Virus record (IMG/VR): IMGVR_UViG_3300030376_004181 | Location: 1 to 40,660 of that record | Strand: one strand, 5' to 3' | Length of the DNA stretch: 40,660 bases | From: a virus | Taxonomy: Duplodnaviria > Caudoviricetes | Shown: piece after piece, positions 1-40,660 of the stretch | How positions within the stretch are numbered: position 1 is the first letter of the stretch | Layout: every line of letters starts with the position of its first letter | Notes under the pieces: model-generated | Seen by the model: the letters and a program-made list of their open reading frames with translations, nothing else | What the model was told of the DNA's origin: nothing | The model's database searches: none | Made by a program: the position numbers and the translations under genes

Positions 1-820
1 CCCGCCGTGGGAACCCCCCACAGTACAGCCATCGCCACCCCCAGTGCTAATTCTTCCATCACCAATTGGAGAAAACCTACAGATACCAGTGACAACAGAC
101 ATAGAGGGATTAGAAGAAGAGCCATTTGAAGATGATATCATGTGGGACTTCGACGATGTAGAATGGGAAGAGTTCGAGTTAGATGAGTTGCCAGAAATTG
201 AATTTATTGCAGAAGAATTTGAGGAAGAAGAGGAAGAAGAAACAACTTTCTTTGATGATGGAGAACAAGAACAGCCAGATGAAGTACAATCAGATGTGGA
301 ACTAGAGGAAGAGTTTGTTCTTGAAGAGTTTGAGGACATTGAAGAAGTAGACTTTGAGGAGTTAGACGCTGATGAGCTTGACGACGAAATTATTGCTGAG
401 ATACTACAGGATGAAGAGGCTGTTGAGATCTTTTTGGAAGAGGTCTTAGAAGATAATCCAGATTTTTTTGAAGAAGCTACCGGAGATCAAGTATCTGTAA
501 TCTTTGAGTCAGCACCAGAGATATTTAACGAAGCATCTGACGAAGTTAAAGAAGAACTCGAAGAAGAAATAAACGTGTTTGCTGGTGGCTTTGAAGAGTA
601 TGTGCCAGAGGATTCAAACATCAGCGTCGATGACAGACGTTCTATCATTGCTGTCACATCTGCGACTACAATAGTTGCTGGAGCTGCAATTGCAAGACCA
701 ACACCTCCACCAACACCAAGACCTACAACTCCAACCCCTCCAAGACCTAGCAGTCCACAATCTGCTTCTCCCAGTGGTCCCGAAACCCCAAGGAGAAAAA
801 CTAGAGATGATAAAGCGTAA
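1..820 (+). CDS. 5'-truncated acidic, Pro-rich membrane-anchored surface protein (allele of 37234..38760)
   Basis: Long runs nearly identical to the C-terminal half of the 508-aa protein ([33 protein letters not shown]); hydrophobic segment IIAVTSATTIVAGAAIA followed by a Pro/basic tail; runs off the window start. Confidence 0.85.
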   Translation, partial: PPWEPPTVQPSPPPVLILPSPIGENLQIPVTTDIEGLEEEPFEDDIMWDFDDVEWEEFELDELPEIEFIAEEFEEEEEEETTFFDDGEQEQPDEVQSDVELEEEFVLEEFEDIEEVDFEELDADELDDEIIAEILQDEEAVEIFLEEVLEDNPDFFEEATGDQVSVIFESAPEIFNEASDEVKEELEEEINVFAGGFEEYVPEDSNISVDDRRSIIAVTSATTIVAGAAIARPTPPPTPRPTTPTPPRPSSPQSASPSGPETPRRKTRDDKA

Positions 821-989
821 AGTTAAACGACTAACTCACGAAGTGTTTATCCTTAGCCTTACTGCTGGGTCAACCGGAATCGTGCTTATCACTTTATCGG
901 GTGAGACAAGAGAGTATGGTATTTGGATTACCGCAGCTAGCTTTGTGTGCCACATGGTAGGTGTATGGATAGATTGGAAAGAAGAGTGA
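807..989 (+). CDS. small two-TM membrane protein (holin-like or partner of the surface protein)
   Basis: ATG at 807 after AGGAG; basic N-terminus plus two hydrophobic helices; conserved in the copy at 38747..38929. Confidence 0.75.
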   Translation: MIKRKVKRLTHEVFILSLTAGSTGIVLITLSGETREYGIWITAASFVCHMVGVWIDWKEE

Positions 990-1171
990 CTCTCGAAGCA
1001 TTGTTCTTAGTTATTCTTACAGCTTGCCTTGTCCCTTGGATGGCTTGGATTTCTACCGTGTTAATTAAGATTGAGATACGTTTAGCTAAGGGTGATGAAG
1101 CGTTAGAAACTGCTGAGGAGCGTTTAGCAGACCATGAGCAAAGATTACGAGCGTTAGAACAACGCTGTTAG
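986..1171 (+). CDS. small protein with one TM helix and a coiled coil
   Basis: GTGA overlap with the upstream stop; hydrophobic N-terminus, then ERLADHEQRLRALE coiled coil; conserved at 38926..39111. Confidence 0.75.
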   Translation: MTLEALFLVILTACLVPWMAWISTVLIKIEIRLAKGDEALETAEERLADHEQRLRALEQRC

Positions 1172-1764
1172 CTACACACCCAGTGTTGCCAACCTCCGCC
1201 TGTAGCCCTGTAAATTAGCCAAGCGCTAACCCTGATATTAGCCTCACCTGAAAAAACGTCTGCTACATAACCTAAAGCAGTACGACTTCTAGCATCCCAA
1301 TACGTTGTCAAGTGTTGCATCAAGCCACTAGCTGTACTAACACTAGACCTCGCTGTAGGATCGCCACCAGATTCACAATCTATAATTTTCAAAAACCTAG
1401 CGGTATCGCTAGCAGGCCCACCGTTCGCTAGTATTGCGTCTTGCACAATTGGCCTCCACCGTTCGACCTCCGGCTTAAAGGTAGCGTTAGGAGAAACAGT
1501 TGAGTACAAACGCACCGAAATGTTCCGTTCCATAGCCCACTGACGATGATGCTTATGCGTATTTGTACCATAAATCCCATCCGTGTTCACGTTCATCCAG
1601 TACTGCAACAACCACACTCTCTCGCTGTCCTCTAACCAGTCATACTCAATAGATATAATGTGATTCTCTATTTTGTCCCAAGGTATGTAAGCTAGAGCTG
1701 TAGCTGACAGTGCGTTGATAGCGAACGTAAATAAAATCGTGCTATAAATAAAGGTCTTTTTCAT
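1168..1764 (-). CDS. exported lytic transglycosylase (SLT/lysozyme-like fold) with signal peptide
   Basis: Signal peptide MKKTFIYSTILFTFAINALSATALA; catalytic CESGG followed by ASGLMQ; DGIYG peptidoglycan-binding-like motif. Confidence 0.8.
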   Translation of the reverse strand: MKKTFIYSTILFTFAINALSATALAYIPWDKIENHIISIEYDWLEDSERVWLLQYWMNVNTDGIYGTNTHKHHRQWAMERNISVRLYSTVSPNATFKPEVERWRPIVQDAILANGGPASDTARFLKIIDCESGGDPTARSSVSTASGLMQHLTTYWDARSRTALGYVADVFSGEANIRVSAWLIYRATGGGWQHWVCS

Positions 1765-2107
1765 TATGGTGTCTCCAAATTGTTAACAGTTCCGCCGTAA
1801 ATTCCGCATCTAAAACAGCTACTTTACCAACTGTCTTTCCTATTTGCGACCTTCTGTCCCCGTGGATAGCAAAGATTACCCACTGATTATTGTGAGCAAC
1901 TTTCCGTATCCTGCTAATCCACGGGAACAGTGTCCAACGCTTGCGATATTTCACTTCAATAGGAATATCTAAGTCCCCCAACCAGATATCGTGAGACTCG
2001 CTACTAGCGCTGGTTCTGTGAGCATCGTTATGCCCCCATTCCATAAGTAAAGCCACTATTTCATTTTCACCCGCAGTTCCTTTTTGTTTTGCTTTAGACA
2101 AAATCAA
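1742..2107 (-). CDS. Holliday junction resolvase, Hjc-like PD-(D/E)xK
   Basis: SKAKQKGTAGENE...HDI...IEVK motif pattern. Confidence 0.75.
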   Translation of the reverse strand: MILSKAKQKGTAGENEIVALLMEWGHNDAHRTSASSESHDIWLGDLDIPIEVKYRKRWTLFPWISRIRKVAHNNQWVIFAIHGDRRSQIGKTVGKVAVLDAEFTAELLTIWRHHNEKDLYL

Positions 2108-2642
2108 ACACTCCTTGTATTTCTGCCCGTTTTTTTTCGACGGTTACGATTGTATCGTTCCTAACTCCTCCATGGGGTACTAAAAGAATTTCTAACATAT
2201 CAAAACCTAAAGTCTTGCCTATGCCCATGGAGTTCCAACCACAACGCACTACGATGGCGTTAGGTTTGCATATCCTTGCGATTTGTTTTTTGATCTCTGA
2301 CCACGGGTTTTGTGTGTCTTCTTGAGTGACTACACGCCCTATCCCGTCGTAGCATTCTTTGATCTGTCTAGAGCTGTACGGTGGGTCAAATAGAACTCCG
2401 TCAACTGACTCATCTTCAAGCAATGAAAGAAAATGCTTAGAGTCGTGATGAAAGTCTGCTTCAAACTCTGGGTTGATGTCGTTTGTGAACTTCATTAAAT
2501 GCTTAAAACAACTGTTACGGACATAAGGATCAACCCAAACTCCCTTGGTCATCACCCTGCGAAGGAGGGAGTTAATGGGTTGAATCCTAAATGTTTCAGA
2601 GTTAGGCATAGCCCATTCTCTATGAAACTGTATTTCTGTCAC
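2094..2642 (-). CDS. putative adenine-specific DNA methyltransferase
   Basis: Catalytic DPPY motif (VLFDPPYS); degenerate SAM-binding VDPY; phage-type AMPNSETF start. Confidence 0.75.
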   Translation of the reverse strand: MTEIQFHREWAMPNSETFRIQPINSLLRRVMTKGVWVDPYVRNSCFKHLMKFTNDINPEFEADFHHDSKHFLSLLEDESVDGVLFDPPYSSRQIKECYDGIGRVVTQEDTQNPWSEIKKQIARICKPNAIVVRCGWNSMGIGKTLGFDMLEILLVPHGGVRNDTIVTVEKKRAEIQGVFDFV

Positions 2643-2830
2643 AAAAGTTCTTTAATGTCTTCTGCAATCGGCCCGTAATGCTGTTCTGCGTAAGCGTCTA
2701 AAGCATCCCGTATCATACCTGATCTAGTTTGACCGTTATGTATCGCTAACTGGTCTACCTTAACTAACAAAGAGTGAGGTATCCGCATAGCAATTAACTG
2801 GTCGTTTTTGTCTTTAAGTGGTGTTTCCAT
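2639..2830 (-). CDS. ribbon-helix-helix (CopG/Arc-like) DNA-binding protein
   Basis: LIAMRIPHSLLVKVDQLA...TRSGMIRDAL pattern; ATG at 2830 has an AGGAG RBS. Confidence 0.75.
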   Translation of the reverse strand: METPLKDKNDQLIAMRIPHSLLVKVDQLAIHNGQTRSGMIRDALDAYAEQHYGPIAEDIKELL

Positions 2831-2832
2831 CG

Positions 2833-2985
2833 TTATTTCTCCTGATGTTTTTGCCCGCATGTAGGGCATTTGTTATTATTATTTTCTATTACTTTTGAGC
2901 CTATGACCCAACCGCAACTACAGCTTATGTAGTACGGTGATTTGGTTCTGAGTTTAGATTTCTTCTGACCGAAATCATCCCACAC
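2833..2985 (-). CDS. 50-aa zinc-ribbon protein (not in the ORF track)
   Basis: Hand translation MWDDFGQKKSKLRTKSPYYISCSCGWVIGSKVIENNNNKCPTCGQKHQEK; TAGTG coupling to ssb; fills the intergenic gap exactly. Confidence 0.7.
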   Translation of the reverse strand: MWDDFGQKKSKLRTKSPYYISCSCGWVIGSKVIENNNNKCPTCGQKHQEK

Positions 2986-3389
2986 TAAAACCAGTCCTCA
3001 TCTTTATCTATTGGCTTACCATCAACTATTGCAGTTTTGCCTTGCCAATCATCTTGCTTAGGCGCTCTAACAATCTGAAATAAATCCCAAACGTTACAGT
3101 CCCAACCAGTTACAGTTTGTCCGTCTTTGTTTTTGTATTGACGGCTGGTAAATTTGCCTCTAACAGCTATCCTGCTACCTTTATCTGTGGCTTTAGCTAT
3201 AGCTTCTGCTAGCGCTGTTGACTCATCTCTGGAGTCTTCCCAAACGCTTAACGTTACCCATGTAGTTTCTTCTGGGCCTGTCTTTACGGCTAACGCATTC
3301 TCATAAACTGCTTTGCCTGTGCCAGTGACCTTGGGTAGCCACTCTCTGCCTAGGTTTCCCATTTGGAAACCGATTCCCTCATTCAACAT
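2985..3389 (-). CDS. ssb: single-stranded DNA-binding protein
   Basis: GNLG, TTWV..SVW, KGSRIAVRGKFTSRQYKNKDGQ motifs; acidic-aromatic C-terminal tail DEDWF. Confidence 0.85.
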   Translation of the reverse strand: MLNEGIGFQMGNLGREWLPKVTGTGKAVYENALAVKTGPEETTWVTLSVWEDSRDESTALAEAIAKATDKGSRIAVRGKFTSRQYKNKDGQTVTGWDCNVWDLFQIVRAPKQDDWQGKTAIVDGKPIDKDEDWF

Positions 3390-3795
3390 TATTGTTCTCC
3401 TTTTTAATTAATTGTTGATGTAATACATAATACTCATCTGATGTCCAAAGTGACAACCCAAGACTTAAGCGCATCCCAATCCGTTTTATACCATCGCTGA
3501 CACTGGCTTTACTGTTCTGACCTGAGTGCTTACTAGGTCTTTCCACCTCGCCAATCTCTTGAATGGTGACTTGTTTGCCATCTATGGTAAAAGTGCATTC
3601 AAGAATGCAACCCTCAACAATGCCCTCTGGACTTCTGATAAGTTCTACTATTCGCATGTCAAACGGACCTAAATGTAACAACAAAAATTGCGTTATATCT
3701 CCGTGGCTGACATACCTGTCACCCCTACCTGTCGGCTTTACTTTAACGAAAGTTTCCGGTATTGGTTTTGATAATTTGATTAATTGTTCAGGCAT
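3379..3795 (-). CDS. Rad52/Sak-like single-strand annealing protein
   Basis: YVSHGDIT...KASVSDGIKR..MRLSLGLSLW matches the Rad52/22 family pattern; adjacent to ssb and an exonuclease. Confidence 0.7.
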   Translation of the reverse strand: MPEQLIKLSKPIPETFVKVKPTGRGDRYVSHGDITQFLLLHLGPFDMRIVELIRSPEGIVEGCILECTFTIDGKQVTIQEIGEVERPSKHSGQNSKASVSDGIKRIGMRLSLGLSLWTSDEYYVLHQQLIKKENNNVE

Positions 3796-4048
3796 CTATT
3801 TTCTCCCAATTCGGATATTTTTCTTCTAACTCTTTCATACGTCTCTGTGAAGAGACCCAACTTTCCCAACAATACATTGTCCAATCTTCTAAATCATTTA
3901 ACAATTTTTTATTAGGTTCTGTTTCTTCTTCTTCTAATCTCTCCGCTAGAGATAAAAAGTTTTCCATGCCTTGCATCATTTTGACATCGTGTGCAAGCCA
4001 CTTGTATGTTTGCCTATCAAGTGTTTCTTGATCAGGTTCTTTCATCAT
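3788..4048 (-). CDS. hypothetical protein
   Basis: Overlapping coupling with both neighbours; near-identical partial copy at 40410..40660. Confidence 0.75.
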   Translation of the reverse strand: MMKEPDQETLDRQTYKWLAHDVKMMQGMENFLSLAERLEEEETEPNKKLLNDLEDWTMYCWESWVSSQRRMKELEEKYPNWEKIDA

Positions 4049-4901
4049 TATCTCCTTTCAGTAATGATTCATGGTAACGAGCTGTCGTCAAGGTGACCTC
4101 TGTTGGTCCCACCATCTGACAAAGTTCGTTGTGTCTACAGTATCTACATTGCCAGTGTCCGCCTTTGTGAGGCACACCATACGGGCTAGGGCTTTCAACT
4201 AACTTGTCTACCCCGTTGTCGTCAAACAGTACGGCATCTGGGAGCATGTCGTTACTGAGGTCTTGTTGCACTGAGCGGAACAGTTCTAGTTCAGCGTCAG
4301 CTAACTGCATAGGTGACATTCCGTACTCGTAGATGACTTCATCTAAAGGTATGACCCATTCAATGATGTCTCCTGCTTTTGTTTTGCTACGGAAGTCGTC
4401 GCCTTTAGCCATGTACACAAGGTACACAGCGTCTACTTGCCCACCTGCTTCAATTATACCTTTGGCATACAGGCTAGCTTGTGACAAATGTTCTCGTTTA
4501 GGCACACCTGATTCTCTACTGAGCTTAAACCCGAATGGCGACATGGTTTTTATTTCTAACAACCTGTATTCGCCATTGACTTTTATTAATCCGTCACAGC
4601 TACCACTAAGGCTAACACCTGTGTACGACAAATCTATCGGTGTCTCATACTCTCCTAGAAATTGATCAGCGCACGCTTCTTGAATTACGTTGTGCATGTG
4701 TGTACCTAACTCAAATGCAAGCAGGGTTGATGTGTCTATTTCGTGACACTCATGTGTCTGTAAGGCGTTGAATCCTCGCTGACGTAAACACGCACCACTG
4801 TCACTCACACGGCTCTGCGTACCGCAAGCTGTTGGCTTAACGGAACGATTGCCCTGTAAGAACTGTTCGTATGCTGTGGTGATATCAGTTGTTTGTTTCA
4901 T
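4032..4901 (-). CDS. Cas4-like PD-(D/E)xK exonuclease
   Basis: N-terminal C (GACLRQ), GTHMH, SGSCDG..LLEIKT, Q...Y and C-terminal CRYC..C Fe-S cluster pattern. Confidence 0.8.
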   Translation of the reverse strand: MKQTTDITTAYEQFLQGNRSVKPTACGTQSRVSDSGACLRQRGFNALQTHECHEIDTSTLLAFELGTHMHNVIQEACADQFLGEYETPIDLSYTGVSLSGSCDGLIKVNGEYRLLEIKTMSPFGFKLSRESGVPKREHLSQASLYAKGIIEAGGQVDAVYLVYMAKGDDFRSKTKAGDIIEWVIPLDEVIYEYGMSPMQLADAELELFRSVQQDLSNDMLPDAVLFDDNGVDKLVESPSPYGVPHKGGHWQCRYCRHNELCQMVGPTEVTLTTARYHESLLKGDNDERT

Positions 4902-5277
4902 AATCTTCTCCTAGTCTGTAATACGCTACCTTTGCTCCACCGTTTAGGTTATCCATTTTGCGTTCAATAGGTACACCAAACTCTTCAGAGAGCTGACGTA
5001 TCCTACGTTGCCAATCACCTTTACCCAGTGTATAGCGCAAGTCTTCTCCACAAACCCAAGAGTTTGTGTCAGAAACACGATGGCTTCTTCCATCAGCTAT
5101 TTTCTTAATGTATAGCAGATAGTCGTAGACTTCTTTGCATTTCTTTCCTGCGTCTTTGAGGGACTTGGCTGATTGATGCTCAAGTCCCTCCCGATGACCT
5201 GCTCTGGCTCGTTCTGCCTTTAGTAACTGCCTGAACGGTCTTCGGCATGTTGGGCATGACTTGATATCATTCATCAT
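4885..5277 (-). CDS. hypothetical protein, possible winged-HTH with N-terminal CxxC
   Basis: CPTC; WQRRIRQLSEEFGVPIER...AYYRL resembles a winged helix. Confidence 0.55.
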   Translation of the reverse strand: MMNDIKSCPTCRRPFRQLLKAERARAGHREGLEHQSAKSLKDAGKKCKEVYDYLLYIKKIADGRSHRVSDTNSWVCGEDLRYTLGKGDWQRRIRQLSEEFGVPIERKMDNLNGGAKVAYYRLGEDYETNN

Positions 5278-5413
5278 CGTCTGCCCTAACTTTTGTCTCT
5301 GCCTCTATAAGTTCTACAAGTATTTGTTGCGATGCAATGATCGCATTAGCAACGTTGTAGATTCCTTTGAGGTGAGGTTCGTCTGTTTCAAATGGTTTTA
5401 TTTCATCTGGCAT
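5267..5413 (-). CDS. 48-aa hypothetical protein
   Basis: Hand translation MPDEIKPFETDEPHLKGIYNVANAIIASQQILVELIEAETKVRADDDE; GAGGAGG RBS. Confidence 0.6.
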   Translation of the reverse strand: MPDEIKPFETDEPHLKGIYNVANAIIASQQILVELIEAETKVRADDDE

Positions 5414-5414
5414 A

Positions 5415-5558
5415 TTATTCCTCCTCTAATGGTTCAGCGTCTATTGCTTCCGCTAAACCTTCTCTGTGTTGTAACAAATAACCTTGTTCATCTATGCGCT
5501 GAATTAAACTACTGATCTCGTTGCCGAGTCGGTCATCATGTATAGATTCTTCGGTCAT
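5415..5558 (-). CDS. 47-aa acidic hypothetical protein
   Basis: Hand translation MTEESIHDDRLGNEISSLIQRIDEQGYLLQHREGLAEAIDAEPLEEE; abuts the next gene. Confidence 0.55.
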   Translation of the reverse strand: MTEESIHDDRLGNEISSLIQRIDEQGYLLQHREGLAEAIDAEPLEEE

Positions 5559-5590
5559 TATTATTTCTAGTACATTAACCTTCTTGCTCA

Positions 5591-5794
5591 TTAGTGTAAC
5601 TCCATGGTGTCATGTGTGACACTGTAGTTACGCACATATCTAGCAATACCAAACCTGTGCGAGCCATCAATATCATCGAGAACGCTACGCACAACCTCTC
5701 TCGCTGATGGTGCATACCCATCCTCGTAGTGCATGTACTGATGGTCAATGAACTCTTGAGTTACATGGATAGTAACATCAAATTGTATTTCCAT
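5591..5794 (-). CDS. hypothetical protein
   Basis: ORF with GAAGGA RBS and TAATG coupling. Confidence 0.65.
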   Translation of the reverse strand: MEIQFDVTIHVTQEFIDHQYMHYEDGYAPSAREVVRSVLDDIDGSHRFGIARYVRNYSVTHDTMELH

Positions 5795-5922
5795 TACTCT
5801 AATCCTTCCTTATAGTAAAGCTCTTCCTCACGTTGAGCGTGAAGAGCATTTGTTTCTCTTTCTAAAGCCTCATCAAAGGCTTCTTCTTGTTCGGGTGTAA
5901 ACCCCAACAGTTTTATTTTCAT
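5794..5922 (-). CDS. 42-aa acidic hypothetical protein
   Basis: Hand translation MKIKLLGFTPEQEEAFDEALERETNALHAQREEELYYKEGLE; strong AGAAAGGAAAG RBS. Confidence 0.65.
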   Translation of the reverse strand: MKIKLLGFTPEQEEAFDEALERETNALHAQREEELYYKEGLE

Positions 5923-5948
5923 AGCTTTCCTTTCTTTTGTTATATTCA

Positions 5949-5976
5949 ATTATACACGACCTGCAACAGATCTCAA
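5949..5976 (-). promoter_or_regulatory. sigma70/SigA-type promoter for the recombination operon
   Basis: Minus strand TTGAGA-N16-TATAAT upstream of the RBS of 5794..5922. Confidence 0.6.
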
Positions 5977-5982
5977 ATCATG

Positions 5983-6150
5983 TTACACATCGTTTGACCA
6001 GTTCGCTCCATTACAGAACGGACAAGTCGGATACCTGTCAGAGATTGCATCACCAATAAAAGCTCTGCAATCAAGACACTTCACGAAGAACTTGCTTAAG
6101 CCTTTAGACTTACGCTTCTTCGTTTTCTCTTGTGAGAAATCAAAGTCCAT
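5983..6150 (-). CDS. small zinc-ribbon protein
   Basis: Start MDFDF at 6150 after AGAAAGAAGGAAAC; CLDC...CPFC. Confidence 0.7.
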   Translation of the reverse strand: MDFDFSQEKTKKRKSKGLSKFFVKCLDCRAFIGDAISDRYPTCPFCNGANWSNDV

Positions 6151-6202
6151 GTTTCCTTCTTTCTTTATTACCTTCTTGGTGTATAACCTTGTGTACAGGG
6201 TA

Positions 6203-6436
6203 TCACACGCTGTCAAGTCGGGTCTTCATCATCCTCCATCTGTAACGCTCAGATGCAGTCATTCCATGTCTGAAACCCCAGAGTTGGAAAGGGTCTGGCT
6301 CATCTTCAGCAGACGTAGCAATACACTGTTCAATAACAGGGCATCCATCACAAACAGACCTGCACTTACGATGCTGGTCCGAATAGAATACCGTAGTCAT
6401 GCCACGACAGCCAGCTCTCTCTCTCCAATTATCCAT
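6203..6436 (-). CDS. whiB: WhiB-family Fe-S transcription factor
   Basis: WRERAGC...VF...VCDGCPVIEQC...LWGFRHGMTASER: four-Cys WhiB spacing with a variant G(V/I)WGG turn. Confidence 0.8.
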   Translation of the reverse strand: MDNWRERAGCRGMTTVFYSDQHRKCRSVCDGCPVIEQCIATSAEDEPDPFQLWGFRHGMTASERYRWRMMKTRLDSV

Positions 6437-6451
6437 TCTTTTACTATACAC

Positions 6452-6501
6452 CAAAGAACCCCCTGCGTAGGAAAAGAAGGAAGGAAACCTACGCAAGGGG
6501 T
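6452..6501 (-). terminator. intrinsic-terminator-like hairpin ending the early operon
   Basis: 14-bp stem ACCCCUUGCGUAGG/CCUACGCAGGGGGU (G-U pair works only on the minus strand), followed by UCUUU. Confidence 0.6.
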
Positions 6502-6510
6502 CTAATGATT

Positions 6511-6597
6511 CTAGCCGTAAACTAGCTCACCAAACAACCCGTACTGAACAATAATGTTAGCCCAGTCTGCACCTTGTTCTTGTATTTCTTCTTTCAT
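6511..6597 (-). CDS. 28-aa peptide
   Basis: MKEEIQEQGADWANIIVQYGLFGELVYG with a strong AGAAAGGAAAG RBS. Confidence 0.55.
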   Translation of the reverse strand: MKEEIQEQGADWANIIVQYGLFGELVYG

Positions 6598-6619
6598 ATT
6601 CTTTCCTTTCTTTGTTAAT

Positions 6620-6808
6620 CTAAGCGATTAAATTATCAGGGTCAAAGGCTAGGTCATACACAAAGGTTTGTGCTTGTGACCATGCCGACTCACCATTAAA
6701 ACGTTTGACGACCTTGTTAGTAGAGATTTTGCGAACAACTGCTACGAGGTTCACATCATCTACTTCTGAAACATAATCGCCTTCTTGATAATCAATTACT
6801 AAACTCAT
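6620..6808 (-). CDS. hypothetical early protein
   Basis: Strong AGAAAGGAAAG RBS; tandem array. Confidence 0.75.
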   Translation of the reverse strand: MSLVIDYQEGDYVSEVDDVNLVAVVRKISTNKVVKRFNGESAWSQAQTFVYDLAFDPDNLIA

Positions 6809-6839
6809 ATTTCTTTCCTTTCTTTATTGTTATTAATTA

Positions 6840-7103
6840 TTAAAATGGTTCAGCATCAAACTCATGGAGCACATCTTCGTAAGCTTGAATAACAAGAGTG
6901 TCATTATCTACGACAGTTGTGCGAACCTTAAGACCACGTGCTTTTCCAGCTTGCTTCGCACCATTACGCATGGTGTTTACATTGCTTTGGAAATCATCAG
7001 GTCGTGTAAGTTTCCAGATGTTACCATCTAGCCACAAATTCCATTCATACTTTCCCTTGCGACCAGCGCTAGCGAAAGCAAATCTTTCTAATTGTGTTGC
7101 CAT
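6840..7103 (-). CDS. hypothetical early protein
   Basis: RBS AGAAAGGAAAG; GRKGKYEWNLWLDGNIWKL motif. Confidence 0.8.
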   Translation of the reverse strand: MATQLERFAFASAGRKGKYEWNLWLDGNIWKLTRPDDFQSNVNTMRNGAKQAGKARGLKVRTTVVDNDTLVIQAYEDVLHEFDAEPF

Positions 7104-7241
7104 AATTTATCTTTCCTTTCTGAAACAAACACTTGGAGTGTTTCCCACTGTCCACCATCTAAGGGAGGTAAGTATGGTGGACAGGGAGCTACACTCTTCA
7201 GCTCTGGGAGATTCCCTGAATCGTCAGAGGTTGCTAGTTCT

Positions 7242-7418
7242 TTAGCATTCTTGTACGTCAAGAACCATAGTTGATGTGTGCATAGCATGATCGTAAGCAT
7301 CATTAATAGTTGCTTCGCTCTCAGCCATGTCACGTGCATCGTAATCATTATTTGCCTCAACTTCTACCCACTCGTCATCCTCGTAGATGTGGTTGAGATG
7401 TACTTTGTACGTTGCCAT
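7242..7418 (-). CDS. 58-aa acidic early protein (not in the ORF track)
   Basis: Hand translation MATYKVHLNHIYEDDEWVEVEANNDYDARDMAESEATINDAYDHAMHTSTMVLDVQEC; AAAGAAGGAAAAG RBS. Confidence 0.75.
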   Translation of the reverse strand: MATYKVHLNHIYEDDEWVEVEANNDYDARDMAESEATINDAYDHAMHTSTMVLDVQEC

Positions 7419-7436
7419 TATCTTTTCCTTCTTTCC

Positions 7437-7487
7437 GTGCCTTATCTAAGCACTGAGAAAGACACCTTACGATGTCCAACCCACAAC
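7437..7487 (-). ncRNA. intergenic structured motif, family B copy 1
   Basis: GUUG UGGG UU GGACAUC GUAA GGUGUCU UU CUCA GUGC..GCAC, then SD; covaries with 9618..9669. Confidence 0.7.
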
Positions 7488-7766
7488 TTAGAACGATGAG
7501 TTATCAAATAAGTATTCTTCAGTTTGAAAACCATTCGCCATGACAAATTCTTTTATCTCTGACTTCAAATAAATGTTGCTTTTATTTTTTTCAATTACCG
7601 GAGTAGGAAATCCACGACCATCATATCGTCGCCTCCAATTATTAACTCTTTGGTCAGTAGTTGTATAATAATCAGCGACATCACGCAAATTCCATAACTC
7701 ATCCTTACATTGTTCTAAGAATCTGCGTATGTCGTTGTCATCGCTTGGTGTGTAGTATTTAACCAT
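7488..7766 (-). CDS. AlpA/Xis/MerR-like helix-turn-helix protein
   Basis: LWNLRDVADYY...VNNWRRR..GFPTPV...IYLKSEIKEF pattern. Confidence 0.65.
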   Translation of the reverse strand: MVKYYTPSDDNDIRRFLEQCKDELWNLRDVADYYTTTDQRVNNWRRRYDGRGFPTPVIEKNKSNIYLKSEIKEFVMANGFQTEEYLFDNSSF

Positions 7767-7782
7767 ATCTTCCTTCTTTCTT

Positions 7783-7830
7783 TCTGATGCTTACTTAACA
7801 TCCTAGAGCACACCCTGCGATGTGCTCCGA
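7783..7830 (-). ncRNA. intergenic structured motif, family A copy 1
   Basis: UCGGAGCACA-loop-UGUGCUCU AG GAUG..CAUC AGA immediately before the SD. Confidence 0.75.
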
Positions 7831-7834
7831 GTTA

Positions 7835-8374
7835 TTAACTAGCTAACTCTGCTCTTTTCTTTTCCATCAAAGCATTAAACTCACGCTTATTATACGAAGT
7901 TGCATTAGTTGATAGACCAATACGACGCTCCAAATCTTCACGGGTAACTTCCCGATGAATTTGTTTTTCAAACTTGAGTTCATCCTCATTGAATTGCAAG
8001 TAATAGAACTTAACATACCCGCCATACCCAGAATCTATAAACATTTCAATTCTGCGCATCCATTCGTTAATGTTGCTCTCTTTGATAACGTTAAGCCCGA
8101 CTGTCATCGTCATCCATACAATACTTTGAGTGACGTTGTGCTCTATCCACGTATTAATACGGGACAGGAACAGCCCTAGCTCTTGCTCGTTGTCTTTGTC
8201 TGGAAGTGGACCCCATTGTGCATCACCTAGTGATGACAGTTGGACCTCTTCAATAACAAAGCCAGACGAATCTTTAACTTTGAATACCGGATATTCTGTG
8301 TCGCCTATGTAGGCTGTTGCACAGGATATTTCCGAGTAGTCAGAGACATTCGCTACTGACCAATTAAATGGCAT
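7835..8374 (-). CDS. hypothetical early protein
   Basis: 179-aa ORF with AGAAAGAAGGAAAAG RBS, bounded by family A motifs. Confidence 0.85.
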   Translation of the reverse strand: MPFNWSVANVSDYSEISCATAYIGDTEYPVFKVKDSSGFVIEEVQLSSLGDAQWGPLPDKDNEQELGLFLSRINTWIEHNVTQSIVWMTMTVGLNVIKESNINEWMRRIEMFIDSGYGGYVKFYYLQFNEDELKFEKQIHREVTREDLERRIGLSTNATSYNKREFNALMEKKRAELAS

Positions 8375-8388
8375 ATCTTTTCCTTCTT

Positions 8389-8439
8389 TCTGATGTTCCT
8401 AGCGAACATCCTAGAACGCACCCTTACGATGCGCTCCGA
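8389..8439 (-). ncRNA. intergenic structured motif, family A copy 2
   Basis: Compensatory change GCGCA/UGCGU in stem 1; stem 2 GAUGUUC/GAACAUC. Confidence 0.75.
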
Positions 8440-8447
8440 GCTATTAG

Positions 8448-8744
8448 CTAGTCCCATAACGTTGCTCCGCACGCTTCGCATGCGTAGTCATCGTCATCGT
8501 ATGGAGGATGGTCACAATCCGTATCAAAATCAGTGGAATAGCATAGAAATTTATTGTTATCTTTAGGGTTAGGATGCAACCATCCGTTACCGTTATTGAT
8601 AGTTAAATATTTTTCAATAGTTTTTATGCTATGACTTCTACAGACATCAATAGTTTGTGACCCCACATGTGCGACTTCTTCATCACAAGTCCATAGGGAA
8701 CCCATCAACGTTGTATACGTTTCTATTCGTCTACCTTTAGCCAT
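8448..8744 (-). CDS. hypothetical Cys-containing early protein
   Basis: Start MAKGRR at 8744 after SD; CDHPPYDDDDYACEACGATL C-terminus. Confidence 0.8.
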   Translation of the reverse strand: MAKGRRIETYTTLMGSLWTCDEEVAHVGSQTIDVCRSHSIKTIEKYLTINNGNGWLHPNPKDNNKFLCYSTDFDTDCDHPPYDDDDYACEACGATLWD

Positions 8745-8757
8745 TATCTTCCTTCTT

Positions 8758-8812
8758 TCTGACACCACCTAGTTAGTTGGCATCCTAGAACACACCCTGC
8801 GATGTGCTCCGA
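8758..8812 (-). ncRNA. intergenic structured motif, family A copy 3
   Basis: Stem 2 GAUGCCA/UGGUGUC is maintained by G-U pairs on the minus strand. Confidence 0.75.
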
Positions 8813-8820
8813 CATAACAA

Positions 8821-9138
8821 CTAAACGTTATATATTTCTTCTATGAAATCTTTGAAATTATTAGTCACATTCTTATTGACTTCAATAGTTTCCTTACGAT
8901 TACCGCTATGATCTACGCCCCAACTATGGAACAATTCTGCCATAGGATACCGGCTATCTACAGTAAATCTAACTGTAGGTCCACCATACGTAATAAGAAA
9001 CTCACAAATATAATCTTGATTACATGCCTCATTCGTTATGCTCCGCTCGGTAAATAGCCGAACTTCTAAGCAATCAAATTCGCTTAAATCTTGGTGTTCA
9101 CTTTCAAAGTGATCCCGATATTCAAATATGTTTTCCAT
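8821..9138 (-). CDS. hypothetical early protein
   Basis: Start MENIF at 9138 after SD; LITYGGPTVRF...SWG motif. Confidence 0.8.
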   Translation of the reverse strand: MENIFEYRDHFESEHQDLSEFDCLEVRLFTERSITNEACNQDYICEFLITYGGPTVRFTVDSRYPMAELFHSWGVDHSGNRKETIEVNKNVTNNFKDFIEEIYNV

Positions 9139-9153
9139 TATCTTTCCCTTCTT

Positions 9154-9199
9154 TCTGATGCTTAGCATCCTAGAACACACACTGTCGCATGTGCTCCGA
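9154..9199 (-). ncRNA. intergenic structured motif, family A copy 4
   Basis: UCGGAGCACAUGC GACA GUGUGUGUUCU AG GAUGC UAA GCAUC AGA. Confidence 0.75.
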
Positions 9200-9208
9200 G
9201 CTGTTAAG

Positions 9209-9364
9209 CTACTTAACTTTCTTAAGTATCTCCGCTAACTTGTCTAATGTTTCTTTGTCCATATTATTAACGGCATCAAGGTTAATCGTCTGGTTCCATT
9301 GTTTACGGAACTCATCACCTGATTCATCGGGATTACTAATTCCCATAATTTCTATACTTGGCAT
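9209..9364 (-). CDS. 51-aa early protein
   Basis: Start MPSIE at 9364 after SD. Confidence 0.7.
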   Translation of the reverse strand: MPSIEIMGISNPDESGDEFRKQWNQTINLDAVNNMDKETLDKLAEILKKVK

Positions 9365-9381
9365 TATCTTCCTTCTTTCTT

Positions 9382-9431
9382 TTTGATGTTTACTTAACAT
9401 CCTAGAACACATGCTTGCACATGTGCTCCGA
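9382..9431 (-). ncRNA. intergenic structured motif, family A copy 5
   Basis: GGAGCACAUG..GCAA..CAUGUGUUCU AG GAUGUU..AACAUC. Confidence 0.75.
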
Positions 9432-9435
9432 GATA

Positions 9436-9603
9436 TCAACTATCTACAGTTACCCGAATAGTTTTATTGAAGGGAATCCAACCTTCACGCCTAGCCTTAT
9501 TCATATAGTAAATTTCAGTAAGCATAAACAATCCGTAGCCTTTTGTTTTCTCTTCAAGTTGTTCCCACCATTCAATAGTTTTACCTTCAAACATAGGTCC
9601 CAT
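9436..9603 (-). CDS. small early protein
   Basis: Start MGPMF after SD AGAAAGAAGGAAG. Confidence 0.7.
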   Translation of the reverse strand: MGPMFEGKTIEWWEQLEEKTKGYGLFMLTEIYYMNKARREGWIPFNKTIRVTVDS

Positions 9604-9617
9604 CATCTTCCTTCTTT

Positions 9618-9669
9618 CTAGTGCACTAGGCACTAGGAAAGGCACTATTTCTAATGCCCAACCTACAAC
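9618..9669 (-). ncRNA. intergenic structured motif, family B copy 2
   Basis: GUUG UAGG UU GGGCAUUA GAAA UAGUGCCU UU CCUA GUGC..GCAC; GNRA loop. Confidence 0.7.
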
Positions 9670-9882
9670 CTAGACAATTATGCAACCCGTCTGTCCGCAT
9701 CCTAGTTGCTCAAATGTTTCCGATTGGAAATATTCAACAACATCTTTACGCACAAGTTGGTATAGCGGTAAATCAATTGGCGCTTCTATGTCATAATTAT
9801 CTGCCCATTCTTTAACCTTTACGGTTACCGTGATGGGAATAAGGATTGTCATAGTGCCATCCTTAATGTTTAAATCGCTCAT
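9670..9882 (-). CDS. hypothetical early protein
   Basis: SD AGAAAGAAGGAAG; cassette arrangement. Confidence 0.75.
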   Translation of the reverse strand: MSDLNIKDGTMTILIPITVTVKVKEWADNYDIEAPIDLPLYQLVRKDVVEYFQSETFEQLGCGQTGCIIV

Positions 9883-9896
9883 TATTCTTCCTTCTT

Positions 9897-9942
9897 TCTG
9901 ATGCAGTTAGCATCTTAGAGCACACCTCACGATGTGCTCCGA
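9897..9942 (-). ncRNA. intergenic structured motif, family A copy 6
   Basis: UCGGAGCACAUC GUGA GGUGUGCUCU AA GAUGC..GCAUC AGA. Confidence 0.75.
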
Positions 9943-9954
9943 GATAATAACTAT

Positions 9955-10158
9955 CTATCCCCCGTATGGTCCTGCCCAATTTGGACCAGTCATATTTTTA
10001 AATTCGCCGGTGCCTAATTGGGTTACACCGTTAAACCTTCGGTCACGCTCCCACCGTAGCGCTTTATGCGCTTGACGATTACGGAGACGCTCTAATCGTA
10101 ACTGATTAAGTTCACGGTCACGGCGTGCTTTACGTAACTTACGTTTGTACTCTTCCAT
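9955..10158 (-). CDS. Arg-rich first early protein
   Basis: Start MEEYKRK at 10158; its SD lies inside hammerhead stem III. Confidence 0.7.
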   Translation of the reverse strand: MEEYKRKLRKARRDRELNQLRLERLRNRQAHKALRWERDRRFNGVTQLGTGEFKNMTGPNWAGPYGG

Positions 10159-10162
10159 GTTG

Positions 10163-10219
10163 CCTTCTTTCTGCATCCCTTACGGGTGCTCATCAGTGTG
10201 GTCAATTCCACAGAGAAGG
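10163..10219 (-). ncRNA. type III hammerhead-like ribozyme (variant core)
   Basis: CCUUC-UC/UGUGG-AAUUGA-CCACA-CUGAUGA-GCACCC-GUAA-GGGAUGC-A-GAAA-GAAGG: stems I-III and core present; one extra A before GAAA. Confidence 0.7.
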
Positions 10220-10229
10220 AAAGAAAGAT

Positions 10230-10500
10230 TCTTATTTATCCTTAGGTCCATACGGACTCCATCGGTGGTATACCGGCAGGTACCGGCTAAGCGATTATAC
10301 TAGGGCTTTCTATCCATCATCACGGTGGAACCTTCCCTTTAATATCCCTTTTTCTCATCAGGATAAAAGACTCGCATATTTTGGGGACTTTCAACCCTAT
10401 GGAAGATTTCTTTTACTAGCCGGATGTCTCCGCTTTACCTTCCTTTTCCTGACCCCTACCTCAGGGCTTGAGTTGATCCGGTTTCTGTTTCAACTTCAGT
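10230..10500 (-). ncRNA. long structured leader/ncRNA upstream of the hammerhead
   Basis: No credible ORF; four long-range 7-8 bp helices with minus-strand G-U pairs, plus local hairpins. Confidence 0.55.
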
Positions 10501-10641
10501 AATAGTAACGATAGCGCTATATGGGTCATAAATGGTGTCACATACCATGATTTAAACAGATACCGCTATCTAAAAAACAGATGGTTAACCGGACCGATTC
10601 ACCTAGCATAGATTTAAAAATGATGCAAATCAGGCTAAAAG

Positions 10642-10678
10642 CGAACATACGTTCGTAAAAAAAGCGAACATACGTTCG
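10642..10678. promoter_or_regulatory. tandem LexA (SOS) boxes, Gram-positive type
   Basis: CGAACATACGTTCG at 10642-10655 and 10665-10678; matches CGAAC-N4-GTTCG. Confidence 0.7.
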
Positions 10679-10689
10679 TAAAATAGACC

Positions 10690-10786
10690 CTCTCAGATGC
10701 TCTATATGGCGTTTAAATGATTATTTAGTACCGCAGTATCCCCAAAAAAAACGAGGCTGTGAGAGCCGTCATATAGCGTCTCAGAG
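10690..10786. repeat. imperfect long inverted repeat
   Basis: CTCTCAGATGCTCTATATGGCG ... CGTCATATAGCGTCTCAGAG. Confidence 0.5.
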
Positions 10787-10836
10787 TAAATCCATATTTA
10801 TGCAGTCGGGTGAATAAATATACACGACCACCACCG

Positions 10837-10880
10837 ATCTAATGACAACCATTAAAACCAATCTAATGAACCCCATTAAA
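10837..10880. repeat. 20-bp direct repeat of a palindromic operator-like site
   Basis: ATCTAATGACAACCATTAAA and ATCTAATGAACCCCATTAAA; each contains TAATG-N5-CATTA. Confidence 0.7.
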
Positions 10881-10913
10881 TATAAAGTCTAACCCTCTAC
10901 CTTAGGTTTAGGG

Positions 10914-10942
10914 CGAACGTACGTTCGGCGAACATATGTTCG
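10914..10942. promoter_or_regulatory. second pair of LexA (SOS) boxes
   Basis: CGAACGTACGTTCG at 10914-10927 and CGAACATATGTTCG at 10929-10942. Confidence 0.7.
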
Positions 10943-11000
10943 GTTTAGATGACTTAACGGGGTAAGTGCCTTGATACCCCCCCCTCCTCTGTGTATATAC

Positions 11001-11104
11001 GGTGTTTTGGGGGTTTTGGTTTAGTGGTTTGTGTGTTGTGGGGGTGTTTTTTTGTGTGTGTTTGGGTGTTTTGTTTGTTGGTGTTTGGTTGATTTGTTTT
11101 GGGG
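11001..11104 (+). other. G/T-only low-complexity tract, candidate genome terminus/packaging region
   Basis: About 100 nt almost free of A and C, after a C-run and just upstream of the terminase operon. Confidence 0.45.
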
Positions 11105-11378
11105 CGTAGTTTCCCTTGGGAACCTCCCAAGCATTGGGGTTGCTTTGACCTTGTAATCGCTTTGTCCTGTGCGTTACGCCCCTGTGCGCTCATTTCCTTT
11201 TTGCGTTGTCACAGGGGACCGTTACCCTTCTGACGGGTGACTCACCGAGGGTTAGTCGGGCGCTGCTTACAGGCGGTGTTGTGGTTGGTCAAGGGTCCAC
11301 AATCCCCTTTTTGTTTTTAGGTATGGGTTAGGATACCCTTTCGGGTATTTAGTTACAACATGGTGTTGGGAGTTTTTT

Positions 11379-11477
11379 GTGTTTTGTGAAGATTTTGATG
11401 AAATAGTTGATGATGTTGATGATGAGCTGCTAGAGTGTGGCTTAGAAAATCCTGACATTTGTGAGAGTTGTCAGTAA
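11379..11477 (+). CDS. 32-aa acidic peptide ending CGLENPDICESCQ
   Basis: Hand translation from GTG after GGGAG: MFCEDFDEIVDDVDDELLECGLENPDICESCQ. Confidence 0.6.
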   Translation: MFCEDFDEIVDDVDDELLECGLENPDICESCQ

Positions 11478-11487
11478 GGAGAGTATT

Positions 11488-11580
11488 ATGCCATACGGTA
11501 AGGGTACATACGGTAGTAAGGTTGGTAGACCACCTAAGAAAAAAAATGGTGGTAAGAAAAAGAAAAGGAAAAAAATGTAA
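11488..11580 (+). CDS. 30-aa basic peptide with AT-hook-like GRPPK
   Basis: MPYGKGTYGSKVGRPPKKKNGGKKKKRKKM; AAGGAG RBS. Confidence 0.7.
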   Translation: MPYGKGTYGSKVGRPPKKKNGGKKKKRKKM

Positions 11581-11714
11581 TGGCTAAATCTGGTTTGTAT
11601 GCAAATATTCATAAGCGCAGAAAAAGCGGTAAACCTATGCGTAAAAAAGGTCAGAAAGGTGCTCCTACTGACGCTGCTTTTAGAAAAGCTAAAAGGACTG
11701 CAAAGAAAAAGTAA
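11580..11714 (+). CDS. 44-aa basic peptide
   Basis: MAKSGLYANIHKRRKSGKPMRKKGQKGAPTDAAFRKAKRTAKKK; TAATG coupling on both sides. Confidence 0.7.
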   Translation: MAKSGLYANIHKRRKSGKPMRKKGQKGAPTDAAFRKAKRTAKKK

Positions 11715-12004
11715 TGGCTAAGAAAAAAGATTCTCGTTTAGCTAAAATTGGTGTATCTAAATATAACCAAGTTAAGCGCACGCCTAATCATCCTACGAAG
11801 TCGCATGTTGTTGTGGCTAAGGGTAAGGGTTGTGAGAACGGTAAGGTTATTCGTTTTGGTCAGCAGGGTGTTAAGGGTGCTGGTAAGAATCCTAAAACAG
11901 CTAAAGAAAAAGCTCGGCGTAAAGCATTTAAAGCTCGTCATGCAAAGAATATATCTAAAGGGGTTTGTTCTGCTGCATATTGGGCTAACAAGACTAAGTG
12001 GTAA
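11714..12004 (+). CDS. basic hypothetical phage protein
   Basis: Lys/Arg-rich; RFGQQG..RRKAFKARH..SAAYWANKTKW. Confidence 0.8.
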   Translation: MAKKKDSRLAKIGVSKYNQVKRTPNHPTKSHVVVAKGKGCENGKVIRFGQQGVKGAGKNPKTAKEKARRKAFKARHAKNISKGVCSAAYWANKTKW

Positions 12005-13915
12005 ATGGGGTCTGGTAAAGCTACACCTGTAGAAAAGTGGGCTGAGTATTTATTGCTGCGTCGCAGTTTAAGTATGTATCAGGCTGCTAAACAGGCTGGT
12101 GTTAATTATCATTCAGCTAGAGACAATGAGTCTGGGCGTGTGTCTACACGCAACTATGTTGTTGCTAAGGAGCAAACTGAACGTGTAGGTGTATCTACTA
12201 TACCCACGTATAAAGAATTGCCTGAAGAAGTTCAAGAGTGTTGGGATAATATTGAAAAATTTGCGCTGCGTTATTTTGGTATTGTTTTGCAGCCGTGGCA
12301 AATAGAAGCTACAGAAAAGATATTTGAACTATTTGAAACACCATTAGAAGAATATTGTGTTATTAATGCACCACCTGGAAGTGGAAAATCTACTTTTTTT
12401 GCTAAGGTTTTGCCAGCATGGGCAACGGTTCGTAACAGAGCCATTAGAGGGATGCTCGGTTCCTCAACCCAACGTCTCGCTGAATGGTATACACGGCGTT
12501 TGAGAGCGGAGTTTGAACGAGAGCATGTTGCCCGTGCTGAGCTAAACGACATTAAGTTAGGGTTAGCAGTTGATGCTGAACGTACTATGCAACAAGACTT
12601 TGGGCAGTTTAAACCTGACGCTAAAGAAATTTGGCGTGCTGAAGCATTTACTGTAGTGCAACAAGGTGATGTGCCGTTATCGCAGAAAGAACCGTCGTGG
12701 TCTGCGTTTGGTATGGACTCTGGGTTTCTTGGTGGTCGTTTTGATCTTATTATTTGGGATGATGTTTGGGACCCTCGCAAGATGCGTAACTCTGAGTCTC
12801 GTTCTGACATGTATCGTTGGTGGGATGAGGTAGCTGAAACACGGTTAGAGCCTGCTGGGTTGCTTATATTGCAGGGGCAGCGTATGGCTTCTGATGATAT
12901 TTATAGGTATGCGTTAGATAAGTTTGCGCCTGTTGATGAGGAAGACGATGTTGAAGAAGTTGATGAAAATAAAGTAGATACGGAAGGTGAACGTAAGTAT
13001 ACGCATCTTAAATTTAAAGCGCATTATGATGATAGGTGCGATCATTTGCATAAGCCTAGTGATGTTGCGTATCCTGAAGGTTGTTTGTTGTATCCTCGTA
13101 GGTTGCCGTGGCGACGTATACGACATGTTAAAGCGCAAACACCTGACCGTTACGAAATACTGTACCAACAGGAAGACACTGACCCTGCGTCTGTGCTTGT
13201 AGACCCTTTATGGATTAGTGGGGGGCAAGGCGATAATGGTGTGGAGTATATTGGTTGTTGGGACAAAGACCGTGACTTGTGGGAAGTGCCAAAGTATTTA
13301 GCTGGCGAAGTTATGGTTATAGCGTCTGCGGACCCTTCTCCGTCTAATTTTTGGGCGTTGCAATGTTGGGCGTATTGTCCTGAGTCAGAGTACAGGTATT
13401 TGTTAGAGTCGTATAGAAAGAAAATGGATGCTCCGTCGTTTCTTGATTGGAACCATGATACGCAACGGTTTACTGGTATAGCTGAAGAGTGGTGGCAAAT
13501 AAGTAACGATATTGGTCACCCGATTACGCATTGGATAGTTGAGGCTAACGCTGCTCAAAAGTTTATTTTGCAGTACGATCATTTTCGGCGGTGGTCTGCG
13601 TTGCGTGGTGTAGAGCTTATTCCGCATTACACGCATTCTAGAAATAAAGGTGACCCTAAGTATGGTGTGCAAATGCTTGCACCGTTGTATCGCTTGGGTC
13701 GTATTAGGCTTGCTGGGAAACAGCATACTGATGCTAGACCTCATTCGTTGCTTTTAATTAATGAAGTAACAAAATGGAATCCAGAAGGCACAGGGTCTAG
13801 AACTGATGACTGTGTGATGGCACAATGGTTCGTAGAACATAATCTTAATAAATTGTACGTGCCTCCGTCTGAGCCTATTAGACAGTGGCGACCAACTTGG
13901 GTAACAGAAAGTTAA
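12005..13915 (+). CDS. terL: terminase large subunit
   Basis: LQPWQ Q-motif, Walker A NAPPGSGKST, Walker B LIIWDD, YQQ, nuclease SADPS...TDDCVMA. Confidence 0.92.
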   Translation: MGSGKATPVEKWAEYLLLRRSLSMYQAAKQAGVNYHSARDNESGRVSTRNYVVAKEQTERVGVSTIPTYKELPEEVQECWDNIEKFALRYFGIVLQPWQIEATEKIFELFETPLEEYCVINAPPGSGKSTFFAKVLPAWATVRNRAIRGMLGSSTQRLAEWYTRRLRAEFEREHVARAELNDIKLGLAVDAERTMQQDFGQFKPDAKEIWRAEAFTVVQQGDVPLSQKEPSWSAFGMDSGFLGGRFDLIIWDDVWDPRKMRNSESRSDMYRWWDEVAETRLEPAGLLILQGQRMASDDIYRYALDKFAPVDEEDDVEEVDENKVDTEGERKYTHLKFKAHYDDRCDHLHKPSDVAYPEGCLLYPRRLPWRRIRHVKAQTPDRYEILYQQEDTDPASVLVDPLWISGGQGDNGVEYIGCWDKDRDLWEVPKYLAGEVMVIASADPSPSNFWALQCWAYCPESEYRYLLESYRKKMDAPSFLDWNHDTQRFTGIAEEWWQISNDIGHPITHWIVEANAAQKFILQYDHFRRWSALRGVELIPHYTHSRNKGDPKYGVQMLAPLYRLGRIRLAGKQHTDARPHSLLLINEVTKWNPEGTGSRTDDCVMAQWFVEHNLNKLYVPPSEPIRQWRPTWVTES

Positions 13916-13919
13916 TACA

Positions 13920-15674
13920 TTGAAAACAGCAGAAGAAATTGTAGACCTGTACTACACCCGTTCATCTAACCATGCTGGTGTAAAAGAAAAAATGCGTTTG
14001 ATACGTGACCATTACAATGGTGATGTTATTGTGCCGTTGCCTGAAATAGATTCTACTGAAGCTTCTTCTGTTGCTAACTTGTTGGCGCAGGGTTTAGATC
14101 AAACTGCTATGCGTATAGCGTCTGTTACTCCTGATATTGTTTGCCCACCTGAAGATGAGTCATCTAAGCAAGCGCAAAAGTTTGCGTCTATTCGTCGCAA
14201 AGCGTTGTTTGGTTGGTGGCAAAATTCTCGTATAGATATGCAGCTTGCTAAACGTGCAAGGCATTTGATTGGTTACAACAATACGATTGTGCAGGTTCGG
14301 TTTGATATGGAAAAGGGTTGCCCTACATGGCATGTGCGTGATCCGTTAACTGCGTATCCGTCTAATTTGCGTGGCTCTGATGGTATGAGTCCTTCGGATT
14401 GTGTGTTTGGTTATGAGCGTTCGTTTGGTTGGATACGTAGGCATTATCCTGATGCTGCGTTGCGGTTTGCTGGCGTTGCTGATGCTCCGTATGATACGCA
14501 TAAAGCTGTTGAACTTATTGAGTATGTTGACCATAAAGAGTATGTGCTTGTAGCGTTGCGTAATCCTGCACATACTATTGGCTCTGGTGATACTGAACCT
14601 GTTATAGCTGAGTTAGAACGTGTGCAAAACCCTACAAATATTTGTCCTGTTGTTATGGCTGAACGTATTTCGTTAGATGAACCTAACGGTCAGTTTGACG
14701 GCATACTAGGAATGTATCAGCAACAAGCTAAGCTCATGGCGTTAGAAGTTATAGCTGTGCAAAAAGGTATTTTTCCTGATACATGGTTAGTGGGTCGTGC
14801 TGGTGAGCAACCTAGCATTATTAATCCTGCGAATGGTTTAACTGGTGAGGTTGGTGTTATCCGTGGCGGTGACTTAAGAGACATGCAATTAAATGTAGGG
14901 TTTATGACGAACCCTGCTATTGATCGTTTGGAAAGAGCGCAACGTTTAACTGCTGGTGTGCCTGCCGAGTTTGGTGGCGAGTCTACAAGTAATATCCGTA
15001 CTGGTCGTCGTGGCGACGCTGTGTTATCTGCGGTTGTTGATTTTGCTGTGCAAGAGTCACAAAAAATACTTGCTCGTTCATTAGAAGCTGAAAACAAAAT
15101 AGCTATTGCTATGGCTAAAGAATACGCTGGCAATAAGTCTAAATCGTTTTATATTTCTATGGGTAAAGTTAAAGGTAAGGTAGATTATGTCCCAAACAAA
15201 CACTTCACAACGGATGACAACGTGGTATCTTATAGCCAAGCTGGGGCTGACATTAACAATCTTGTTATTGCTGGTGGTCAAAGGCTTTCAATGGGAACGA
15301 TGTCAAAAGAATCGTTTATGAAAATAGACCCTCTTGTTGAGGATGTTGAAGCAGAACGTGATTGTGTTACTGCTGAACAGTTAGAGCAAAGTTTGTTGTC
15401 TGGTTTGCAACAACAAGCAGCAACAGGGGCAATACCGCCTGCGGATATTGCTCGTATTATTGATCTTGTTAAATCAGATAAAGCTGAACTCGCTGCGGCT
15501 GTTGAAAAAGTACAGCGTGAAGCGCAAGAAAGGCAAGCTACTATGGTTTCGCCTACATCCCCTGAAGCGCAATCCGGTATAGCTCAAGCCGGTGCAGGTG
15601 CAGAAGCTATGGCAGCACCTCCTCCTGCTGAAGGCGGAGCTGCTGGGTTGCGTCAATTGTTAGGAGCGTTGTAA
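13920..15674 (+). CDS. portal protein
   Basis: 584 aa directly after terL; VANLLAQGLDQ, ARHLIGY, RDPLTAYP; helical C-terminus. Confidence 0.8.
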   Translation: MKTAEEIVDLYYTRSSNHAGVKEKMRLIRDHYNGDVIVPLPEIDSTEASSVANLLAQGLDQTAMRIASVTPDIVCPPEDESSKQAQKFASIRRKALFGWWQNSRIDMQLAKRARHLIGYNNTIVQVRFDMEKGCPTWHVRDPLTAYPSNLRGSDGMSPSDCVFGYERSFGWIRRHYPDAALRFAGVADAPYDTHKAVELIEYVDHKEYVLVALRNPAHTIGSGDTEPVIAELERVQNPTNICPVVMAERISLDEPNGQFDGILGMYQQQAKLMALEVIAVQKGIFPDTWLVGRAGEQPSIINPANGLTGEVGVIRGGDLRDMQLNVGFMTNPAIDRLERAQRLTAGVPAEFGGESTSNIRTGRRGDAVLSAVVDFAVQESQKILARSLEAENKIAIAMAKEYAGNKSKSFYISMGKVKGKVDYVPNKHFTTDDNVVSYSQAGADINNLVIAGGQRLSMGTMSKESFMKIDPLVEDVEAERDCVTAEQLEQSLLSGLQQQAATGAIPPADIARIIDLVKSDKAELAAAVEKVQREAQERQATMVSPTSPEAQSGIAQAGAGAEAMAAPPPAEGGAAGLRQLLGAL

Positions 15675-16063
15675 TGCCACGTAAAGGTAGAGGACAAAAA
15701 GTTCAAGCTGTTAGAGGGCAACAATATGGGCAAGCTAAAATGCAAGAGGATGCTCAAACTGTTGTTCCTTTACCTAATATAGAAGATTCTGAATCTGCTA
15801 TTCCTTCGATGAGAGCTGGTGAAAAACCTTTTGGTAGAATAACTGAGCGACCTGCTGAGTCTGTTATGGAACAAGGGTATGCGCCGTCTAATAGTATGGG
15901 TAATGATGTTTTTACTAAACGGCAGCAAACTAAAATTATTAATTTGTTGCCTGTGTTAGAGCGTATGGCTTCTGATTATGATTCTAGTGCAAAAATACGT
16001 AGTGCTGTTATGGATGTGAAACGTAGTGTTTCTTCTTTTAAAACAACACAAGAAGAAAATTAA
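15674..16063 (+). CDS. hypothetical virion-associated protein
   Basis: TAATG coupling to portal; GQQYGQ..TERP.E motifs. Confidence 0.7.
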   Translation: MPRKGRGQKVQAVRGQQYGQAKMQEDAQTVVPLPNIEDSESAIPSMRAGEKPFGRITERPAESVMEQGYAPSNSMGNDVFTKRQQTKIINLLPVLERMASDYDSSAKIRSAVMDVKRSVSSFKTTQEEN

Positions 16064-16066
16064 ATA

Positions 16067-19000
16067 ATGGGTTTAATTGATTGGGTAGAAGAACAAGGTG
16101 ATTCTCTTGTTGGTTATGGTGTAGAAGCTGTTAAAGGTCTTTCAGGTGCAGCTTATAGTGCAGTTTTAAATCCTGTTGTTCAAGGGTTTGAATCAGGAGG
16201 AGAAATTCTTATTGGTTCGTATAATGCTATTAAAAAAGGAGACTTTGACGAATTTAAAGATGCTTCTCTTACAGCGATGAGGGAAAATTTTTTTAGAGAT
16301 ACGTTAGGTTTAGGTGGAGAAAGTAATTTTGGTTGGTTATCAGGTAAGTATGGTCTGCTTGGTGGCTCAACTAAAGTTCTTCCAAGCTACGCAAGAGAGC
16401 CTTTATGGAATTCATACTTAGACACTATTGAAGTTATTGATGATACAGGTGCGTTTATTTTTACTATGCTTGCATCTGGCAACGATCAAGAAGAAGCTAT
16501 TTGGTATAATGGTCTTTCTGATTTTTATAAAGACCAAGCCGATAAAGGTTACATTAAATACAATCCATTTAGTGATAAAGAAATAGAACGTATAAGTTCA
16601 GATAGTAATTTTAGTTGGTCTGATAGAATACCTATTTTAAATTATTTTGACGCTGACACATATAAACAAGCATACGCTGTAGCTTATGGAGAAGAAGAAC
16701 GTTCATTTGGGCAAGCCTTTGCATCTTTGTACTCTGGCATAGACCCTTTTAACGATTATCAATACAATGCGTTAGAAGGAACATTGTACTTTAATGTGTT
16801 ATCAGGTGGCGCTGATTTTCTGCAAGAAATTTTTTTAGACCCGTTACTTGTAGTAGGCAAAGGAGTTTCGTTAGCTAGAGGCACTAGCGCTATTATGCGA
16901 CCTGTTACTACACAAACTGGTAAAGGCACTGGGTTAGCTGGAACTCCTTTAGATATTAAACATGTTTCGTTTGAAGATGTTTTAGCTAGTAACGCTAGAG
17001 TTAGGAAAGTAACTCCTACTGGCAAAATACATATTATTAGAGAAAGCGGATTTGGTTGGCATACTGTTAAACCTACAAAACAATCTAAACGTTTTGGGTT
17101 TACTGCTGATTTGCCTGAACCTAAGTTAATAACAATAGGTGGAGAAAAGTTAGCGTTAAATTATGATCAGTTAGCTAGGACTAGTTTTCAATATCGTGCG
17201 AGAGCTTTAACTGGTTCTAAAACGTGGCAAGCGTTGGATGAAGTTATTGAAAACGCTGCACGTGGGGATGAGTTTAGTCCTCAGTATGCGTTAACGCATT
17301 TAGCTAGTGAAGGCGATAATGCGTTAATTAATAAAAGAGTTGGTGCTTTGCGTGCTGCGTTGACTGGAAGGCAAGCTAAGAAGTTGCCTGCTGAAGCGTT
17401 GTATTTGGTTGCTAGAGGCGCTACTTCTGCGGCTAGGGCTAAGACGTTACGGTTTGTGTTGGGTGATACTGCTGTAGCTGCTGAAGCTATGGGTAATGCT
17501 GGCGCAGCGTTTAATAAATTAGTTGATGGTGATTTTTTTGATTTACTTGAGGAAGTTAATTCGTTGCAAGCAAGAAGTGTTGCTGCTGGTGAAGACGCTG
17601 TTAAGTTAACTGATGAATTAGAGAAATTAGAAACTTTACGAGGAACTTCAAAAAATATTGATGATTTAAAAAAAGAAATTGTAGAACGTACAAAAGATGT
17701 AAATAAATTAAAAACTAAAACAAATAAATCTCCAGTTGATAAAAAAACTATTCCTAAAGAAGAACAAAAAATTAAAAAACTTAAAGCTCAGTTAAAAGAA
17801 ATGACAGAAAAAGGTTTGCCTTCTGATTTAGCTGAAACTATTTTTTCTAAACAAGAAGATTTGTTAGTAGCTAATGCTGAACATACTATTCTTGGAAAAC
17901 AATCACAAAAATTAAAAACTAATTTAATGAAGGAACATGAGGTTTTAACAAACACTGATTGGGTTGCGCTTTTTGATTTTAGGGCTACGTTAAGAGAGTC
18001 TATTGCAAAACAAGTTGTTAACGGTCCGTTTGAAACAGGGTTCACTCGGTTAGATATGAACAAAATAGCTACGTTTGAAGATATAGCGTTAGATAAAATT
18101 GTTCTTGCTGATGTGTTAGATTACGCTGCACGTAACGTGCGTGTGGATTATGTAGATCAATTTACTGGTTCTCCGTTACGAATGTCTGATACAAGTTTGC
18201 GTACAGGCGCTCAGACTGTTACAGATTTTCCTCGTATGGGTCGGGATACGTTAACTGGTGAAGTGTTTGGTGGCGTTAAAGATTTTGCTACTAATTTGCT
18301 TGTAAAACCTTTTAGTGGGAATGCGTACTCTAAAGCTGCTGCTTTAAATGCACAAAAGTTACGTAACCGAGTAGGCATTTCAGATGATTTTTTAGTGGAT
18401 GTGTTGCCTATTCCTTCTACGTTAAAACCTTTAGGTTCTCAAAGGTTAACGTATTTTACGCAACAAGTTAGTCAGCGAGTAATGCACCATTATGATCGTG
18501 TGCAAGCAAGCCAACAATTTGAAAGAATGCTAGCTGATGCTAATAAGTTTGCTATTCATGGCAAACCAATACTTACACGTGCTGAAGCTGAATCGCTTAA
18601 TGGGCAATATGTTTCGTTAGTTGCTCGTAACGCTACTGTAGGGCAACGTAAACAACTTTATGATAGAACTATTAAATTGTTGTGTGATCGTGCTGATGAG
18701 TTAATAGCAAGCGAAACAAATATTAAATTTACTCAAAAAGATAGCAATGAAGTTTTTAGTTTGTACGATCAGTTAACAAATTCTAAACTTGAGTATGATG
18801 AGATGCTTCGTAATGGGAATGCTGTAGATTCTAGTTACAAGCCTGTGTTTAGCACTGATGACAAAACAATTCTTAGAAAAAGTGGTAATCAGAAAGAGGC
18901 TACTACTTTTGTTTTTTATGGTCCTGACGGTAGTTTGTTGGCTGAAGCGCATCATGGTGTAACTCCTACGCAAATGGCGCAAAGTAGTCCGATGCCTCGT

Positions 19001-22000
19001 TGGGATTTGTTAGAGGATGCTATCAACAGAGTAGGCAAACACGAAAACGGCGTATTTAAAAATTATGATATTGCGTATAATCCTCGCATGATGGTTAGAA
19101 CAGCTCGTAAGGCTGTGTCAACGGGTATAGATGCAACGATTAGACCTATTTGGACTGCTTCTGTTTTGTTAACGCCTCGTTGGGCTATGCGTGTGGTTGG
19201 TGCTGATGAGCAGTTGCGGTTTGCTGCTGTGTTTGGTGCGTTAGAAACGTTAACTAAAGCTAAAGGTAATTGGCGAACTTTGCTTCAAGACCAAGCTGCT
19301 AAAGGCGCAAAAGTTAGGGATGATTGGCTGGATATTTATGCTAGTAAAAAATTAAAAGATAAAAAAATTAAAGTTGCTAAAGATGCGCAGCTTGCTGATA
19401 AAGTTGCGTTGTTAGAAAAAAATGGTTTGTCTTATGAGCAACTTATTAAAGAAGGCGTTGCAAACGCTAATACTTTAACGTACAAAACTAAAACTGCTGG
19501 CGGCGCAGCAGCTAGATTAGCTATGAGTGGGTTAGTGCATCCAGTGGCAGGAGTATATCATGCTATAAAATATCGATCTCATAGGTATAACTCTTTAAAT
19601 AATTACATGTCTGGTAAAGCTGCTGGCACAATGAGTAAATCTTATTATACTATTGGTAGAGAGTTGTTACGCAAAGCTGACCCTGATAATCCGGCTTGGA
19701 ATGAATTAGCTGATAGAGCGTTATTTGAGGGGGAATTAACTAAACAACGTTTGTTAGAAGCAGGTAATCGTGAAGGATTTAACCTTAAAAATGTTGATGA
19801 TATTGTTGATGTTTTTGAAATAGCTGATACGTATGCTGTGCTTAATGATGCGCCTACTGTACGCATTGGGGATAATGTTTTTCAAAACGCTATGGGTGAT
19901 ACTATGGCGCATCAACAAATGAACGCTAGCCAAATTTCTGCTAGGCGAAGTGATAAGTCTGCTATGCAAGGTATTTATAGTGCGCATACTAGAGAGTTGT
20001 TGGAGTTGGAGGGTAAAGGTCCAATTACGACTTACGATTTTGTAGATGTGCGTGATGTTGCAAAACGGAATGATATTTTTACTGAACATTGGCAGCAATG
20101 GCAAAGCCCTGACCCTGCTAAACAAAGAATTTTTAATATTGTTTTTGATACTGAATTGCCGGTAGCGCAACGTATACAAAAAGTAGAAGAGTTTTTTAAA
20201 AACAATCCAAATATTTTAGAAGATGTAGCTGTTGATATAACTATTCCTAAAGTTGCTATGGATGATTACATTCACCATATTTCTACAAGGTTTGTTTTAG
20301 ACGCTAATCACATATTGCCAGATCGCATATTTAAAGGATTGCGTAGGAAAGCTGCTTCAGGTGAGGCTGTTAAATGGGAAGATATACAAACCATCGTTGA
20401 TTCTCCGAAATTTAAAAGTGATTTAGGTTTAGATAGTTCAGTAAACTTTAATGAAGTTGTTAATGTTATTAGAACTATGGATGGAGGCATGTATGAAAAT
20501 TTTGCTAAACATAACGGAACAGAAGGTATTCTTGACAGAGCTAATGTAGTTAGACAACAAGTAAGTCGTCTTAGAAAATTTACTGACAGCATGTTTGAAA
20601 CTCTTGGCACAATGCCTTCTGATGCGTTATCAAGGCATCCTTTTTACAATCGTAAATATAAAGAATATTTGTTAGAGCAAACTACTGCGTATAAAAACTT
20701 TGATGATAATTATGTGTTTACGCCTAGACAAAAAACTGAAATGGAAGCTATCGCTAGGCGCAGAGCGTTAGAAGATACACGTACAGTTATGTATGAGTTA
20801 GTTGAGCATACAAGATTTGCGGAAGTGTTAGGGTTTGCGTCACCGTTCTTTAACGCATGGCAAGAAGTTATTGGTAGGTGGGCTTCGTTAGCGTTTGATA
20901 ATCCTGTGTATATTGCTAGAGGTATACGTTTATTTACAAGCGATATACAAGCACCTGTTCTTGGATTGACAACAGAGAAAGACGCTTTTGGTGAAAAAAA
21001 ATTAGTGTTTAATTTTAGTGAAAGTATTTTAAATGATATTCCTGTTCTTAAAGAGTTGCTTAATAGTGATAAATTGACGTTTGGTCCGTTTGGAAGTATA
21101 ACTAAATTAGCGACTGAAAATCCTATAGCGTTTGATACTGATAGTTTATTTTCGTTAGTTACATCAAGTCCGTTGCCAAGCACAGGTCCATTAGTGAACT
21201 TCGTTATTCAAGAAGGAATGTATGCAGACCCTGAACTTGAAGATGTGTTTGGGTTTATGTTTCCTTATGGGGTGCAAAGCGGTCCTTGGTATGAAAGATT
21301 TATTAAAGAAACTTTGCCTACGTGGACAGAATCTATAGCGTACAGAACTGGTATATACAGGGGAAATCAATATGAAACACGTGTTGGTCAAATATTTTTA
21401 GATAAGTTAACGCAAGTACAGCAAAACAATGAAGACTCTAGTAATCCGTATATAGATTTATCTGATGAACAAGTACGTAATAGTCTTATGCGTGACGCAC
21501 ACGTAGCTGCGCAAGGGTTCGGCTGGTTTAAAACGTATGCAGCTTTAAATATTCCTATAGCTGTAGATCAAATGTCTCCTTTTTATGCTAAAAAACTTAG
21601 ATATAACGAAATGTTAGAAGAAGATATTGAACGTGGATTTGTTGACCCTGATAATCCTGATGCAAGTTTTCCAGCAAGAATAGAAATAACAGACCCTGAT
21701 GGAAATAAACGAATGGTTAATGGTCCTATTTTAACTGGTAGAGATTATACGGATGCCAGATTTTTAGCTGAAGAAGGCGACGAGTTTTTTTGGTTAACGC
21801 AAAGTTTAACTGATTCTAGGGCAGCGTATGGTATAGCTCCTACTGTTGAAGGTTGGAAATTGTATGAAGCTCATAAAGAATTAATACAAGCCTATCCGGT
21901 TATTGCTGCGTTTTTGCAAGGAGATGTTGGAGCTACAACTAATGAAATGTTTAGTTCTGTAGTTTATAACAAGCAAAGAAATGAGTTTTTTGTTGGTTCT

Positions 22001-22834
22001 AATGAGCCGATGCGGTCTTTAAAAAGTTTAGATCAAGTATTAGATGAAGGTATGTTGGATAGGGGTTGGAATCTTTATGATAGTGGGTTTGACCCAGAGC
22101 AAATTCAAAAACATTATGGAGAATTTAAGAATACTCCGCAAGCGTATATAGACCCTGCGACTGGGCGAGAGTATCCGTATAAAGAAGATAAAGGTTTAGA
22201 GATTAGTGCTTTTTATTATGAGCCTGTTGCTGGTGTTCTTCTTGCTGATAATCCTATTTATTACAATGGTGAAGGTATGCAGGATATTAACAATGAGTTG
22301 TATAGGCGTGGGCAATTAAATAGTGCGTATACCGATATTAACCATGAGTTTAATTTTGATTTGAAAATGCAAAAAGATTTCCTTGTGCACCAGTTAGGTA
22401 GGGAGTTCCCTCAGTGGAAAGATGCGTATGAAGATTTTTCTGCAAATAATAGGTTGCGTGAGGTGTATAGAGGGTTTGCTGCTTTGTTTGAAGATGAGAG
22501 TGATGCGTGGAAAGTTAATGGCGCTTCACGTGATTTGCTTTTATTTATTAACGATAGGCAAATGATAGAAGTTTTGTTGTCTCAAAGAAAAAACAAAGAT
22601 ATAACAAATGAAAAAAATAGTGACCTTCGTGCAATTTGGCTTGGTATGAAAGCTGATTATTCTAATAGACCTGCGTTTGCTAGTACGTATATTAGGTATT
22701 TTCAAAATGATATGGTAGCTGAAAGCACTTGGACTATTCCTAGAAGTTTTACTGACAAAGGTATATTCCCAGAGCAGGAACTTGAACTATTATTAACAGA
22801 AGCAGAGATTTGGTACGCAAATAATTATGAGTAG
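16067..22834 (+). CDS. very large (2255 aa) putative internal virion/DNA-ejection protein
   Basis: Size, helical composition and position in the structural operon; no tape-measure-like periodic repeats seen. Confidence 0.6.
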   Translation: MGLIDWVEEQGDSLVGYGVEAVKGLSGAAYSAVLNPVVQGFESGGEILIGSYNAIKKGDFDEFKDASLTAMRENFFRDTLGLGGESNFGWLSGKYGLLGGSTKVLPSYAREPLWNSYLDTIEVIDDTGAFIFTMLASGNDQEEAIWYNGLSDFYKDQADKGYIKYNPFSDKEIERISSDSNFSWSDRIPILNYFDADTYKQAYAVAYGEEERSFGQAFASLYSGIDPFNDYQYNALEGTLYFNVLSGGADFLQEIFLDPLLVVGKGVSLARGTSAIMRPVTTQTGKGTGLAGTPLDIKHVSFEDVLASNARVRKVTPTGKIHIIRESGFGWHTVKPTKQSKRFGFTADLPEPKLITIGGEKLALNYDQLARTSFQYRARALTGSKTWQALDEVIENAARGDEFSPQYALTHLASEGDNALINKRVGALRAALTGRQAKKLPAEALYLVARGATSAARAKTLRFVLGDTAVAAEAMGNAGAAFNKLVDGDFFDLLEEVNSLQARSVAAGEDAVKLTDELEKLETLRGTSKNIDDLKKEIVERTKDVNKLKTKTNKSPVDKKTIPKEEQKIKKLKAQLKEMTEKGLPSDLAETIFSKQEDLLVANAEHTILGKQSQKLKTNLMKEHEVLTNTDWVALFDFRATLRESIAKQVVNGPFETGFTRLDMNKIATFEDIALDKIVLADVLDYAARNVRVDYVDQFTGSPLRMSDTSLRTGAQTVTDFPRMGRDTLTGEVFGGVKDFATNLLVKPFSGNAYSKAAALNAQKLRNRVGISDDFLVDVLPIPSTLKPLGSQRLTYFTQQVSQRVMHHYDRVQASQQFERMLADANKFAIHGKPILTRAEAESLNGQYVSLVARNATVGQRKQLYDRTIKLLCDRADELIASETNIKFTQKDSNEVFSLYDQLTNSKLEYDEMLRNGNAVDSSYKPVFSTDDKTILRKSGNQKEATTFVFYGPDGSLLAEAHHGVTPTQMAQSSPMPRWDLLEDAINRVGKHENGVFKNYDIAYNPRMMVRTARKAVSTGIDATIRPIWTASVLLTPRWAMRVVGADEQLRFAAVFGALETLTKAKGNWRTLLQDQAAKGAKVRDDWLDIYASKKLKDKKIKVAKDAQLADKVALLEKNGLSYEQLIKEGVANANTLTYKTKTAGGAAARLAMSGLVHPVAGVYHAIKYRSHRYNSLNNYMSGKAAGTMSKSYYTIGRELLRKADPDNPAWNELADRALFEGELTKQRLLEAGNREGFNLKNVDDIVDVFEIADTYAVLNDAPTVRIGDNVFQNAMGDTMAHQQMNASQISARRSDKSAMQGIYSAHTRELLELEGKGPITTYDFVDVRDVAKRNDIFTEHWQQWQSPDPAKQRIFNIVFDTELPVAQRIQKVEEFFKNNPNILEDVAVDITIPKVAMDDYIHHISTRFVLDANHILPDRIFKGLRRKAASGEAVKWEDIQTIVDSPKFKSDLGLDSSVNFNEVVNVIRTMDGGMYENFAKHNGTEGILDRANVVRQQVSRLRKFTDSMFETLGTMPSDALSRHPFYNRKYKEYLLEQTTAYKNFDDNYVFTPRQKTEMEAIARRRALEDTRTVMYELVEHTRFAEVLGFASPFFNAWQEVIGRWASLAFDNPVYIARGIRLFTSDIQAPVLGLTTEKDAFGEKKLVFNFSESILNDIPVLKELLNSDKLTFGPFGSITKLATENPIAFDTDSLFSLVTSSPLPSTGPLVNFVIQEGMYADPELEDVFGFMFPYGVQSGPWYERFIKETLPTWTESIAYRTGIYRGNQYETRVGQIFLDKLTQVQQNNEDSSNPYIDLSDEQVRNSLMRDAHVAAQGFGWFKTYAALNIPIAVDQMSPFYAKKLRYNEMLEEDIERGFVDPDNPDASFPARIEITDPDGNKRMVNGPILTGRDYTDARFLAEEGDEFFWLTQSLTDSRAAYGIAPTVEGWKLYEAHKELIQAYPVIAAFLQGDVGATTNEMFSSVVYNKQRNEFFVGSNEPMRSLKSLDQVLDEGMLDRGWNLYDSGFDPEQIQKHYGEFKNTPQAYIDPATGREYPYKEDKGLEISAFYYEPVAGVLLADNPIYYNGEGMQDINNELYRRGQLNSAYTDINHEFNFDLKMQKDFLVHQLGREFPQWKDAYEDFSANNRLREVYRGFAALFEDESDAWKVNGASRDLLLFINDRQMIEVLLSQRKNKDITNEKNSDLRAIWLGMKADYSNRPAFASTYIRYFQNDMVAESTWTIPRSFTDKGIFPEQELELLLTEAEIWYANNYE

Positions 22835-24002
22835 AGACCTTGACGATTACAAAGACGACGATGGAAATTATATTCCTCGGTTTTTATCAGAAGCTAATGC
22901 GTTAGCTGTTATTACGTATATTCAAAGTTTAAGCGATGACGAACTTAAAAAGTTTGCTGACAGTTTTTTCACGGCTTTTAATGGAAGATCATTAGGTGAT
23001 GCTGGTAGTAAAGATTCTATTACAGACGGGTTGATTGATTTTTTAGATAGAGAAATATTAAAAATAAGTAATGATGAGTTAGCTAATGAAACAATAAACA
23101 AGGCATTTAAAAATGCTGACGGTACTGCATTCAATAATGCAGAGTTTGCTAATTATGCGGCTAATAATTTATTGAATGCAGTTATTGATTTTGAAGAAGA
23201 AGTATACGACGTAACAGATCCTGAAGAAGAAGCCGCATTACGGGCAGGGCAAGAACCTACTCTTGGATACATTTATGATGAAGAAACTAATGAAAGAACA
23301 CGCCAAACTGAACGTGATGTACGGCAAATACTTGCTGAATTAACTGACGACGAATTAATTGATTTCGCGATGGAGCTTGCTTATCACGGGCTATATGGCA
23401 AAGACAATTATGATGCTGTTTTTTTAAGAGGCGAAGATGAAGGCGAATACGAATTAGATTACGCTGCGTTTGACCAAGCAGTAAATAACGCTGTACGGTT
23501 AGCTACAAGATTTGGTCCAGATTTACAACAATTCGCTGACCCACAAGGATTGTTGCCAGATCAATTTACTGGTGGGTTTGATGTGCCTTTATTCTTTAAT
23601 ATTCTTGCACGTGTACAAACAGATGAAACAGGTTTAAGTAGTGATGAAATTAGAACTTTGTTTGCGCAAGAAAGAGCAGCAACTCGTCGTAATGATGCGT
23701 TTAGAATGATAGATCAAGTTAGCGTATTCAATGCTATGGAAACTGCTTCCGTTAATTTGTTAGGTAGGAAAGCTACTAAACGAGAAAAAGATATTTTTAT
23801 GGAAATGATTTTTGATTTGCAATTATCTGAGAATGCTCCGGTTAATATTAATTTAGCTGCAAGAGCTGGTGATGCTATTACTGAAGGTGATTTGGGTAGG
23901 GATGTTACGCAACGGTATCAGGCTAGGGAATCTGTTAACGCTGCTGAGCAGGTTGTTAATGTTATTAGGTCTTTGGGGGGTAGCGCACGTGGCAATGTCT
24001 GA
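22827..24002 (+). CDS. acidic putative internal virion protein
   Basis: Overlapping coupling within the structural operon. Confidence 0.55.
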   Translation: MSRDLDDYKDDDGNYIPRFLSEANALAVITYIQSLSDDELKKFADSFFTAFNGRSLGDAGSKDSITDGLIDFLDREILKISNDELANETINKAFKNADGTAFNNAEFANYAANNLLNAVIDFEEEVYDVTDPEEEAALRAGQEPTLGYIYDEETNERTRQTERDVRQILAELTDDELIDFAMELAYHGLYGKDNYDAVFLRGEDEGEYELDYAAFDQAVNNAVRLATRFGPDLQQFADPQGLLPDQFTGGFDVPLFFNILARVQTDETGLSSDEIRTLFAQERAATRRNDAFRMIDQVSVFNAMETASVNLLGRKATKREKDIFMEMIFDLQLSENAPVNINLAARAGDAITEGDLGRDVTQRYQARESVNAAEQVVNVIRSLGGSARGNV

Positions 24003-26130
24003 ACAAGATTTACAAGCTCTAGGTTCTTTGGATTATGGTATAGCTGGTGATACTACTAATTATGTAAAAGTTGCACAGGAAGGTTTAGATTCTGTTCCTC
24101 CTGCATCTTCTAATTTTGATAATCATAAAGCGCTGATTCTTTCATTTGAAGGTGAAAAATACAATGCTGCAACAGGTTTGCATCCTGTTTACGACGATGC
24201 TAAAGGAATTGAAACAATAGGTTTTGGGCATCGTCTTTCTGATGACGAAATTAAAAATGAAAGTATAACTATTGATGGCAAGACATACAATATTGCTGGT
24301 CCTAATAATGGTATTCCTGATGATGCTGCGTATAAGTTATTTGAACAAGATTTTGAAACGCATTTAGAAATTTATTATGCTGAGTTAGCGTTTGGTGAAT
24401 CTGCACGAACTCATTATGGTGAAAATAATGTAATATCAAAATTTGCAGATCAAAGCCTTAAAAATAATTGGGCAAGTGCTTGGGGACTTGGAGATAATCC
24501 TGCCCCTGACAAAGGTATTCCTATTAAATATGAAGGTGGGGATGGTCCTGTACGGCTAGAAGTAAAAAGCAATGGGGATACTACAGTTTATGGTTTTAAC
24601 GACAGAGAAGAAGTTATAGCTGCTGGTCGTCAAATTTTTATGAGTATGCCTGAAACTGTGCAGGCTTCTACTTTGTCTTTAGTTTACAATGCTGGTTCTT
24701 CTGGTCCTGAAACTATACGTAAAGTTCTTGCAGCTACTGAGTCTGGTGATTACGAGCCTTTAGCACAACATTGGGCTGGTACAACTGGAACTAAATTAGC
24801 TGGAGAAGAAGCAATTTTAGAAACAAGAAGGAAACAAGAAGGTCAGTATATGGTTGACCCTGAAGGTCAAAATCCACAAAACTATGGGTTAGGTGATAAT
24901 GTTAGTATAAACAAGCATTTAGCGTATCATCCAACTGTAAATAGGCTAGTGCAATCTCAAAAGATTAACTTAAACCCTACTTCTACTGCTGCACCTGTAG
25001 TTGGGGAAAGCACTACTACTGCTACGTTTAGCGGACCTCCTAAAGGCGGTGATTTTGGTTCTAGAAGTGTTGGTGGTTTTAATGTAGGTCGCCAAATGGC
25101 GCAAGATGCTGGTTTGAACGATGACGATGAACGCAATTATTTAACACAATTTTTAGATAATCCGGTGTTAGAGCAATATGGTGGCTATGGGTTGTTTCTT
25201 GATTCTAATAATTTAGATTTTCATATTGGTCTTGGTTCAAATCCAGAGGCAATGTCAAGAGCACCAATTTACGCAACGGGAATGATAACTCCGTTTTTAA
25301 TACCTGTTGATGTTAATGACCCTAACAAAGTTACTACTATGCACATTGTTGATTACATACAACAGCAAGGCATTCTAGATGATCCAGCTAGGGTAGAGCA
25401 ACTATTTTCTTTTACTGATTATTTTCAAACAACGACTTCTTTCCAAAGAGAGTTTGATACTCGGTTTGAAAGAATGAGTGACCCTCAGAAAGAAGAGGAG
25501 TTGTTGCCTGCTAGAAGGATGTTAGAAGATTTAGCAAGGCAGTTAGGTATTGCTTATACTGATGATGAGTTAGATGAAAAATCATTGTTTTTAGCACGTG
25601 GTAACAAAGTTAGCGATGAACGGTTTGTTAAAGAATTTGTTATGGCTGATAAGGCACAGAAAGAAACTGTTGGTCAGTATACAGAGTTAATGTCTACTGA
25701 AAGATGGCTAAGAGCTAACGCTAATAATTATTATCTTAATTTAAATCCTGACGAAATTACAAATTTAGCTGAAGCCCGATTTACTGGGGAAATATCTGAT
25801 GCAGAAATTTTAGAACAATTTGCTCAACGAGCTGTTGGTTTGTACCCTGCGTTAGCTAGACCTGTAATGGAACTAGGCATTATGCCAAGTGATTATTTTT
25901 CTACGCATAAAACAACTATAGAAGATATGCTTGAGCGCCCTGTTGACATGTATAAAGAATTTAAAGACATACTACAATTTTCTGATGAGAACGGTAACCC
26001 TATAAGTTTGTCTGGTTTAGAAACAAAGATTAGGAAAAGCTCTGAATGGCAAGGCACTAAGAACGCTGAGTTAGAAGCTAGAGAAGTAGCTACATTGATT
26101 GCGCAAGAGTTTGGAATGGTGAAGTATTAA
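23995..26130 (+). CDS. putative internal virion protein with lysozyme (GH24-like) domain
   Basis: ILSFEG...VYDDAKGIETIGFGH, LFEQD, LSLVYNAG, RRKQE motifs; likely start MSEQD at 23995. Confidence 0.7.
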   Translation: MSEQDLQALGSLDYGIAGDTTNYVKVAQEGLDSVPPASSNFDNHKALILSFEGEKYNAATGLHPVYDDAKGIETIGFGHRLSDDEIKNESITIDGKTYNIAGPNNGIPDDAAYKLFEQDFETHLEIYYAELAFGESARTHYGENNVISKFADQSLKNNWASAWGLGDNPAPDKGIPIKYEGGDGPVRLEVKSNGDTTVYGFNDREEVIAAGRQIFMSMPETVQASTLSLVYNAGSSGPETIRKVLAATESGDYEPLAQHWAGTTGTKLAGEEAILETRRKQEGQYMVDPEGQNPQNYGLGDNVSINKHLAYHPTVNRLVQSQKINLNPTSTAAPVVGESTTTATFSGPPKGGDFGSRSVGGFNVGRQMAQDAGLNDDDERNYLTQFLDNPVLEQYGGYGLFLDSNNLDFHIGLGSNPEAMSRAPIYATGMITPFLIPVDVNDPNKVTTMHIVDYIQQQGILDDPARVEQLFSFTDYFQTTTSFQREFDTRFERMSDPQKEEELLPARRMLEDLARQLGIAYTDDELDEKSLFLARGNKVSDERFVKEFVMADKAQKETVGQYTELMSTERWLRANANNYYLNLNPDEITNLAEARFTGEISDAEILEQFAQRAVGLYPALARPVMELGIMPSDYFSTHKTTIEDMLERPVDMYKEFKDILQFSDENGNPISLSGLETKIRKSSEWQGTKNAELEAREVATLIAQEFGMVKY

Positions 26131-26942
26131 TGGCTGCAAATGATGTTTTGATGACCATATTAGAAGATTACGGGTTAGAAGATTTGTATAGTTTTGCTCA
26201 GAATTTGTGGGTTGAAGGGTCAACTGCTTCTGATATTCTTGTGCAGTTACGTAACCAACCTAAATTTAACGAACGTTTTTCTGGCATGGATAAACGACGA
26301 GAAAATGGTTTGCCTGCTATTTCTGTTAATGATTACATACAATTAGAACGTGATTATCAGCAGGCTATGGCTGCGTATGGGTTGCCTGAAAGGTTTTATG
26401 ATGACCCAGAAGACTTTGCAGAATTTATAGGTAATGATGTTTCAGCTACTGAAGTAGAGGAACGTGTTGCGTTAGCTGCTAAAGCAACTGCTGAAGCAAA
26501 CAAAGATTTAAAACAAGAGTTATTGTCGTTGTATAATATTGATGACGCTGATTTAACTGCATACTATTTAGACCCTGATAGGGCGGTAACTGTTCTTGAG
26601 CAACGCTTACAACTTGAAAGCGCTGGCATATCGTTAGCTTCTAGAAAAGCTACTGGGCAAGGCTTATCTAAGGGTGTTGCTAGGGAGTTAGTAGATCAGA
26701 ATGTTCAGGAACGTGACGTTAGTTTAGCTATGGCGCAAACTGCTGGTTTGACAGAGGAAACTCTTGGTACGCAAGGATTATCTAGTGATGAGATTGCTTC
26801 TGCGAACTTTGGTTTAGATAGTGAAATGGTCGCTAGGGTTAATAGGTTGCGTCAAAAGAGGGCTAATGTTGGGGGTGGAGGCATGGGTGCTTCTGCTCAA
26901 CAAGTAGGTGTTACTGGGTTAGGTTCTGCCCAAATGTCATAG
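26130..26942 (+). CDS. putative internal virion protein
   Basis: Coupled ORF; RFSG..R..GL..IS..YI.LE..Y pattern; Gly-rich C-terminus. Confidence 0.55.
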   Translation: MAANDVLMTILEDYGLEDLYSFAQNLWVEGSTASDILVQLRNQPKFNERFSGMDKRRENGLPAISVNDYIQLERDYQQAMAAYGLPERFYDDPEDFAEFIGNDVSATEVEERVALAAKATAEANKDLKQELLSLYNIDDADLTAYYLDPDRAVTVLEQRLQLESAGISLASRKATGQGLSKGVARELVDQNVQERDVSLAMAQTAGLTEETLGTQGLSSDEIASANFGLDSEMVARVNRLRQKRANVGGGGMGASAQQVGVTGLGSAQMS

Positions 26943-26946
26943 GTTG

Positions 26947-26975
26947 TTTACAAAACCCTGTATTTTACTTATATT
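26947..26975 (+). promoter_or_regulatory. SigA-type promoter for scaffold/capsid genes
   Basis: TTTACA-N17-TATATT. Confidence 0.55.
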
Positions 26976-27078
26976 TGATTATGTGATCTGCCCCACTAAG
27001 AGGGTGAGCCGTTCACACAAAATTAAACTCCGCTAGCATTCCACCGTTGTTAGCGTGTACGTAAAGGTGAGTGACATA

Positions 27079-27546
27079 ATGGAAAATGAGTCTACAGAAA
27101 CGGAAGAAGTTTCTAGTACTGAATCCAAACCAAATTGGCGTAGAGAACTTGAGGCGAAAGCCAAGAGAGCTGATGAGCTTGAAGCGCAAGTTCAACAGAT
27201 GCAACGCAAAGAAGTGTTTCGTGATGCTGGCTTAGACCCATCCAATAGGATGACTGAGTACTTTATGAAAGGCTACGAAGGCGAGCTAACTGTTGATGCA
27301 ATTCAAGCTGAGGCTAATAGCGCAGGGTTATCTAATGTGGTAGCTCAAGCGGATACATCTAATTTGGAGCAACAGGCGCAGTTTACAGCGCAAGTAGAGG
27401 CGGAGCGTAGAATCGCTGAAGCTGGTGATGATGCTGGTCCTGTGGCAGATCCTCAATTTGAGAGTTTAATTAAACAAACGAATACTGAAACCGAATTACG
27501 GCAACTGTGGGAATCTAACGGCGGTACTTGGAACGCTATGACGTAA
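27079..27546 (+). CDS. capsid scaffolding protein
   Basis: Acidic N-terminus and coiled coil, immediately before the major capsid gene. Confidence 0.7.
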   Translation: MENESTETEEVSSTESKPNWRRELEAKAKRADELEAQVQQMQRKEVFRDAGLDPSNRMTEYFMKGYEGELTVDAIQAEANSAGLSNVVAQADTSNLEQQAQFTAQVEAERRIAEAGDDAGPVADPQFESLIKQTNTETELRQLWESNGGTWNAMT

Positions 27547-27581
27547 GGTAGGCTCCAAAAATTTAATTGGAGAATAGCCTA

Positions 27582-28523
27582 ATGGCAACAACACAAATGA
27601 GTTCGCTAGCAAGTGCTGGTACAGCCGCTTTTGAGCAGCTTGCCTACTTTGCTTTGCGATCACAACCTATGTTTGAGATGGTGTGTGACGTTAAGTCAAC
27701 TAACCAATCTCATGCTGGCGCTACTATTTTGTTCACAAAATATAGTGACCTTGCACAAGCTACAACAGCATTACACGAAATCAACGACGTTACCCCTGCA
27801 ACAATGGGTGATGCACAGATTACGGTAACACTTGCTGAGTATGGTAATTCAGTACAGACAACCGCTAAAGCCCGTGGAACACATTTTTTGAATATAGATT
27901 CTGACGCTGCGAACATTATCGGTTACAACATGGCTGATAGCCTTGATAACATTGTTCACGATGAACTTACTGAAGGAACTAACGTTCTATATGGTGGCGA
28001 TGCAACAAACACTGGAGAATTAGCAGCAACCGATATTATGACTGCAGCTCTTATCCGTAAAGCTGTTGCTAACCTTAGAACTGATTCTGCACCTACGTTC
28101 AATGGTGGCGTTTATGTTGGATTTATCCATCCTGACGTTTCCTACGATTTACGAAATGCTACTACGGTAACTGACGTAATCGCACACCAAAACCAGCAAA
28201 ATGCTGGCGCTATCCGAAATGGTAGCATTGGTGTTTACGGTGGGGTTGATTTTATTGAAACCCCTCGTGTAGAACTCACAGCAGATGCTGGTGCTTCTAA
28301 CGTTGATGAATACAAAACAATTATCTGCGGTAAGCAGGCTCTAGCTAAAGGCTTTAGCCGAGGAGCCGGATTTGGTGAAAACCCAAGCGTAGTATTTGGT
28401 CCTGTGACCGACAGCCTACGCCGACTCAACACAGTTGGTTGGTATCATCTAGTTGGGTACAAGCGATTCCGTGAGGAATCCATCAGAAGGATTGAAACAT
28501 CATCCTCAATAGGAACTAACTAA
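27582..28523 (+). CDS. major capsid protein (N4-gp56-like, HK97 fold)
   Basis: TVTLAEYGN, IIGYNMADSLD, YVGFIHPDVSYDL, GSIGVYGGVDFIETPR, VGWY motifs. Confidence 0.88.
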   Translation: MATTQMSSLASAGTAAFEQLAYFALRSQPMFEMVCDVKSTNQSHAGATILFTKYSDLAQATTALHEINDVTPATMGDAQITVTLAEYGNSVQTTAKARGTHFLNIDSDAANIIGYNMADSLDNIVHDELTEGTNVLYGGDATNTGELAATDIMTAALIRKAVANLRTDSAPTFNGGVYVGFIHPDVSYDLRNATTVTDVIAHQNQQNAGAIRNGSIGVYGGVDFIETPRVELTADAGASNVDEYKTIICGKQALAKGFSRGAGFGENPSVVFGPVTDSLRRLNTVGWYHLVGYKRFREESIRRIETSSSIGTN

Positions 28524-28540
28524 TAGTACCTAACAATAGT

Positions 28541-28589
28541 AGGGTAGGCTGACTTTACTGGGAGGTTAGCCTACCCTCTATCTTTTTTT
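28541..28589 (+). terminator. intrinsic terminator after the capsid gene
   Basis: AGGGTAGGCTGACT/GGTTAGCCTACCCT stem followed by a T7 run. Confidence 0.85.
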
Positions 28590-28615
28590 ATTTGATTAGA
28601 TTATTATTGGACATC

Positions 28616-28702
28616 ATGGAAGAAGAACAAGTACACGTAGTTATAGCACCTGAGACTATTAAGGCGAAGGTTGTGACAGACGAGGAGAACGCTGATGGCT
28701 AG
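28616..28702 (+). CDS. 28-aa peptide
   Basis: MEEEQVHVVIAPETIKAKVVTDEENADG overlapping the next start. Confidence 0.45.
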   Translation: MEEEQVHVVIAPETIKAKVVTDEENADG

Positions 28703-29123
28703 CGGACTTTATGGAATAACGTTTCTTAACGCTTTGAAGAATACTTTGGCGTTGGATTTAGATAGTGACACAATTAAAATTATGTTGGTTACATCATCGT
28801 ACACTCCTGATTTTGGGGCGCATGACTTTAAAGCTGATGTATCTAACGAAGTTTCTGGAACTAACTATACTGCTGGTGGTAACACGTTAAGTAGTTTAGC
28901 TTTAACTCAGACAGGTGGCACGATTAAGTTTGATGCTGCTGATACGTCGTGGTCGTCTGCAACTATTACGAATGCTAGGGGCGCTGTGATTTATGATGAT
29001 TCTTTGACTGATGACCCGTTGATTGCGTATATTGATTTTGGTTCTGATTTCTCGTCTAGTAATGGAACGTTTACGATTACGTTTGCTGCTGGCGGTATAT
29101 TTACTATTGATTTGACTCCGTAG
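28695..29123 (+). CDS. virion structural protein
   Basis: DLDSDTIKIML, NEVSGTNYTAGG, FDAAD, ARGAVIYD, LIAYIDFG, NGTFTI pattern of a common phage structural family. Confidence 0.75.
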   Translation: MASGLYGITFLNALKNTLALDLDSDTIKIMLVTSSYTPDFGAHDFKADVSNEVSGTNYTAGGNTLSSLALTQTGGTIKFDAADTSWSSATITNARGAVIYDDSLTDDPLIAYIDFGSDFSSSNGTFTITFAAGGIFTIDLTP

Positions 29124-29131
29124 GAGGGTGA

Positions 29132-29536
29132 ATGCCTGAGTCTAATTTTCCATCTAGTCTTGATACAGACGCTAATGATAGTCTTCCTAAGACTATTTCT
29201 AATACTGCTGCGTTGAACTCCCCTAACCATGCGGAGATGCACGGTAGAAGTAACGATGCGATTATTGAGATTGAGGAGAAGGTAGGTATTGGGGATACGA
29301 CTCCTACTGATAAGACTGTTCTTGTTGGTACTGGTACTGGGCAGTCTGCGTGGAGCGCAACAGCAATACCGTGTCCTGTAAGTGTGTACAAAAGTGATGG
29401 TGGCGCTGCAAGTAAAGGCGTTGCAGGTAATATTAACACAGGCGCTATTATTTACATTTCAACAAATGACCCTAGTAACGATAACGGTGGTAGTGACGCT
29501 GTTGCTAATGGGGATATTTGGATTGATCTTGCTTAA
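29132..29536 (+). CDS. short tail-fibre-like protein
   Basis: NFPSSLD N-terminus paralogous to 31389..32375; ends GDIWID. Confidence 0.65.
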   Translation: MPESNFPSSLDTDANDSLPKTISNTAALNSPNHAEMHGRSNDAIIEIEEKVGIGDTTPTDKTVLVGTGTGQSAWSATAIPCPVSVYKSDGGAASKGVAGNINTGAIIYISTNDPSNDNGGSDAVANGDIWIDLA

Positions 29537-30306
29537 TGGGTACTTTTAAAGTTCGTCACAGTGGTTCGTGGACTACGATTAGTAACGGTACAGCTTTTAA
29601 GGTCCGTCATGGTGATGCTTGGGTTAATCCTACTAAGGTAAAGGTTCGTCACGATGGTGCTTGGGTTGATGTCTGGGCTAAATCTGACCCTGTAACTCTT
29701 ACGTTTACTTGCAATGCTTCGCAAGGTTGGCGTAATAATCAGTGGAGAACAGATAACAAAGTTCGTTTTGGAGCATTCAAAGGCACTGAAAGCCCTTTTA
29801 CTTTTTTTGGTGATAACTTAACTGTTCTTGAATTTAGTGGCGATTCAACCACAGGTGGCTACACAAGCACATCATTAGCTGAAGCTCTTGCTGTAAGGTC
29901 TAACGTAACAAGTGCAACATTAACGTTATATAGAACTACTGGTGGTACTAATCCTATTAGTAGTTCTACAAGTGAAACGTTACTTGTTGGACAACACAAT
30001 AAAGTTAATGGAACTGCTATGTCTAGTTACAACGCTGGTTCGTATGTGCAAACTACTAACATGCAAACTGTTGCTGCTTCTAATTTACAAAGTTGGGCGC
30101 AAAACGCTTCTAAAGTATTAACGTTGCCTTCTTCTGGTTTAACTGATTTTATTACTCATGTATCTGCTAAACAAATGTGGGTATCTGAATTATCAACAGG
30201 GTGGGTAGCAAGCGGAGGAAGCGGAAGCACTTCTCAAATATATTCTGTGTGTGATGGTTCAGCGCAAACAAACAAACCTGTATTAACTGTAACATTGGAT
30301 TATTAA
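29536..30306 (+). CDS. putative tail-fibre tip/receptor-binding protein
   Basis: Three KVRHxxxW repeats; Ser/Thr-rich beta domain ending KPVLTVTLDY. Confidence 0.6.
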   Translation: MGTFKVRHSGSWTTISNGTAFKVRHGDAWVNPTKVKVRHDGAWVDVWAKSDPVTLTFTCNASQGWRNNQWRTDNKVRFGAFKGTESPFTFFGDNLTVLEFSGDSTTGGYTSTSLAEALAVRSNVTSATLTLYRTTGGTNPISSSTSETLLVGQHNKVNGTAMSSYNAGSYVQTTNMQTVAASNLQSWAQNASKVLTLPSSGLTDFITHVSAKQMWVSELSTGWVASGGSGSTSQIYSVCDGSAQTNKPVLTVTLDY

Positions 30307-30307
30307 C

Positions 30308-30436
30308 ATGGAACTCAACCCAGTAGAGATACTTCAAGAACTAGAAAGACAATACCCACTACAACTAAAGATTTGCATACAAGCAGTGCAAATCAGAAAG
30401 CTAACAGAAGAACAAAATGATACCGACGACGAGTAA
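30308..30436 (+). CDS. 42-aa hypothetical protein
   Basis: MELNPVEILQELERQYPLQLKICIQAVQIRKLTEEQNDTDDE fills the gap. Confidence 0.55.
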   Translation: MELNPVEILQELERQYPLQLKICIQAVQIRKLTEEQNDTDDE

Positions 30437-31139
30437 ACACGTTAACATTGAACTACTACACCCAGAGTTCAAACGCAGATTAGAAGCGTTCTTTAGAGAC
30501 AGCCGTATCCGTAACAAAGTCAAAGTTGTATCTGGTGTGCGTACCTATGCACAGCAAAAATATTTTTATGATGGATACAAAAGCGGTAAAGCAGGTTTTA
30601 ACCTAGCTGCTAACCCTGATCGTAAAACATCTTCAGGGTTTCAAGGTTCTTATCACATGCAACAACCAGCGTTTGATAACTGGGGTTATGCCGTTGATTT
30701 TAGAATTACTGGTCGTGGTATTAGTACTTCTCAAGTGAACGCCATAGCTAAATCTTATGGCATGGTTGCGTATGTTAGAGGCGAATGGTGGCATCATCAG
30801 CCTTGTAAAGTTGTTAATGGTAAAGTTAAATGGTTTGATGCGCCTGCTTTGAAAGGTACGAAAGCTACTAAAACAGTCAAGCAGGATGTTAAGGGTATTG
30901 CTGCTGCGTTTGCTGAAATAGAAGCTCTAGTTACTTCCCGCCCTTTGAAAAAAGGTTCTAAAGGAGCAGCGGTTAAAGTGGTGCAACAGTTGTTAGCTGC
31001 TAAGGGATTGTATCGGTATAAAGTAGATTCGGATTATGGCAGGCTTACTCGGAAGGCTGTTGTGGAGTTCCAGAAGCGTCGGCTATTATATGTTGACGGC
31101 ATAGTTGGACCAAATACTTGGAAGGCTTTACTTAGATGA
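30417..31139 (+). CDS. endolysin: M15 (VanY-like) peptidase plus peptidoglycan-binding domain
   Basis: SGVRT..Q, GSYH...AVD, EWWH zinc motifs; LKKGSKG..V..VQ...FQ..L.VDGIVGPNTW. Confidence 0.88.
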   Translation: MIPTTSKHVNIELLHPEFKRRLEAFFRDSRIRNKVKVVSGVRTYAQQKYFYDGYKSGKAGFNLAANPDRKTSSGFQGSYHMQQPAFDNWGYAVDFRITGRGISTSQVNAIAKSYGMVAYVRGEWWHHQPCKVVNGKVKWFDAPALKGTKATKTVKQDVKGIAAAFAEIEALVTSRPLKKGSKGAAVKVVQQLLAAKGLYRYKVDSDYGRLTRKAVVEFQKRRLLYVDGIVGPNTWKALLR

Positions 31140-31381
31140 GAGAATATTTAGATTTACTTGAGCGATGTGCAGCAACGTTTGTGCAAGCAGCAGTAGCCAC
31201 GATTAGTGGCAATAGCTTTCTTGACATGGGTGTAAGCAACTGGAAATTAGTAGCAGCTTCTGGGTTTGCTGCTGTGTTGTCAGTTCTTAAAGGTTGGGCT
31301 GCTACGAAGGTTGGCGATAAGTCATTTTCTTTGGTTGGTAAGAATACCGCATCTGAGGAGTCCCTTTACGGCGAAGAATAG
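31136..31381 (+). CDS. holin (r1t-like)
   Basis: ERCAATFVQA...AAVLSVLK; two TM segments; ATGA overlap with endolysin. Confidence 0.8.
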   Translation: MREYLDLLERCAATFVQAAVATISGNSFLDMGVSNWKLVAASGFAAVLSVLKGWAATKVGDKSFSLVGKNTASEESLYGEE

Positions 31382-31388
31382 GGGTTAA

Positions 31389-32375
31389 ATGGCTACAAAT
31401 TTTCCTAGTAGTTTAGATACTTCTACTCAGCAACCGACTATTGCTGCGTCGGATGAGATGGATGATTCTGGTAAGGAGCATGATGTTGTTCATACGAATC
31501 ATTCTGGTGCGATTATTGCGTTAGAGACGAAGTTGGGTAGTACTGATTCTAACCCTTCGTCTGGTGCTGTGCTTATGGGTACTGGTTCTGGTACTTCTGC
31601 TTGGGATACGTCACCTACGTTTCTTGGTGCTGTTACAGTAGGCGTGGATGACACTGGTCATGATGTAAAGTTTTTTGGTGCAGAAAGTGGTTCTTTTTTG
31701 TTATGGGATCAAGCAGCAGATGATCTTGAGTTGTGGGGAAATGCAAAAATTAATTTGCTTAACACAACAGCAGGATCATCAAACTTCCAAATTAACTTCA
31801 AAGAAGGATATGACATTTTTGCAGACAACACTGGGACAGGATCAGATAACACTCGTCTTTGGTTTGATGGACCAGATGGTGGTTCTTTCTACATTGGACC
31901 TAGGGGTGGTGGAGATGTGTTCCATTCAATAAATCTTAGGGGTAGTACCGCAATTTCTGGAACACTTTCAAAAACTTCAGGCTCGTTTGATATTGCACAC
32001 CCATCAAAAGGTGGAGACTGGCGTTTACGACATTCATTTATTGAAGGTCCAACAGCAGATAACATTTACAGGGGTACGGCTACAATCAGCGGAAGCTCTG
32101 TAGCCATTGATCTTGACACAGTTTCAAACATGACAGCCGGAACATGGCTAGCTCTAAACACAAACGCTTGGTCAATGGTTGCAAGCTCTGGTAATGCCGT
32201 TACTTGGGAGCTATCAGGCAAGACTCTCACAATTAGCGGACCAGATGGTGCAGTTTGTAATTGGATGGTTATTGGAGAGCGTAAAGATCAAGGCATTGTT
32301 GACTCTGATATGACAGATAGTAATGGTAAGTTAATTACTGAATATGAAAAAGTTGAAGTGTTCCCAAATGATTAA
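31389..32375 (+). CDS. tail fibre protein
   Basis: NFPSSLD anchor; VGVDDTGHDVKFFG..SG..LLWD; C-terminal SFDIAHP..LRHSFIEGP...WMVIGERKD domain. Confidence 0.75.
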   Translation: MATNFPSSLDTSTQQPTIAASDEMDDSGKEHDVVHTNHSGAIIALETKLGSTDSNPSSGAVLMGTGSGTSAWDTSPTFLGAVTVGVDDTGHDVKFFGAESGSFLLWDQAADDLELWGNAKINLLNTTAGSSNFQINFKEGYDIFADNTGTGSDNTRLWFDGPDGGSFYIGPRGGGDVFHSINLRGSTAISGTLSKTSGSFDIAHPSKGGDWRLRHSFIEGPTADNIYRGTATISGSSVAIDLDTVSNMTAGTWLALNTNAWSMVASSGNAVTWELSGKTLTISGPDGAVCNWMVIGERKDQGIVDSDMTDSNGKLITEYEKVEVFPND

Positions 32376-32405
32376 AGAGAATCAACCAAGTTAGGAAGGT
32401 TATGC

Positions 32406-33221
32406 GTGGCTGGCGTAGCATACCGTACTTCAACAGATTACAGAAACGCAAGCTCTTACCGAGAGTCAAGCGTTACCGTATCTCCTTCAACAATAGCTTG
32501 TACTGCAACTGTACCGGCTGTAACCGTGACAGCCTTTGCGAATGTTGCCGTTGCGGTAATTGCAGGTACGACAACTGTACCTGCTACGACTGTAACAGGA
32601 ACAGCTAGTGTAACTTCTAGCGTTATAGCTACTAGCGCTACTACGCCATCAACTACCATATCAGGCACAGCTACTGTAACTCCTAGTGTTATTGCTGGTG
32701 TTGCTACAACTCCATCTGCGACTATATCTGGTACAGCAAGTGTAGCTCCTAGTGTTATTTCTACGGCTGTTACAACGCCTTCTGTGACCGTTACAGGTGA
32801 CGCTGGTATAGCACCTTCAGTAATTGCTGGAACGTCTACAGTGCCGTCTGTAACTGTTAGCATGGATCAGAACATAACAGTTACTCTTATAGAGGCATCT
32901 ACGTCTGTAGATCAACTGTTATTTCACCGTAAATACGTTCCTGTGTTTGGAAATACAGTGCCTACGTTAGATGTTACTAGGTTTCCTGTTATTAGTCCTG
33001 CTAGGAACTTGCGGAGATTCTATCCTCCGACGGCTAGAGGGGTTAATATATTTATATTAAACGATGGGTCAGTGACGACCCGACAACCGGCAGATGTGAG
33101 TAAAGTTTCTCGGACAATATATGGTGGGCATGAATCCCCCACTGATTTTACAGATGAAGAACTAAACGCTTTAAAAAATGCTGGCTACGGAATAGAGGTA
33201 GAGGGTTATGCCACGGTATGA
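32406..33221 (+). CDS. Thr/Val/Ser/Ala-rich repeat virion protein
   Basis: About seven 19-aa repeats (V.PSVIA....TPS.T.SGTAS). Confidence 0.65.
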   Translation: MAGVAYRTSTDYRNASSYRESSVTVSPSTIACTATVPAVTVTAFANVAVAVIAGTTTVPATTVTGTASVTSSVIATSATTPSTTISGTATVTPSVIAGVATTPSATISGTASVAPSVISTAVTTPSVTVTGDAGIAPSVIAGTSTVPSVTVSMDQNITVTLIEASTSVDQLLFHRKYVPVFGNTVPTLDVTRFPVISPARNLRRFYPPTARGVNIFILNDGSVTTRQPADVSKVSRTIYGGHESPTDFTDEELNALKNAGYGIEVEGYATV

Positions 33222-33600
33222 CTATAAATGCAACAGATGTAAGAACGTTGAAGAAATAATACATGGCTTTAATGATGAGCATTCGTTTCATTGCGTTGAC
33301 TGTGGGCAGGCAATGATTAAACTTATTTCAGGTGTGAACATTGCGCCTTCTGCTATGCCTTCTCGTAACTCTGTAATTGATTTAGAAGCTACGAAGAAAG
33401 CTGATAAAGCTAAGGATGCTGATATGTCTGCGTATAAGCGGTTGCGTAAGAGCGGTTTGCAACCTAAATCTATTAACGGGTCAGCACATTTGGAGAAACA
33501 TGCTGAAACTAAGAGCGAGGTTCAGGCAGGGCGTTTGTATTCTAGTGATGCGAGTAGGAAAGAAAGCGAACGACTTATGAATAGTATTGAGGCGTTATGA
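33208..33600 (+). CDS. FmdB-family zinc-ribbon protein
   Basis: MPRYDYKCNRC...CVDCGQAMIKLIS. Confidence 0.75.
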   Translation: MPRYDYKCNRCKNVEEIIHGFNDEHSFHCVDCGQAMIKLISGVNIAPSAMPSRNSVIDLEATKKADKAKDADMSAYKRLRKSGLQPKSINGSAHLEKHAETKSEVQAGRLYSSDASRKESERLMNSIEAL

Positions 33601-34526
33601 CTGCTCAAACGTGGATAGATGAAACAAAGAACTTGTTGTTAACTGACTATGTTGAAGAGTGCGATACGTTAGGGACAACGTTAAACACTACTGAAACGAC
33701 TGTTAATTTTACGCATGACACGGCAGGGATAGTAGCTGGTACGATTATTGAAATTGGCACTGAATTAATGTACGTGTTTAGTGTTAACGCTACAACGAAC
33801 GATGCTACTGTTCGGCGTGGCTTCCGTGGCACAACTGCTGCTTCTCATACCGCAGGTGATTTGGTTACTGTTAACCCTAAGTTCCCTGCACAGCTTGTAT
33901 TAAACGCTGTTAATGATGAGTTAGCTGATTTGTCATCGCCTCAGAATGGTTTGTATCAGATGAAAACAGTGTCGTTTACGTACAATGTGTCGCAAGATGG
34001 GTACAATTTGACGGGTGTAACTGACGATATACTGTCTGTCTATCAGGTAACTTACGCTGATTTAGGGTCTGAAGACGCTGAACCTGTGTTACCTACGTGG
34101 ACTTTGCGTCGTGATAGGGACACTAGCACGTTTGCTTCAGGCTATGCGCTGGTGTTACATGATGACGCTACGTCTGGGCAAGCTGTCAGAGTGCAATACA
34201 AGACAGGGTTTACTGCGTTAGCTGCTACTTCAACTGCGTTAAGTACTGTTGGTTTGCATTCACAAGCCTACGATTTGCCTCCGTTAGGAGCTGCTTTAAG
34301 GTTGATGTCTACACGACCTGTTCGGCGTGAGTTTATAGATGAGCAGGGGTCTAGTCGTAGGGCTGAGGAGGTTCCTTCTGGGGCTGTGTCTGCTTCTATG
34401 CGTGACCTTAGAGCGTTACGGGACATGAGAATAAGCGCTGAGGCTACACGTTTGGATACGCAATACCCGATGTATTGGATGCGGTCAGGTGGTAAGACAC
34501 AAAACTCTGTGTATAGAGGAGTGTAA
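33597..34526 (+). CDS. putative tail adaptor/head-tail connector
   Basis: IIEIGTELMYV..TVRRGFRGTTAASH insert; position before a nozzle-like gene. Confidence 0.55.
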   Translation: MTAQTWIDETKNLLLTDYVEECDTLGTTLNTTETTVNFTHDTAGIVAGTIIEIGTELMYVFSVNATTNDATVRRGFRGTTAASHTAGDLVTVNPKFPAQLVLNAVNDELADLSSPQNGLYQMKTVSFTYNVSQDGYNLTGVTDDILSVYQVTYADLGSEDAEPVLPTWTLRRDRDTSTFASGYALVLHDDATSGQAVRVQYKTGFTALAATSTALSTVGLHSQAYDLPPLGAALRLMSTRPVRREFIDEQGSSRRAEEVPSGAVSASMRDLRALRDMRISAEATRLDTQYPMYWMRSGGKTQNSVYRGV

Positions 34527-36449
34527 ATGGTTCATAAAGCTGAACGTTTACCCGTTACGCTAACGATTAATGACACTGAGCATAAATATAGTGTTGATAT
34601 TGAGCAGTATCGGCGTACTGCTGTGCCGTTGTTGCGTGAACAGCGTGATACTTCTGATGAGGCAGGCGAGCAATCTATTAATAATCAGTTTTGGTTAAGG
34701 TCGCAAACAGATTGGAACTTAGGTTCTGGTCAACAGTTCTTTGATAAACCTAAGTCTGATAGAAGTAGGTTTAGTTCGTCTTTGGGTGTTGATGTGTGGA
34801 CTGAGGGTCAGTTTTCTTTGTTGCCTTTGTCTGAGACTAAGAATAATGCGTTGTCTTTAACGAATGTTATTATGAAAGTGTTCCGTAAGGTAGACGGTGG
34901 CGTTGACCACATGTATGTTGCTAATGGGAACACGTTGGTTTATTCAACTAACTTTAGTGCTGCTGATGGGTCAGTAACATGGACTGCTGTAAACGCTCCT
35001 GCTTCTGGTAGTGCTTCTACGATTACAGACATTACGTCTGATGGGACTAACGTGTACATAGCGTATGGAAGCGCACGTGTCCCAACTAAACAAACGTTAG
35101 GTTCTGCTACAGCACCAGCTAATTACGGGTCGTTGAACCCTGACTACTTGCGTGTTGTAAGCGGTAGGTTATTCGGGATAGATGGCAAAAACATTTATGA
35201 AGACAACGGAAGTGGGGCTAAGGTATCAAGCAGTTTAGATTCTACGTTACTTGACGGAGAATGGGTTGCTGTATCTGCTGGACCAGCAGGGTTTTACGCT
35301 GCGAGTAACACAGCAGGAACAGGAGCCATAAGTTATATTAGCATTGGTGAAACTGACGGGTTGCTTAACGAACCACAGCAAGTAACTGAACTCCCTAGAG
35401 GTGAAGAGATTAACGAAATGATTTCGTACGCAGGGTTTGTTGCTCTTGCAACTACAAAGGGTTTACGTTTAGGGGCTATAGATACAAACAGAGGGTCTAT
35501 AACGTATGGTCCTGTCATAGAAGACGCTGGTGAAGTGCATTGTTTAACTACAGATCAAAGGTTTATATGGTTTGGAGGCAGTTCAGGTAAGTTGTACAGG
35601 GCTGATTTGTCACGGTTTACTGAAACTCTTGTGCCAGCATGGGCTAGTGACATGTTGTCAGTTGGTGACGGCAATAGCTTAGGCAACGTTACGTATGTTG
35701 CTAGGTCAGGTGGCAAAACATTTTTTGTAGATGCAGGTAACGGAGTGCAGGGTGAGCAGTCGTTAGGGCATTTGGTAGCGTCAGGAACGTTAACGATTGG
35801 TGATATTAAATGGAATAGCCAGTTTAATAAAGTGTTGCAGACTCTTGAAATACGTTCAGCGCCTGATTCTGTGGTGTCTGCTGTGCGTACATGGGCTGAT
35901 GCTAACGTGGCTTGGGGTGACCCTGACGAGTTTTGGGTGGGTCAAACAGCTACAGTAGGTGGCGACATAACCGCTACGGTAACGAACGATAACAATAATT
36001 CTATTACTACGGCTGCTTTAGCTAACAAAACAAAGGTAAACGTTGCGGCTAGTGACGGCACAGAGCTGGTTCCTAAGTTGTCTGAGTCGTTCAGGTTACA
36101 GTTTAATTTAACAAGAGATTCGGTAGCGACTGCTGGACCTGTTATAGAATCATGGCGAGTAGAAGCATTTGCAGCTCCTACCAGAGTAGATGAAATAATT
36201 ATACCTATAATGCTTAAAAGCAGGGTAGCTACATCACGTGGCATGGGTTCAGCCGTAGCGTACAACACTAAAGATGAGTACGAAGCGTTGCGTTCAGCGA
36301 TGGTTAACAAAGATATTGTTACATATCAGGAAGGGTCACGGTCAGATAGCGTAGTCATTGACCAAGTTCAGATGTCTGCAGAGAAATTGTCTGATGATGG
36401 TAATTGGTGGGAGGGTACATGCACTCTCCGGTTACTTACAGTACCATAG
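34527..36449 (+). CDS. putative tail nozzle/tubular protein (beta-propeller-like)
   Basis: RSQTDWNLGSGQ, GVDVWTEGQFSLL; repeated beta blades (ITDITSDGTNVYIA). Confidence 0.6.
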   Translation: MVHKAERLPVTLTINDTEHKYSVDIEQYRRTAVPLLREQRDTSDEAGEQSINNQFWLRSQTDWNLGSGQQFFDKPKSDRSRFSSSLGVDVWTEGQFSLLPLSETKNNALSLTNVIMKVFRKVDGGVDHMYVANGNTLVYSTNFSAADGSVTWTAVNAPASGSASTITDITSDGTNVYIAYGSARVPTKQTLGSATAPANYGSLNPDYLRVVSGRLFGIDGKNIYEDNGSGAKVSSSLDSTLLDGEWVAVSAGPAGFYAASNTAGTGAISYISIGETDGLLNEPQQVTELPRGEEINEMISYAGFVALATTKGLRLGAIDTNRGSITYGPVIEDAGEVHCLTTDQRFIWFGGSSGKLYRADLSRFTETLVPAWASDMLSVGDGNSLGNVTYVARSGGKTFFVDAGNGVQGEQSLGHLVASGTLTIGDIKWNSQFNKVLQTLEIRSAPDSVVSAVRTWADANVAWGDPDEFWVGQTATVGGDITATVTNDNNNSITTAALANKTKVNVAASDGTELVPKLSESFRLQFNLTRDSVATAGPVIESWRVEAFAAPTRVDEIIIPIMLKSRVATSRGMGSAVAYNTKDEYEALRSAMVNKDIVTYQEGSRSDSVVIDQVQMSAEKLSDDGNWWEGTCTLRLLTVP

Positions 36450-36452
36450 AGT

Positions 36453-37211
36453 ATGGCTAAAATTCTGTATTACGATATAGAAACAGCACCTAATTTGGCG
36501 TATGTGTGGGGTCAATACCAGCAGGATGTTATAGCACATGAGCGTGAATGGTACATGATGTGTGTGTCATATCGTTGGGAGCATCAGAAACGCACGCATG
36601 TATGCGCAATGGTTGATTTTCCTGAAGCTTATACGAAAGACCCTGAAAACGATTACTATGTTGTAAAAAAATTGTGGGAATTAATTGATGAAGCTGACAT
36701 TGTTATAGCGCATAACGGCGACAAGTTTGATATGCGTAAAGCTAACGCTAGGTTTGTGAAGCATGGGTTAGGTCCAGCCTCACCTGTTAAGTCTGTTGAT
36801 ACGTTGAAGGTAGCTCGCAGGTATTTTATGTTTAATTCAAATCGTTTGAATCATGTGGGGCAACACTTGGGGCTTGGTCAGAAGGTAGATACGGGTGGCT
36901 TTCAGACATGGGCTGGGTGTATGCGTGGCGATATGAAAGCTTGGAAGACTATGATTAAGTACGCTCGTCAAGATGTGGATTTGTTGCGTGATGTGTATTT
37001 GGCGTTGCGACCTTGGATGAAGAACCATCCTAACCTTAACATTGATACAAAGGAACATGCGTGTCCTACTTGCGGTTCATATAACTTGCAACGTCGGGGT
37101 TACAAGACAACTCAAACTACTTCGTATCAACAATGGCAATGCAATGATTGTAGGTCGTATAGCAGAAGCAGGCTGGCTGAAAAAACAGAAAAACCCTCTA
37201 TAGTTCCGTAG
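36453..37211 (+). CDS. DEDD 3'-5' exonuclease (RNase H-like) with C-terminal zinc ribbon
   Basis: YDIET, AHNGDKFD, DTL, YARQDV; CPTC...CNDC. Confidence 0.85.
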   Translation: MAKILYYDIETAPNLAYVWGQYQQDVIAHEREWYMMCVSYRWEHQKRTHVCAMVDFPEAYTKDPENDYYVVKKLWELIDEADIVIAHNGDKFDMRKANARFVKHGLGPASPVKSVDTLKVARRYFMFNSNRLNHVGQHLGLGQKVDTGGFQTWAGCMRGDMKAWKTMIKYARQDVDLLRDVYLALRPWMKNHPNLNIDTKEHACPTCGSYNLQRRGYKTTQTTSYQQWQCNDCRSYSRSRLAEKTEKPSIVP

Positions 37212-37233
37212 CGTTTAGTTGTACTGTGGGTAA

Positions 37234-38760
37234 ATGGCTCGTTTTTTCTTTGCCCTGTCACGCATATTGTTAGCTTCCATGTTTGTTATGGCGATAATTA
37301 GTCCTGTGTCAGCACAAGAGAGCGAGCCTGAGACAACGTGTGCAGATCAAGAAGATGTTACTTCGTGTACTGTGCATGTGGATGATTATGATGCTCCGCC
37401 TGTGGTGTATATGACAGTCGCTGAAGATCAGACTGCTGTTGAAATCATTACCTATACGTCATTGACATGCGATAATCATGGCTTAGAAAGCATTTATGCT
37501 GACCCTTACCTTATATTATATGACAGTGGTGGGACAATTATTGGTGAAGATGATGATTCAGCGAGCCACAATGACGGTTCTAACATGTGTTGGGACAGTT
37601 ATTTGAACCTTACGTTGGATGCAGGGGACTATGAATTGTCAGCTACTGCATACGATGGGGAAACTATAGGAACGTATACGTTAGAGTTTTCTGGTGTGAG
37701 CTGGTCGTTGTCTAATGACTCTGAGCCTGCGCCTGATCCTGAACCTACTCCAGAACCAGAACCTACGCCCGAACCAACTCCTGAGCCTACGCCTGAACCT
37801 GTAGAGCCTACGCCTGAGCCAGACCCTGAACCGGAACCAACGCCTACGCCTGAAGAGGAAGTTGAACCTCCCGTAGATGAGCCTATTCAAAGTCCCACTC
37901 CTCTCCCAGAAGAACCAGAAGAAGAGCCAGAACCAGACCCAGTGTGGGAACCCCCCATAGAAGATACATTGCCAGACCCAGAGCCAATTCTTCCATCACC
38001 ATTTGAAGAAAATCCGTTGCCACCAGTGACAATAGACATAGAGGAATTAGAAGATGATTCATTTAATGATGATATCATTTGGGACTTAGAAGATGTAGAA
38101 TGGGATGACTTTGAGTGGGATGAGTTACCTGAGATAGAGGAATTAGATGAACTATTACCAGAAGAAGATGAGGCAGAGGCGGAAGAAGAGGCAACTTTTG
38201 TTGATGAAGCAGAACAAGAACAGCCAGATCAAGTACAATCAGATGTGGAACTAGAGGAAGAATTTGTTCTTGAAGAGTACGAAGACATTGAAGAGATAGA
38301 CTTTGAGGAGTTAGACGTTGATGAGCTTGACGACGAAATTATTGCTGAGATATTACAAGATGAAGAGGCTGTTGAGGTCTTTCTTGAAGAGGTCTTAGAA
38401 GACAACCCTGATTTCTTTGAGGAAGCTACCGAAGATCAAGTGTCTGTAATTTTTGAGTCAGCACCGGAGCTGTTTAATGAGGCTTCTGATGAGGTTAAGG
38501 ATGAACTTGAGGCTGAGATTAATGTGTATGCTGGTGGTTTTGGTGAGTATGTGCCAGAGGATTCAACAATATCTGTTGATGAAAGGCGGAGTATTATTGC
38601 GGTGGCTACAGCGACTGCTACAATAGCTACAGTAGCGGTTGCTAGACCTACACCGCCACCTACACCAAGACCTACAACTCCAACCCCTCCAAGACCTAGC
38701 AGTCCATCGGCTGTTTCTCCCAGTGGTCCAACGATCAGGAGAAACAATGATAAAACGTAA
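37234..38760 (+). CDS. secreted, membrane-anchored acidic surface protein with PPC-like domain and (PE/PT)n stalk
   Basis: Signal peptide ending VSA-Q; DPYLILYD...IGEDDDS...[11 protein letters not shown]-like motif; Pro-Glu-Thr repeats; Asp/Glu-rich domain; C-terminal hydrophobic segment. Confidence 0.75.
37723..37853 (+). repeat. coding tandem repeats encoding PEPTPE
   Basis: Degenerate CCTGAACCTACT/GAGCCTACGCCT units. Confidence 0.8.
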
Positions 38761-38929
38761 ACTTAAACGGTTAACACGTGAAGTATTTATTCTTAGTTTA
38801 ACTGCTGGCTCTACGGGTATTGTGCTGATTACGTTGTCAGGGGAGACAAGAGAGTACGGTATTTGGATTACCGTAGCTAGCTTTGTGTGTCACATGGTAG
38901 GTGTATGGATTGATTGGAAAGAAGAGTGA
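38747..38929 (+). CDS. small two-TM membrane protein (allele of 807..989)
   Basis: Near-identical protein with many synonymous changes. Confidence 0.8.
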
Positions 38930-39111
38930 CTCTTGAAGCACTGTTCTTAGTTATTCTTACAGCTTGTCTTGTGCCTTGGATGGCTTGGATTTCTACCGTG
39001 TTAATTAAGATTGAGATACGTTTAGCTAAGGGTGACGAAGCTTTAGAGACTGCTGAAGAACGGTTAGCTGACCATGAGCAACGCATCAGGGCGTTAGAGT
39101 CTGTCCGTTAG
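38926..39111 (+). CDS. TM plus coiled-coil protein (allele of 986..1171)
   Basis: Near-identical protein. Confidence 0.8.
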   Translation: MTLEALFLVILTACLVPWMAWISTVLIKIEIRLAKGDEALETAEERLADHEQRIRALESVR

Positions 39112-39457
39112 CCTTGTCTAGTTGATGTCGCCAGATCATTAATAGTTCTGACGCAAAGTCAGCATCCATAACAGCTACAGTGCCTACTTGCTTGCCTACT
39201 GTGGACCTTCTGTCCCCGTGTATGGCAAAGATAACCCACTTGTTGTCGTCTGATACGTTACGTATGCGAGCTATCCACTTGAACAAAGACCATGCTTTAC
39301 GGTACTTGACTTCCACTGTCACGCCTGTGTCCCCCAACCAGATATCATGCGATTCAGTGGAAGCCGAAGTCCTTTTCACATCTTTGTGTCCCCACTGTAT
39401 CAAGAGATCACGGATGATGTTCTCCCCTACAGTGCCTTTCTGTCGTGCTTTACTCAC
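39086..39457 (-). CDS. Holliday junction resolvase (allele of 1742..2107)
   Basis: SKARQKG..GE...HDIWLG...VEVK. Confidence 0.75.
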   Translation of the reverse strand: MSKARQKGTVGENIIRDLLIQWGHKDVKRTSASTESHDIWLGDTGVTVEVKYRKAWSLFKWIARIRNVSDDNKWVIFAIHGDRRSTVGKQVGTVAVMDADFASELLMIWRHQLDKANGQTLTP

Positions 39458-39606
39458 TGTTTGACGTAAGGCACGTTGTCTATGTAGATGTTTATTATTC
39501 TACGTAGCATACCTGAACGTGACCTGCCTTCCTCAAGGGCTAGCAAATCTACTTGGTCAAGTAATTCTTTGGGCATTCGTAAGGCTACGAGTTGATCGTT
39601 ACTCAT
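39454..39606 (-). CDS. ribbon-helix-helix protein (allele of 2639..2830; not in the ORF track)
   Basis: Hand translation MSNDQLVALRMPKELLDQVDLLALEEGRSRSGMLRRIINIYIDNVPYVKQ; coupled on both sides. Confidence 0.75.
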   Translation of the reverse strand: MSNDQLVALRMPKELLDQVDLLALEEGRSRSGMLRRIINIYIDNVPYVKQ

Positions 39607-40037
39607 TAGAATGGCATCTCCTTAGCTTCTTGGCGTGCATCTCCCCAGTGTTCAGAGTCTGAGTCTACGATGGCTGTTCGCCCTGCCCAGTCGTCTTGCT
39701 TGGGTTTGATTACGTTGGCTACATCCCACACGTTACAGTTCCAAGAGGTTTTCATTTCGCCTTCCTTGTTCTTGTAACTGCTTTGTGAGAACTTACCTCG
39801 TATCATTACACGTGAACCTTTGCCTGTTTTATCTGCAATGGTTTCTGCTAATGCTGTTGACCCGTCTCTACTGTCCTCCCATATCGTGAGGTTAACCCAG
39901 ATAGTAGGGTCGTCTTTCTTTACTTGGTAGGCTAATGCGTTTTCGTATACGACTTTGCCTACTGAGTCTATTACTTTCATTTGCCATTCTCTTCCGAGAT
40001 TGCCGTGAAGGTAGTGTGTGTGTTCGTTTATACTCAT
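39606..40037 (-). CDS. ssb: single-stranded DNA-binding protein (diverged allele)
   Basis: GNLGREW, WVNLTIW, KGSRVMIRGKF, C-terminal MPF. Confidence 0.85.
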   Translation of the reverse strand: MSINEHTHYLHGNLGREWQMKVIDSVGKVVYENALAYQVKKDDPTIWVNLTIWEDSRDGSTALAETIADKTGKGSRVMIRGKFSQSSYKNKEGEMKTSWNCNVWDVANVIKPKQDDWAGRTAIVDSDSEHWGDARQEAKEMPF

Positions 40038-40441
40038 TCTTCTCCTTTACTGAGTTCTTTGTGTAGTCGGTAGCTTTCGTCACCTGTCCACATGCTTAAT
40101 CCGAGAGAACACCGCATCGCAATACGTTTTATGCCGTCGCTGACTGAACTCTTGGCGTTCTGACCTGAGTGCTTACTAGGTCTTTCTACCTCTCCTATCT
40201 CTTGGATAGTCGTAACCCTGCCGTCTATGGTGAAGGTGCATTCAAGGATGCAACCCTCAACGATACCTTCAGGGCTACGTATCAGCTCTACTATTCGCAT
40301 GTCAAACGGTCCGAGATGAGCGAGCAGGAATTGTGTTATGTCTCCGTGACTAACGTACCTGTCTCCTCTTCCTGTTGGTTTAACTTTTACATACGCTTCT
40401 GGTATGGGTTTAGCTAACTTGGCTAGCTGGGATGTCATCAT
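40034..40441 (-). CDS. Rad52/Sak-like annealing protein (allele of 3379..3795)
   Basis: Core nearly identical in amino acids to the left copy. Confidence 0.7.
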   Translation of the reverse strand: MMTSQLAKLAKPIPEAYVKVKPTGRGDRYVSHGDITQFLLAHLGPFDMRIVELIRSPEGIVEGCILECTFTIDGRVTTIQEIGEVERPSKHSGQNAKSSVSDGIKRIAMRCSLGLSMWTGDESYRLHKELSKGEE

Positions 40442-40660
40442 TCTCTCTTTCTATTGTTTTAAATTGTGGATACTCTTCTTCTAACTCTTTCATACGTCTC
40501 TGTGAAGAGACCCAACTTCCCCAACAATACATTGTCCAATCTTCTAAATCATTTAACAATTCTTTATTAGGTTCTGTTTCTTCTTCTTCTAATCTCTCCG
40601 CTAGAGATAAAAAGTTTTCCATGCCTTGCATCATTTTGACATCGTGTGCAAGCCACTTGT
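40410..40660 (-). CDS. hypothetical protein, 5'-truncated (allele of 3788..4048)
   Basis: Near-identical DNA; runs off the window end. Confidence 0.75.
   Translation of the reverse strand, partial: KWLAHDVKMMQGMENFLSLAERLEEEETEPNKELLNDLEDWTMYCWGSWVSSQRRMKELEEEYPQFKTIERENDDIPASQVS

What the first reader, a model, noticed from the sequence alone, without database searches (positions are those of the whole stretch)
7437..9669. Family B intergenic RNA motif (2 copies) with compensatory changes and GNRA loops
Seen at 7437-7487 and 9618-9669: invariant GUUG, an outer stem UGGG/CUCA versus UAGG/CCUA, a symmetric UU/UU internal loop, an inner stem GGACAUC/GGUGUCU versus GGGCAUUA/UAGUGCCU capped by GUAA or GAAA, then a GUGC/GCAC hairpin and the SD. 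It starts right after the upstream stop codon. G-U pairs and GNRA loops support a minus-strand RNA structure. It is distinct from family A but sits in the same slot.
Basis: partly seen in the sequence, partly recalled or inferred. Interest (0 to 1): 0.7.

Follow-up and report, generated by a model that had tools for sequence, protein, structure and literature searches.

The report
T7-like RNase III hairpins in actinophage
A phage that likely infects actinobacteria repeats a conserved RNA hairpin between its small, likely early genes; the hairpin is built like the RNase III cutting sites of phage T7 and is predicted to refold after the cut into a protective hairpin at the front of each message, and cultured Streptomyces phages carry a similar layout in which this can be tested.

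Summary
The motif is real: two copies here, 48 distinct variants in close kin, 99% of cells paired with compensatory changes at 10 of 18 pairs, and no Rfam match. Family B is not separate from family A: both fit the T7 R1.1 RNase III register, and seven gene families sit behind A in some genomes and B in others. A model built from B alone ranks the T7 R1.1 stem first in 7 kb of T7 DNA (E about 0.01). The predicted cut leaves a 5' hairpin starting at base 1 or 2 (47 of 48) and a free ribosome site (45 of 48). Against: two proximal-box pairs are U·U and one is often G-C, unlike the E. coli consensus; no cut was observed. The operon opens with a hammerhead-like RNA, genes between elements are shuffled, and cultured Streptomyces phages show a similar layout. 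Verdict: likely host RNase III processing sites, a new variant of a known device. The scan reported this kind before on other DNA.

The parts
7437..7491 (-). Family B copy 1: long hairpin (lower stem with upstream TAA, G·G/U·U mismatches, 4-bp stem, UU/UU, 7-bp upper stem, GUAA loop) overlapping an alternative 3' hairpin; predicted RNase III cut on the 3' strand between 7455 and 7454 (5'-strand site 7481/7480)
   Evidence: the cut position is inferred from the register in PMC1540722
9618..9673 (-). Family B copy 2: same build, 8-bp upper stem, GAAA loop, upstream TAG in the lower stem; predicted 3'-strand cut between 9635 and 9634 (5'-strand site 9663/9662)
   Evidence: the 3' cut was read from alignment A1 column 43/44, because the script mis-anchored this copy
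7419..7436 (-). Purine-rich Shine-Dalgarno tract ahead of the ATG at 7418
9607..9619 (-). Purine-rich Shine-Dalgarno tract ahead of the ATG at 9606
9899..9953 (-). Family A copy; predicted first base after the cut 9914
9385..9441 (-). Family A copy; predicted first base after the cut 9401
9157..9210 (-). Family A copy; predicted first base after the cut 9169
8761..8823 (-). Family A copy (variant; not in the 21-member A set); predicted first base after the cut 8784
8392..8449 (-). Family A copy; predicted first base after the cut 8410
7786..7841 (-). Family A copy; predicted first base after the cut 7802
10163..10228 (-). Type III hammerhead-like element heading the array; extra A (10172) between stem II and GAAA; stem III pairs the SD of the first gene; predicted self-cleavage after 10213
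7242..10158 (-). Nine small genes (51-179 aa), each behind one element (order H, A, B, A, A, A, A, A, B); no PHROGs hit at E<=0.001 except a DNA-binding-protein family for 7488-7766
6455..6503 (-). Strong hairpin (z -5.6) after the small-gene run; likely end of the operon
   Evidence: function inferred
6203..6436 (-). WhiB gene, pointing to an actinobacterial host
   Evidence: PF02467, E 2e-8
3379..4901 (-). Single-strand annealing protein (3379-3795) and Cas4-like exonuclease (4032-4901); candidate machinery for recombination between the repeats
   Evidence: role inferred

Best explanation
Family B is a repeated, covarying RNA hairpin between the small, likely early genes of a likely actinobacterial phage, and it is likely a cutting site for host RNase III that is predicted to refold after the cut into a short 5'-terminal hairpin that would protect the next gene's message while leaving its ribosome site open. 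Shown: the sequence, its covariation, two mutually exclusive folds, the match to the T7 R1.1 register, exchange with family A, and shuffled gene order. Inferred: one long transcript from about 10.5 kb to 6.45 kb; RNase III binds through the distal and middle boxes and cuts the 3' strand 13 nt below the loop (12 in copy 1). The G-C at proximal-box position 4 (27 of 48) may damp the 5'-strand cut, so the upstream message would keep a 3' hairpin as in T7. The weak lower stem (G·G, U·U) then opens and the downstream piece folds a 5-7-bp hairpin that blocks 5'-end decay (RNase J, RNase E). As a by-product, the repeats serve as crossover points for gene cassettes.
For: Long hairpin: 99.1% of 858 cells paired, 10 of 18 pairs with changes on both sides, 0 of 500 shuffles as high, slid controls 31-53%; compensatory states at different pairs fall on different splits. 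On the minimal R1.1 register (PMC1540722): distal box U-A 43 of 48 and U·G 46 of 48; A14:U25 and C13:G26 48 of 48 in B and 21 of 21 in A; position 12:27 G-C in 39 of 48 (an enhancing change in that paper); no G-C or C-G at proximal position 2 in any of 69; the pair next to the predicted 3' cut is U-A in 48 of 48. A model from B alone, run on T7 700-7700 without filters, ranks the R1.1 stem first (16.4 bits, E 0.011; next 7.9 bits) and the R0.3 stem eighth of 15 (E 4.9). B variants match 12-19 of 22 bases of the R1.1 stem (window copy 2: 16); copy 1 matches R0.3 at 15 of 20. The register occurs in 1 of 2044 background hairpins. Folded from the predicted cut, the product pairs its first base in 39 and its second in 8 of 48 B, and its first in 21 of 21 A; the SD is free in 45 of 48 B and 20 of 21 A. 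Seven gene families occur behind A in some of 17 contigs and behind B in others. A U·G preference at the distal box is also reported for B. subtilis RNase III (bioRxiv 10.1101/2023.03.12.532304, section read). Streptomyces has RNase III and a monophosphate-preferring RNase J (PMC10126417).
Against: No cleavage was observed: the only RNA run found holds contigs only, at share 0.05, and cannot show ends. Proximal positions 2 and 3 are U·U in B, where the E. coli consensus has A-U, and position 4 is G-C in 27 of 48, a catalytic antideterminant. In family A the pair below the predicted cut is C-G in 21 of 21. The B 3' hairpin has a blurred outer edge: it can extend 1-2 bases upstream of the predicted cut in 33 of 48, while A is sharp in 21 of 21. 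S. coelicolor RNase III cuts at sites that differ from those of the E. coli enzyme, so E. coli rules may not transfer. In nine hand-picked Streptomyces-phage hairpins the distal box is never U·G and proximal position 2 is G-C in five. The register test was loosened after I had seen the data, I chose the T7 region because I already suspected the match, and the copies are not independent. In the uncut RNA the 3' hairpin is already favoured in 15 of 48. The host is not identified.
Confidence: 0.63

Rival explanations
1. RNase III, or another double-strand RNA-binding protein, binds the hairpin without cutting it and shifts the balance between the long form and the two-hairpin form, tuning translation or stability of the intact operon message.
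For: G-C at proximal position 4 in 27 of 48 and U·U at positions 2-3; PMC1540722 describes such pairs as uncoupling binding from cleavage; the two folds are close in energy (long form favoured in 32, alternative in 15 of 48).
Against: The SD is open in both folds, so there is little to switch. The 3' hairpin begins at or within 2 nt of the predicted cut in both families, which only matters if a cut is made. A hammerhead-like cleaving motif fills the same slot at the head of the array.
Confidence: 0.12
2. A different nuclease or a phage-encoded protein recognises the mismatched hairpin, and the likeness to T7 sites is a coincidence or an ancestral relic.
For: Invariant non-canonical pairs (G·G 48 of 48, U·U) are not part of the E. 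coli RNase III consensus; most early proteins have no known family.
Against: The invariant Watson-Crick and wobble pairs fall on the RNase III boxes in two otherwise different sequence families; the phage encodes no RNase III of its own; the downstream genes vary between genomes while the element stays.
Confidence: 0.09
3. The repeats are kept mainly as DNA crossover points for shuffling gene cassettes (like T4 PeSL elements); the RNA fold is secondary.
For: Gene order between elements is strongly shuffled: one gene family is followed by 7 different families and another by 4, across 17 contigs; the phage has an annealing protein and a Cas4-like exonuclease; PeSL precedent (PMC2839356, abstract only).
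Against: Strand-specific G·U pairs, GNRA loops in 48 of 48 and compensatory changes lower sequence identity while keeping the RNA fold; two different sequence families serve the same slot, which hinders crossover between them.
Confidence: 0.07
4. Family B is a new class of small self-cleaving ribozyme.
For: It occupies the same slot as a hammerhead-like motif; clustered ribozymes flank single phage genes (PMC3088659, passages); it has invariant G·G, U·U and UU/UU mismatches.
Against: It is a single unbranched hairpin with no conserved loop, junction or pseudoknot; no Rfam ribozyme match; its conserved pairs are explained by RNase III boxes and shared with family A, which lacks the UU/UU loop.
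Confidence: 0.04
5. The elements are terminators or attenuators paired with internal promoters.
For: Strong hairpins directly after stop codons.
Against: The hairpins are followed by an A/G-rich SD, not a U run; the scan called no terminator at any element and fewer promoter-like sites than in shuffles (9 against a mean of 12.7). That scan does not cover all actinobacterial promoter or terminator types.
Confidence: 0.05

Closest known systems
Phage T7 early RNase III processing sites (R0.3, R1.1; names and positions recalled, sequence from NC_001604; R1.1 stem identified by the pair identities in PMC1540722)
   Same: Intercistronic hairpins in a phage operon; GNRA-capped upper stem with a U-A/U·G distal box, A-U, C-G and G at proximal position 1; up to 19 of 22 bases identical to the R1.1 stem.
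   Different: Tandem U·U in the proximal box; a paired 4-bp stem across the cut site with G·G/U·U below it instead of a large asymmetric loop; a built-in alternative 5' hairpin for the product; lower stem anchored on the upstream stop codon; 8 repeated copies of two sequence families; likely actinobacterial host; cleavage untested.
T4-type PeSL cassettes (Arbiol et al. 2010, PMC2839356; abstract seen)
   Same: Repeated intergenic elements among small non-essential genes that coincide with modular gene shuffling.
   Different: PeSLs are promoter plus terminator; here no promoter or terminator signature was found, and conservation follows RNase III boxes.
Clustered phage hammerhead ribozymes (Perreault et al. 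2011, PMC3088659; passages and one section seen)
   Same: Proposed purpose of cutting long phage transcripts into single-gene messages; a hammerhead-like motif heads this very array.
   Different: Family B has no ribozyme core. The lead hammerhead carries an extra A between stem II and GAAA in 12 of 12 variants, an insertion not among those named in the section read (A6a, U13a).
Intergenic hairpins of cultured Beephvirinae Streptomyces phages FlowerPower, Manuel and Kumquat (not annotated in their records)
   Same: Same genomic slot next to Cas4/WhiB genes; a long hairpin overlapping a second hairpin before a purine-rich SD; that hairpin starts within 2 nt of the CA/UG+10 position in 9 of 9 picked cases, out of 18 gaps examined.
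   Different: No sequence-level match to the B model (best E about 1); no U·G distal pair; GC-rich.

Membership tests
T7-type RNase III processing signal (E. coli consensus, PMC1540722) | Lies between co-directional genes of a phage early operon | tested here: met
   Between tightly packed minus-strand genes; stop codon directly adjacent in 28 of 42 B junctions. 'Early' and 'one transcript' are inferred.
T7-type RNase III processing signal (E. coli consensus, PMC1540722) | About 11-bp helix between cut and loop | tested here: inconclusive
   11 stacked positions of which 2 are U·U-type mismatches; window copy 1 has 10 positions.
T7-type RNase III processing signal (E. coli consensus, PMC1540722) | Distal box U-A then U·G | tested here: met
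   43 of 48 and 46 of 48.
T7-type RNase III processing signal (E. coli consensus, PMC1540722) | Middle box C13:G26; proximal position 1 G-C | tested here: met
   C-G 48 of 48; position 1 has G on the 5' strand in 46 of 48 (G-C 18, G·U 28).
T7-type RNase III processing signal (E. coli consensus, PMC1540722) | Proximal positions 2 and 3 are A-U/U-A | tested here: not met
   U·U in 43 and 47 of 48; never the inhibitory G-C/C-G at position 2. B is therefore filed as working like these sites, not as a member of the E. coli consensus class.
T7-type RNase III processing signal (E. coli consensus, PMC1540722) | Proximal position 4 is A-U/U-A | tested here: inconclusive
   U-A 20, G-C 27, U·U 1 of 48 on the upper side; U-A 48 of 48 at the mirror position beside the predicted 3' cut.
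T7-type RNase III processing signal (E. coli consensus, PMC1540722) | Cleaved by RNase III, giving 5'-phosphate and 3'-OH ends | not testable with these tools
   The only RNA run was contigs; host unknown.
Any Rfam family | Match at gathering score | tested here: not met
   3 matches at E<=5 in the window, none on family B and none at gathering score.
PeSL cassettes | Strong sigma70-like promoter plus terminating stem-loop | tested here: not met
   No promoter excess and no terminator call at the elements.
PeSL cassettes | Gene cassettes exchanged at the repeats | tested here: met
   Shuffled order and A/B exchange across 17 contigs; mini-circles not tested.
Known self-cleaving ribozymes (for family B) | Conserved catalytic junction or pseudoknot | tested here: not met
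   Unbranched hairpin; no Rfam ribozyme hit on B.
Type III hammerhead (lead element 10163-10228) | Three stems around CUGANGA and GAAA with a UH cleavage site | tested here: met
   12 of 12 variants, selected by a pattern that required the core; stem I 4-5 bp with compensatory variants, stem III 4-5 further pairs.
Type III hammerhead (lead element 10163-10228) | Stem II closes directly onto G12; Rfam gathering score | tested here: not met
   Extra A in 12 of 12; RF00008 14 bits against a gathering score of 48.5.
Type III hammerhead (lead element 10163-10228) | Self-cleavage in Mg2+ | not testable with these tools
   Needs an in vitro assay.

The most novel reading that the evidence does not exclude
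The element is a mobile, ribosome-gated 'cut-and-cap' switch. The upstream stop codon is built into the lower stem (UAA/UAG in 43 of 48 variants), so a terminating ribosome would melt the RNase III substrate and flip it to the two-hairpin form, tying cleavage of each junction to translation of the gene before it. Hammerhead, family A and family B modules would be interchangeable ways to give every shuffled gene cassette its own protected 5' end, in a design shared with cultured Streptomyces phages.
Probability: 0.15. Interest if true: 0.72.

Novelty: new variant of a known kind. Interest (0 to 1): 0.5.

Why it matters
T7's RNase III sites are a textbook device known mainly from enterobacterial phages. 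This shows the same recognition boxes, nearly letter for letter, in an unrelated and likely actinobacterial phage, with an added feature: the cut is predicted to create a 5' protective hairpin suited to hosts with 5'-to-3' decay. Two sequence families and a hammerhead-like RNA fill the same slot, which suggests a job for phage hammerheads. The 69 natural variants are a ready substrate series for actinobacterial RNase III specificity. The similar layout in phages Manuel and Kumquat, which grow on S. lividans, makes the idea testable with rnc mutants. It is an extension of a known mechanism, not a new kind of system.

Tried and rejected
Rfam: no relevant match. blastn of the array against annotated phages: no match. 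tRNA scan: none. Two first patterns were mis-written and found nothing. Integron attC reading rejected by eye: the end motifs run in the wrong order. Terminator/promoter reading: no support. Host search in GTDB genomes gave 4 contigs in bins of four unrelated phyla, probably mis-binned, so it was not used. RNA evidence: one run, share 0.05, contigs only; uninformative on ends. The metagenome pattern scan gave 36 stretches; matches in 19 loci lacked an SD and hairpin and were dropped as chance. The hammerhead pattern gave 16 distinct strings; 4 lacked the stems or context and were dropped. The B model found 0 hits in 80 further loci. That is weak evidence: most of those loci do not reach the early region, and a known A copy in L087 was missed. 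No B or A arrays were seen in kin with 69-89% terminase identity whose early region was held (SD contexts read; repeats in 8 loci; L013, L020 and L026). The B model on FlowerPower gave no significant hit. The pair count for the 3' hairpin on alignment A1 (90.5% paired) is lowered by 5 mis-aligned rows, so per-sequence counts were used. Literature: nine searches listed no paper describing this element. No paper giving the T7 cut positions was found, so those are recalled. The supplement of the 224-motif paper (PMC5737381) could not be read; its motifs are covered here only as far as Rfam holds them. The Minerva preprint has no mention of RNase III or hammerhead (term search).
Full report
Setting. 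The window is a virus record of 40,660 bases with terminase, capsid, SSB, an annealing protein, a Cas4-like exonuclease and WhiB. Its closest annotated capsids are those of Streptomyces phages at about 36% identity, and its WhiB hits are Microbacterium and Rhodococcus phages. An actinobacterial host is therefore likely but not identified. On the minus strand, nine small genes between 10158 and 7242 are each preceded by a structured element, in the order hammerhead-like, A, B, A, A, A, A, A, B.

Observation. Both B copies are as described. Pattern scans of viral and metagenome contigs and the loci of relatives gave 48 distinct B variants and 21 A variants. At least one more B variant and several divergent elements were missed by my expressions. 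All lie in close kin (terminase about 90-99% identical where measured). On alignment A1 this long form has 99.1% of 858 cells paired and 10 of 18 pairs with changes on both sides; slid controls give 31-53%. Relatedness inflates such counts, but the compensatory states at different pairs fall on different splits, so they reflect several independent events. The loop is GNRA in 48 of 48. The alternative 3' hairpin also shows compensatory change in the five variants of the first-position type. In the uncut RNA the long form is favoured in 32 and the alternative in 15 of 48. Rfam has no match.

What it resembles. The upper stem recalled T7's RNase III sites, so I fetched T7 700-7700 (the record does not annotate the sites, whose names and positions are recalled). 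I read the abstract, introduction, results and discussion of Pertzev and Nicholson 2006 (PMC1540722). On that paper's register, B has the distal box U-A (43 of 48) and U·G (46 of 48), invariant A14:U25 and C13:G26, G-C at 12:27 in 39 of 48, and G at proximal position 1 in 46 of 48. Family A, though different in sequence, has the same invariant pairs (21 of 21), U·G in 15 of 21 and A-U at proximal position 2 in 21 of 21. A covariance model built from B alone ranks the R1.1 stem first in the T7 stretch at 16.4 bits, E 0.011 (rough), against 7.9 bits for the next hit, and it recovers all six A copies in the window, partly through the shared SD. The register occurs in 1 of 2044 background hairpins, in 6 of 26 on the array's coding strand and in 2 of 18 in T7; this test was loosened after seeing the data, and the copies are not independent. 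Applied to T7, the register places the first base after the cut at 5888, which agrees with the position I recall.

Departures. In B, proximal positions 2 and 3 are U·U rather than A-U, and position 4 is G-C in 27 of 48, which suppresses cleavage by the E. coli enzyme. B therefore fails the E. coli consensus at a defining feature. I file it as working like T7 sites, not as a member. The mirror position next to the predicted 3' cut is U-A in 48 of 48, which would fit a preferred single cut on that strand; this is inference. B. subtilis RNase III shares the distal U·G preference (bioRxiv 10.1101/2023.03.12.532304, one section and passages), but S. coelicolor RNase III cuts its model hairpin at different sites from E. 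coli (PMC10126417, passages and part 1 of 2 of the RNase III section).

After the cut. Folded from the predicted 3' cut, the downstream RNA forms a 5-7-bp hairpin that pairs its first base in 39 and its second in 8 of 48 B variants, and its first base in 21 of 21 A variants; the SD stays unpaired in 45 of 48 and 20 of 21. The hairpin's outer edge coincides exactly with the predicted cut in all A variants. In B it lies between 2 bases upstream and 1 downstream, so the coincidence is sharp for A and approximate for B. That 5'-terminal pairing slows RNase E and RNase J attack is established knowledge (recalled; primary papers seen only as reference titles in PMC3997798). Streptomyces RNase J prefers monophosphate ends.

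Context. Across 17 contigs, seven gene families sit behind A in some genomes and behind B in others, and gene order between elements is heavily shuffled. A and B are thus functionally exchangeable and likely act as crossover points, as PeSLs do in T4-type phages (PMC2839356, abstract). The upstream stop abuts the element in 28 of 42 B junctions, and UAA or UAG stands in the lower stem in 43 of 48 variants, including cases where the real stop lies earlier. The array is headed by a type III hammerhead-like RNA with an extra A in 12 of 12 variants and the SD in stem III. Perreault et al. proposed that clustered phage hammerheads cut transcripts into single-gene messages (PMC3088659, passages and one section). 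A cleaving motif in the same slot supports processing as the purpose.

A testable relative. Cultured Beephvirinae phages have a similar genome layout. Of 18 intergenic gaps of 55-130 nt in their small-gene run, I picked the 9 whose main hairpin holds a CA/UG pair in a usable position. In these, a second hairpin starts within 2 nt of the same +10 position in 9 of 9, and the product pairs its first base in 8 of 9. The other 9 gaps lack the anchor or have it at the loop. These hairpins do not match the B model and lack the distal U·G, so homology is not shown and the E. coli rules fit them less well.

No direct evidence of cutting was obtained: the single RNA run was contigs at low share. Nine literature searches listed no description of this element; one relevant supplement could not be read. 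Earlier scan notes show nothing for relatives of this place but many similar T7-like hairpins and SD-masking hammerheads on other DNA. I reached the reading before consulting them and did not test their claims.

Verdict. A real, well-supported RNA element. It is most likely a host RNase III processing site with a built-in 5' protective hairpin (0.63). Rivals: binding without cutting (0.12), another protein (0.09), crossover site only (0.07), terminator (0.05), new ribozyme (0.04). New variant of a known kind; interest 0.5.

Noticed in passing
window 10163-10228 (-), and 11 variants in kin (L001, L002, L003, L007, L022, L094, L101, L110, L117, L118, L124): A type III hammerhead-like RNA heads every array whose start was seen. 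It has a conserved extra A before GAAA, and its stem III plus a long pyrimidine tract pair the first gene's SD, so self-cleavage could release the ribosome site. The scan has noted SD-masking hammerheads on other DNA.
   Followed up: partly
L155 39609-44268, L156 2753-6877, L157 2766-6456 (Streptomyces phages FlowerPower, Manuel, Kumquat): Unannotated intergenic hairpins with the same long-hairpin plus overlapping second-hairpin layout before a purine-rich SD; two have tandem U·U loops as in family B. Kumquat has an ArdA-like gene in this run.
   Followed up: partly
window 1-1106 against 37944-39046, and 3514-4005 against 40157-40660: The two ends of the record repeat at only 76-94% identity with about 1.3 kb difference in spacing; the contig probably runs past one genome length and joins two strains.
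   Followed up: no
window 6455-6503 (-): The strong hairpin after the small-gene run has a loop that is a near-perfect complement of the array's SD tract; it may be an inverted SD relic or an SD trap. The WhiB ATG follows a TATAGT box by a few bases, which suggests a leaderless message.
   Followed up: no
all array SDs, e.g. window 9607-9619 (-): The SD is unusually long and fixed (AGAAAGAAGGAAGAU type) and departs from the usual GGAGG core; it may point to a host with an atypical 16S tail.
   Followed up: no
run X1 on window 8410-8449: An RNA-library contig carries a family-A-like core in unrelated flanks with a different SD (bin depth 64.8), hinting at more distant phages with the element. 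Contig evidence only.
   Followed up: no
L032 about 6530-7480: Long low-complexity GAG/GAC repeat tract in the early region of a 76%-terminase relative, in place of an element array.
   Followed up: no
window 28465-28498 (+): Weak CRISPR-DR7-like match (26 bits, below gathering) just before the end of the capsid gene; single copy, probably chance.
   Followed up: no

Follow-up and report, generated by a model that had tools for sequence, protein, structure and literature searches.

Repeated imperfect hairpins between small genes of an uncultured Caudoviricetes phage as likely RNase III processing sites that would also encode the 5' end of the released message

The substrates of Escherichia coli RNase III have a published consensus, WNAGWGNNCWUNNN^NAWGNNCWCUNW (PMC4357697), and a review describes RNase III sites as having no strong common consensus (PMC8708148). 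Recognition has been related to helix length (about two helical turns, ~11 bp between cut and loop) and to proximal- and distal-box determinants, the distal boxes being expected to differ between species (PMC1540722). Clustered hammerheads flanking phage genes have been proposed by Perreault et al. (PMC3088659) to cut long transcripts into gene-length messages. Here we describe a repeated RNA element, family A, in the window, that is, the whole 40,660-nt stretch of IMG/VR record IMGVR_UViG_3300030376_004181, which comes from an uncultured Caudoviricetes phage. Because the element is built like the early RNase III sites of T7, it likely marks the cut points of a long message, and the sequence evidence makes it likely that family A is a repeated processing site for host RNase III which would also encode the 5' end of the released message.

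The elements lie within a run of ten small minus-strand genes (6840-10158), taken as early from gene content and position and separated by hairpin or hammerhead elements. From the first to the tenth, the genes occupy 9955-10158, 9670-9882, 9436-9606, 9209-9364, 8821-9138, 8448-8744, 7835-8374, 7488-7766, 7242-7418 and 6840-7103; Pfam and PHROG give no match for nine of them and a weak DNA-binding/HTH match for the one at 7488-7766. The initial annotation had placed one motif before each small early gene, but only six of the ten slots before these genes (10158 to 7103) hold family A, the others being taken by family B (two), family C (one) and, in the first slot, a hammerhead. The sole host clue is a WhiB-like regulator (6203-6403, minus strand), from which the host is probably actinobacterial. 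A WhiB homolog search returned two close relatives; comparison of the terminase with 50,697 annotated phages gave 23-28% identity among the best 20 of 50 records and no host, and in GTDB contigs the terminase found four short contigs from unrelated MAG bins, read as binning noise, again with no host. A blastn search of 7400-10300 against the 50,697 phages produced no match, and a Pfam scan of 43 phage ORFs (15 + 28) detected no RNase III domain. The RNA data come from a single run (share of words, 0.06), represented by 10 assembled contig pieces of relatives; they are uninformative on ends, strand and level.

The pattern TCGGAGCRCA-N6-12-TGYGYTCTARGATG has six matches in the window, all on the minus strand (7799-7830, 8407-8439, 8781-8812, 9166-9199, 9398-9431 and 9911-9942), and none across 100 dinucleotide shuffles, which bears out the six repeated motifs seen at first reading. 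Relatives of the phage contributed 71 further distinct copies, giving n=77 with the six of the window. Of 79 loci of more distant relatives identified by terminase, the upstream DNA of 31 was scanned, and family A was found only in L004 and L019. Sixteen distinct pattern hits with no downstream SD-ATG were excluded from the copy set; 15 of these look unrelated, and the other, from L158, is a genuine copy lying at the end of its contig. The copies are placed between the stop codon and the SD of co-oriented small genes, and the consensus drawn previously holds broadly, except that the copy at 8758 closes with UGUC and the one at 9382 carries AAAAAGAAAG.

The initial annotation had the element start at UC and comprise two covarying hairpins. 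The two hairpins stand, but the element begins ~12 nt further 5', and a second, mutually exclusive fold had been missed: the 12 nt upstream of GGAG pair with the AR-GAUG-loop segment, forming one long imperfect hairpin of ~23 positions with a 10-11 bp upper stem capped by a tetraloop, a C.A mismatch and an 11-position lower stem. In the alternative fold, a CAUC further downstream takes the 3' strand of the lower stem as its partner, and the resulting small hairpin immediately precedes the ribosome-binding tract. The two pairings are each conserved, yet they are incompatible. For the GAUG/CAUC hairpin, 99.3% of 287 cells are paired, with two-sided changes at three of five pairs (slid controls, 9-64%). 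For the lower stem, the 5' strand of which is not part of the search pattern, 87.6% of 645 cells are paired compared with 81.0 in shuffles (reached in 0 of 500), with two-sided changes at five of 11 pairs (slid controls, 19-46%). As family A copies are related, counts over them are not independent events. The RNAalifold consensus of 59 copies is the two-hairpin fold, not the long one, in agreement with the hairpins originally drawn, and seven of the 77 single copies prefer it; 61 of 77 precursors give the long fold a P>0.5, and with transcripts truncated at +10 it forms in 73 of 77. Among the most conserved bases, one C.A mismatch is the sole exception to pairing in the long fold, and this C.A (77/77) next to a G.U (74/77) is near-invariant. 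The upper stem is highly conserved in sequence, an invariance that is partly a product of the search pattern, while the loops vary among stable tetraloops, with GNRA and UUCG on the message strand.

Following the minus strand, the first copy (9900-9952) has its long hairpin at 9952-9905, with the upper stem at 9940-9917, and its predicted first post-cut base at 9914, so placed that the product hairpin would span 9914-9900 ahead of the ATG at 9882. The corresponding positions (long hairpin; predicted first post-cut base; product hairpin; next ATG) are 9441-9392, 9401, 9401-9385 and 9364 for the copy at 9385-9441; 9209-9160, 9169, 9169-9157 and 9138 for that at 9157-9209; 8822-8775, 8784, 8784-8761 and 8744 for that at 8761-8822; 8449-8401, 8410, 8410-8392 and 8374 for that at 8392-8449; and 7840-7793, 7802, 7802-7786 and 7766 for that at 7786-7840, all on the minus strand. 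Alone among the window copies, the one at 8392-8449 prefers the two-hairpin fold in its uncut ensemble (P 0.73).

Two exclusive folds could also serve an element that is never cut, in which a terminating ribosome melts the lower stem and lets the two hairpins form without RNase III, altering the stability or translation of the next gene or steering an RNase E/J-type nuclease. The conservation of both folds speaks for such an element, as does the position of the upstream stop codon: of the 69 copies that have a long upstream frame (eight of the 77 had none), 35 have it starting 9 nt and 24 have it starting 13-14 nt ahead of GGAG, which places it within the lower stem or at its foot. The SD, however, is open in either state (mean probability of being unpaired, 0.94 uncut and 0.97 cut), which means that there is no on/off translation switch. 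We consider an uncut element unlikely, the more so as it leaves unexplained the coincidence, in three families, of the RNase III consensus register with the first base of the second hairpin.

This register emerged from a scan with the consensus of E. coli, the phage host being probably actinobacterial. Among 11 registers, AR^GAUG scored best in all six window copies (10-12 of 16; genome background for a score >=10, 2.7%); across the 77 copies it was uniquely best in 56 and tied in 11 more, the best register lying elsewhere in 10. Pair-preserving shuffles gave p<0.05 in only four of six family A and one of two family B copies (range 0.005-0.23). As controls, the scan placed the cut before T7 gene 1.1 after base 5887, which is the published R1.1 site (PMC8708148), and, for the five RNase III sites given in the T3 record, fell on the 3' arm in four, misplacing T3 R1; the T7 pre-1 hairpin scored just 8 of 16. 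Of the 77 copies, 51 have a predicted loop-to-cut distance of 12 nt and 25 one of 13 nt; in T7 this distance is 12 for the pre-0.3 hairpin and 13 for R1.1. Family A also conforms to the helix-length rule, with its 10-11 bp upper stem, C.A and 11-position lower stem. In our own mapping of the E. coli boxes onto family A, proximal-box position 2 is always A-U (77 of 77; outside the window the search pattern requires it), position 3 is G-C, unlike the E. coli optimum, and position 4 is never GC or CG but G.U in 74 and U.U in three of the 77. Distal-box position 1 is never the U-A preferred in E. coli, being C-G in 60 of 77, as in the T7 pre-0.3 hairpin, and position 2 is U-G in 47 and U-A in 28. 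The top match of a hairpin-only family A model in 28,202 bases of T7, T3 and SPO1 was the T7 pre-0.3 hairpin, a weak match (16.1 bits, rough E ~0.03), and the model recovered one of ten T7/T3 early hairpins.

Families B and C differ in sequence from family A and from each other and share its layout. The two family B copies (9618-9673 and 7435-7491, minus strand) each form a hairpin of 22 positions, interrupted internally by U.U and G.G/U.U mismatches, and have an alternative 3' hairpin; U.U pairs stand where family A has its C.A mismatch, and the predicted first post-cut bases in the best register are 9634 and 7454, respectively. The family C element (7122-7196, minus strand) is a long hairpin with a large loop and, again, an alternative 3' hairpin; its best register (7144, 12 of 16) lies no more than one base from the product hairpin. 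In both families the best score falls within ~2 bases of the start of the product hairpin, and in 23 of 25 family B copies the 13 nt register is best or tied. Further sequence variants fill the same slots. This diversity bears on the proposal that the element is a binding site for a phage or host protein, whether an RNA-binding regulator or an antitermination signal. The strongly conserved upper stem of family A would suit such a site, as would the many early proteins with no known family; set against this, families A, B and C and the variants occupy equivalent slots with different sequences, some relatives use B alone in the scanned region, and the loops vary. Antitermination needs fewer than one site per gene, and one copy per gene exceeds this. 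A protein-binding role is accordingly very improbable.

Under the RNase III reading, the long hairpin would fold first, during transcription, and RNase III would cut its 3' arm at AR^GAUG, 12-13 nt from the loop, a staggered second cut at C^GGAG being optional. The released strand would then refold, giving the downstream message a flush 5-7 bp hairpin at its start and leaving its Shine-Dalgarno tract open; with a single cut only, the upper stem would stay on the upstream message as a 3' hairpin. The expected outcome is a set of stabilised single-gene messages, with families B and C presumably playing the same role at other junctions and the hammerhead supplying the 5' end of the first gene. 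In all 77 predicted products the first three bases are paired and the SD is unpaired; the product hairpin is of low stability (mean -6.0 kcal/mol), and in only 31 of 77 is it favoured over the leftover duplex at standard state. That a conserved RNase III site both builds the protective 5' hairpin of its product and doubles as a gene-shuffling junction strikes us as evenly balanced.

The shuffling itself is apparent from the family A junctions, which link 28 upstream to 39 downstream gene clusters, one upstream gene end being joined to up to eight different downstream genes. Together with the matches to an annealing protein, an exonuclease and a resolvase carried by the phage, this would fit a DNA homology cassette for exchanging small genes, in which the RNA folds are incidental. 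On the message strand, however, compensatory changes, G.U pairs and loops of the GNRA and UUCG types show selection on RNA folding. Moreover, the identity of the 3' arm tracks the upstream gene (0.79 versus a background of 0.68) and not the downstream gene (0.70), and exchanges therefore seem to occur mostly in the purine tract. We hold a mere cassette to be as improbable as a protein site; shuffling is likely a side effect. Other DNA-level or transcriptional roles were rejected: there are no terminator-like sites at family A copies; promoter-like sites of the sigma-70 type number 12 against 14.4 expected and are out of register with the repeats; and, by inspection, GTT precedes AAC in family A, the reverse of the orientation in integron attC sites.

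The initial annotation had proposed a processing or self-cleaving RNA, paralleling a hammerhead in the slot of the first gene. Its processing and stabilising half agrees with the RNase III substrate geometry and the T7/T3 register, whereas family A lacks the CUGAnGA core strand and, having no upstream CCUUC complement to GAAGG, a hammerhead-type stem III. The hammerhead (10163-10219, minus strand) does have the layout of type III, although it has no Rfam match; it precedes the first early gene (ATG 10158), with self-cleavage predicted between 10213 and 10212, stem III formed by CCUUC and the GAAGG of the ribosome-binding tract, and, inserted ahead of GAAA after stem II, an extra A (10172) that is not among the core variants in the accessible part of PMC3088659. 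Its parallel with family A amounts to the AGAAAGAAGG ribosome-binding tract (AGAAAG), which also precedes genes with no hairpin. A new self-cleaving class in the hammerhead's slot would be in keeping with the 19 distinct hammerhead sequences found in the first slot across all loci (none of them a family A copy), with the clustered hammerheads published around phage genes (PMC3088659), with the near-invariant C.A next to G.U and with the Rfam result, since Rfam 15 at gathering score (RAGATH motifs, twister, pistol, hatchet and HDV included) gave no match in the window and eight related loci. The best match on any family A copy at the E-value threshold was osmY RNA (RF03036; 19.1 bits where gathering requires 46.9, E 0.89), a hit owed to the ribosome-site tail, and membership was rejected. 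Families A, B and C, however, have no unpaired conserved or catalytic-looking core in common, and the linker between the two hairpins is just 2 nt (AG or AA in 77/77). Given this and a hammerhead parallel confined to the ribosome-binding tract, a new ribozyme class is most improbable, and an RNase III site with a 5' hairpin and a shuffling junction is far more likely. No greater credence goes to a protein-free version, with a long hairpin that would cut itself near the C.A/G.U junction, with refolding into the small hairpin releasing the product. Pseudoknot pairing of the 5' strand with the second loop was discarded, as it would leave copies like 9900-9952 with no connecting loop and is impossible where the second loop has 3 nt; HDV, pistol, twister, twister-sister, hatchet and hairpin ribozymes were rejected by comparison of layouts, the Rfam scan being the computed part.

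The prospect of a new ribozyme class is thus lower than first hoped; were family A self-cleaving after all, it would be interchangeable with the hammerhead of the first slot. What the analysis offers are base-exact predictions of how an uncultured marine phage might turn one early transcript into single-gene messages, and it suggests that the RNase III of a distant, probably actinobacterial host follows T7-like rules of recognition. One operon with four solutions for one slot (hammerhead, A, B and C) would provide a natural comparison of ribozyme and nuclease. If the cut truly triggers the flush 5' hairpin, the ~60-nt unit could act as a compact insulator for synthetic operons.

Among described systems, osmY RNA (RF03036) resembles family A in having two hairpins followed by a purine-rich ribosome site, by a weak match of one copy. 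The early RNA of SP82 presumably also contains an RNase III site. The Bacillus phages SP82 and SPO1 are similar in that a strong purine-rich ribosome-binding tract of an early message is linked to stability (PMC7509114), although in SPO1 1-13500 the family A model had no convincing match (best E 0.2, upper stem unaligned). The hammerhead in the first slot resembles the clusters of Perreault et al. (PMC3088659), whereas family A itself has no hammerhead core. The closest likeness is to the early RNase III sites of T7 and T3 (R0.3, R0.5, R1, R1.1 and R1.3), which are also intergenic imperfect hairpins of ~50 nt with a tetraloop, a mismatch 10-11 bp from the loop, the 3' arm register RGUG-NN-CUY-NNN^GAU and a cut, predicted in our case, 12-13 nt from the loop and just upstream of the next ribosome site. 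RNase III-type processing hairpins being already known from T7 and T3, family A is likely new as a variant. It departs from the E. coli optimum at distal-box position 1 and proximal-box position 3, the host being probably actinobacterial, and from T7 and T3 in its near-identical copies at almost every junction of shuffled small genes and in the flush product hairpin, predicted for 77 of 77 copies here and matched by a comparable hairpin in one of ten T7/T3 products (T7 R1.1, one base in).

The ten small early genes of the phage, read on the minus strand from 10158 down to 7103, are each preceded by a structured element: family A in six cases (7786-9952), the sequence-distinct families B (9618-9673 and 7435-7491) and C (7122-7196) in two and one, respectively, and, at the first gene, a type III hammerhead (10163-10219). 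A pattern scan of the window placed the six family A copies on the strand that also encodes the small genes, and a covariance model of the family recovered exactly these six as strong hits, together with their own reverse strands. Because the pattern was absent from 100 of 100 shuffles of the window, the repeated motifs described in the initial annotation are real, and the observation is extended here; their interpretation as processing or self-cleaving RNAs that divide the early message is supported in part only.

The 40,660-base virus record contains matches to terminase, capsid and endolysin genes as well as a WhiB-like gene. Genes of the latter kind are described as Actinobacteria-only in a marine virome paper (PMC3861242), and on this basis the phage host is probably actinobacterial. 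Upstream of the WhiB-like gene lies a G+C-rich inverted repeat (6459-6500, minus strand) with a pyrimidine loop of 16 nt, complementary to the purine-rich ribosome-binding (SD) tract of the phage itself, followed by UUCUUU; a similar repeat is present in loci L001 and L003, and a possible role is that of terminator of the early unit. The non-coding region between the early and late arms carries repeated palindromic CGAACRTAYGTTCG-type words (10640-10685 and 10915-10945), possibly origin, packaging or operator sites, and a related hairpin occurs in L161. The record ends repeat each other (7-1158 versus 37944-39098, 1767-1999 versus 39123-39355, 3470-4005 versus 40113-40660) at only 71-83% identity, suggesting not a genuine terminal repeat but an overlap between ends that were assembled from different strains.

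Pattern scanning of viral and metagenome contigs and of terminase-anchored loci yielded 77 distinct copies of family A that are followed by an SD-ATG. The six in the window are among them, and the set comes from 35 loci counted as 28 contigs; 16 distinct pattern matches lacking a downstream SD-ATG were left out of this set. The pattern also picked up a conserved but unrelated hairpin (AGAGCACAU-loop-UGUGCUCUAAGAUAAU), which lies in A+T-rich sequence with no SD after it, in L094, L095, L097, L099, L127 and L130. When 462 SD-ATG contexts were scanned without regard to sequence, a long symmetric hairpin was found in 135, of which 79 are family A entries. The other 56 comprise 25 family B copies, about nine additional variants built in the same way and, for the rest, unrelated hairpins. 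Sequence variants of the long hairpin in which the predicted product hairpin begins 13-15 nt from the loop were seen in L118, L154, L158, L111, L001:4555, L162:2740, L137:3219, L147:892 and L117:403. In L006, L020 and L043, family B occupies places where the window has family A. In RNA run X1, one contig, at a depth of about 370, contains a stretch like family A (window 8410-8449), and in another a hammerhead-like stretch is joined to an SD tract (window 7781/10204); both come from relatives and are uninformative on RNA ends.

The two-hairpin fold proposed initially holds: across the 59 of 77 copies that were aligned, pairing in the GAUG/CAUC stem reaches 99.3% and three of its five pairs show two-sided changes, and the RNAalifold consensus is this fold. 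What had been overlooked is the pairing of the 11 nt that precede the C.A mismatch with the R-GAUG-loop segment, forming a lower stem beneath the upper one, the loop of which is mostly of GNRA type or UUCG. The lower stem is 87.6% paired, a value reached by none of 500 shuffles, which ignore the relatedness of the copies and so show consistency rather than a probability; slid controls gave 19-46%. Two of its positions are often mismatched, and two-sided changes occur at 5 of 11 pairs (one position is G-C in 21 copies and C-G in 20). Since both stems need bases +1 to +5, the long fold and the two-hairpin fold are mutually exclusive. In ensembles computed for single sequences, the long fold is favoured for 61 of the 77 copies and the two-hairpin fold for seven; in RNA ended at +10 to mimic transcription, 73 copies form the lower stem.

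A ribozyme nature of family A is unlikely, judging from sequence: the elements lack CUGAnGA and stem III, and families A, B and C have no common unpaired core, contrary to the idea of a new self-cleaving class. The supposed parallel in layout with the hammerhead comes down to the SD tract, which is found before unstructured genes as well. The scanned loci contain 19 distinct type III hammerheads, in which stems I and II vary yet stay paired; in all of them, stem II and GAAA are separated by an extra A, and the GAAGG of the SD lies in stem III. The window hammerhead, unmatched in Rfam even at E 10, locks the first gene's SD in stem III; with the CCUUC strand lost through self-cleavage, this SD would become free. 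If active, it would represent a natural ribosome site opened by self-cleavage; clustered phage hammerheads have been proposed, in PMC3088659, to cut long transcripts. For family A, a search of Rfam, suggested initially as a check, returned no matching family, and annotated phages gave no match to the element region. No description was found in the literature, where older and subscription papers were thinly covered, and the element may be listed in supplementary catalogues of phage RNA candidates; PMC5371410 and PMC7771536 give context only.

One gene end is joined through family A to up to eight different downstream genes, the element moving together with the upstream gene. The repeats probably ease gene shuffling; this is not their sole role, judging from the covariation at the RNA level. 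Adjoining the shuffled early genes is a recombination kit, with matches to a RusA-like resolvase (1742-2107), a DNA methyltransferase (2094-2642), SSB (2985-3389), a single-strand annealing protein (3379-3795) and a Cas4-like exonuclease (4032-4901).

The E. coli RNase III consensus, as given in PMC4357697, was scored along each 3' arm. In the window, AR^GAUG is the best register in all six family A copies (10-12 of 16), ^AGUG in both family B copies, and the best family C register lies at 7144 (12 of 16). Compared with pair-preserving shuffles, p ranged from 0.005 to 0.23, falling below 0.05 for five of eight window elements. Of the 77 copies, 56 have AR^GAUG as their only best register, 11 have it tied with another and 10 score higher elsewhere; the predicted cut lies 12 nt from the loop in 51 copies and 13 nt in 25; among the 25 family B copies, 13 nt is best in 14, ties with 11 nt in nine and yields to it in two. 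The minimal E. coli substrate is described in PMC1540722 as having 11 bp to the 5' cut, with a double-cut product of 28 nt.

In all 77 copies, the predicted product has its first three bases paired and its SD unpaired. The product hairpin averages -6.0 kcal/mol and is stabler than the leftover duplex in only 31 of 77 at standard state, so that release would depend on dilution too. Pairing of the 5' terminus is established as protecting a message, a subject touched on in PMC7509114 and PMC3997798, and 3' hairpins left by single-strand cuts are described in PMC3867540 as stability determinants. A translation switch is ruled out because the SD is open both before and after the predicted cut (mean unpaired probability 0.94 and 0.97). 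In 59 of 69 copies, the stop codon of the upstream gene falls inside the lower stem or at its foot, and competition between terminating ribosomes and the predicted cutting is therefore conceivable.

Folding of the early intergenic regions of T7, and of the five sites that the T3 record annotates for RNase III, showed the same build as in family A. Labels of T7 sites other than R1.1 follow their position, the T7 records being without such annotation. As a control, the consensus scan placed the T7 pre-1.1 cut after base 5887, the published R1.1 position according to PMC8708148. Four of five T7 hairpins score 11-14 of 16, pre-1 scoring 8 with its loop end set one base off, and the best register lies on the 3' arm in four of five T3 sites, R1 being misplaced. 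A model of 57 family A hairpins without the SD had T7 853-901 as its top hit (rough E 0.03) in a search of T7, T3 and SPO1 DNA totalling 28,202 bases and did not recover the other nine T7/T3 sites there; a model including the SD gave weak matches to families B and C. Pairs common to family A and T7 R1.1 are A-U at position 3, G-C/G-U at 4 and A-U, U-G at 8-9, and those in common with T7 pre-0.3 are 8-10, but family A departs at position 2 (G-C) and never presents U-A at position 10; U-G in the distal box is also reported for B. subtilis sites in a preprint (bioRxiv 10.1101/2023.03.12.532304). Taken from sequence and folding, family A would work like a T7 early RNase III site, as a putative member of that class with a predicted cut, and differs in its predicted product: a similar 5' hairpin is present in only one of 10 T7/T3 products, whereas the start is paired in all 77 predicted family A products.

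Follow-up and report, generated by a model that had tools for sequence, protein, structure and literature searches.

The question raised by this locus is whether the RNA immediately ahead of the first early gene of a virus cuts itself, and whether such a cut would set free the ribosome-binding site of that gene. The window, by which is meant the whole stretch of DNA analysed, is a virus record of 40,660 nt with a GC content of 41%, and its genes include those for a terminase, a capsid protein, WhiB and SSB. The WhiB gene points to an actinobacterial host. No GenBank phage matched the window at the DNA level, and the terminase relatives among GenBank phages all had less than 60% identity. Tara contig names are attached to several close relatives, and relatives also turned up in RNA runs, which are marine. 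No tRNA or tmRNA was found. A hammerhead motif sits at the head of a cluster of small minus-strand genes, which is taken as early on the basis of its position and gene content.

The early genes and their start regions

9955..10158, minus strand: first early gene (gene 1), 67 aa, Arg/Lys-rich, no family match
5921..9950, minus strand: downstream early genes, with start regions that carry GAAAGAAGG or GAAAGGAAAG

Gene 1 had no match in Pfam, PHROG or the atlas, and its homologues are limited to seven close ones. An in-frame ATG upstream, at 10176, falls within stem II of the hammerhead and is missing from copies with other stem II types, so the ATG at 10158 is the likely start of gene 1. Genes 2-9 are also preceded by structured cassettes, which are of two types, lack the CUGANGA core and are laid out as hairpin-hairpin-AGAAAGAAGG. 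Both types (window positions 7419-9950, minus strand) covary, are common to relatives and begin at the upstream stop codon; one of these cassettes gave a weak match to osmY (E 0.016 in L327). Across 52 type-1 cassettes the long hairpin was not consistently paired in a fixed register, and an RNase III reading of the cassettes is therefore one of analogy only.

Several further features lie around the early cluster and at the ends of the window. A long imperfect hairpin ahead of gene 10 (7136-7196, minus strand) is conserved in L121 and L136, and a near-consensus sigma-70-type promoter (11/12) within the early cluster (5949-5976, minus strand) is similar in the same two relatives. Upstream of the early promoter, a near-palindromic 15-mer occurs in four copies (10641-10678 and 10913-10942), possibly operator or origin sites, in a region that holds strand-biased low-complexity tracts (11001-11094). 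An apparently non-coding block at 11120-11330 shares 79-98% identity with 15 of 79 terminase loci, including relatives that lack the hammerhead; its hairpin arms appear to change in compensation, contigs from RNA libraries lie on it, and it may be a structured RNA that precedes the late operon. The right end (37944-40660) is a diverged repeat of the left end (7-4005; blocks of 83%, 82% and 71%) that carries second SSB and annealing-protein genes; the duplication may be genuine, or two strains may have been joined into a chimera during assembly.

A type III hammerhead core with one extra nucleotide

The element ahead of gene 1 is made up of the following parts:

10213..10229, minus strand: pyrimidine tail AUCUUUCUUUCCUUCUC, comprising a 10-nt extension together with the 5' strand of stem III and the CUC cleavage triplet
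10197..10212, minus strand: stem I (5 bp), UGUGG (10212-10208) with CCACA (10201-10197), and loop AAUUGA
10190..10196, minus strand: core C3-A9, CUGAUGA, invariant in 25 of 25 copies apart from N7
10173..10189, minus strand: stem II, GCACCC (10189-10184) with GGGAUGC (10179-10173), one bulged A, and a GUAA loop
10172, minus strand: extra A between position 11.1 and G12, present in 25 of 25 copies
10163..10172, minus strand: ribosome-binding block AGAAAGAAGG of gene 1, made of the extra A, G12-A15.1 and the stem III 3' strand

The catalytic GAAA lies at 10171-10168 of the minus strand, stem III is formed by AGAAGG (10168-10163, the 3' strand) and CCUUCU (10219-10214), and the predicted cut falls between C17, at 10213, and 10212. 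The stems, core, loops and GAAA had been placed at these positions in an initial sequence-only reading of the DNA, and every one of them is there on the minus strand. A relaxed type III descriptor that allowed 0-2 inserted nucleotides matched a single site in the window and had no match in 500 dinucleotide shuffles. The fold taken by itself is modest, with a z-score of -2.0 and 6 of 200 shuffles folding equally well.

Several properties place the element with the type III hammerheads. It forms a three-way junction in which stems I and II are closed and the ends lie in stem III, the A15.1-U16.1 pair is present in 25 of 25 copies, and position 17, an H in the hammerhead definition, is C in all 25. 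Two properties depart from that type: GAAA does not directly follow position 11.1, being preceded by the extra A in every copy, and the score stays below the Rfam gathering cut-off of 48.5 bits. The element is therefore filed as a core variant; it is a type III hammerhead variant, of that lineage, for which cleavage is predicted. A scan with Hammerhead_3 had been proposed as a check. An Rfam cmscan of the window returned no hammerhead match at E<=5; RF00008 (Hammerhead_3) aligned with 13.5-14 bits to the corresponding site of three relatives out of five. No match at the gathering score was obtained in nine relatives without the element.

Homologues and covariation

Homologues were gathered in several ways. 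A terminase search yielded 79 loci, 34 of them with 2.1 kb or more of DNA upstream, and the element was present in the five loci with at least 90% terminase identity and in none of the other 29. A metagenome pattern scan, in which CCUUCUC, the core and the extra A were fixed, gave 52 matches, of which 23 fold, and a viral scan contributed four accepted matches out of five. Deduplication left 25 distinct sequences: the window, 5 terminase-linked copies, 18 from metagenomes and 1 further viral copy. The invariance of the stem III 5' strand, core and extra A in the 18 metagenome copies is by construction of the pattern. The five terminase-linked copies and a relative from RNA libraries were not selected for core or extra A, yet they agree. 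The absence of the core from homologues had been named as an outcome that would speak against a ribozyme; CUGANGA and GAAA were found in all five element-bearing, terminase-linked relatives.

The extra A was missing from none of the copies found: a control pattern lacking it gave 25 matches, none of which folds, and a tail-anchored scan that left the extra A unspecified gave 6 family matches among 40, every one with the extra A. Broad pattern scans added no further copy under the descriptor filters. Pattern matches L337, L345 and L371 have no stem I and read as coding sequence (best covariance-model E 0.52), and were dropped, as were L450 and L476, which do not fold. Ribozyme and leader models run on 151 genomes of the class of G001 returned nothing convincing, and a match with E 0.03 among them looks like coding DNA.

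The core CUGANGA is present in 25 of 25 copies, with variation at N7 alone (U in 15, C in 10), and in all five of the pattern-free copies. In the arms of stems I and II, by comparison, 33 of 43 columns vary. Across the 25 copies, 98.9% of the cells in these two stems pair, 36 of them with changes on both sides, as against at most 54% and two cells in slid controls. Both-side changes occur at two pairs of stem I, in 11 and 14 of the 25 sequences, and at one pair of stem II, which has several sequence types, in 11 of 25. The pair that closes stem II, G10.1-C11.1, keeps to the hammerhead rule, being G-C in 15 copies and G-U in 9; the remaining copy, L160, has a further inserted C. In that copy (L160:6313-6391, minus strand) the C lies between A9 and G10.1 and stem I is shifted, which is either a real variant or a sequencing error. 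The RNA-library relative, represented by two contigs, has two compensatory pair changes in stem I and carries the extra A. Stem III is nearly invariant, and covariation therefore cannot support it. Loop I begins and ends with A in all copies while loop II varies freely, and the usual loop I-loop II contact is doubtful because loop II is not conserved.

All copies belong to one clade. Within it the ribozyme module has been kept while its surroundings were swapped: the leaders fall into two classes that are almost without similarity, and the first genes are of at least four unrelated kinds. Such persistence would be expected if a hammerhead were selected for catalysis. A chance likeness, to which the modest fold z-score and the lack of an Rfam match in the window might point, can be dismissed as wildly improbable given the empty set of 500 shuffles and the covariation in 25 copies, and is refuted by the homologues.

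The extra A and the ribosome-binding block

The position of the extra A bears on both catalysis and translation. PMC11300833 describes G12 as the general base, in a sheared pair with A9 that adjoins G10.1-C11.1, so the extra A would have to be looped out before a normal core could arise. Natural insertions are described elsewhere in the hammerhead core (2a/2b, A6a and U13a), some of which slow cleavage (PMC3088659). An insertion between 11.1 and 12 does not appear in the consulted text of that paper, and three motifs of the present family were absent from 11 of its supplement files, in which gapped alignments could hide them. Searches of open-licence text returned no description of this insertion or family.

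The extra A also completes AGAAAGAAGG, so that the ribosome-binding block runs from the extra A through the catalytic GAAA into stem III. The sequence-only reading had equated the Shine-Dalgarno with the 3' strand of stem III. The spacing bears this out, four nucleotides separating that strand from the ATG at 10158, but the block is the whole of AGAAAGAAGG and not the stem III strand alone. Nine of the ten positions of AGAAAGAAGG pair with a 16S 3' end from Acidimicrobiia genomes (-9.4 kcal/mol); of 30 loci taken from the class to which an Acidimicrobiaceae genome belongs, which may not be that of the host, 10 have this 3' end. The window has eight exact copies of AGAAAGAAGG, each on the minus strand and ahead of an early gene, in keeping with the earlier proposal that the extra A creates a block common to the other cassettes.

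The upstream leader

Upstream of the predicted cut lies a structured RNA, with the following features:

10508..10513, minus strand: putative -10 hexamer TAnnnT of an early promoter, placed by eye
10213..10501, minus strand: conserved structured leader RNA of class A, 289 nt, the predicted 5' cleavage product (17-leader alignment)
10438..10449, minus strand: purine block X, GGAAAAGGAAGG, predicted partner of the tail in competition with stem III
10384..10397, minus strand: conserved hairpin whose GARA tetraloop has a U-G or U-A closing pair
10287..10375, minus strand: two-hairpin domain closed by a long-range helix, GCGA (10375-10372) with UCGC (10294-10291), in 17 of 17 class A leaders
10240..10269, minus strand: covarying hairpin with an internal loop (class A alignment)

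By eye, TAnnnT ends 5-8 nt ahead of the start of conservation in 16 of the 19 leaders in which that start is defined; a consensus promoter scan did not pick the hexamer. The class A leaders (n=17) show changes on both sides at 10 of 30 consensus pairs, and the long-range helix, paired in all 17, takes several sequence forms. The internal loop of the hairpin at 10240..10269 presumably resembles a GNRA-tetraloop receptor. In RNAalifold the helix between block X and the tail has 11 pairs, with 185 of 187 cells paired and one-side A/G changes only; GAAGG of block X is invariant in 17 of 17 leaders, and a local pyrimidine block is an alternative partner for X. The leaders of class B (L336, L362, L366, L375 and L137) can hardly be aligned to class A, being reached by the class A model only at E 0.014, and end in the same tail and ribozyme; a conserved purine block in them could pair with the tail as X does. 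Viral contigs were scanned for the leader tied to the tail, a search that could miss leaders with a different tail.

The leader had no Rfam match in the window, including none to an aptamer. Two known folds were considered and rejected. Twister type P3 (RF03154) reached 21.6-29.2 bits in three leaders against a cut-off of 39.9, with no match in the window, and the strand aligned as P2 has another partner in 17 of 17 leaders. For group II intron domain I, RF01998 matched in none of five and the sole RF02001 match had E 3.1; the leader model reached a best E of 0.063 on 20 intron loci, and a domain I profile scored above all shuffles in 1 of 23 leaders, with pairwise z at most 2.4.

Predicted competing pairings of the pyrimidine tail

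The tail exceeds what stem III requires, and its last 15 nt are invariant in 25 of 25 copies. Each of the 23 folding metagenome matches (of 52) has CUUUCUUU ahead of CCUUCUC, though CUUUCUUU was not part of the pattern. Folding models give the tail three partners in cis: stem III, a slipped pairing and leader block X. The slipped pairing, which the sequence-only reading had overlooked together with the complementarity of the tail to other early start regions, is displaced by four bases, joins GAAAGAAGG with CUUUCUUUC and uses up the catalytic GAAA (ViennaRNA). With the ribozyme alone, the slip is favoured over stem III at 15 C in 17 of 22 copies, and at 37 C in 10 of 22; for this genome the respective probabilities of stem III and slip are 0.16 and 0.81 at 15 C, and 0.60 and 0.24 at 37 C. 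These are models of secondary structure, which ignore tertiary contacts and co-transcriptional folding. Because they also place the tail in two inactive pairings, cleavage is probably slow or gated.

The cost of opening the ribosome-binding block was computed before and after the predicted cut. Over 21 copies the median was 6.6 kcal/mol in the local precursor, 4.4 kcal/mol in the full precursor and 1.0 kcal/mol in the 3' product, and the gain in access upon cleavage exceeded 2 kcal/mol in 16 of the 21. It had been proposed earlier that cleavage frees the ribosome-binding site, and for this genome the models sustain that proposal in part: the local construct falls from 5.9 to 0.8 kcal/mol, but with the full leader the cost is already 1.2 against 0.8 kcal/mol, a predicted gain of 0.4. 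The gain in the full precursor is small because a segment of the leader can take up the masking tail.

A model for cleavage, and its rivals

On balance these observations favour the reading in which a type III hammerhead with an extra A cuts itself, probably slowly, between 10213 and 10212, thereby freeing the ribosome-binding site of gene 1 and releasing a leader of 289 nt. The host polymerase would start near 10501. With the tail on block X, the ribozyme would be off and the ribosome site open; with the tail slipped by four bases on GAAAGAAGG, the ribozyme would be off and the site shut; and with the tail in stem III, the ribozyme would be on and the site shut. Cutting would be confined to molecules that adopt the stem III register and loop out the extra A, and processing would thus be partial or delayed. 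After the cut the tail would refold onto X and so leave the mRNA, which would then begin with two hairpins (stems I and II) and continue with AGAAAGAAGG, the layout of the non-ribozyme cassettes of genes 2-9.

Four RNA runs from one study contain relatives in the form of contigs only, without strand, level or end information, and these contigs cover the leader and the terminase, portal and capsid regions. Two contigs of one relative span the cut site, which fits either uncut RNA or DNA carry-over, so that cleavage is neither shown nor excluded by these runs.

A first, unlikely rival is that the cut serves mainly to mature a trans-acting RNA, the tail of the leader pairing with early ribosome-binding sites and probably shutting translation, with the release of gene 1 secondary. 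The tail forms duplexes of -11.9 kcal/mol or stronger with 13 of the 15 first minus-strand gene starts, none of 8 middle ones and none of 17 late plus-strand ones, while about 1% of genome windows reach -12 in tail pairing. Among 360 permutations of the ten 5' bases of the tail, the actual sequence takes rank 25 against 130 other early starts and rank 358 against late ones; however, those 130 regions were chosen by a motif complementary to the tail, and the tail ranks as well for its own site (11/360) and block X (34/360), so the cis partners can explain it. Stem III, moreover, already requires an anti-Shine-Dalgarno tail. The early motif occurs 8-17 times in each of five relatives with the element and in none of 20 lacking it (at least 5 kb of flank), but this co-occurrence lies within one clade and hence amounts to one event. 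The tail of the 5' product is also predicted to be largely paired inside the leader (0.39-0.87), and the contig-only RNA runs hold no evidence of leader accumulation. A timer made of RNA only, in which a slow hammerhead would both switch on gene 1 and mature the 3' guide of a structured 289-nt RNA, which would pair with the common ribosome-binding sites of about a dozen early genes and so control them in trans, is given the same low credence as this rival.

Somewhat more doubtful is the idea that the element is hammerhead-derived and effectively dead, gene 1 being controlled without cleavage by a switch between tail-on-X and tail-on-ribosome-block. It would account for the extra A adjoining G12, for the slipped register being favoured in many copies, for an RF00008 score of about 14 bits and for the contigs that bridge the cut site, and the extra A might be kept merely for its longer pairing to the 16S end. 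Such a switch gives no reason, however, for the keeping of CUGAYGA and C17, with variation at N7 only, across swapped leaders and genes.

Slightly less credible again is a leader that senses a ligand or a protein, possibly the basic product of gene 1, and gates cleavage through block X, which would make the whole a natural allosteric ribozyme. The leader is multi-domain and covarying, with a tetraloop and a receptor-like loop, X can choose between the tail and the local pyrimidine block, and most first genes encode Arg-rich products. Against a sensor stand the feeding of the same ribozyme by two unlike leader classes, the absence of an Rfam aptamer match, and a gene 1 that has neither family nor look-alike.

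Comparison with known systems

The preferred reading, a slow self-cut that frees the gene 1 site, yields a concrete test from sequence alone: the catalytic strand doubles as a ribosome-binding site, and a role is predicted for each product. What most self-cleaving RNAs of bacteria and phages do biologically is still undefined (PMC6765202 and PMC10085705). If the element cleaves, an insertion beside the general base is tolerated, a whole subfamily has been missed by current descriptors, and engineered switches that mask a ribosome-binding site have a natural counterpart.

The element resembles type III hammerheads of RF00008 in strand order, the three stems, CUGANGA, GAAA, the A15.1-U16.1 pair, C17 and the closing of stem II by G10.1. 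It differs from them in the fixed extra A between 11.1 and G12, in a 5-bp stem I, a 6-bp stem II and an unconserved loop II, and in a stem III that is open and built of the ribosome-binding site. Hammerheads of Penelope elements and viroids carry an extra nucleotide between A9 and G10.1 (PMC4209133); there a single inserted base at the foot of stem II is tolerated, and the present element likewise has one, on the opposite strand of that stem.

In early phage RNAs the comparable task falls to RNase III, which in T7, lambda cIII and the N leader cuts leaders so that a ribosome site is exposed and early cistrons are separated (PMC5371410); the agent there is a protein nuclease, whereas here it would be a self-cleaving RNA. 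The nearest natural context is HHphage of haloviruses HF1/HF2, a core-insertion variant 13 nt ahead of the first early gene, for which a transcript end maps near the cut site (PMC3088659). HHphage shares with the present element the insertion in the core and the place just ahead of the first gene of a polycistronic early transcript; pairing with the ribosome-binding site, predicted here, is not mentioned for it in the main text of that paper. The nearest design is that of engineered E. coli switches, in which the Shine-Dalgarno is paired in a hammerhead stem and freed by cleavage (PMC7445771). Those switches are synthetic, of type I, and hold the site in an extended stem I, whereas the element ahead of gene 1 is natural, of type III, and has the site laid over GAAA and stem III.

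What the first reader, a model, noticed from the sequence alone, without database searches (positions are those of the whole stretch)
10230..10500. About 270-nt leader RNA with interlocked long-range helices
Seen on the minus strand: a contiguous 31-nt segment (10423-10393) supplies four successive strands pairing with separate downstream sites: CCGGCUAG/UUAGCCGG (10283-10290), UAAAAGA/UCUUUUA (10364-10370), AAUCUUCC/GGAAGGUU (10329-10336) and UAGGGUU/AGCCCUA (10301-10307). The last three cross each other (multi-pseudoknot or switch). Local hairpins add GUUGA/UCAAC, CCUGA/UCAGG and UAUCC/GGAUA. I do not recognise the family. Inference: a first-transcribed, complex ncRNA whose 3' end is set by the hammerhead.
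Basis: partly seen in the sequence, partly recalled or inferred. Interest (0 to 1): 0.78.

Follow-up and report, generated by a model that had tools for sequence, protein, structure and literature searches.

The report
Ribozyme-capped phage RNA with partner protein
A marine phage begins its early genes with a conserved, folded 290-base RNA of no catalogued family that a hammerhead-like ribozyme would cut free, likely unmasking the next gene, whose small arginine-rich protein is predicted to be the RNA's partner.

Summary
The RNA is real; the proposed multi-pseudoknot is not. The four long-range helices exist in this window but are fully paired in only 0, 1, 1 and 0 of 10 homologues, the background rate. 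Homologues instead support a nested, modular fold: consensus-fold z -5.2, 0 of 100 column shuffles; 23 pairs with compensatory changes. The element (10500-10213, minus strand) ends in a hammerhead-like motif with an extra A in 18 of 18 loci, whose stem III hides the ribosome-binding site of a 67-aa arginine-rich first gene. Relatives carry either this RNA (14 loci) or an unrelated one (4 loci) in the same slot, and RNA type tracks the protein family (13:0 and 0:4, one exception) although hammerhead stems are shared by both types. Best model: cleavage frees the RNA, its pyrimidine tail swaps from the Shine-Dalgarno to an internal strand, and the RNA works with the first-gene protein. Cleavage, tail swap and binding are untested. 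No Rfam family passes; twister membership fails.

The parts
10502..10513 (-). Putative -10 promoter region (two overlapping TAnnnT hexamers) just before the conserved block
   Evidence: By eye in homologue upstream sequences; the sigma-70 scan did not call a promoter here; inferred
10213..10500 (-). Type A structured RNA, 288 nt, from conserved start to predicted cleavage site
   Evidence: 11 full or near-full and 3 partial homologues; consensus fold z -5.2; longest sense stop-free run 31 codons
10452..10494 (-). 5' module: hairpins P1 (10494-10472) and P2 (10467-10452); exchanged for a different two-hairpin module in 5 of 11 sequences
10401..10450 (-). Invariant purine strand (10450-10438) and P3 (10443-10437 with 10407-10401) enclosing hairpin P4
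   Evidence: P3 fully paired in 7 of 10 homologues, two pairs with two-sided changes; same strand pairs with the 3' tail in 99.2% of cells
10384..10397 (-). P5 hairpin with near-invariant 8-nt loop resembling the twister L4 loop; possible 3-bp pseudoknot of 10394-10392 with 10289-10287
   Evidence: 97% paired; pseudoknot 97% paired, one-sided changes only
10290..10377 (-). Three-way-junction domain P6-P9, present in three sequence versions
   Evidence: P6a 10 of 10, P8 7 of 10, P9 8 of 10 homologues fully paired, 4-bp background mean 5.05; consensus z only -2.3 on this part
10237..10286 (-). P10 hairpin and P12/P11 stem with a highly conserved internal loop
   Evidence: P10, P11 100% paired with two-sided changes; 3' module z -4.8, 0 of 200
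10213..10229 (-). Invariant pyrimidine tail, shared by both RNA types; three possible partners
10163..10219 (-). Type III hammerhead-like motif; predicted cut between 10213 and 10212; extra A at 10172; stem III 3' strand is the Shine-Dalgarno of ORF1
   Evidence: 18 distinct loci, 98.4% of cells paired, 34 two-sided cells, 0 of 500 shuffles
9955..10158 (-). ORF1, 67 aa, 13 Arg + 5 Lys, predicted single helix over residues 2-37
   Evidence: 7 relatives in the protein collection; no Pfam or PHROG family

Best explanation
The stretch is a conserved, nested multi-domain RNA at the head of the phage's leftward operon that the adjoining hammerhead-like motif likely cuts free, after which its pyrimidine tail is predicted to swap from the first gene's ribosome-binding site to an internal strand, and the released RNA likely acts as a matched pair with that gene's arginine-rich protein. 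Step 1 (inferred): transcription starts near 10500. Step 2 (shown by comparison): the RNA folds as P1-P12, not as the proposed pseudoknots. Step 3 (inferred): in the precursor the tail pairs with the Shine-Dalgarno, either as hammerhead stem III or in a slipped, inactive register, so ORF1 is masked until cleavage at 10213/10212. Step 4 (predicted): in the cut product the tail pairs with 10450-10438, displacing P3, which closes the RNA, shields its 3' end and frees the ORF1 message. Step 5 (inferred from co-occurrence only): ORF1 protein binds the RNA; the complex is an early, exchangeable host-takeover or counter-defence unit and may feed back on its own synthesis, in the manner of the lambda N leader with a ribozyme in place of RNase III.
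For: Fold: 78.6% of cells paired, 23 of 61 pairs with two-sided changes, 0 of 500 shuffles, on an unfitted alignment of 11; consensus z -5.2, 0 of 100 column shuffles. Hammerhead: core invariant except position 7, stems I and II covary, 18 of 18 loci. Shine-Dalgarno inside stem III and an AUG a few bases on in 18 of 18. Tail capture: 11 bp kept in 99.2% of cells, 2 of 300 column shuffles; two A-U pairs of P3 are broken in 2 of 11 sequences while the same bases stay paired to the tail in 11 of 11; at 37 C capture has probability above 0.45 in the cut product of 8 of 11 sequences and at most 0.22 in the precursor of all 11; the unrelated type B/C consensus also pairs the tail internally. Pairing with ORF1: type A with family 1 in 13 of 14 loci, type B/C with family 2 in 4 of 4, while all three hammerhead stem II versions occur with both RNA types; the two protein families show no profile similarity. 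Precedent: a hammerhead variant 13 nt before the first early gene of haloviruses HF1/HF2 with a mapped 5' end near its cut site (PMC3088659); lambda nutL lies about 200 bp before N and mediates N autorepression (PMC5725501).
Against: No single type A sequence folds better than shuffles (z -1.56 to +1.26). A structure-blind count of covarying 3-bp stacks was not significant (135 of 400). The extra A between stem II and the GAAA is not among the variants in the section read, no window hit reaches Rfam's hammerhead models and the active register is the minority fold in most precursors, so cleavage may be slow or absent. The RNA-protein match rests on few independent lineages (three of four type B/C loci are close kin), L245 breaks it, and neighbours are inherited together. 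One contig from an RNA library spans the cut site. 25 of 30 terminase relatives lack the cassette.
Confidence: 0.4

Rival explanations
1. The RNA is released by the ribozyme and acts alone (decoy or scaffold for a host protein, or an antisense RNA using its tail on the purine-rich ribosome-binding sites of the early genes); ORF1 only travels with it by linkage.
For: Same structural and hammerhead evidence; L245 has type A RNA with an unrelated ORF1; the six intergenic repeats end in similar purine-rich sites.
Against: No mixed RNA/ORF1 combination among 17 classifiable loci although hammerhead stems are shared; the tail is predicted to be sequestered in the cut RNA in 8 of 11.
Confidence: 0.22
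2. It is a cis-acting leader: a ligand- or protein-controlled switch between P3 and tail capture decides whether the hammerhead forms and whether ORF1 is translated; the cut-off RNA is waste.
For: The tail has three mutually exclusive partners; both P3 and the capture helix are conserved; natural regulated hammerheads in phages were proposed in PMC3088659.
Against: Two unrelated 290-330 nt RNAs fill the slot, and much of the fold (P5-P12) is not needed for such a switch; capture is at most 0.22 in precursors.
Confidence: 0.17
3. It is an N/nut-type antitermination system: ORF1 binds the leader and modifies RNA polymerase for the early operon.
For: Arginine-rich, mostly helical or disordered first-gene product behind a long structured leader; lambda arrangement.
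Against: No terminator-like site on the minus strand between 10300 and 6410, and no more terminators overall than shuffles (8 against 6.9); no similarity to any named PHROG; cutting would untether the RNA from the transcript.
Confidence: 0.1
4. The RNA is itself a new or degenerate nucleolytic ribozyme built from twister-like parts (P5 loop and the P12 internal loop).
For: Sub-threshold Rfam twister-P3 hits over the P5 loop in 2 homologues (29.2 and 24.1 bits against 39.9); the P12 loop has invariant GA and UAA in 14 of 14.
Against: The T1-equivalent pairing has a central mismatch in 11 of 11 and no T2 partner follows; no hit in the window itself; a second cutter 45 nt from the hammerhead would be redundant.
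Confidence: 0.07
5. The first reader's interlocked multi-pseudoknot is the working structure.
For: Strands are present; 1 of 1000 shuffles; core of the fourth helix can pair in most homologues.
Against: 0, 1, 1, 0 of 10 homologues fully paired, equal to background; absent as an arrangement from 10 of 10 homologues.
Confidence: 0.02

Closest known systems
HHphage hammerhead variant of haloviruses HF1/HF2 (Perreault et al. 2011, PMC3088659; passages, section 8 and part 1 of section 11 read)
   Same: Core-variant hammerhead just before the first early gene of a phage; transcript 5' end mapped near the cut site there.
   Different: Here the insertion is an A before the GAAA, stem III itself is the Shine-Dalgarno, and a 290-nt conserved RNA precedes it; the passages read describe no such upstream RNA.
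Phage lambda pL leader: nutL, RNase III site and N (PMC5725501 passages read; RNase III role seen only as a reference title there; arginine-rich motif of N recalled)
   Same: Long structured leader, a processing site and an arginine-rich first-gene product.
   Different: No sequence similarity to N families, ribozyme instead of RNase III, no intrinsic terminators in the first 3.8 kb, two exchangeable RNA/protein sets.
Structured motifs and ribozymes found beside self-cleaving ribozymes in phage regions (review PMC6765202, passages and section 13 read; RAGATH name recalled and seen in search listing)
   Same: Uncharacterised conserved RNA next to a self-cleaving ribozyme near phage genes.
   Different: No Rfam family matches; larger and modular.
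Type-P3 twister ribozyme (Rfam RF03154)
   Same: P5 loop resembles its L4 loop; P12 loop resembles its catalytic internal loop.
   Different: Below gathering score; pseudoknot pairings not met.

Membership tests
Hammerhead ribozyme, type III | CUGANGA core, GAAA and cleavage triplet | tested here: met
   Invariant in 18 of 18 loci except position 7
Hammerhead ribozyme, type III | Three stems, I and II closed and covarying | tested here: met
   98.4% of cells paired, 34 two-sided cells, 0 of 500 shuffles
Hammerhead ribozyme, type III | Stem II followed directly by the GAAA | tested here: not met
   One extra A in 18 of 18; filed as hammerhead-like variant
Hammerhead ribozyme, type III | Rfam RF00008 gathering score | tested here: not met
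   No hit in the window; 18.7 against 48.5 bits in L164
Hammerhead ribozyme, type III | Self-cleavage | not testable with these tools
   Only contigs were available
Twister ribozyme (P3 type) | L4-like hairpin loop | tested here: inconclusive
   Sub-threshold hits in 2 of the 6 type A loci given, none in the window
Twister ribozyme (P3 type) | T1 and T2 pseudoknots (positions read off the Rfam consensus; role recalled) | tested here: not met
   T1 fully paired in 0 of 11; no T2 partner after the UAA strand
Lambda N/nut antitermination | Small arginine-rich first-gene product (recalled) | tested here: met
   13 Arg in 67 aa; 8-14 Arg in 17 of 18 distinct loci
Lambda N/nut antitermination | Homology to N-type proteins | tested here: not met
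   No named PHROG for 16 members; no Pfam; no PDB hit below E 0.065
Lambda N/nut antitermination | Terminators downstream to be read through | tested here: inconclusive
   No intrinsic terminator-like site on the minus strand 10300-6410; Rho-dependent sites not tested
Lambda N/nut antitermination | boxA/boxB elements and protein binding | not tested
   none
Any Rfam 15 family (large phage or marine ncRNAs included) | Gathering-score match | tested here: not met
   0 hits in the window, none at E<=10 over the element, none above gathering in 14 loci

The most novel reading that the evidence does not exclude
A new class of phage early cassette: a self-maturing ribonucleoprotein in which a hammerhead variant releases a large structured RNA, the RNA's tail swap switches on translation of its own cognate arginine-rich protein, and whole RNA-protein sets are exchanged between phages like anti-defence modules.
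Probability: 0.25. Interest if true: 0.85.

Novelty: new variant of a known kind. Interest (0 to 1): 0.62.

Why it matters
[quoted passage not shown] This cassette gives a compact, testable case: a 360-nt transcript and a 67-aa protein suffice to ask whether a phage hammerhead exists to release a functional RNA and to time translation of its partner. It also supplies two uncatalogued RNA families and a hammerhead core variant fixed in 18 loci.

Tried and rejected
BLAST of the region against 50,697 phage records gave only 25-nt chance hits. Rfam: nothing at gathering score; osmY, MIAT, ceN108, CRISPR-DR17, sR7 and Hrs13 hits are sub-threshold and treated as chance. No tRNA/tmRNA. Coding explanation rejected: the antisense 125-aa ORF frame is open for 95 codons in the window but that frame is broken in homologues. 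Rows dropped: 21 of 27 loci, 35 of 39, 29 of 32 and 107 of 119 were chance pattern matches; L228 duplicates L003. The metagenome scan covered 34 of 64 parts. The RNA pattern found nothing in GTDB genomes; terminase relatives there lie in four MAG contigs of four phyla and do not identify the host; WhiB points to an actinobacterial host. ORF1-based scans found no new loci; the Atlas gave no usable hit. Metatranscriptome contigs of one study cover 10020-10402 in relatives but cannot show strand, ends or level, and their stop at 10402 has loose ends (a different 5' module), so they are not counted as expression evidence. The structure-blind stack count was not significant. In one search the linker column was mis-anchored for three sequences and is not used; one search is used instead. 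MAFFT misregisters P8 by one base in several rows, hence the slack test. The intergenic repeats are not matched to RNA type (present with type A and type B, absent from L003, L040, L017), so they were rejected as specific targets. Literature searches found no description of this element; supplements of PMC3088659 (11 files) and 7 files of PMC10690425 gave no match, but two large files of the latter could not be searched, so the motif may be among its 10,006 candidates. PMC126142 was not held.

Full report
Context. The window is a whole 40.7-kb virus record with a rightward terminase/structural arm from about 11.5 kb and a leftward arm of small and replication genes, including a WhiB-like regulator; holders are marine. 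The finding lies at the head of the leftward arm. No Rfam family reaches its threshold in the window or E 10 over the element, and no isolated phage has a similar stretch.

Observation. The four strand pairs and three hairpins are present as written. Four successive 7-bp strands within 31 nt occurred in 1 of 1000 shuffles, but the statistic was tailored to the case, and 10 of 10 homologues show at most two such strands. The single-sequence fold is ordinary (z -0.74; -1.56 to +1.26 in 11 type A sequences).

Homologues. Terminase-anchored loci (79) and pattern scans gave 18 distinct loci, the window included, with the same hammerhead-like motif. Fourteen carry this RNA (type A: 11 full or nearly full, 3 partial), four carry a different RNA (type B/C: L108, L222, L236, L017). 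Among 30 terminase loci with at least 3 kb upstream, 5 have the motif, all at 90-99% terminase identity; the 25 at 69-89% lack it. The cassette is thus confined to one subclade. Nothing was found in GTDB genomes.

Structure. My model was drawn from these sequences, which favours it, so I added two controls. The consensus fold beats column shuffles that keep relatedness: z -5.2, 0 of 100 for the whole, -4.8 for the 3' module, only -2.3 (6 of 200) for the central domain, -3.4 for type B/C. A looser, structure-blind count of covarying stacks did not separate from its null (135 of 400). The RNA is mosaic: two versions of the 5' module and three of the central domain occur in several combinations. 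The only pseudoknot candidate left is 3 bp between the P5 loop and 10289-10287, 97% paired but with one-sided changes only.

Hammerhead-like motif. The core is invariant except position 7, stems I and II covary (98.4% paired, 0 of 500), and the predicted cut is 10213/10212. An extra A precedes the GAAA in 18 of 18; it is not among the variants in section 8 of PMC3088659, so activity is open. The 3' strand of stem III is the Shine-Dalgarno of ORF1. The 17-nt tail can also pair with that strand in a slipped register that buries the catalytic GAAA, and this is the majority precursor fold in many sequences.

Tail swap. The tail's third partner is the invariant strand 10450-10438: 11 bp, 99.2% of cells, 2 of 300 column shuffles (statistic designed afterwards). 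Predicted capture is above 0.45 in the cut product of 8 of 11 sequences and at most 0.22 in precursors. Type B/C also folds its tail inward, though not beyond chance (26 of 300), and single-sequence duplex energies are unremarkable in all 14. This step is a prediction.

ORF1. A 60-81 aa ORF follows in all 18 loci, arginine-rich in 17; the window's is predicted as one helix plus a low-confidence tail and has no known family. Type A goes with family 1 in 13 of 14 loci (L245 has another protein) and type B/C with family 2 in 4 of 4; the families are not detectably related. All three stem II versions of the intervening hammerhead occur with both RNA types, which argues against plain linkage, but the lineages are few and related, so the Fisher value of that table (0.0004) overstates the case.

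Comparison. It works most like the HF1/HF2 hammerhead before a first early gene (PMC3088659) combined with the lambda N leader layout (PMC5725501), but it is a member of neither: no N homology, no intrinsic terminators in the first 3.8 kb. Two homologues give sub-threshold twister-P3 hits and the P12 loop looks like a twister active-site loop, but the pseudoknot pairings fail in 11 of 11. Earlier notes of this scan describe promoter-RNA-hammerhead leaders in other phages; they are unchecked leads, and none matched this sequence. Eight literature searches found no description; two large supplementary files of PMC10690425 could not be searched. Papers seen: PMC3088659 passages, sections 8 and 11 part 1, supplements searched; PMC6765202 passages and section 13; PMC5725501 passages; PMC10690425 abstract, section 23, 7 supplements searched. 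Domain labels P1-P12 and types A, B/C are mine; twister T1/T2 roles and the arginine-rich motif of N are recalled.

Expression. Contigs from four metatranscriptome runs of one study cover part of the element in relatives about 90% alike, one spanning the cut site; contigs show neither strand nor ends, so transcription and cleavage remain unshown.

Verdict. A real, uncatalogued, nested structured RNA (about 0.9), probably released by a hammerhead variant (about 0.65), with a predicted tail swap and a likely cognate protein (whole mechanism 0.4). The interlocked pseudoknots are a coincidence of this one sequence. Interest 0.62.

Noticed in passing
window 9951-9890, 9440-9375, 9207-9147, 8820-8751, 8447-8382, 7839-7776 (minus strand): Six copies of a 60-70 nt hairpin repeat, each ending in the ribosome-binding site of an early gene; 33 distinct copies in nine loci give a consensus fold at z -14. 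Possibly processing sites or an unknown small ribozyme; weak Rfam osmY hits.
   Followed up: partly
window 11090-11330: A second conserved structured non-coding element ahead of the rightward operon, found in 14 of 79 terminase loci, consensus z -8.3 on the plus strand and -7.2 on the minus strand; covered by contigs of RNA libraries.
   Followed up: partly
L108:804-1088, L236:350-648 (minus), L222, L017:4481-4806 (minus): A second uncatalogued 285-326 nt structured RNA (type B/C) in the same slot, with 14 two-sided pairs among 4 sequences.
   Followed up: partly
window 10637-10682 and 10909-10942: Four near-palindromic 15-nt repeats upstream of the element, likely protein-binding operators or origin iterons.
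   Followed up: no
window 39089-40441 versus 1745-3795: RusA-like resolvase, SSB and annealing-protein genes occur twice, near both ends of the record; possible chimeric end or duplicated module.
   Followed up: no
L003, L040, L017 downstream of the hammerhead: These relatives lack the window's repeat and share a different intergenic repeat.
   Followed up: no
L302:1540-1560, L286, L285: The same 8-nt hairpin loop as P5, closed by longer stems, in unrelated viral contigs with no Rfam match.
   Followed up: no
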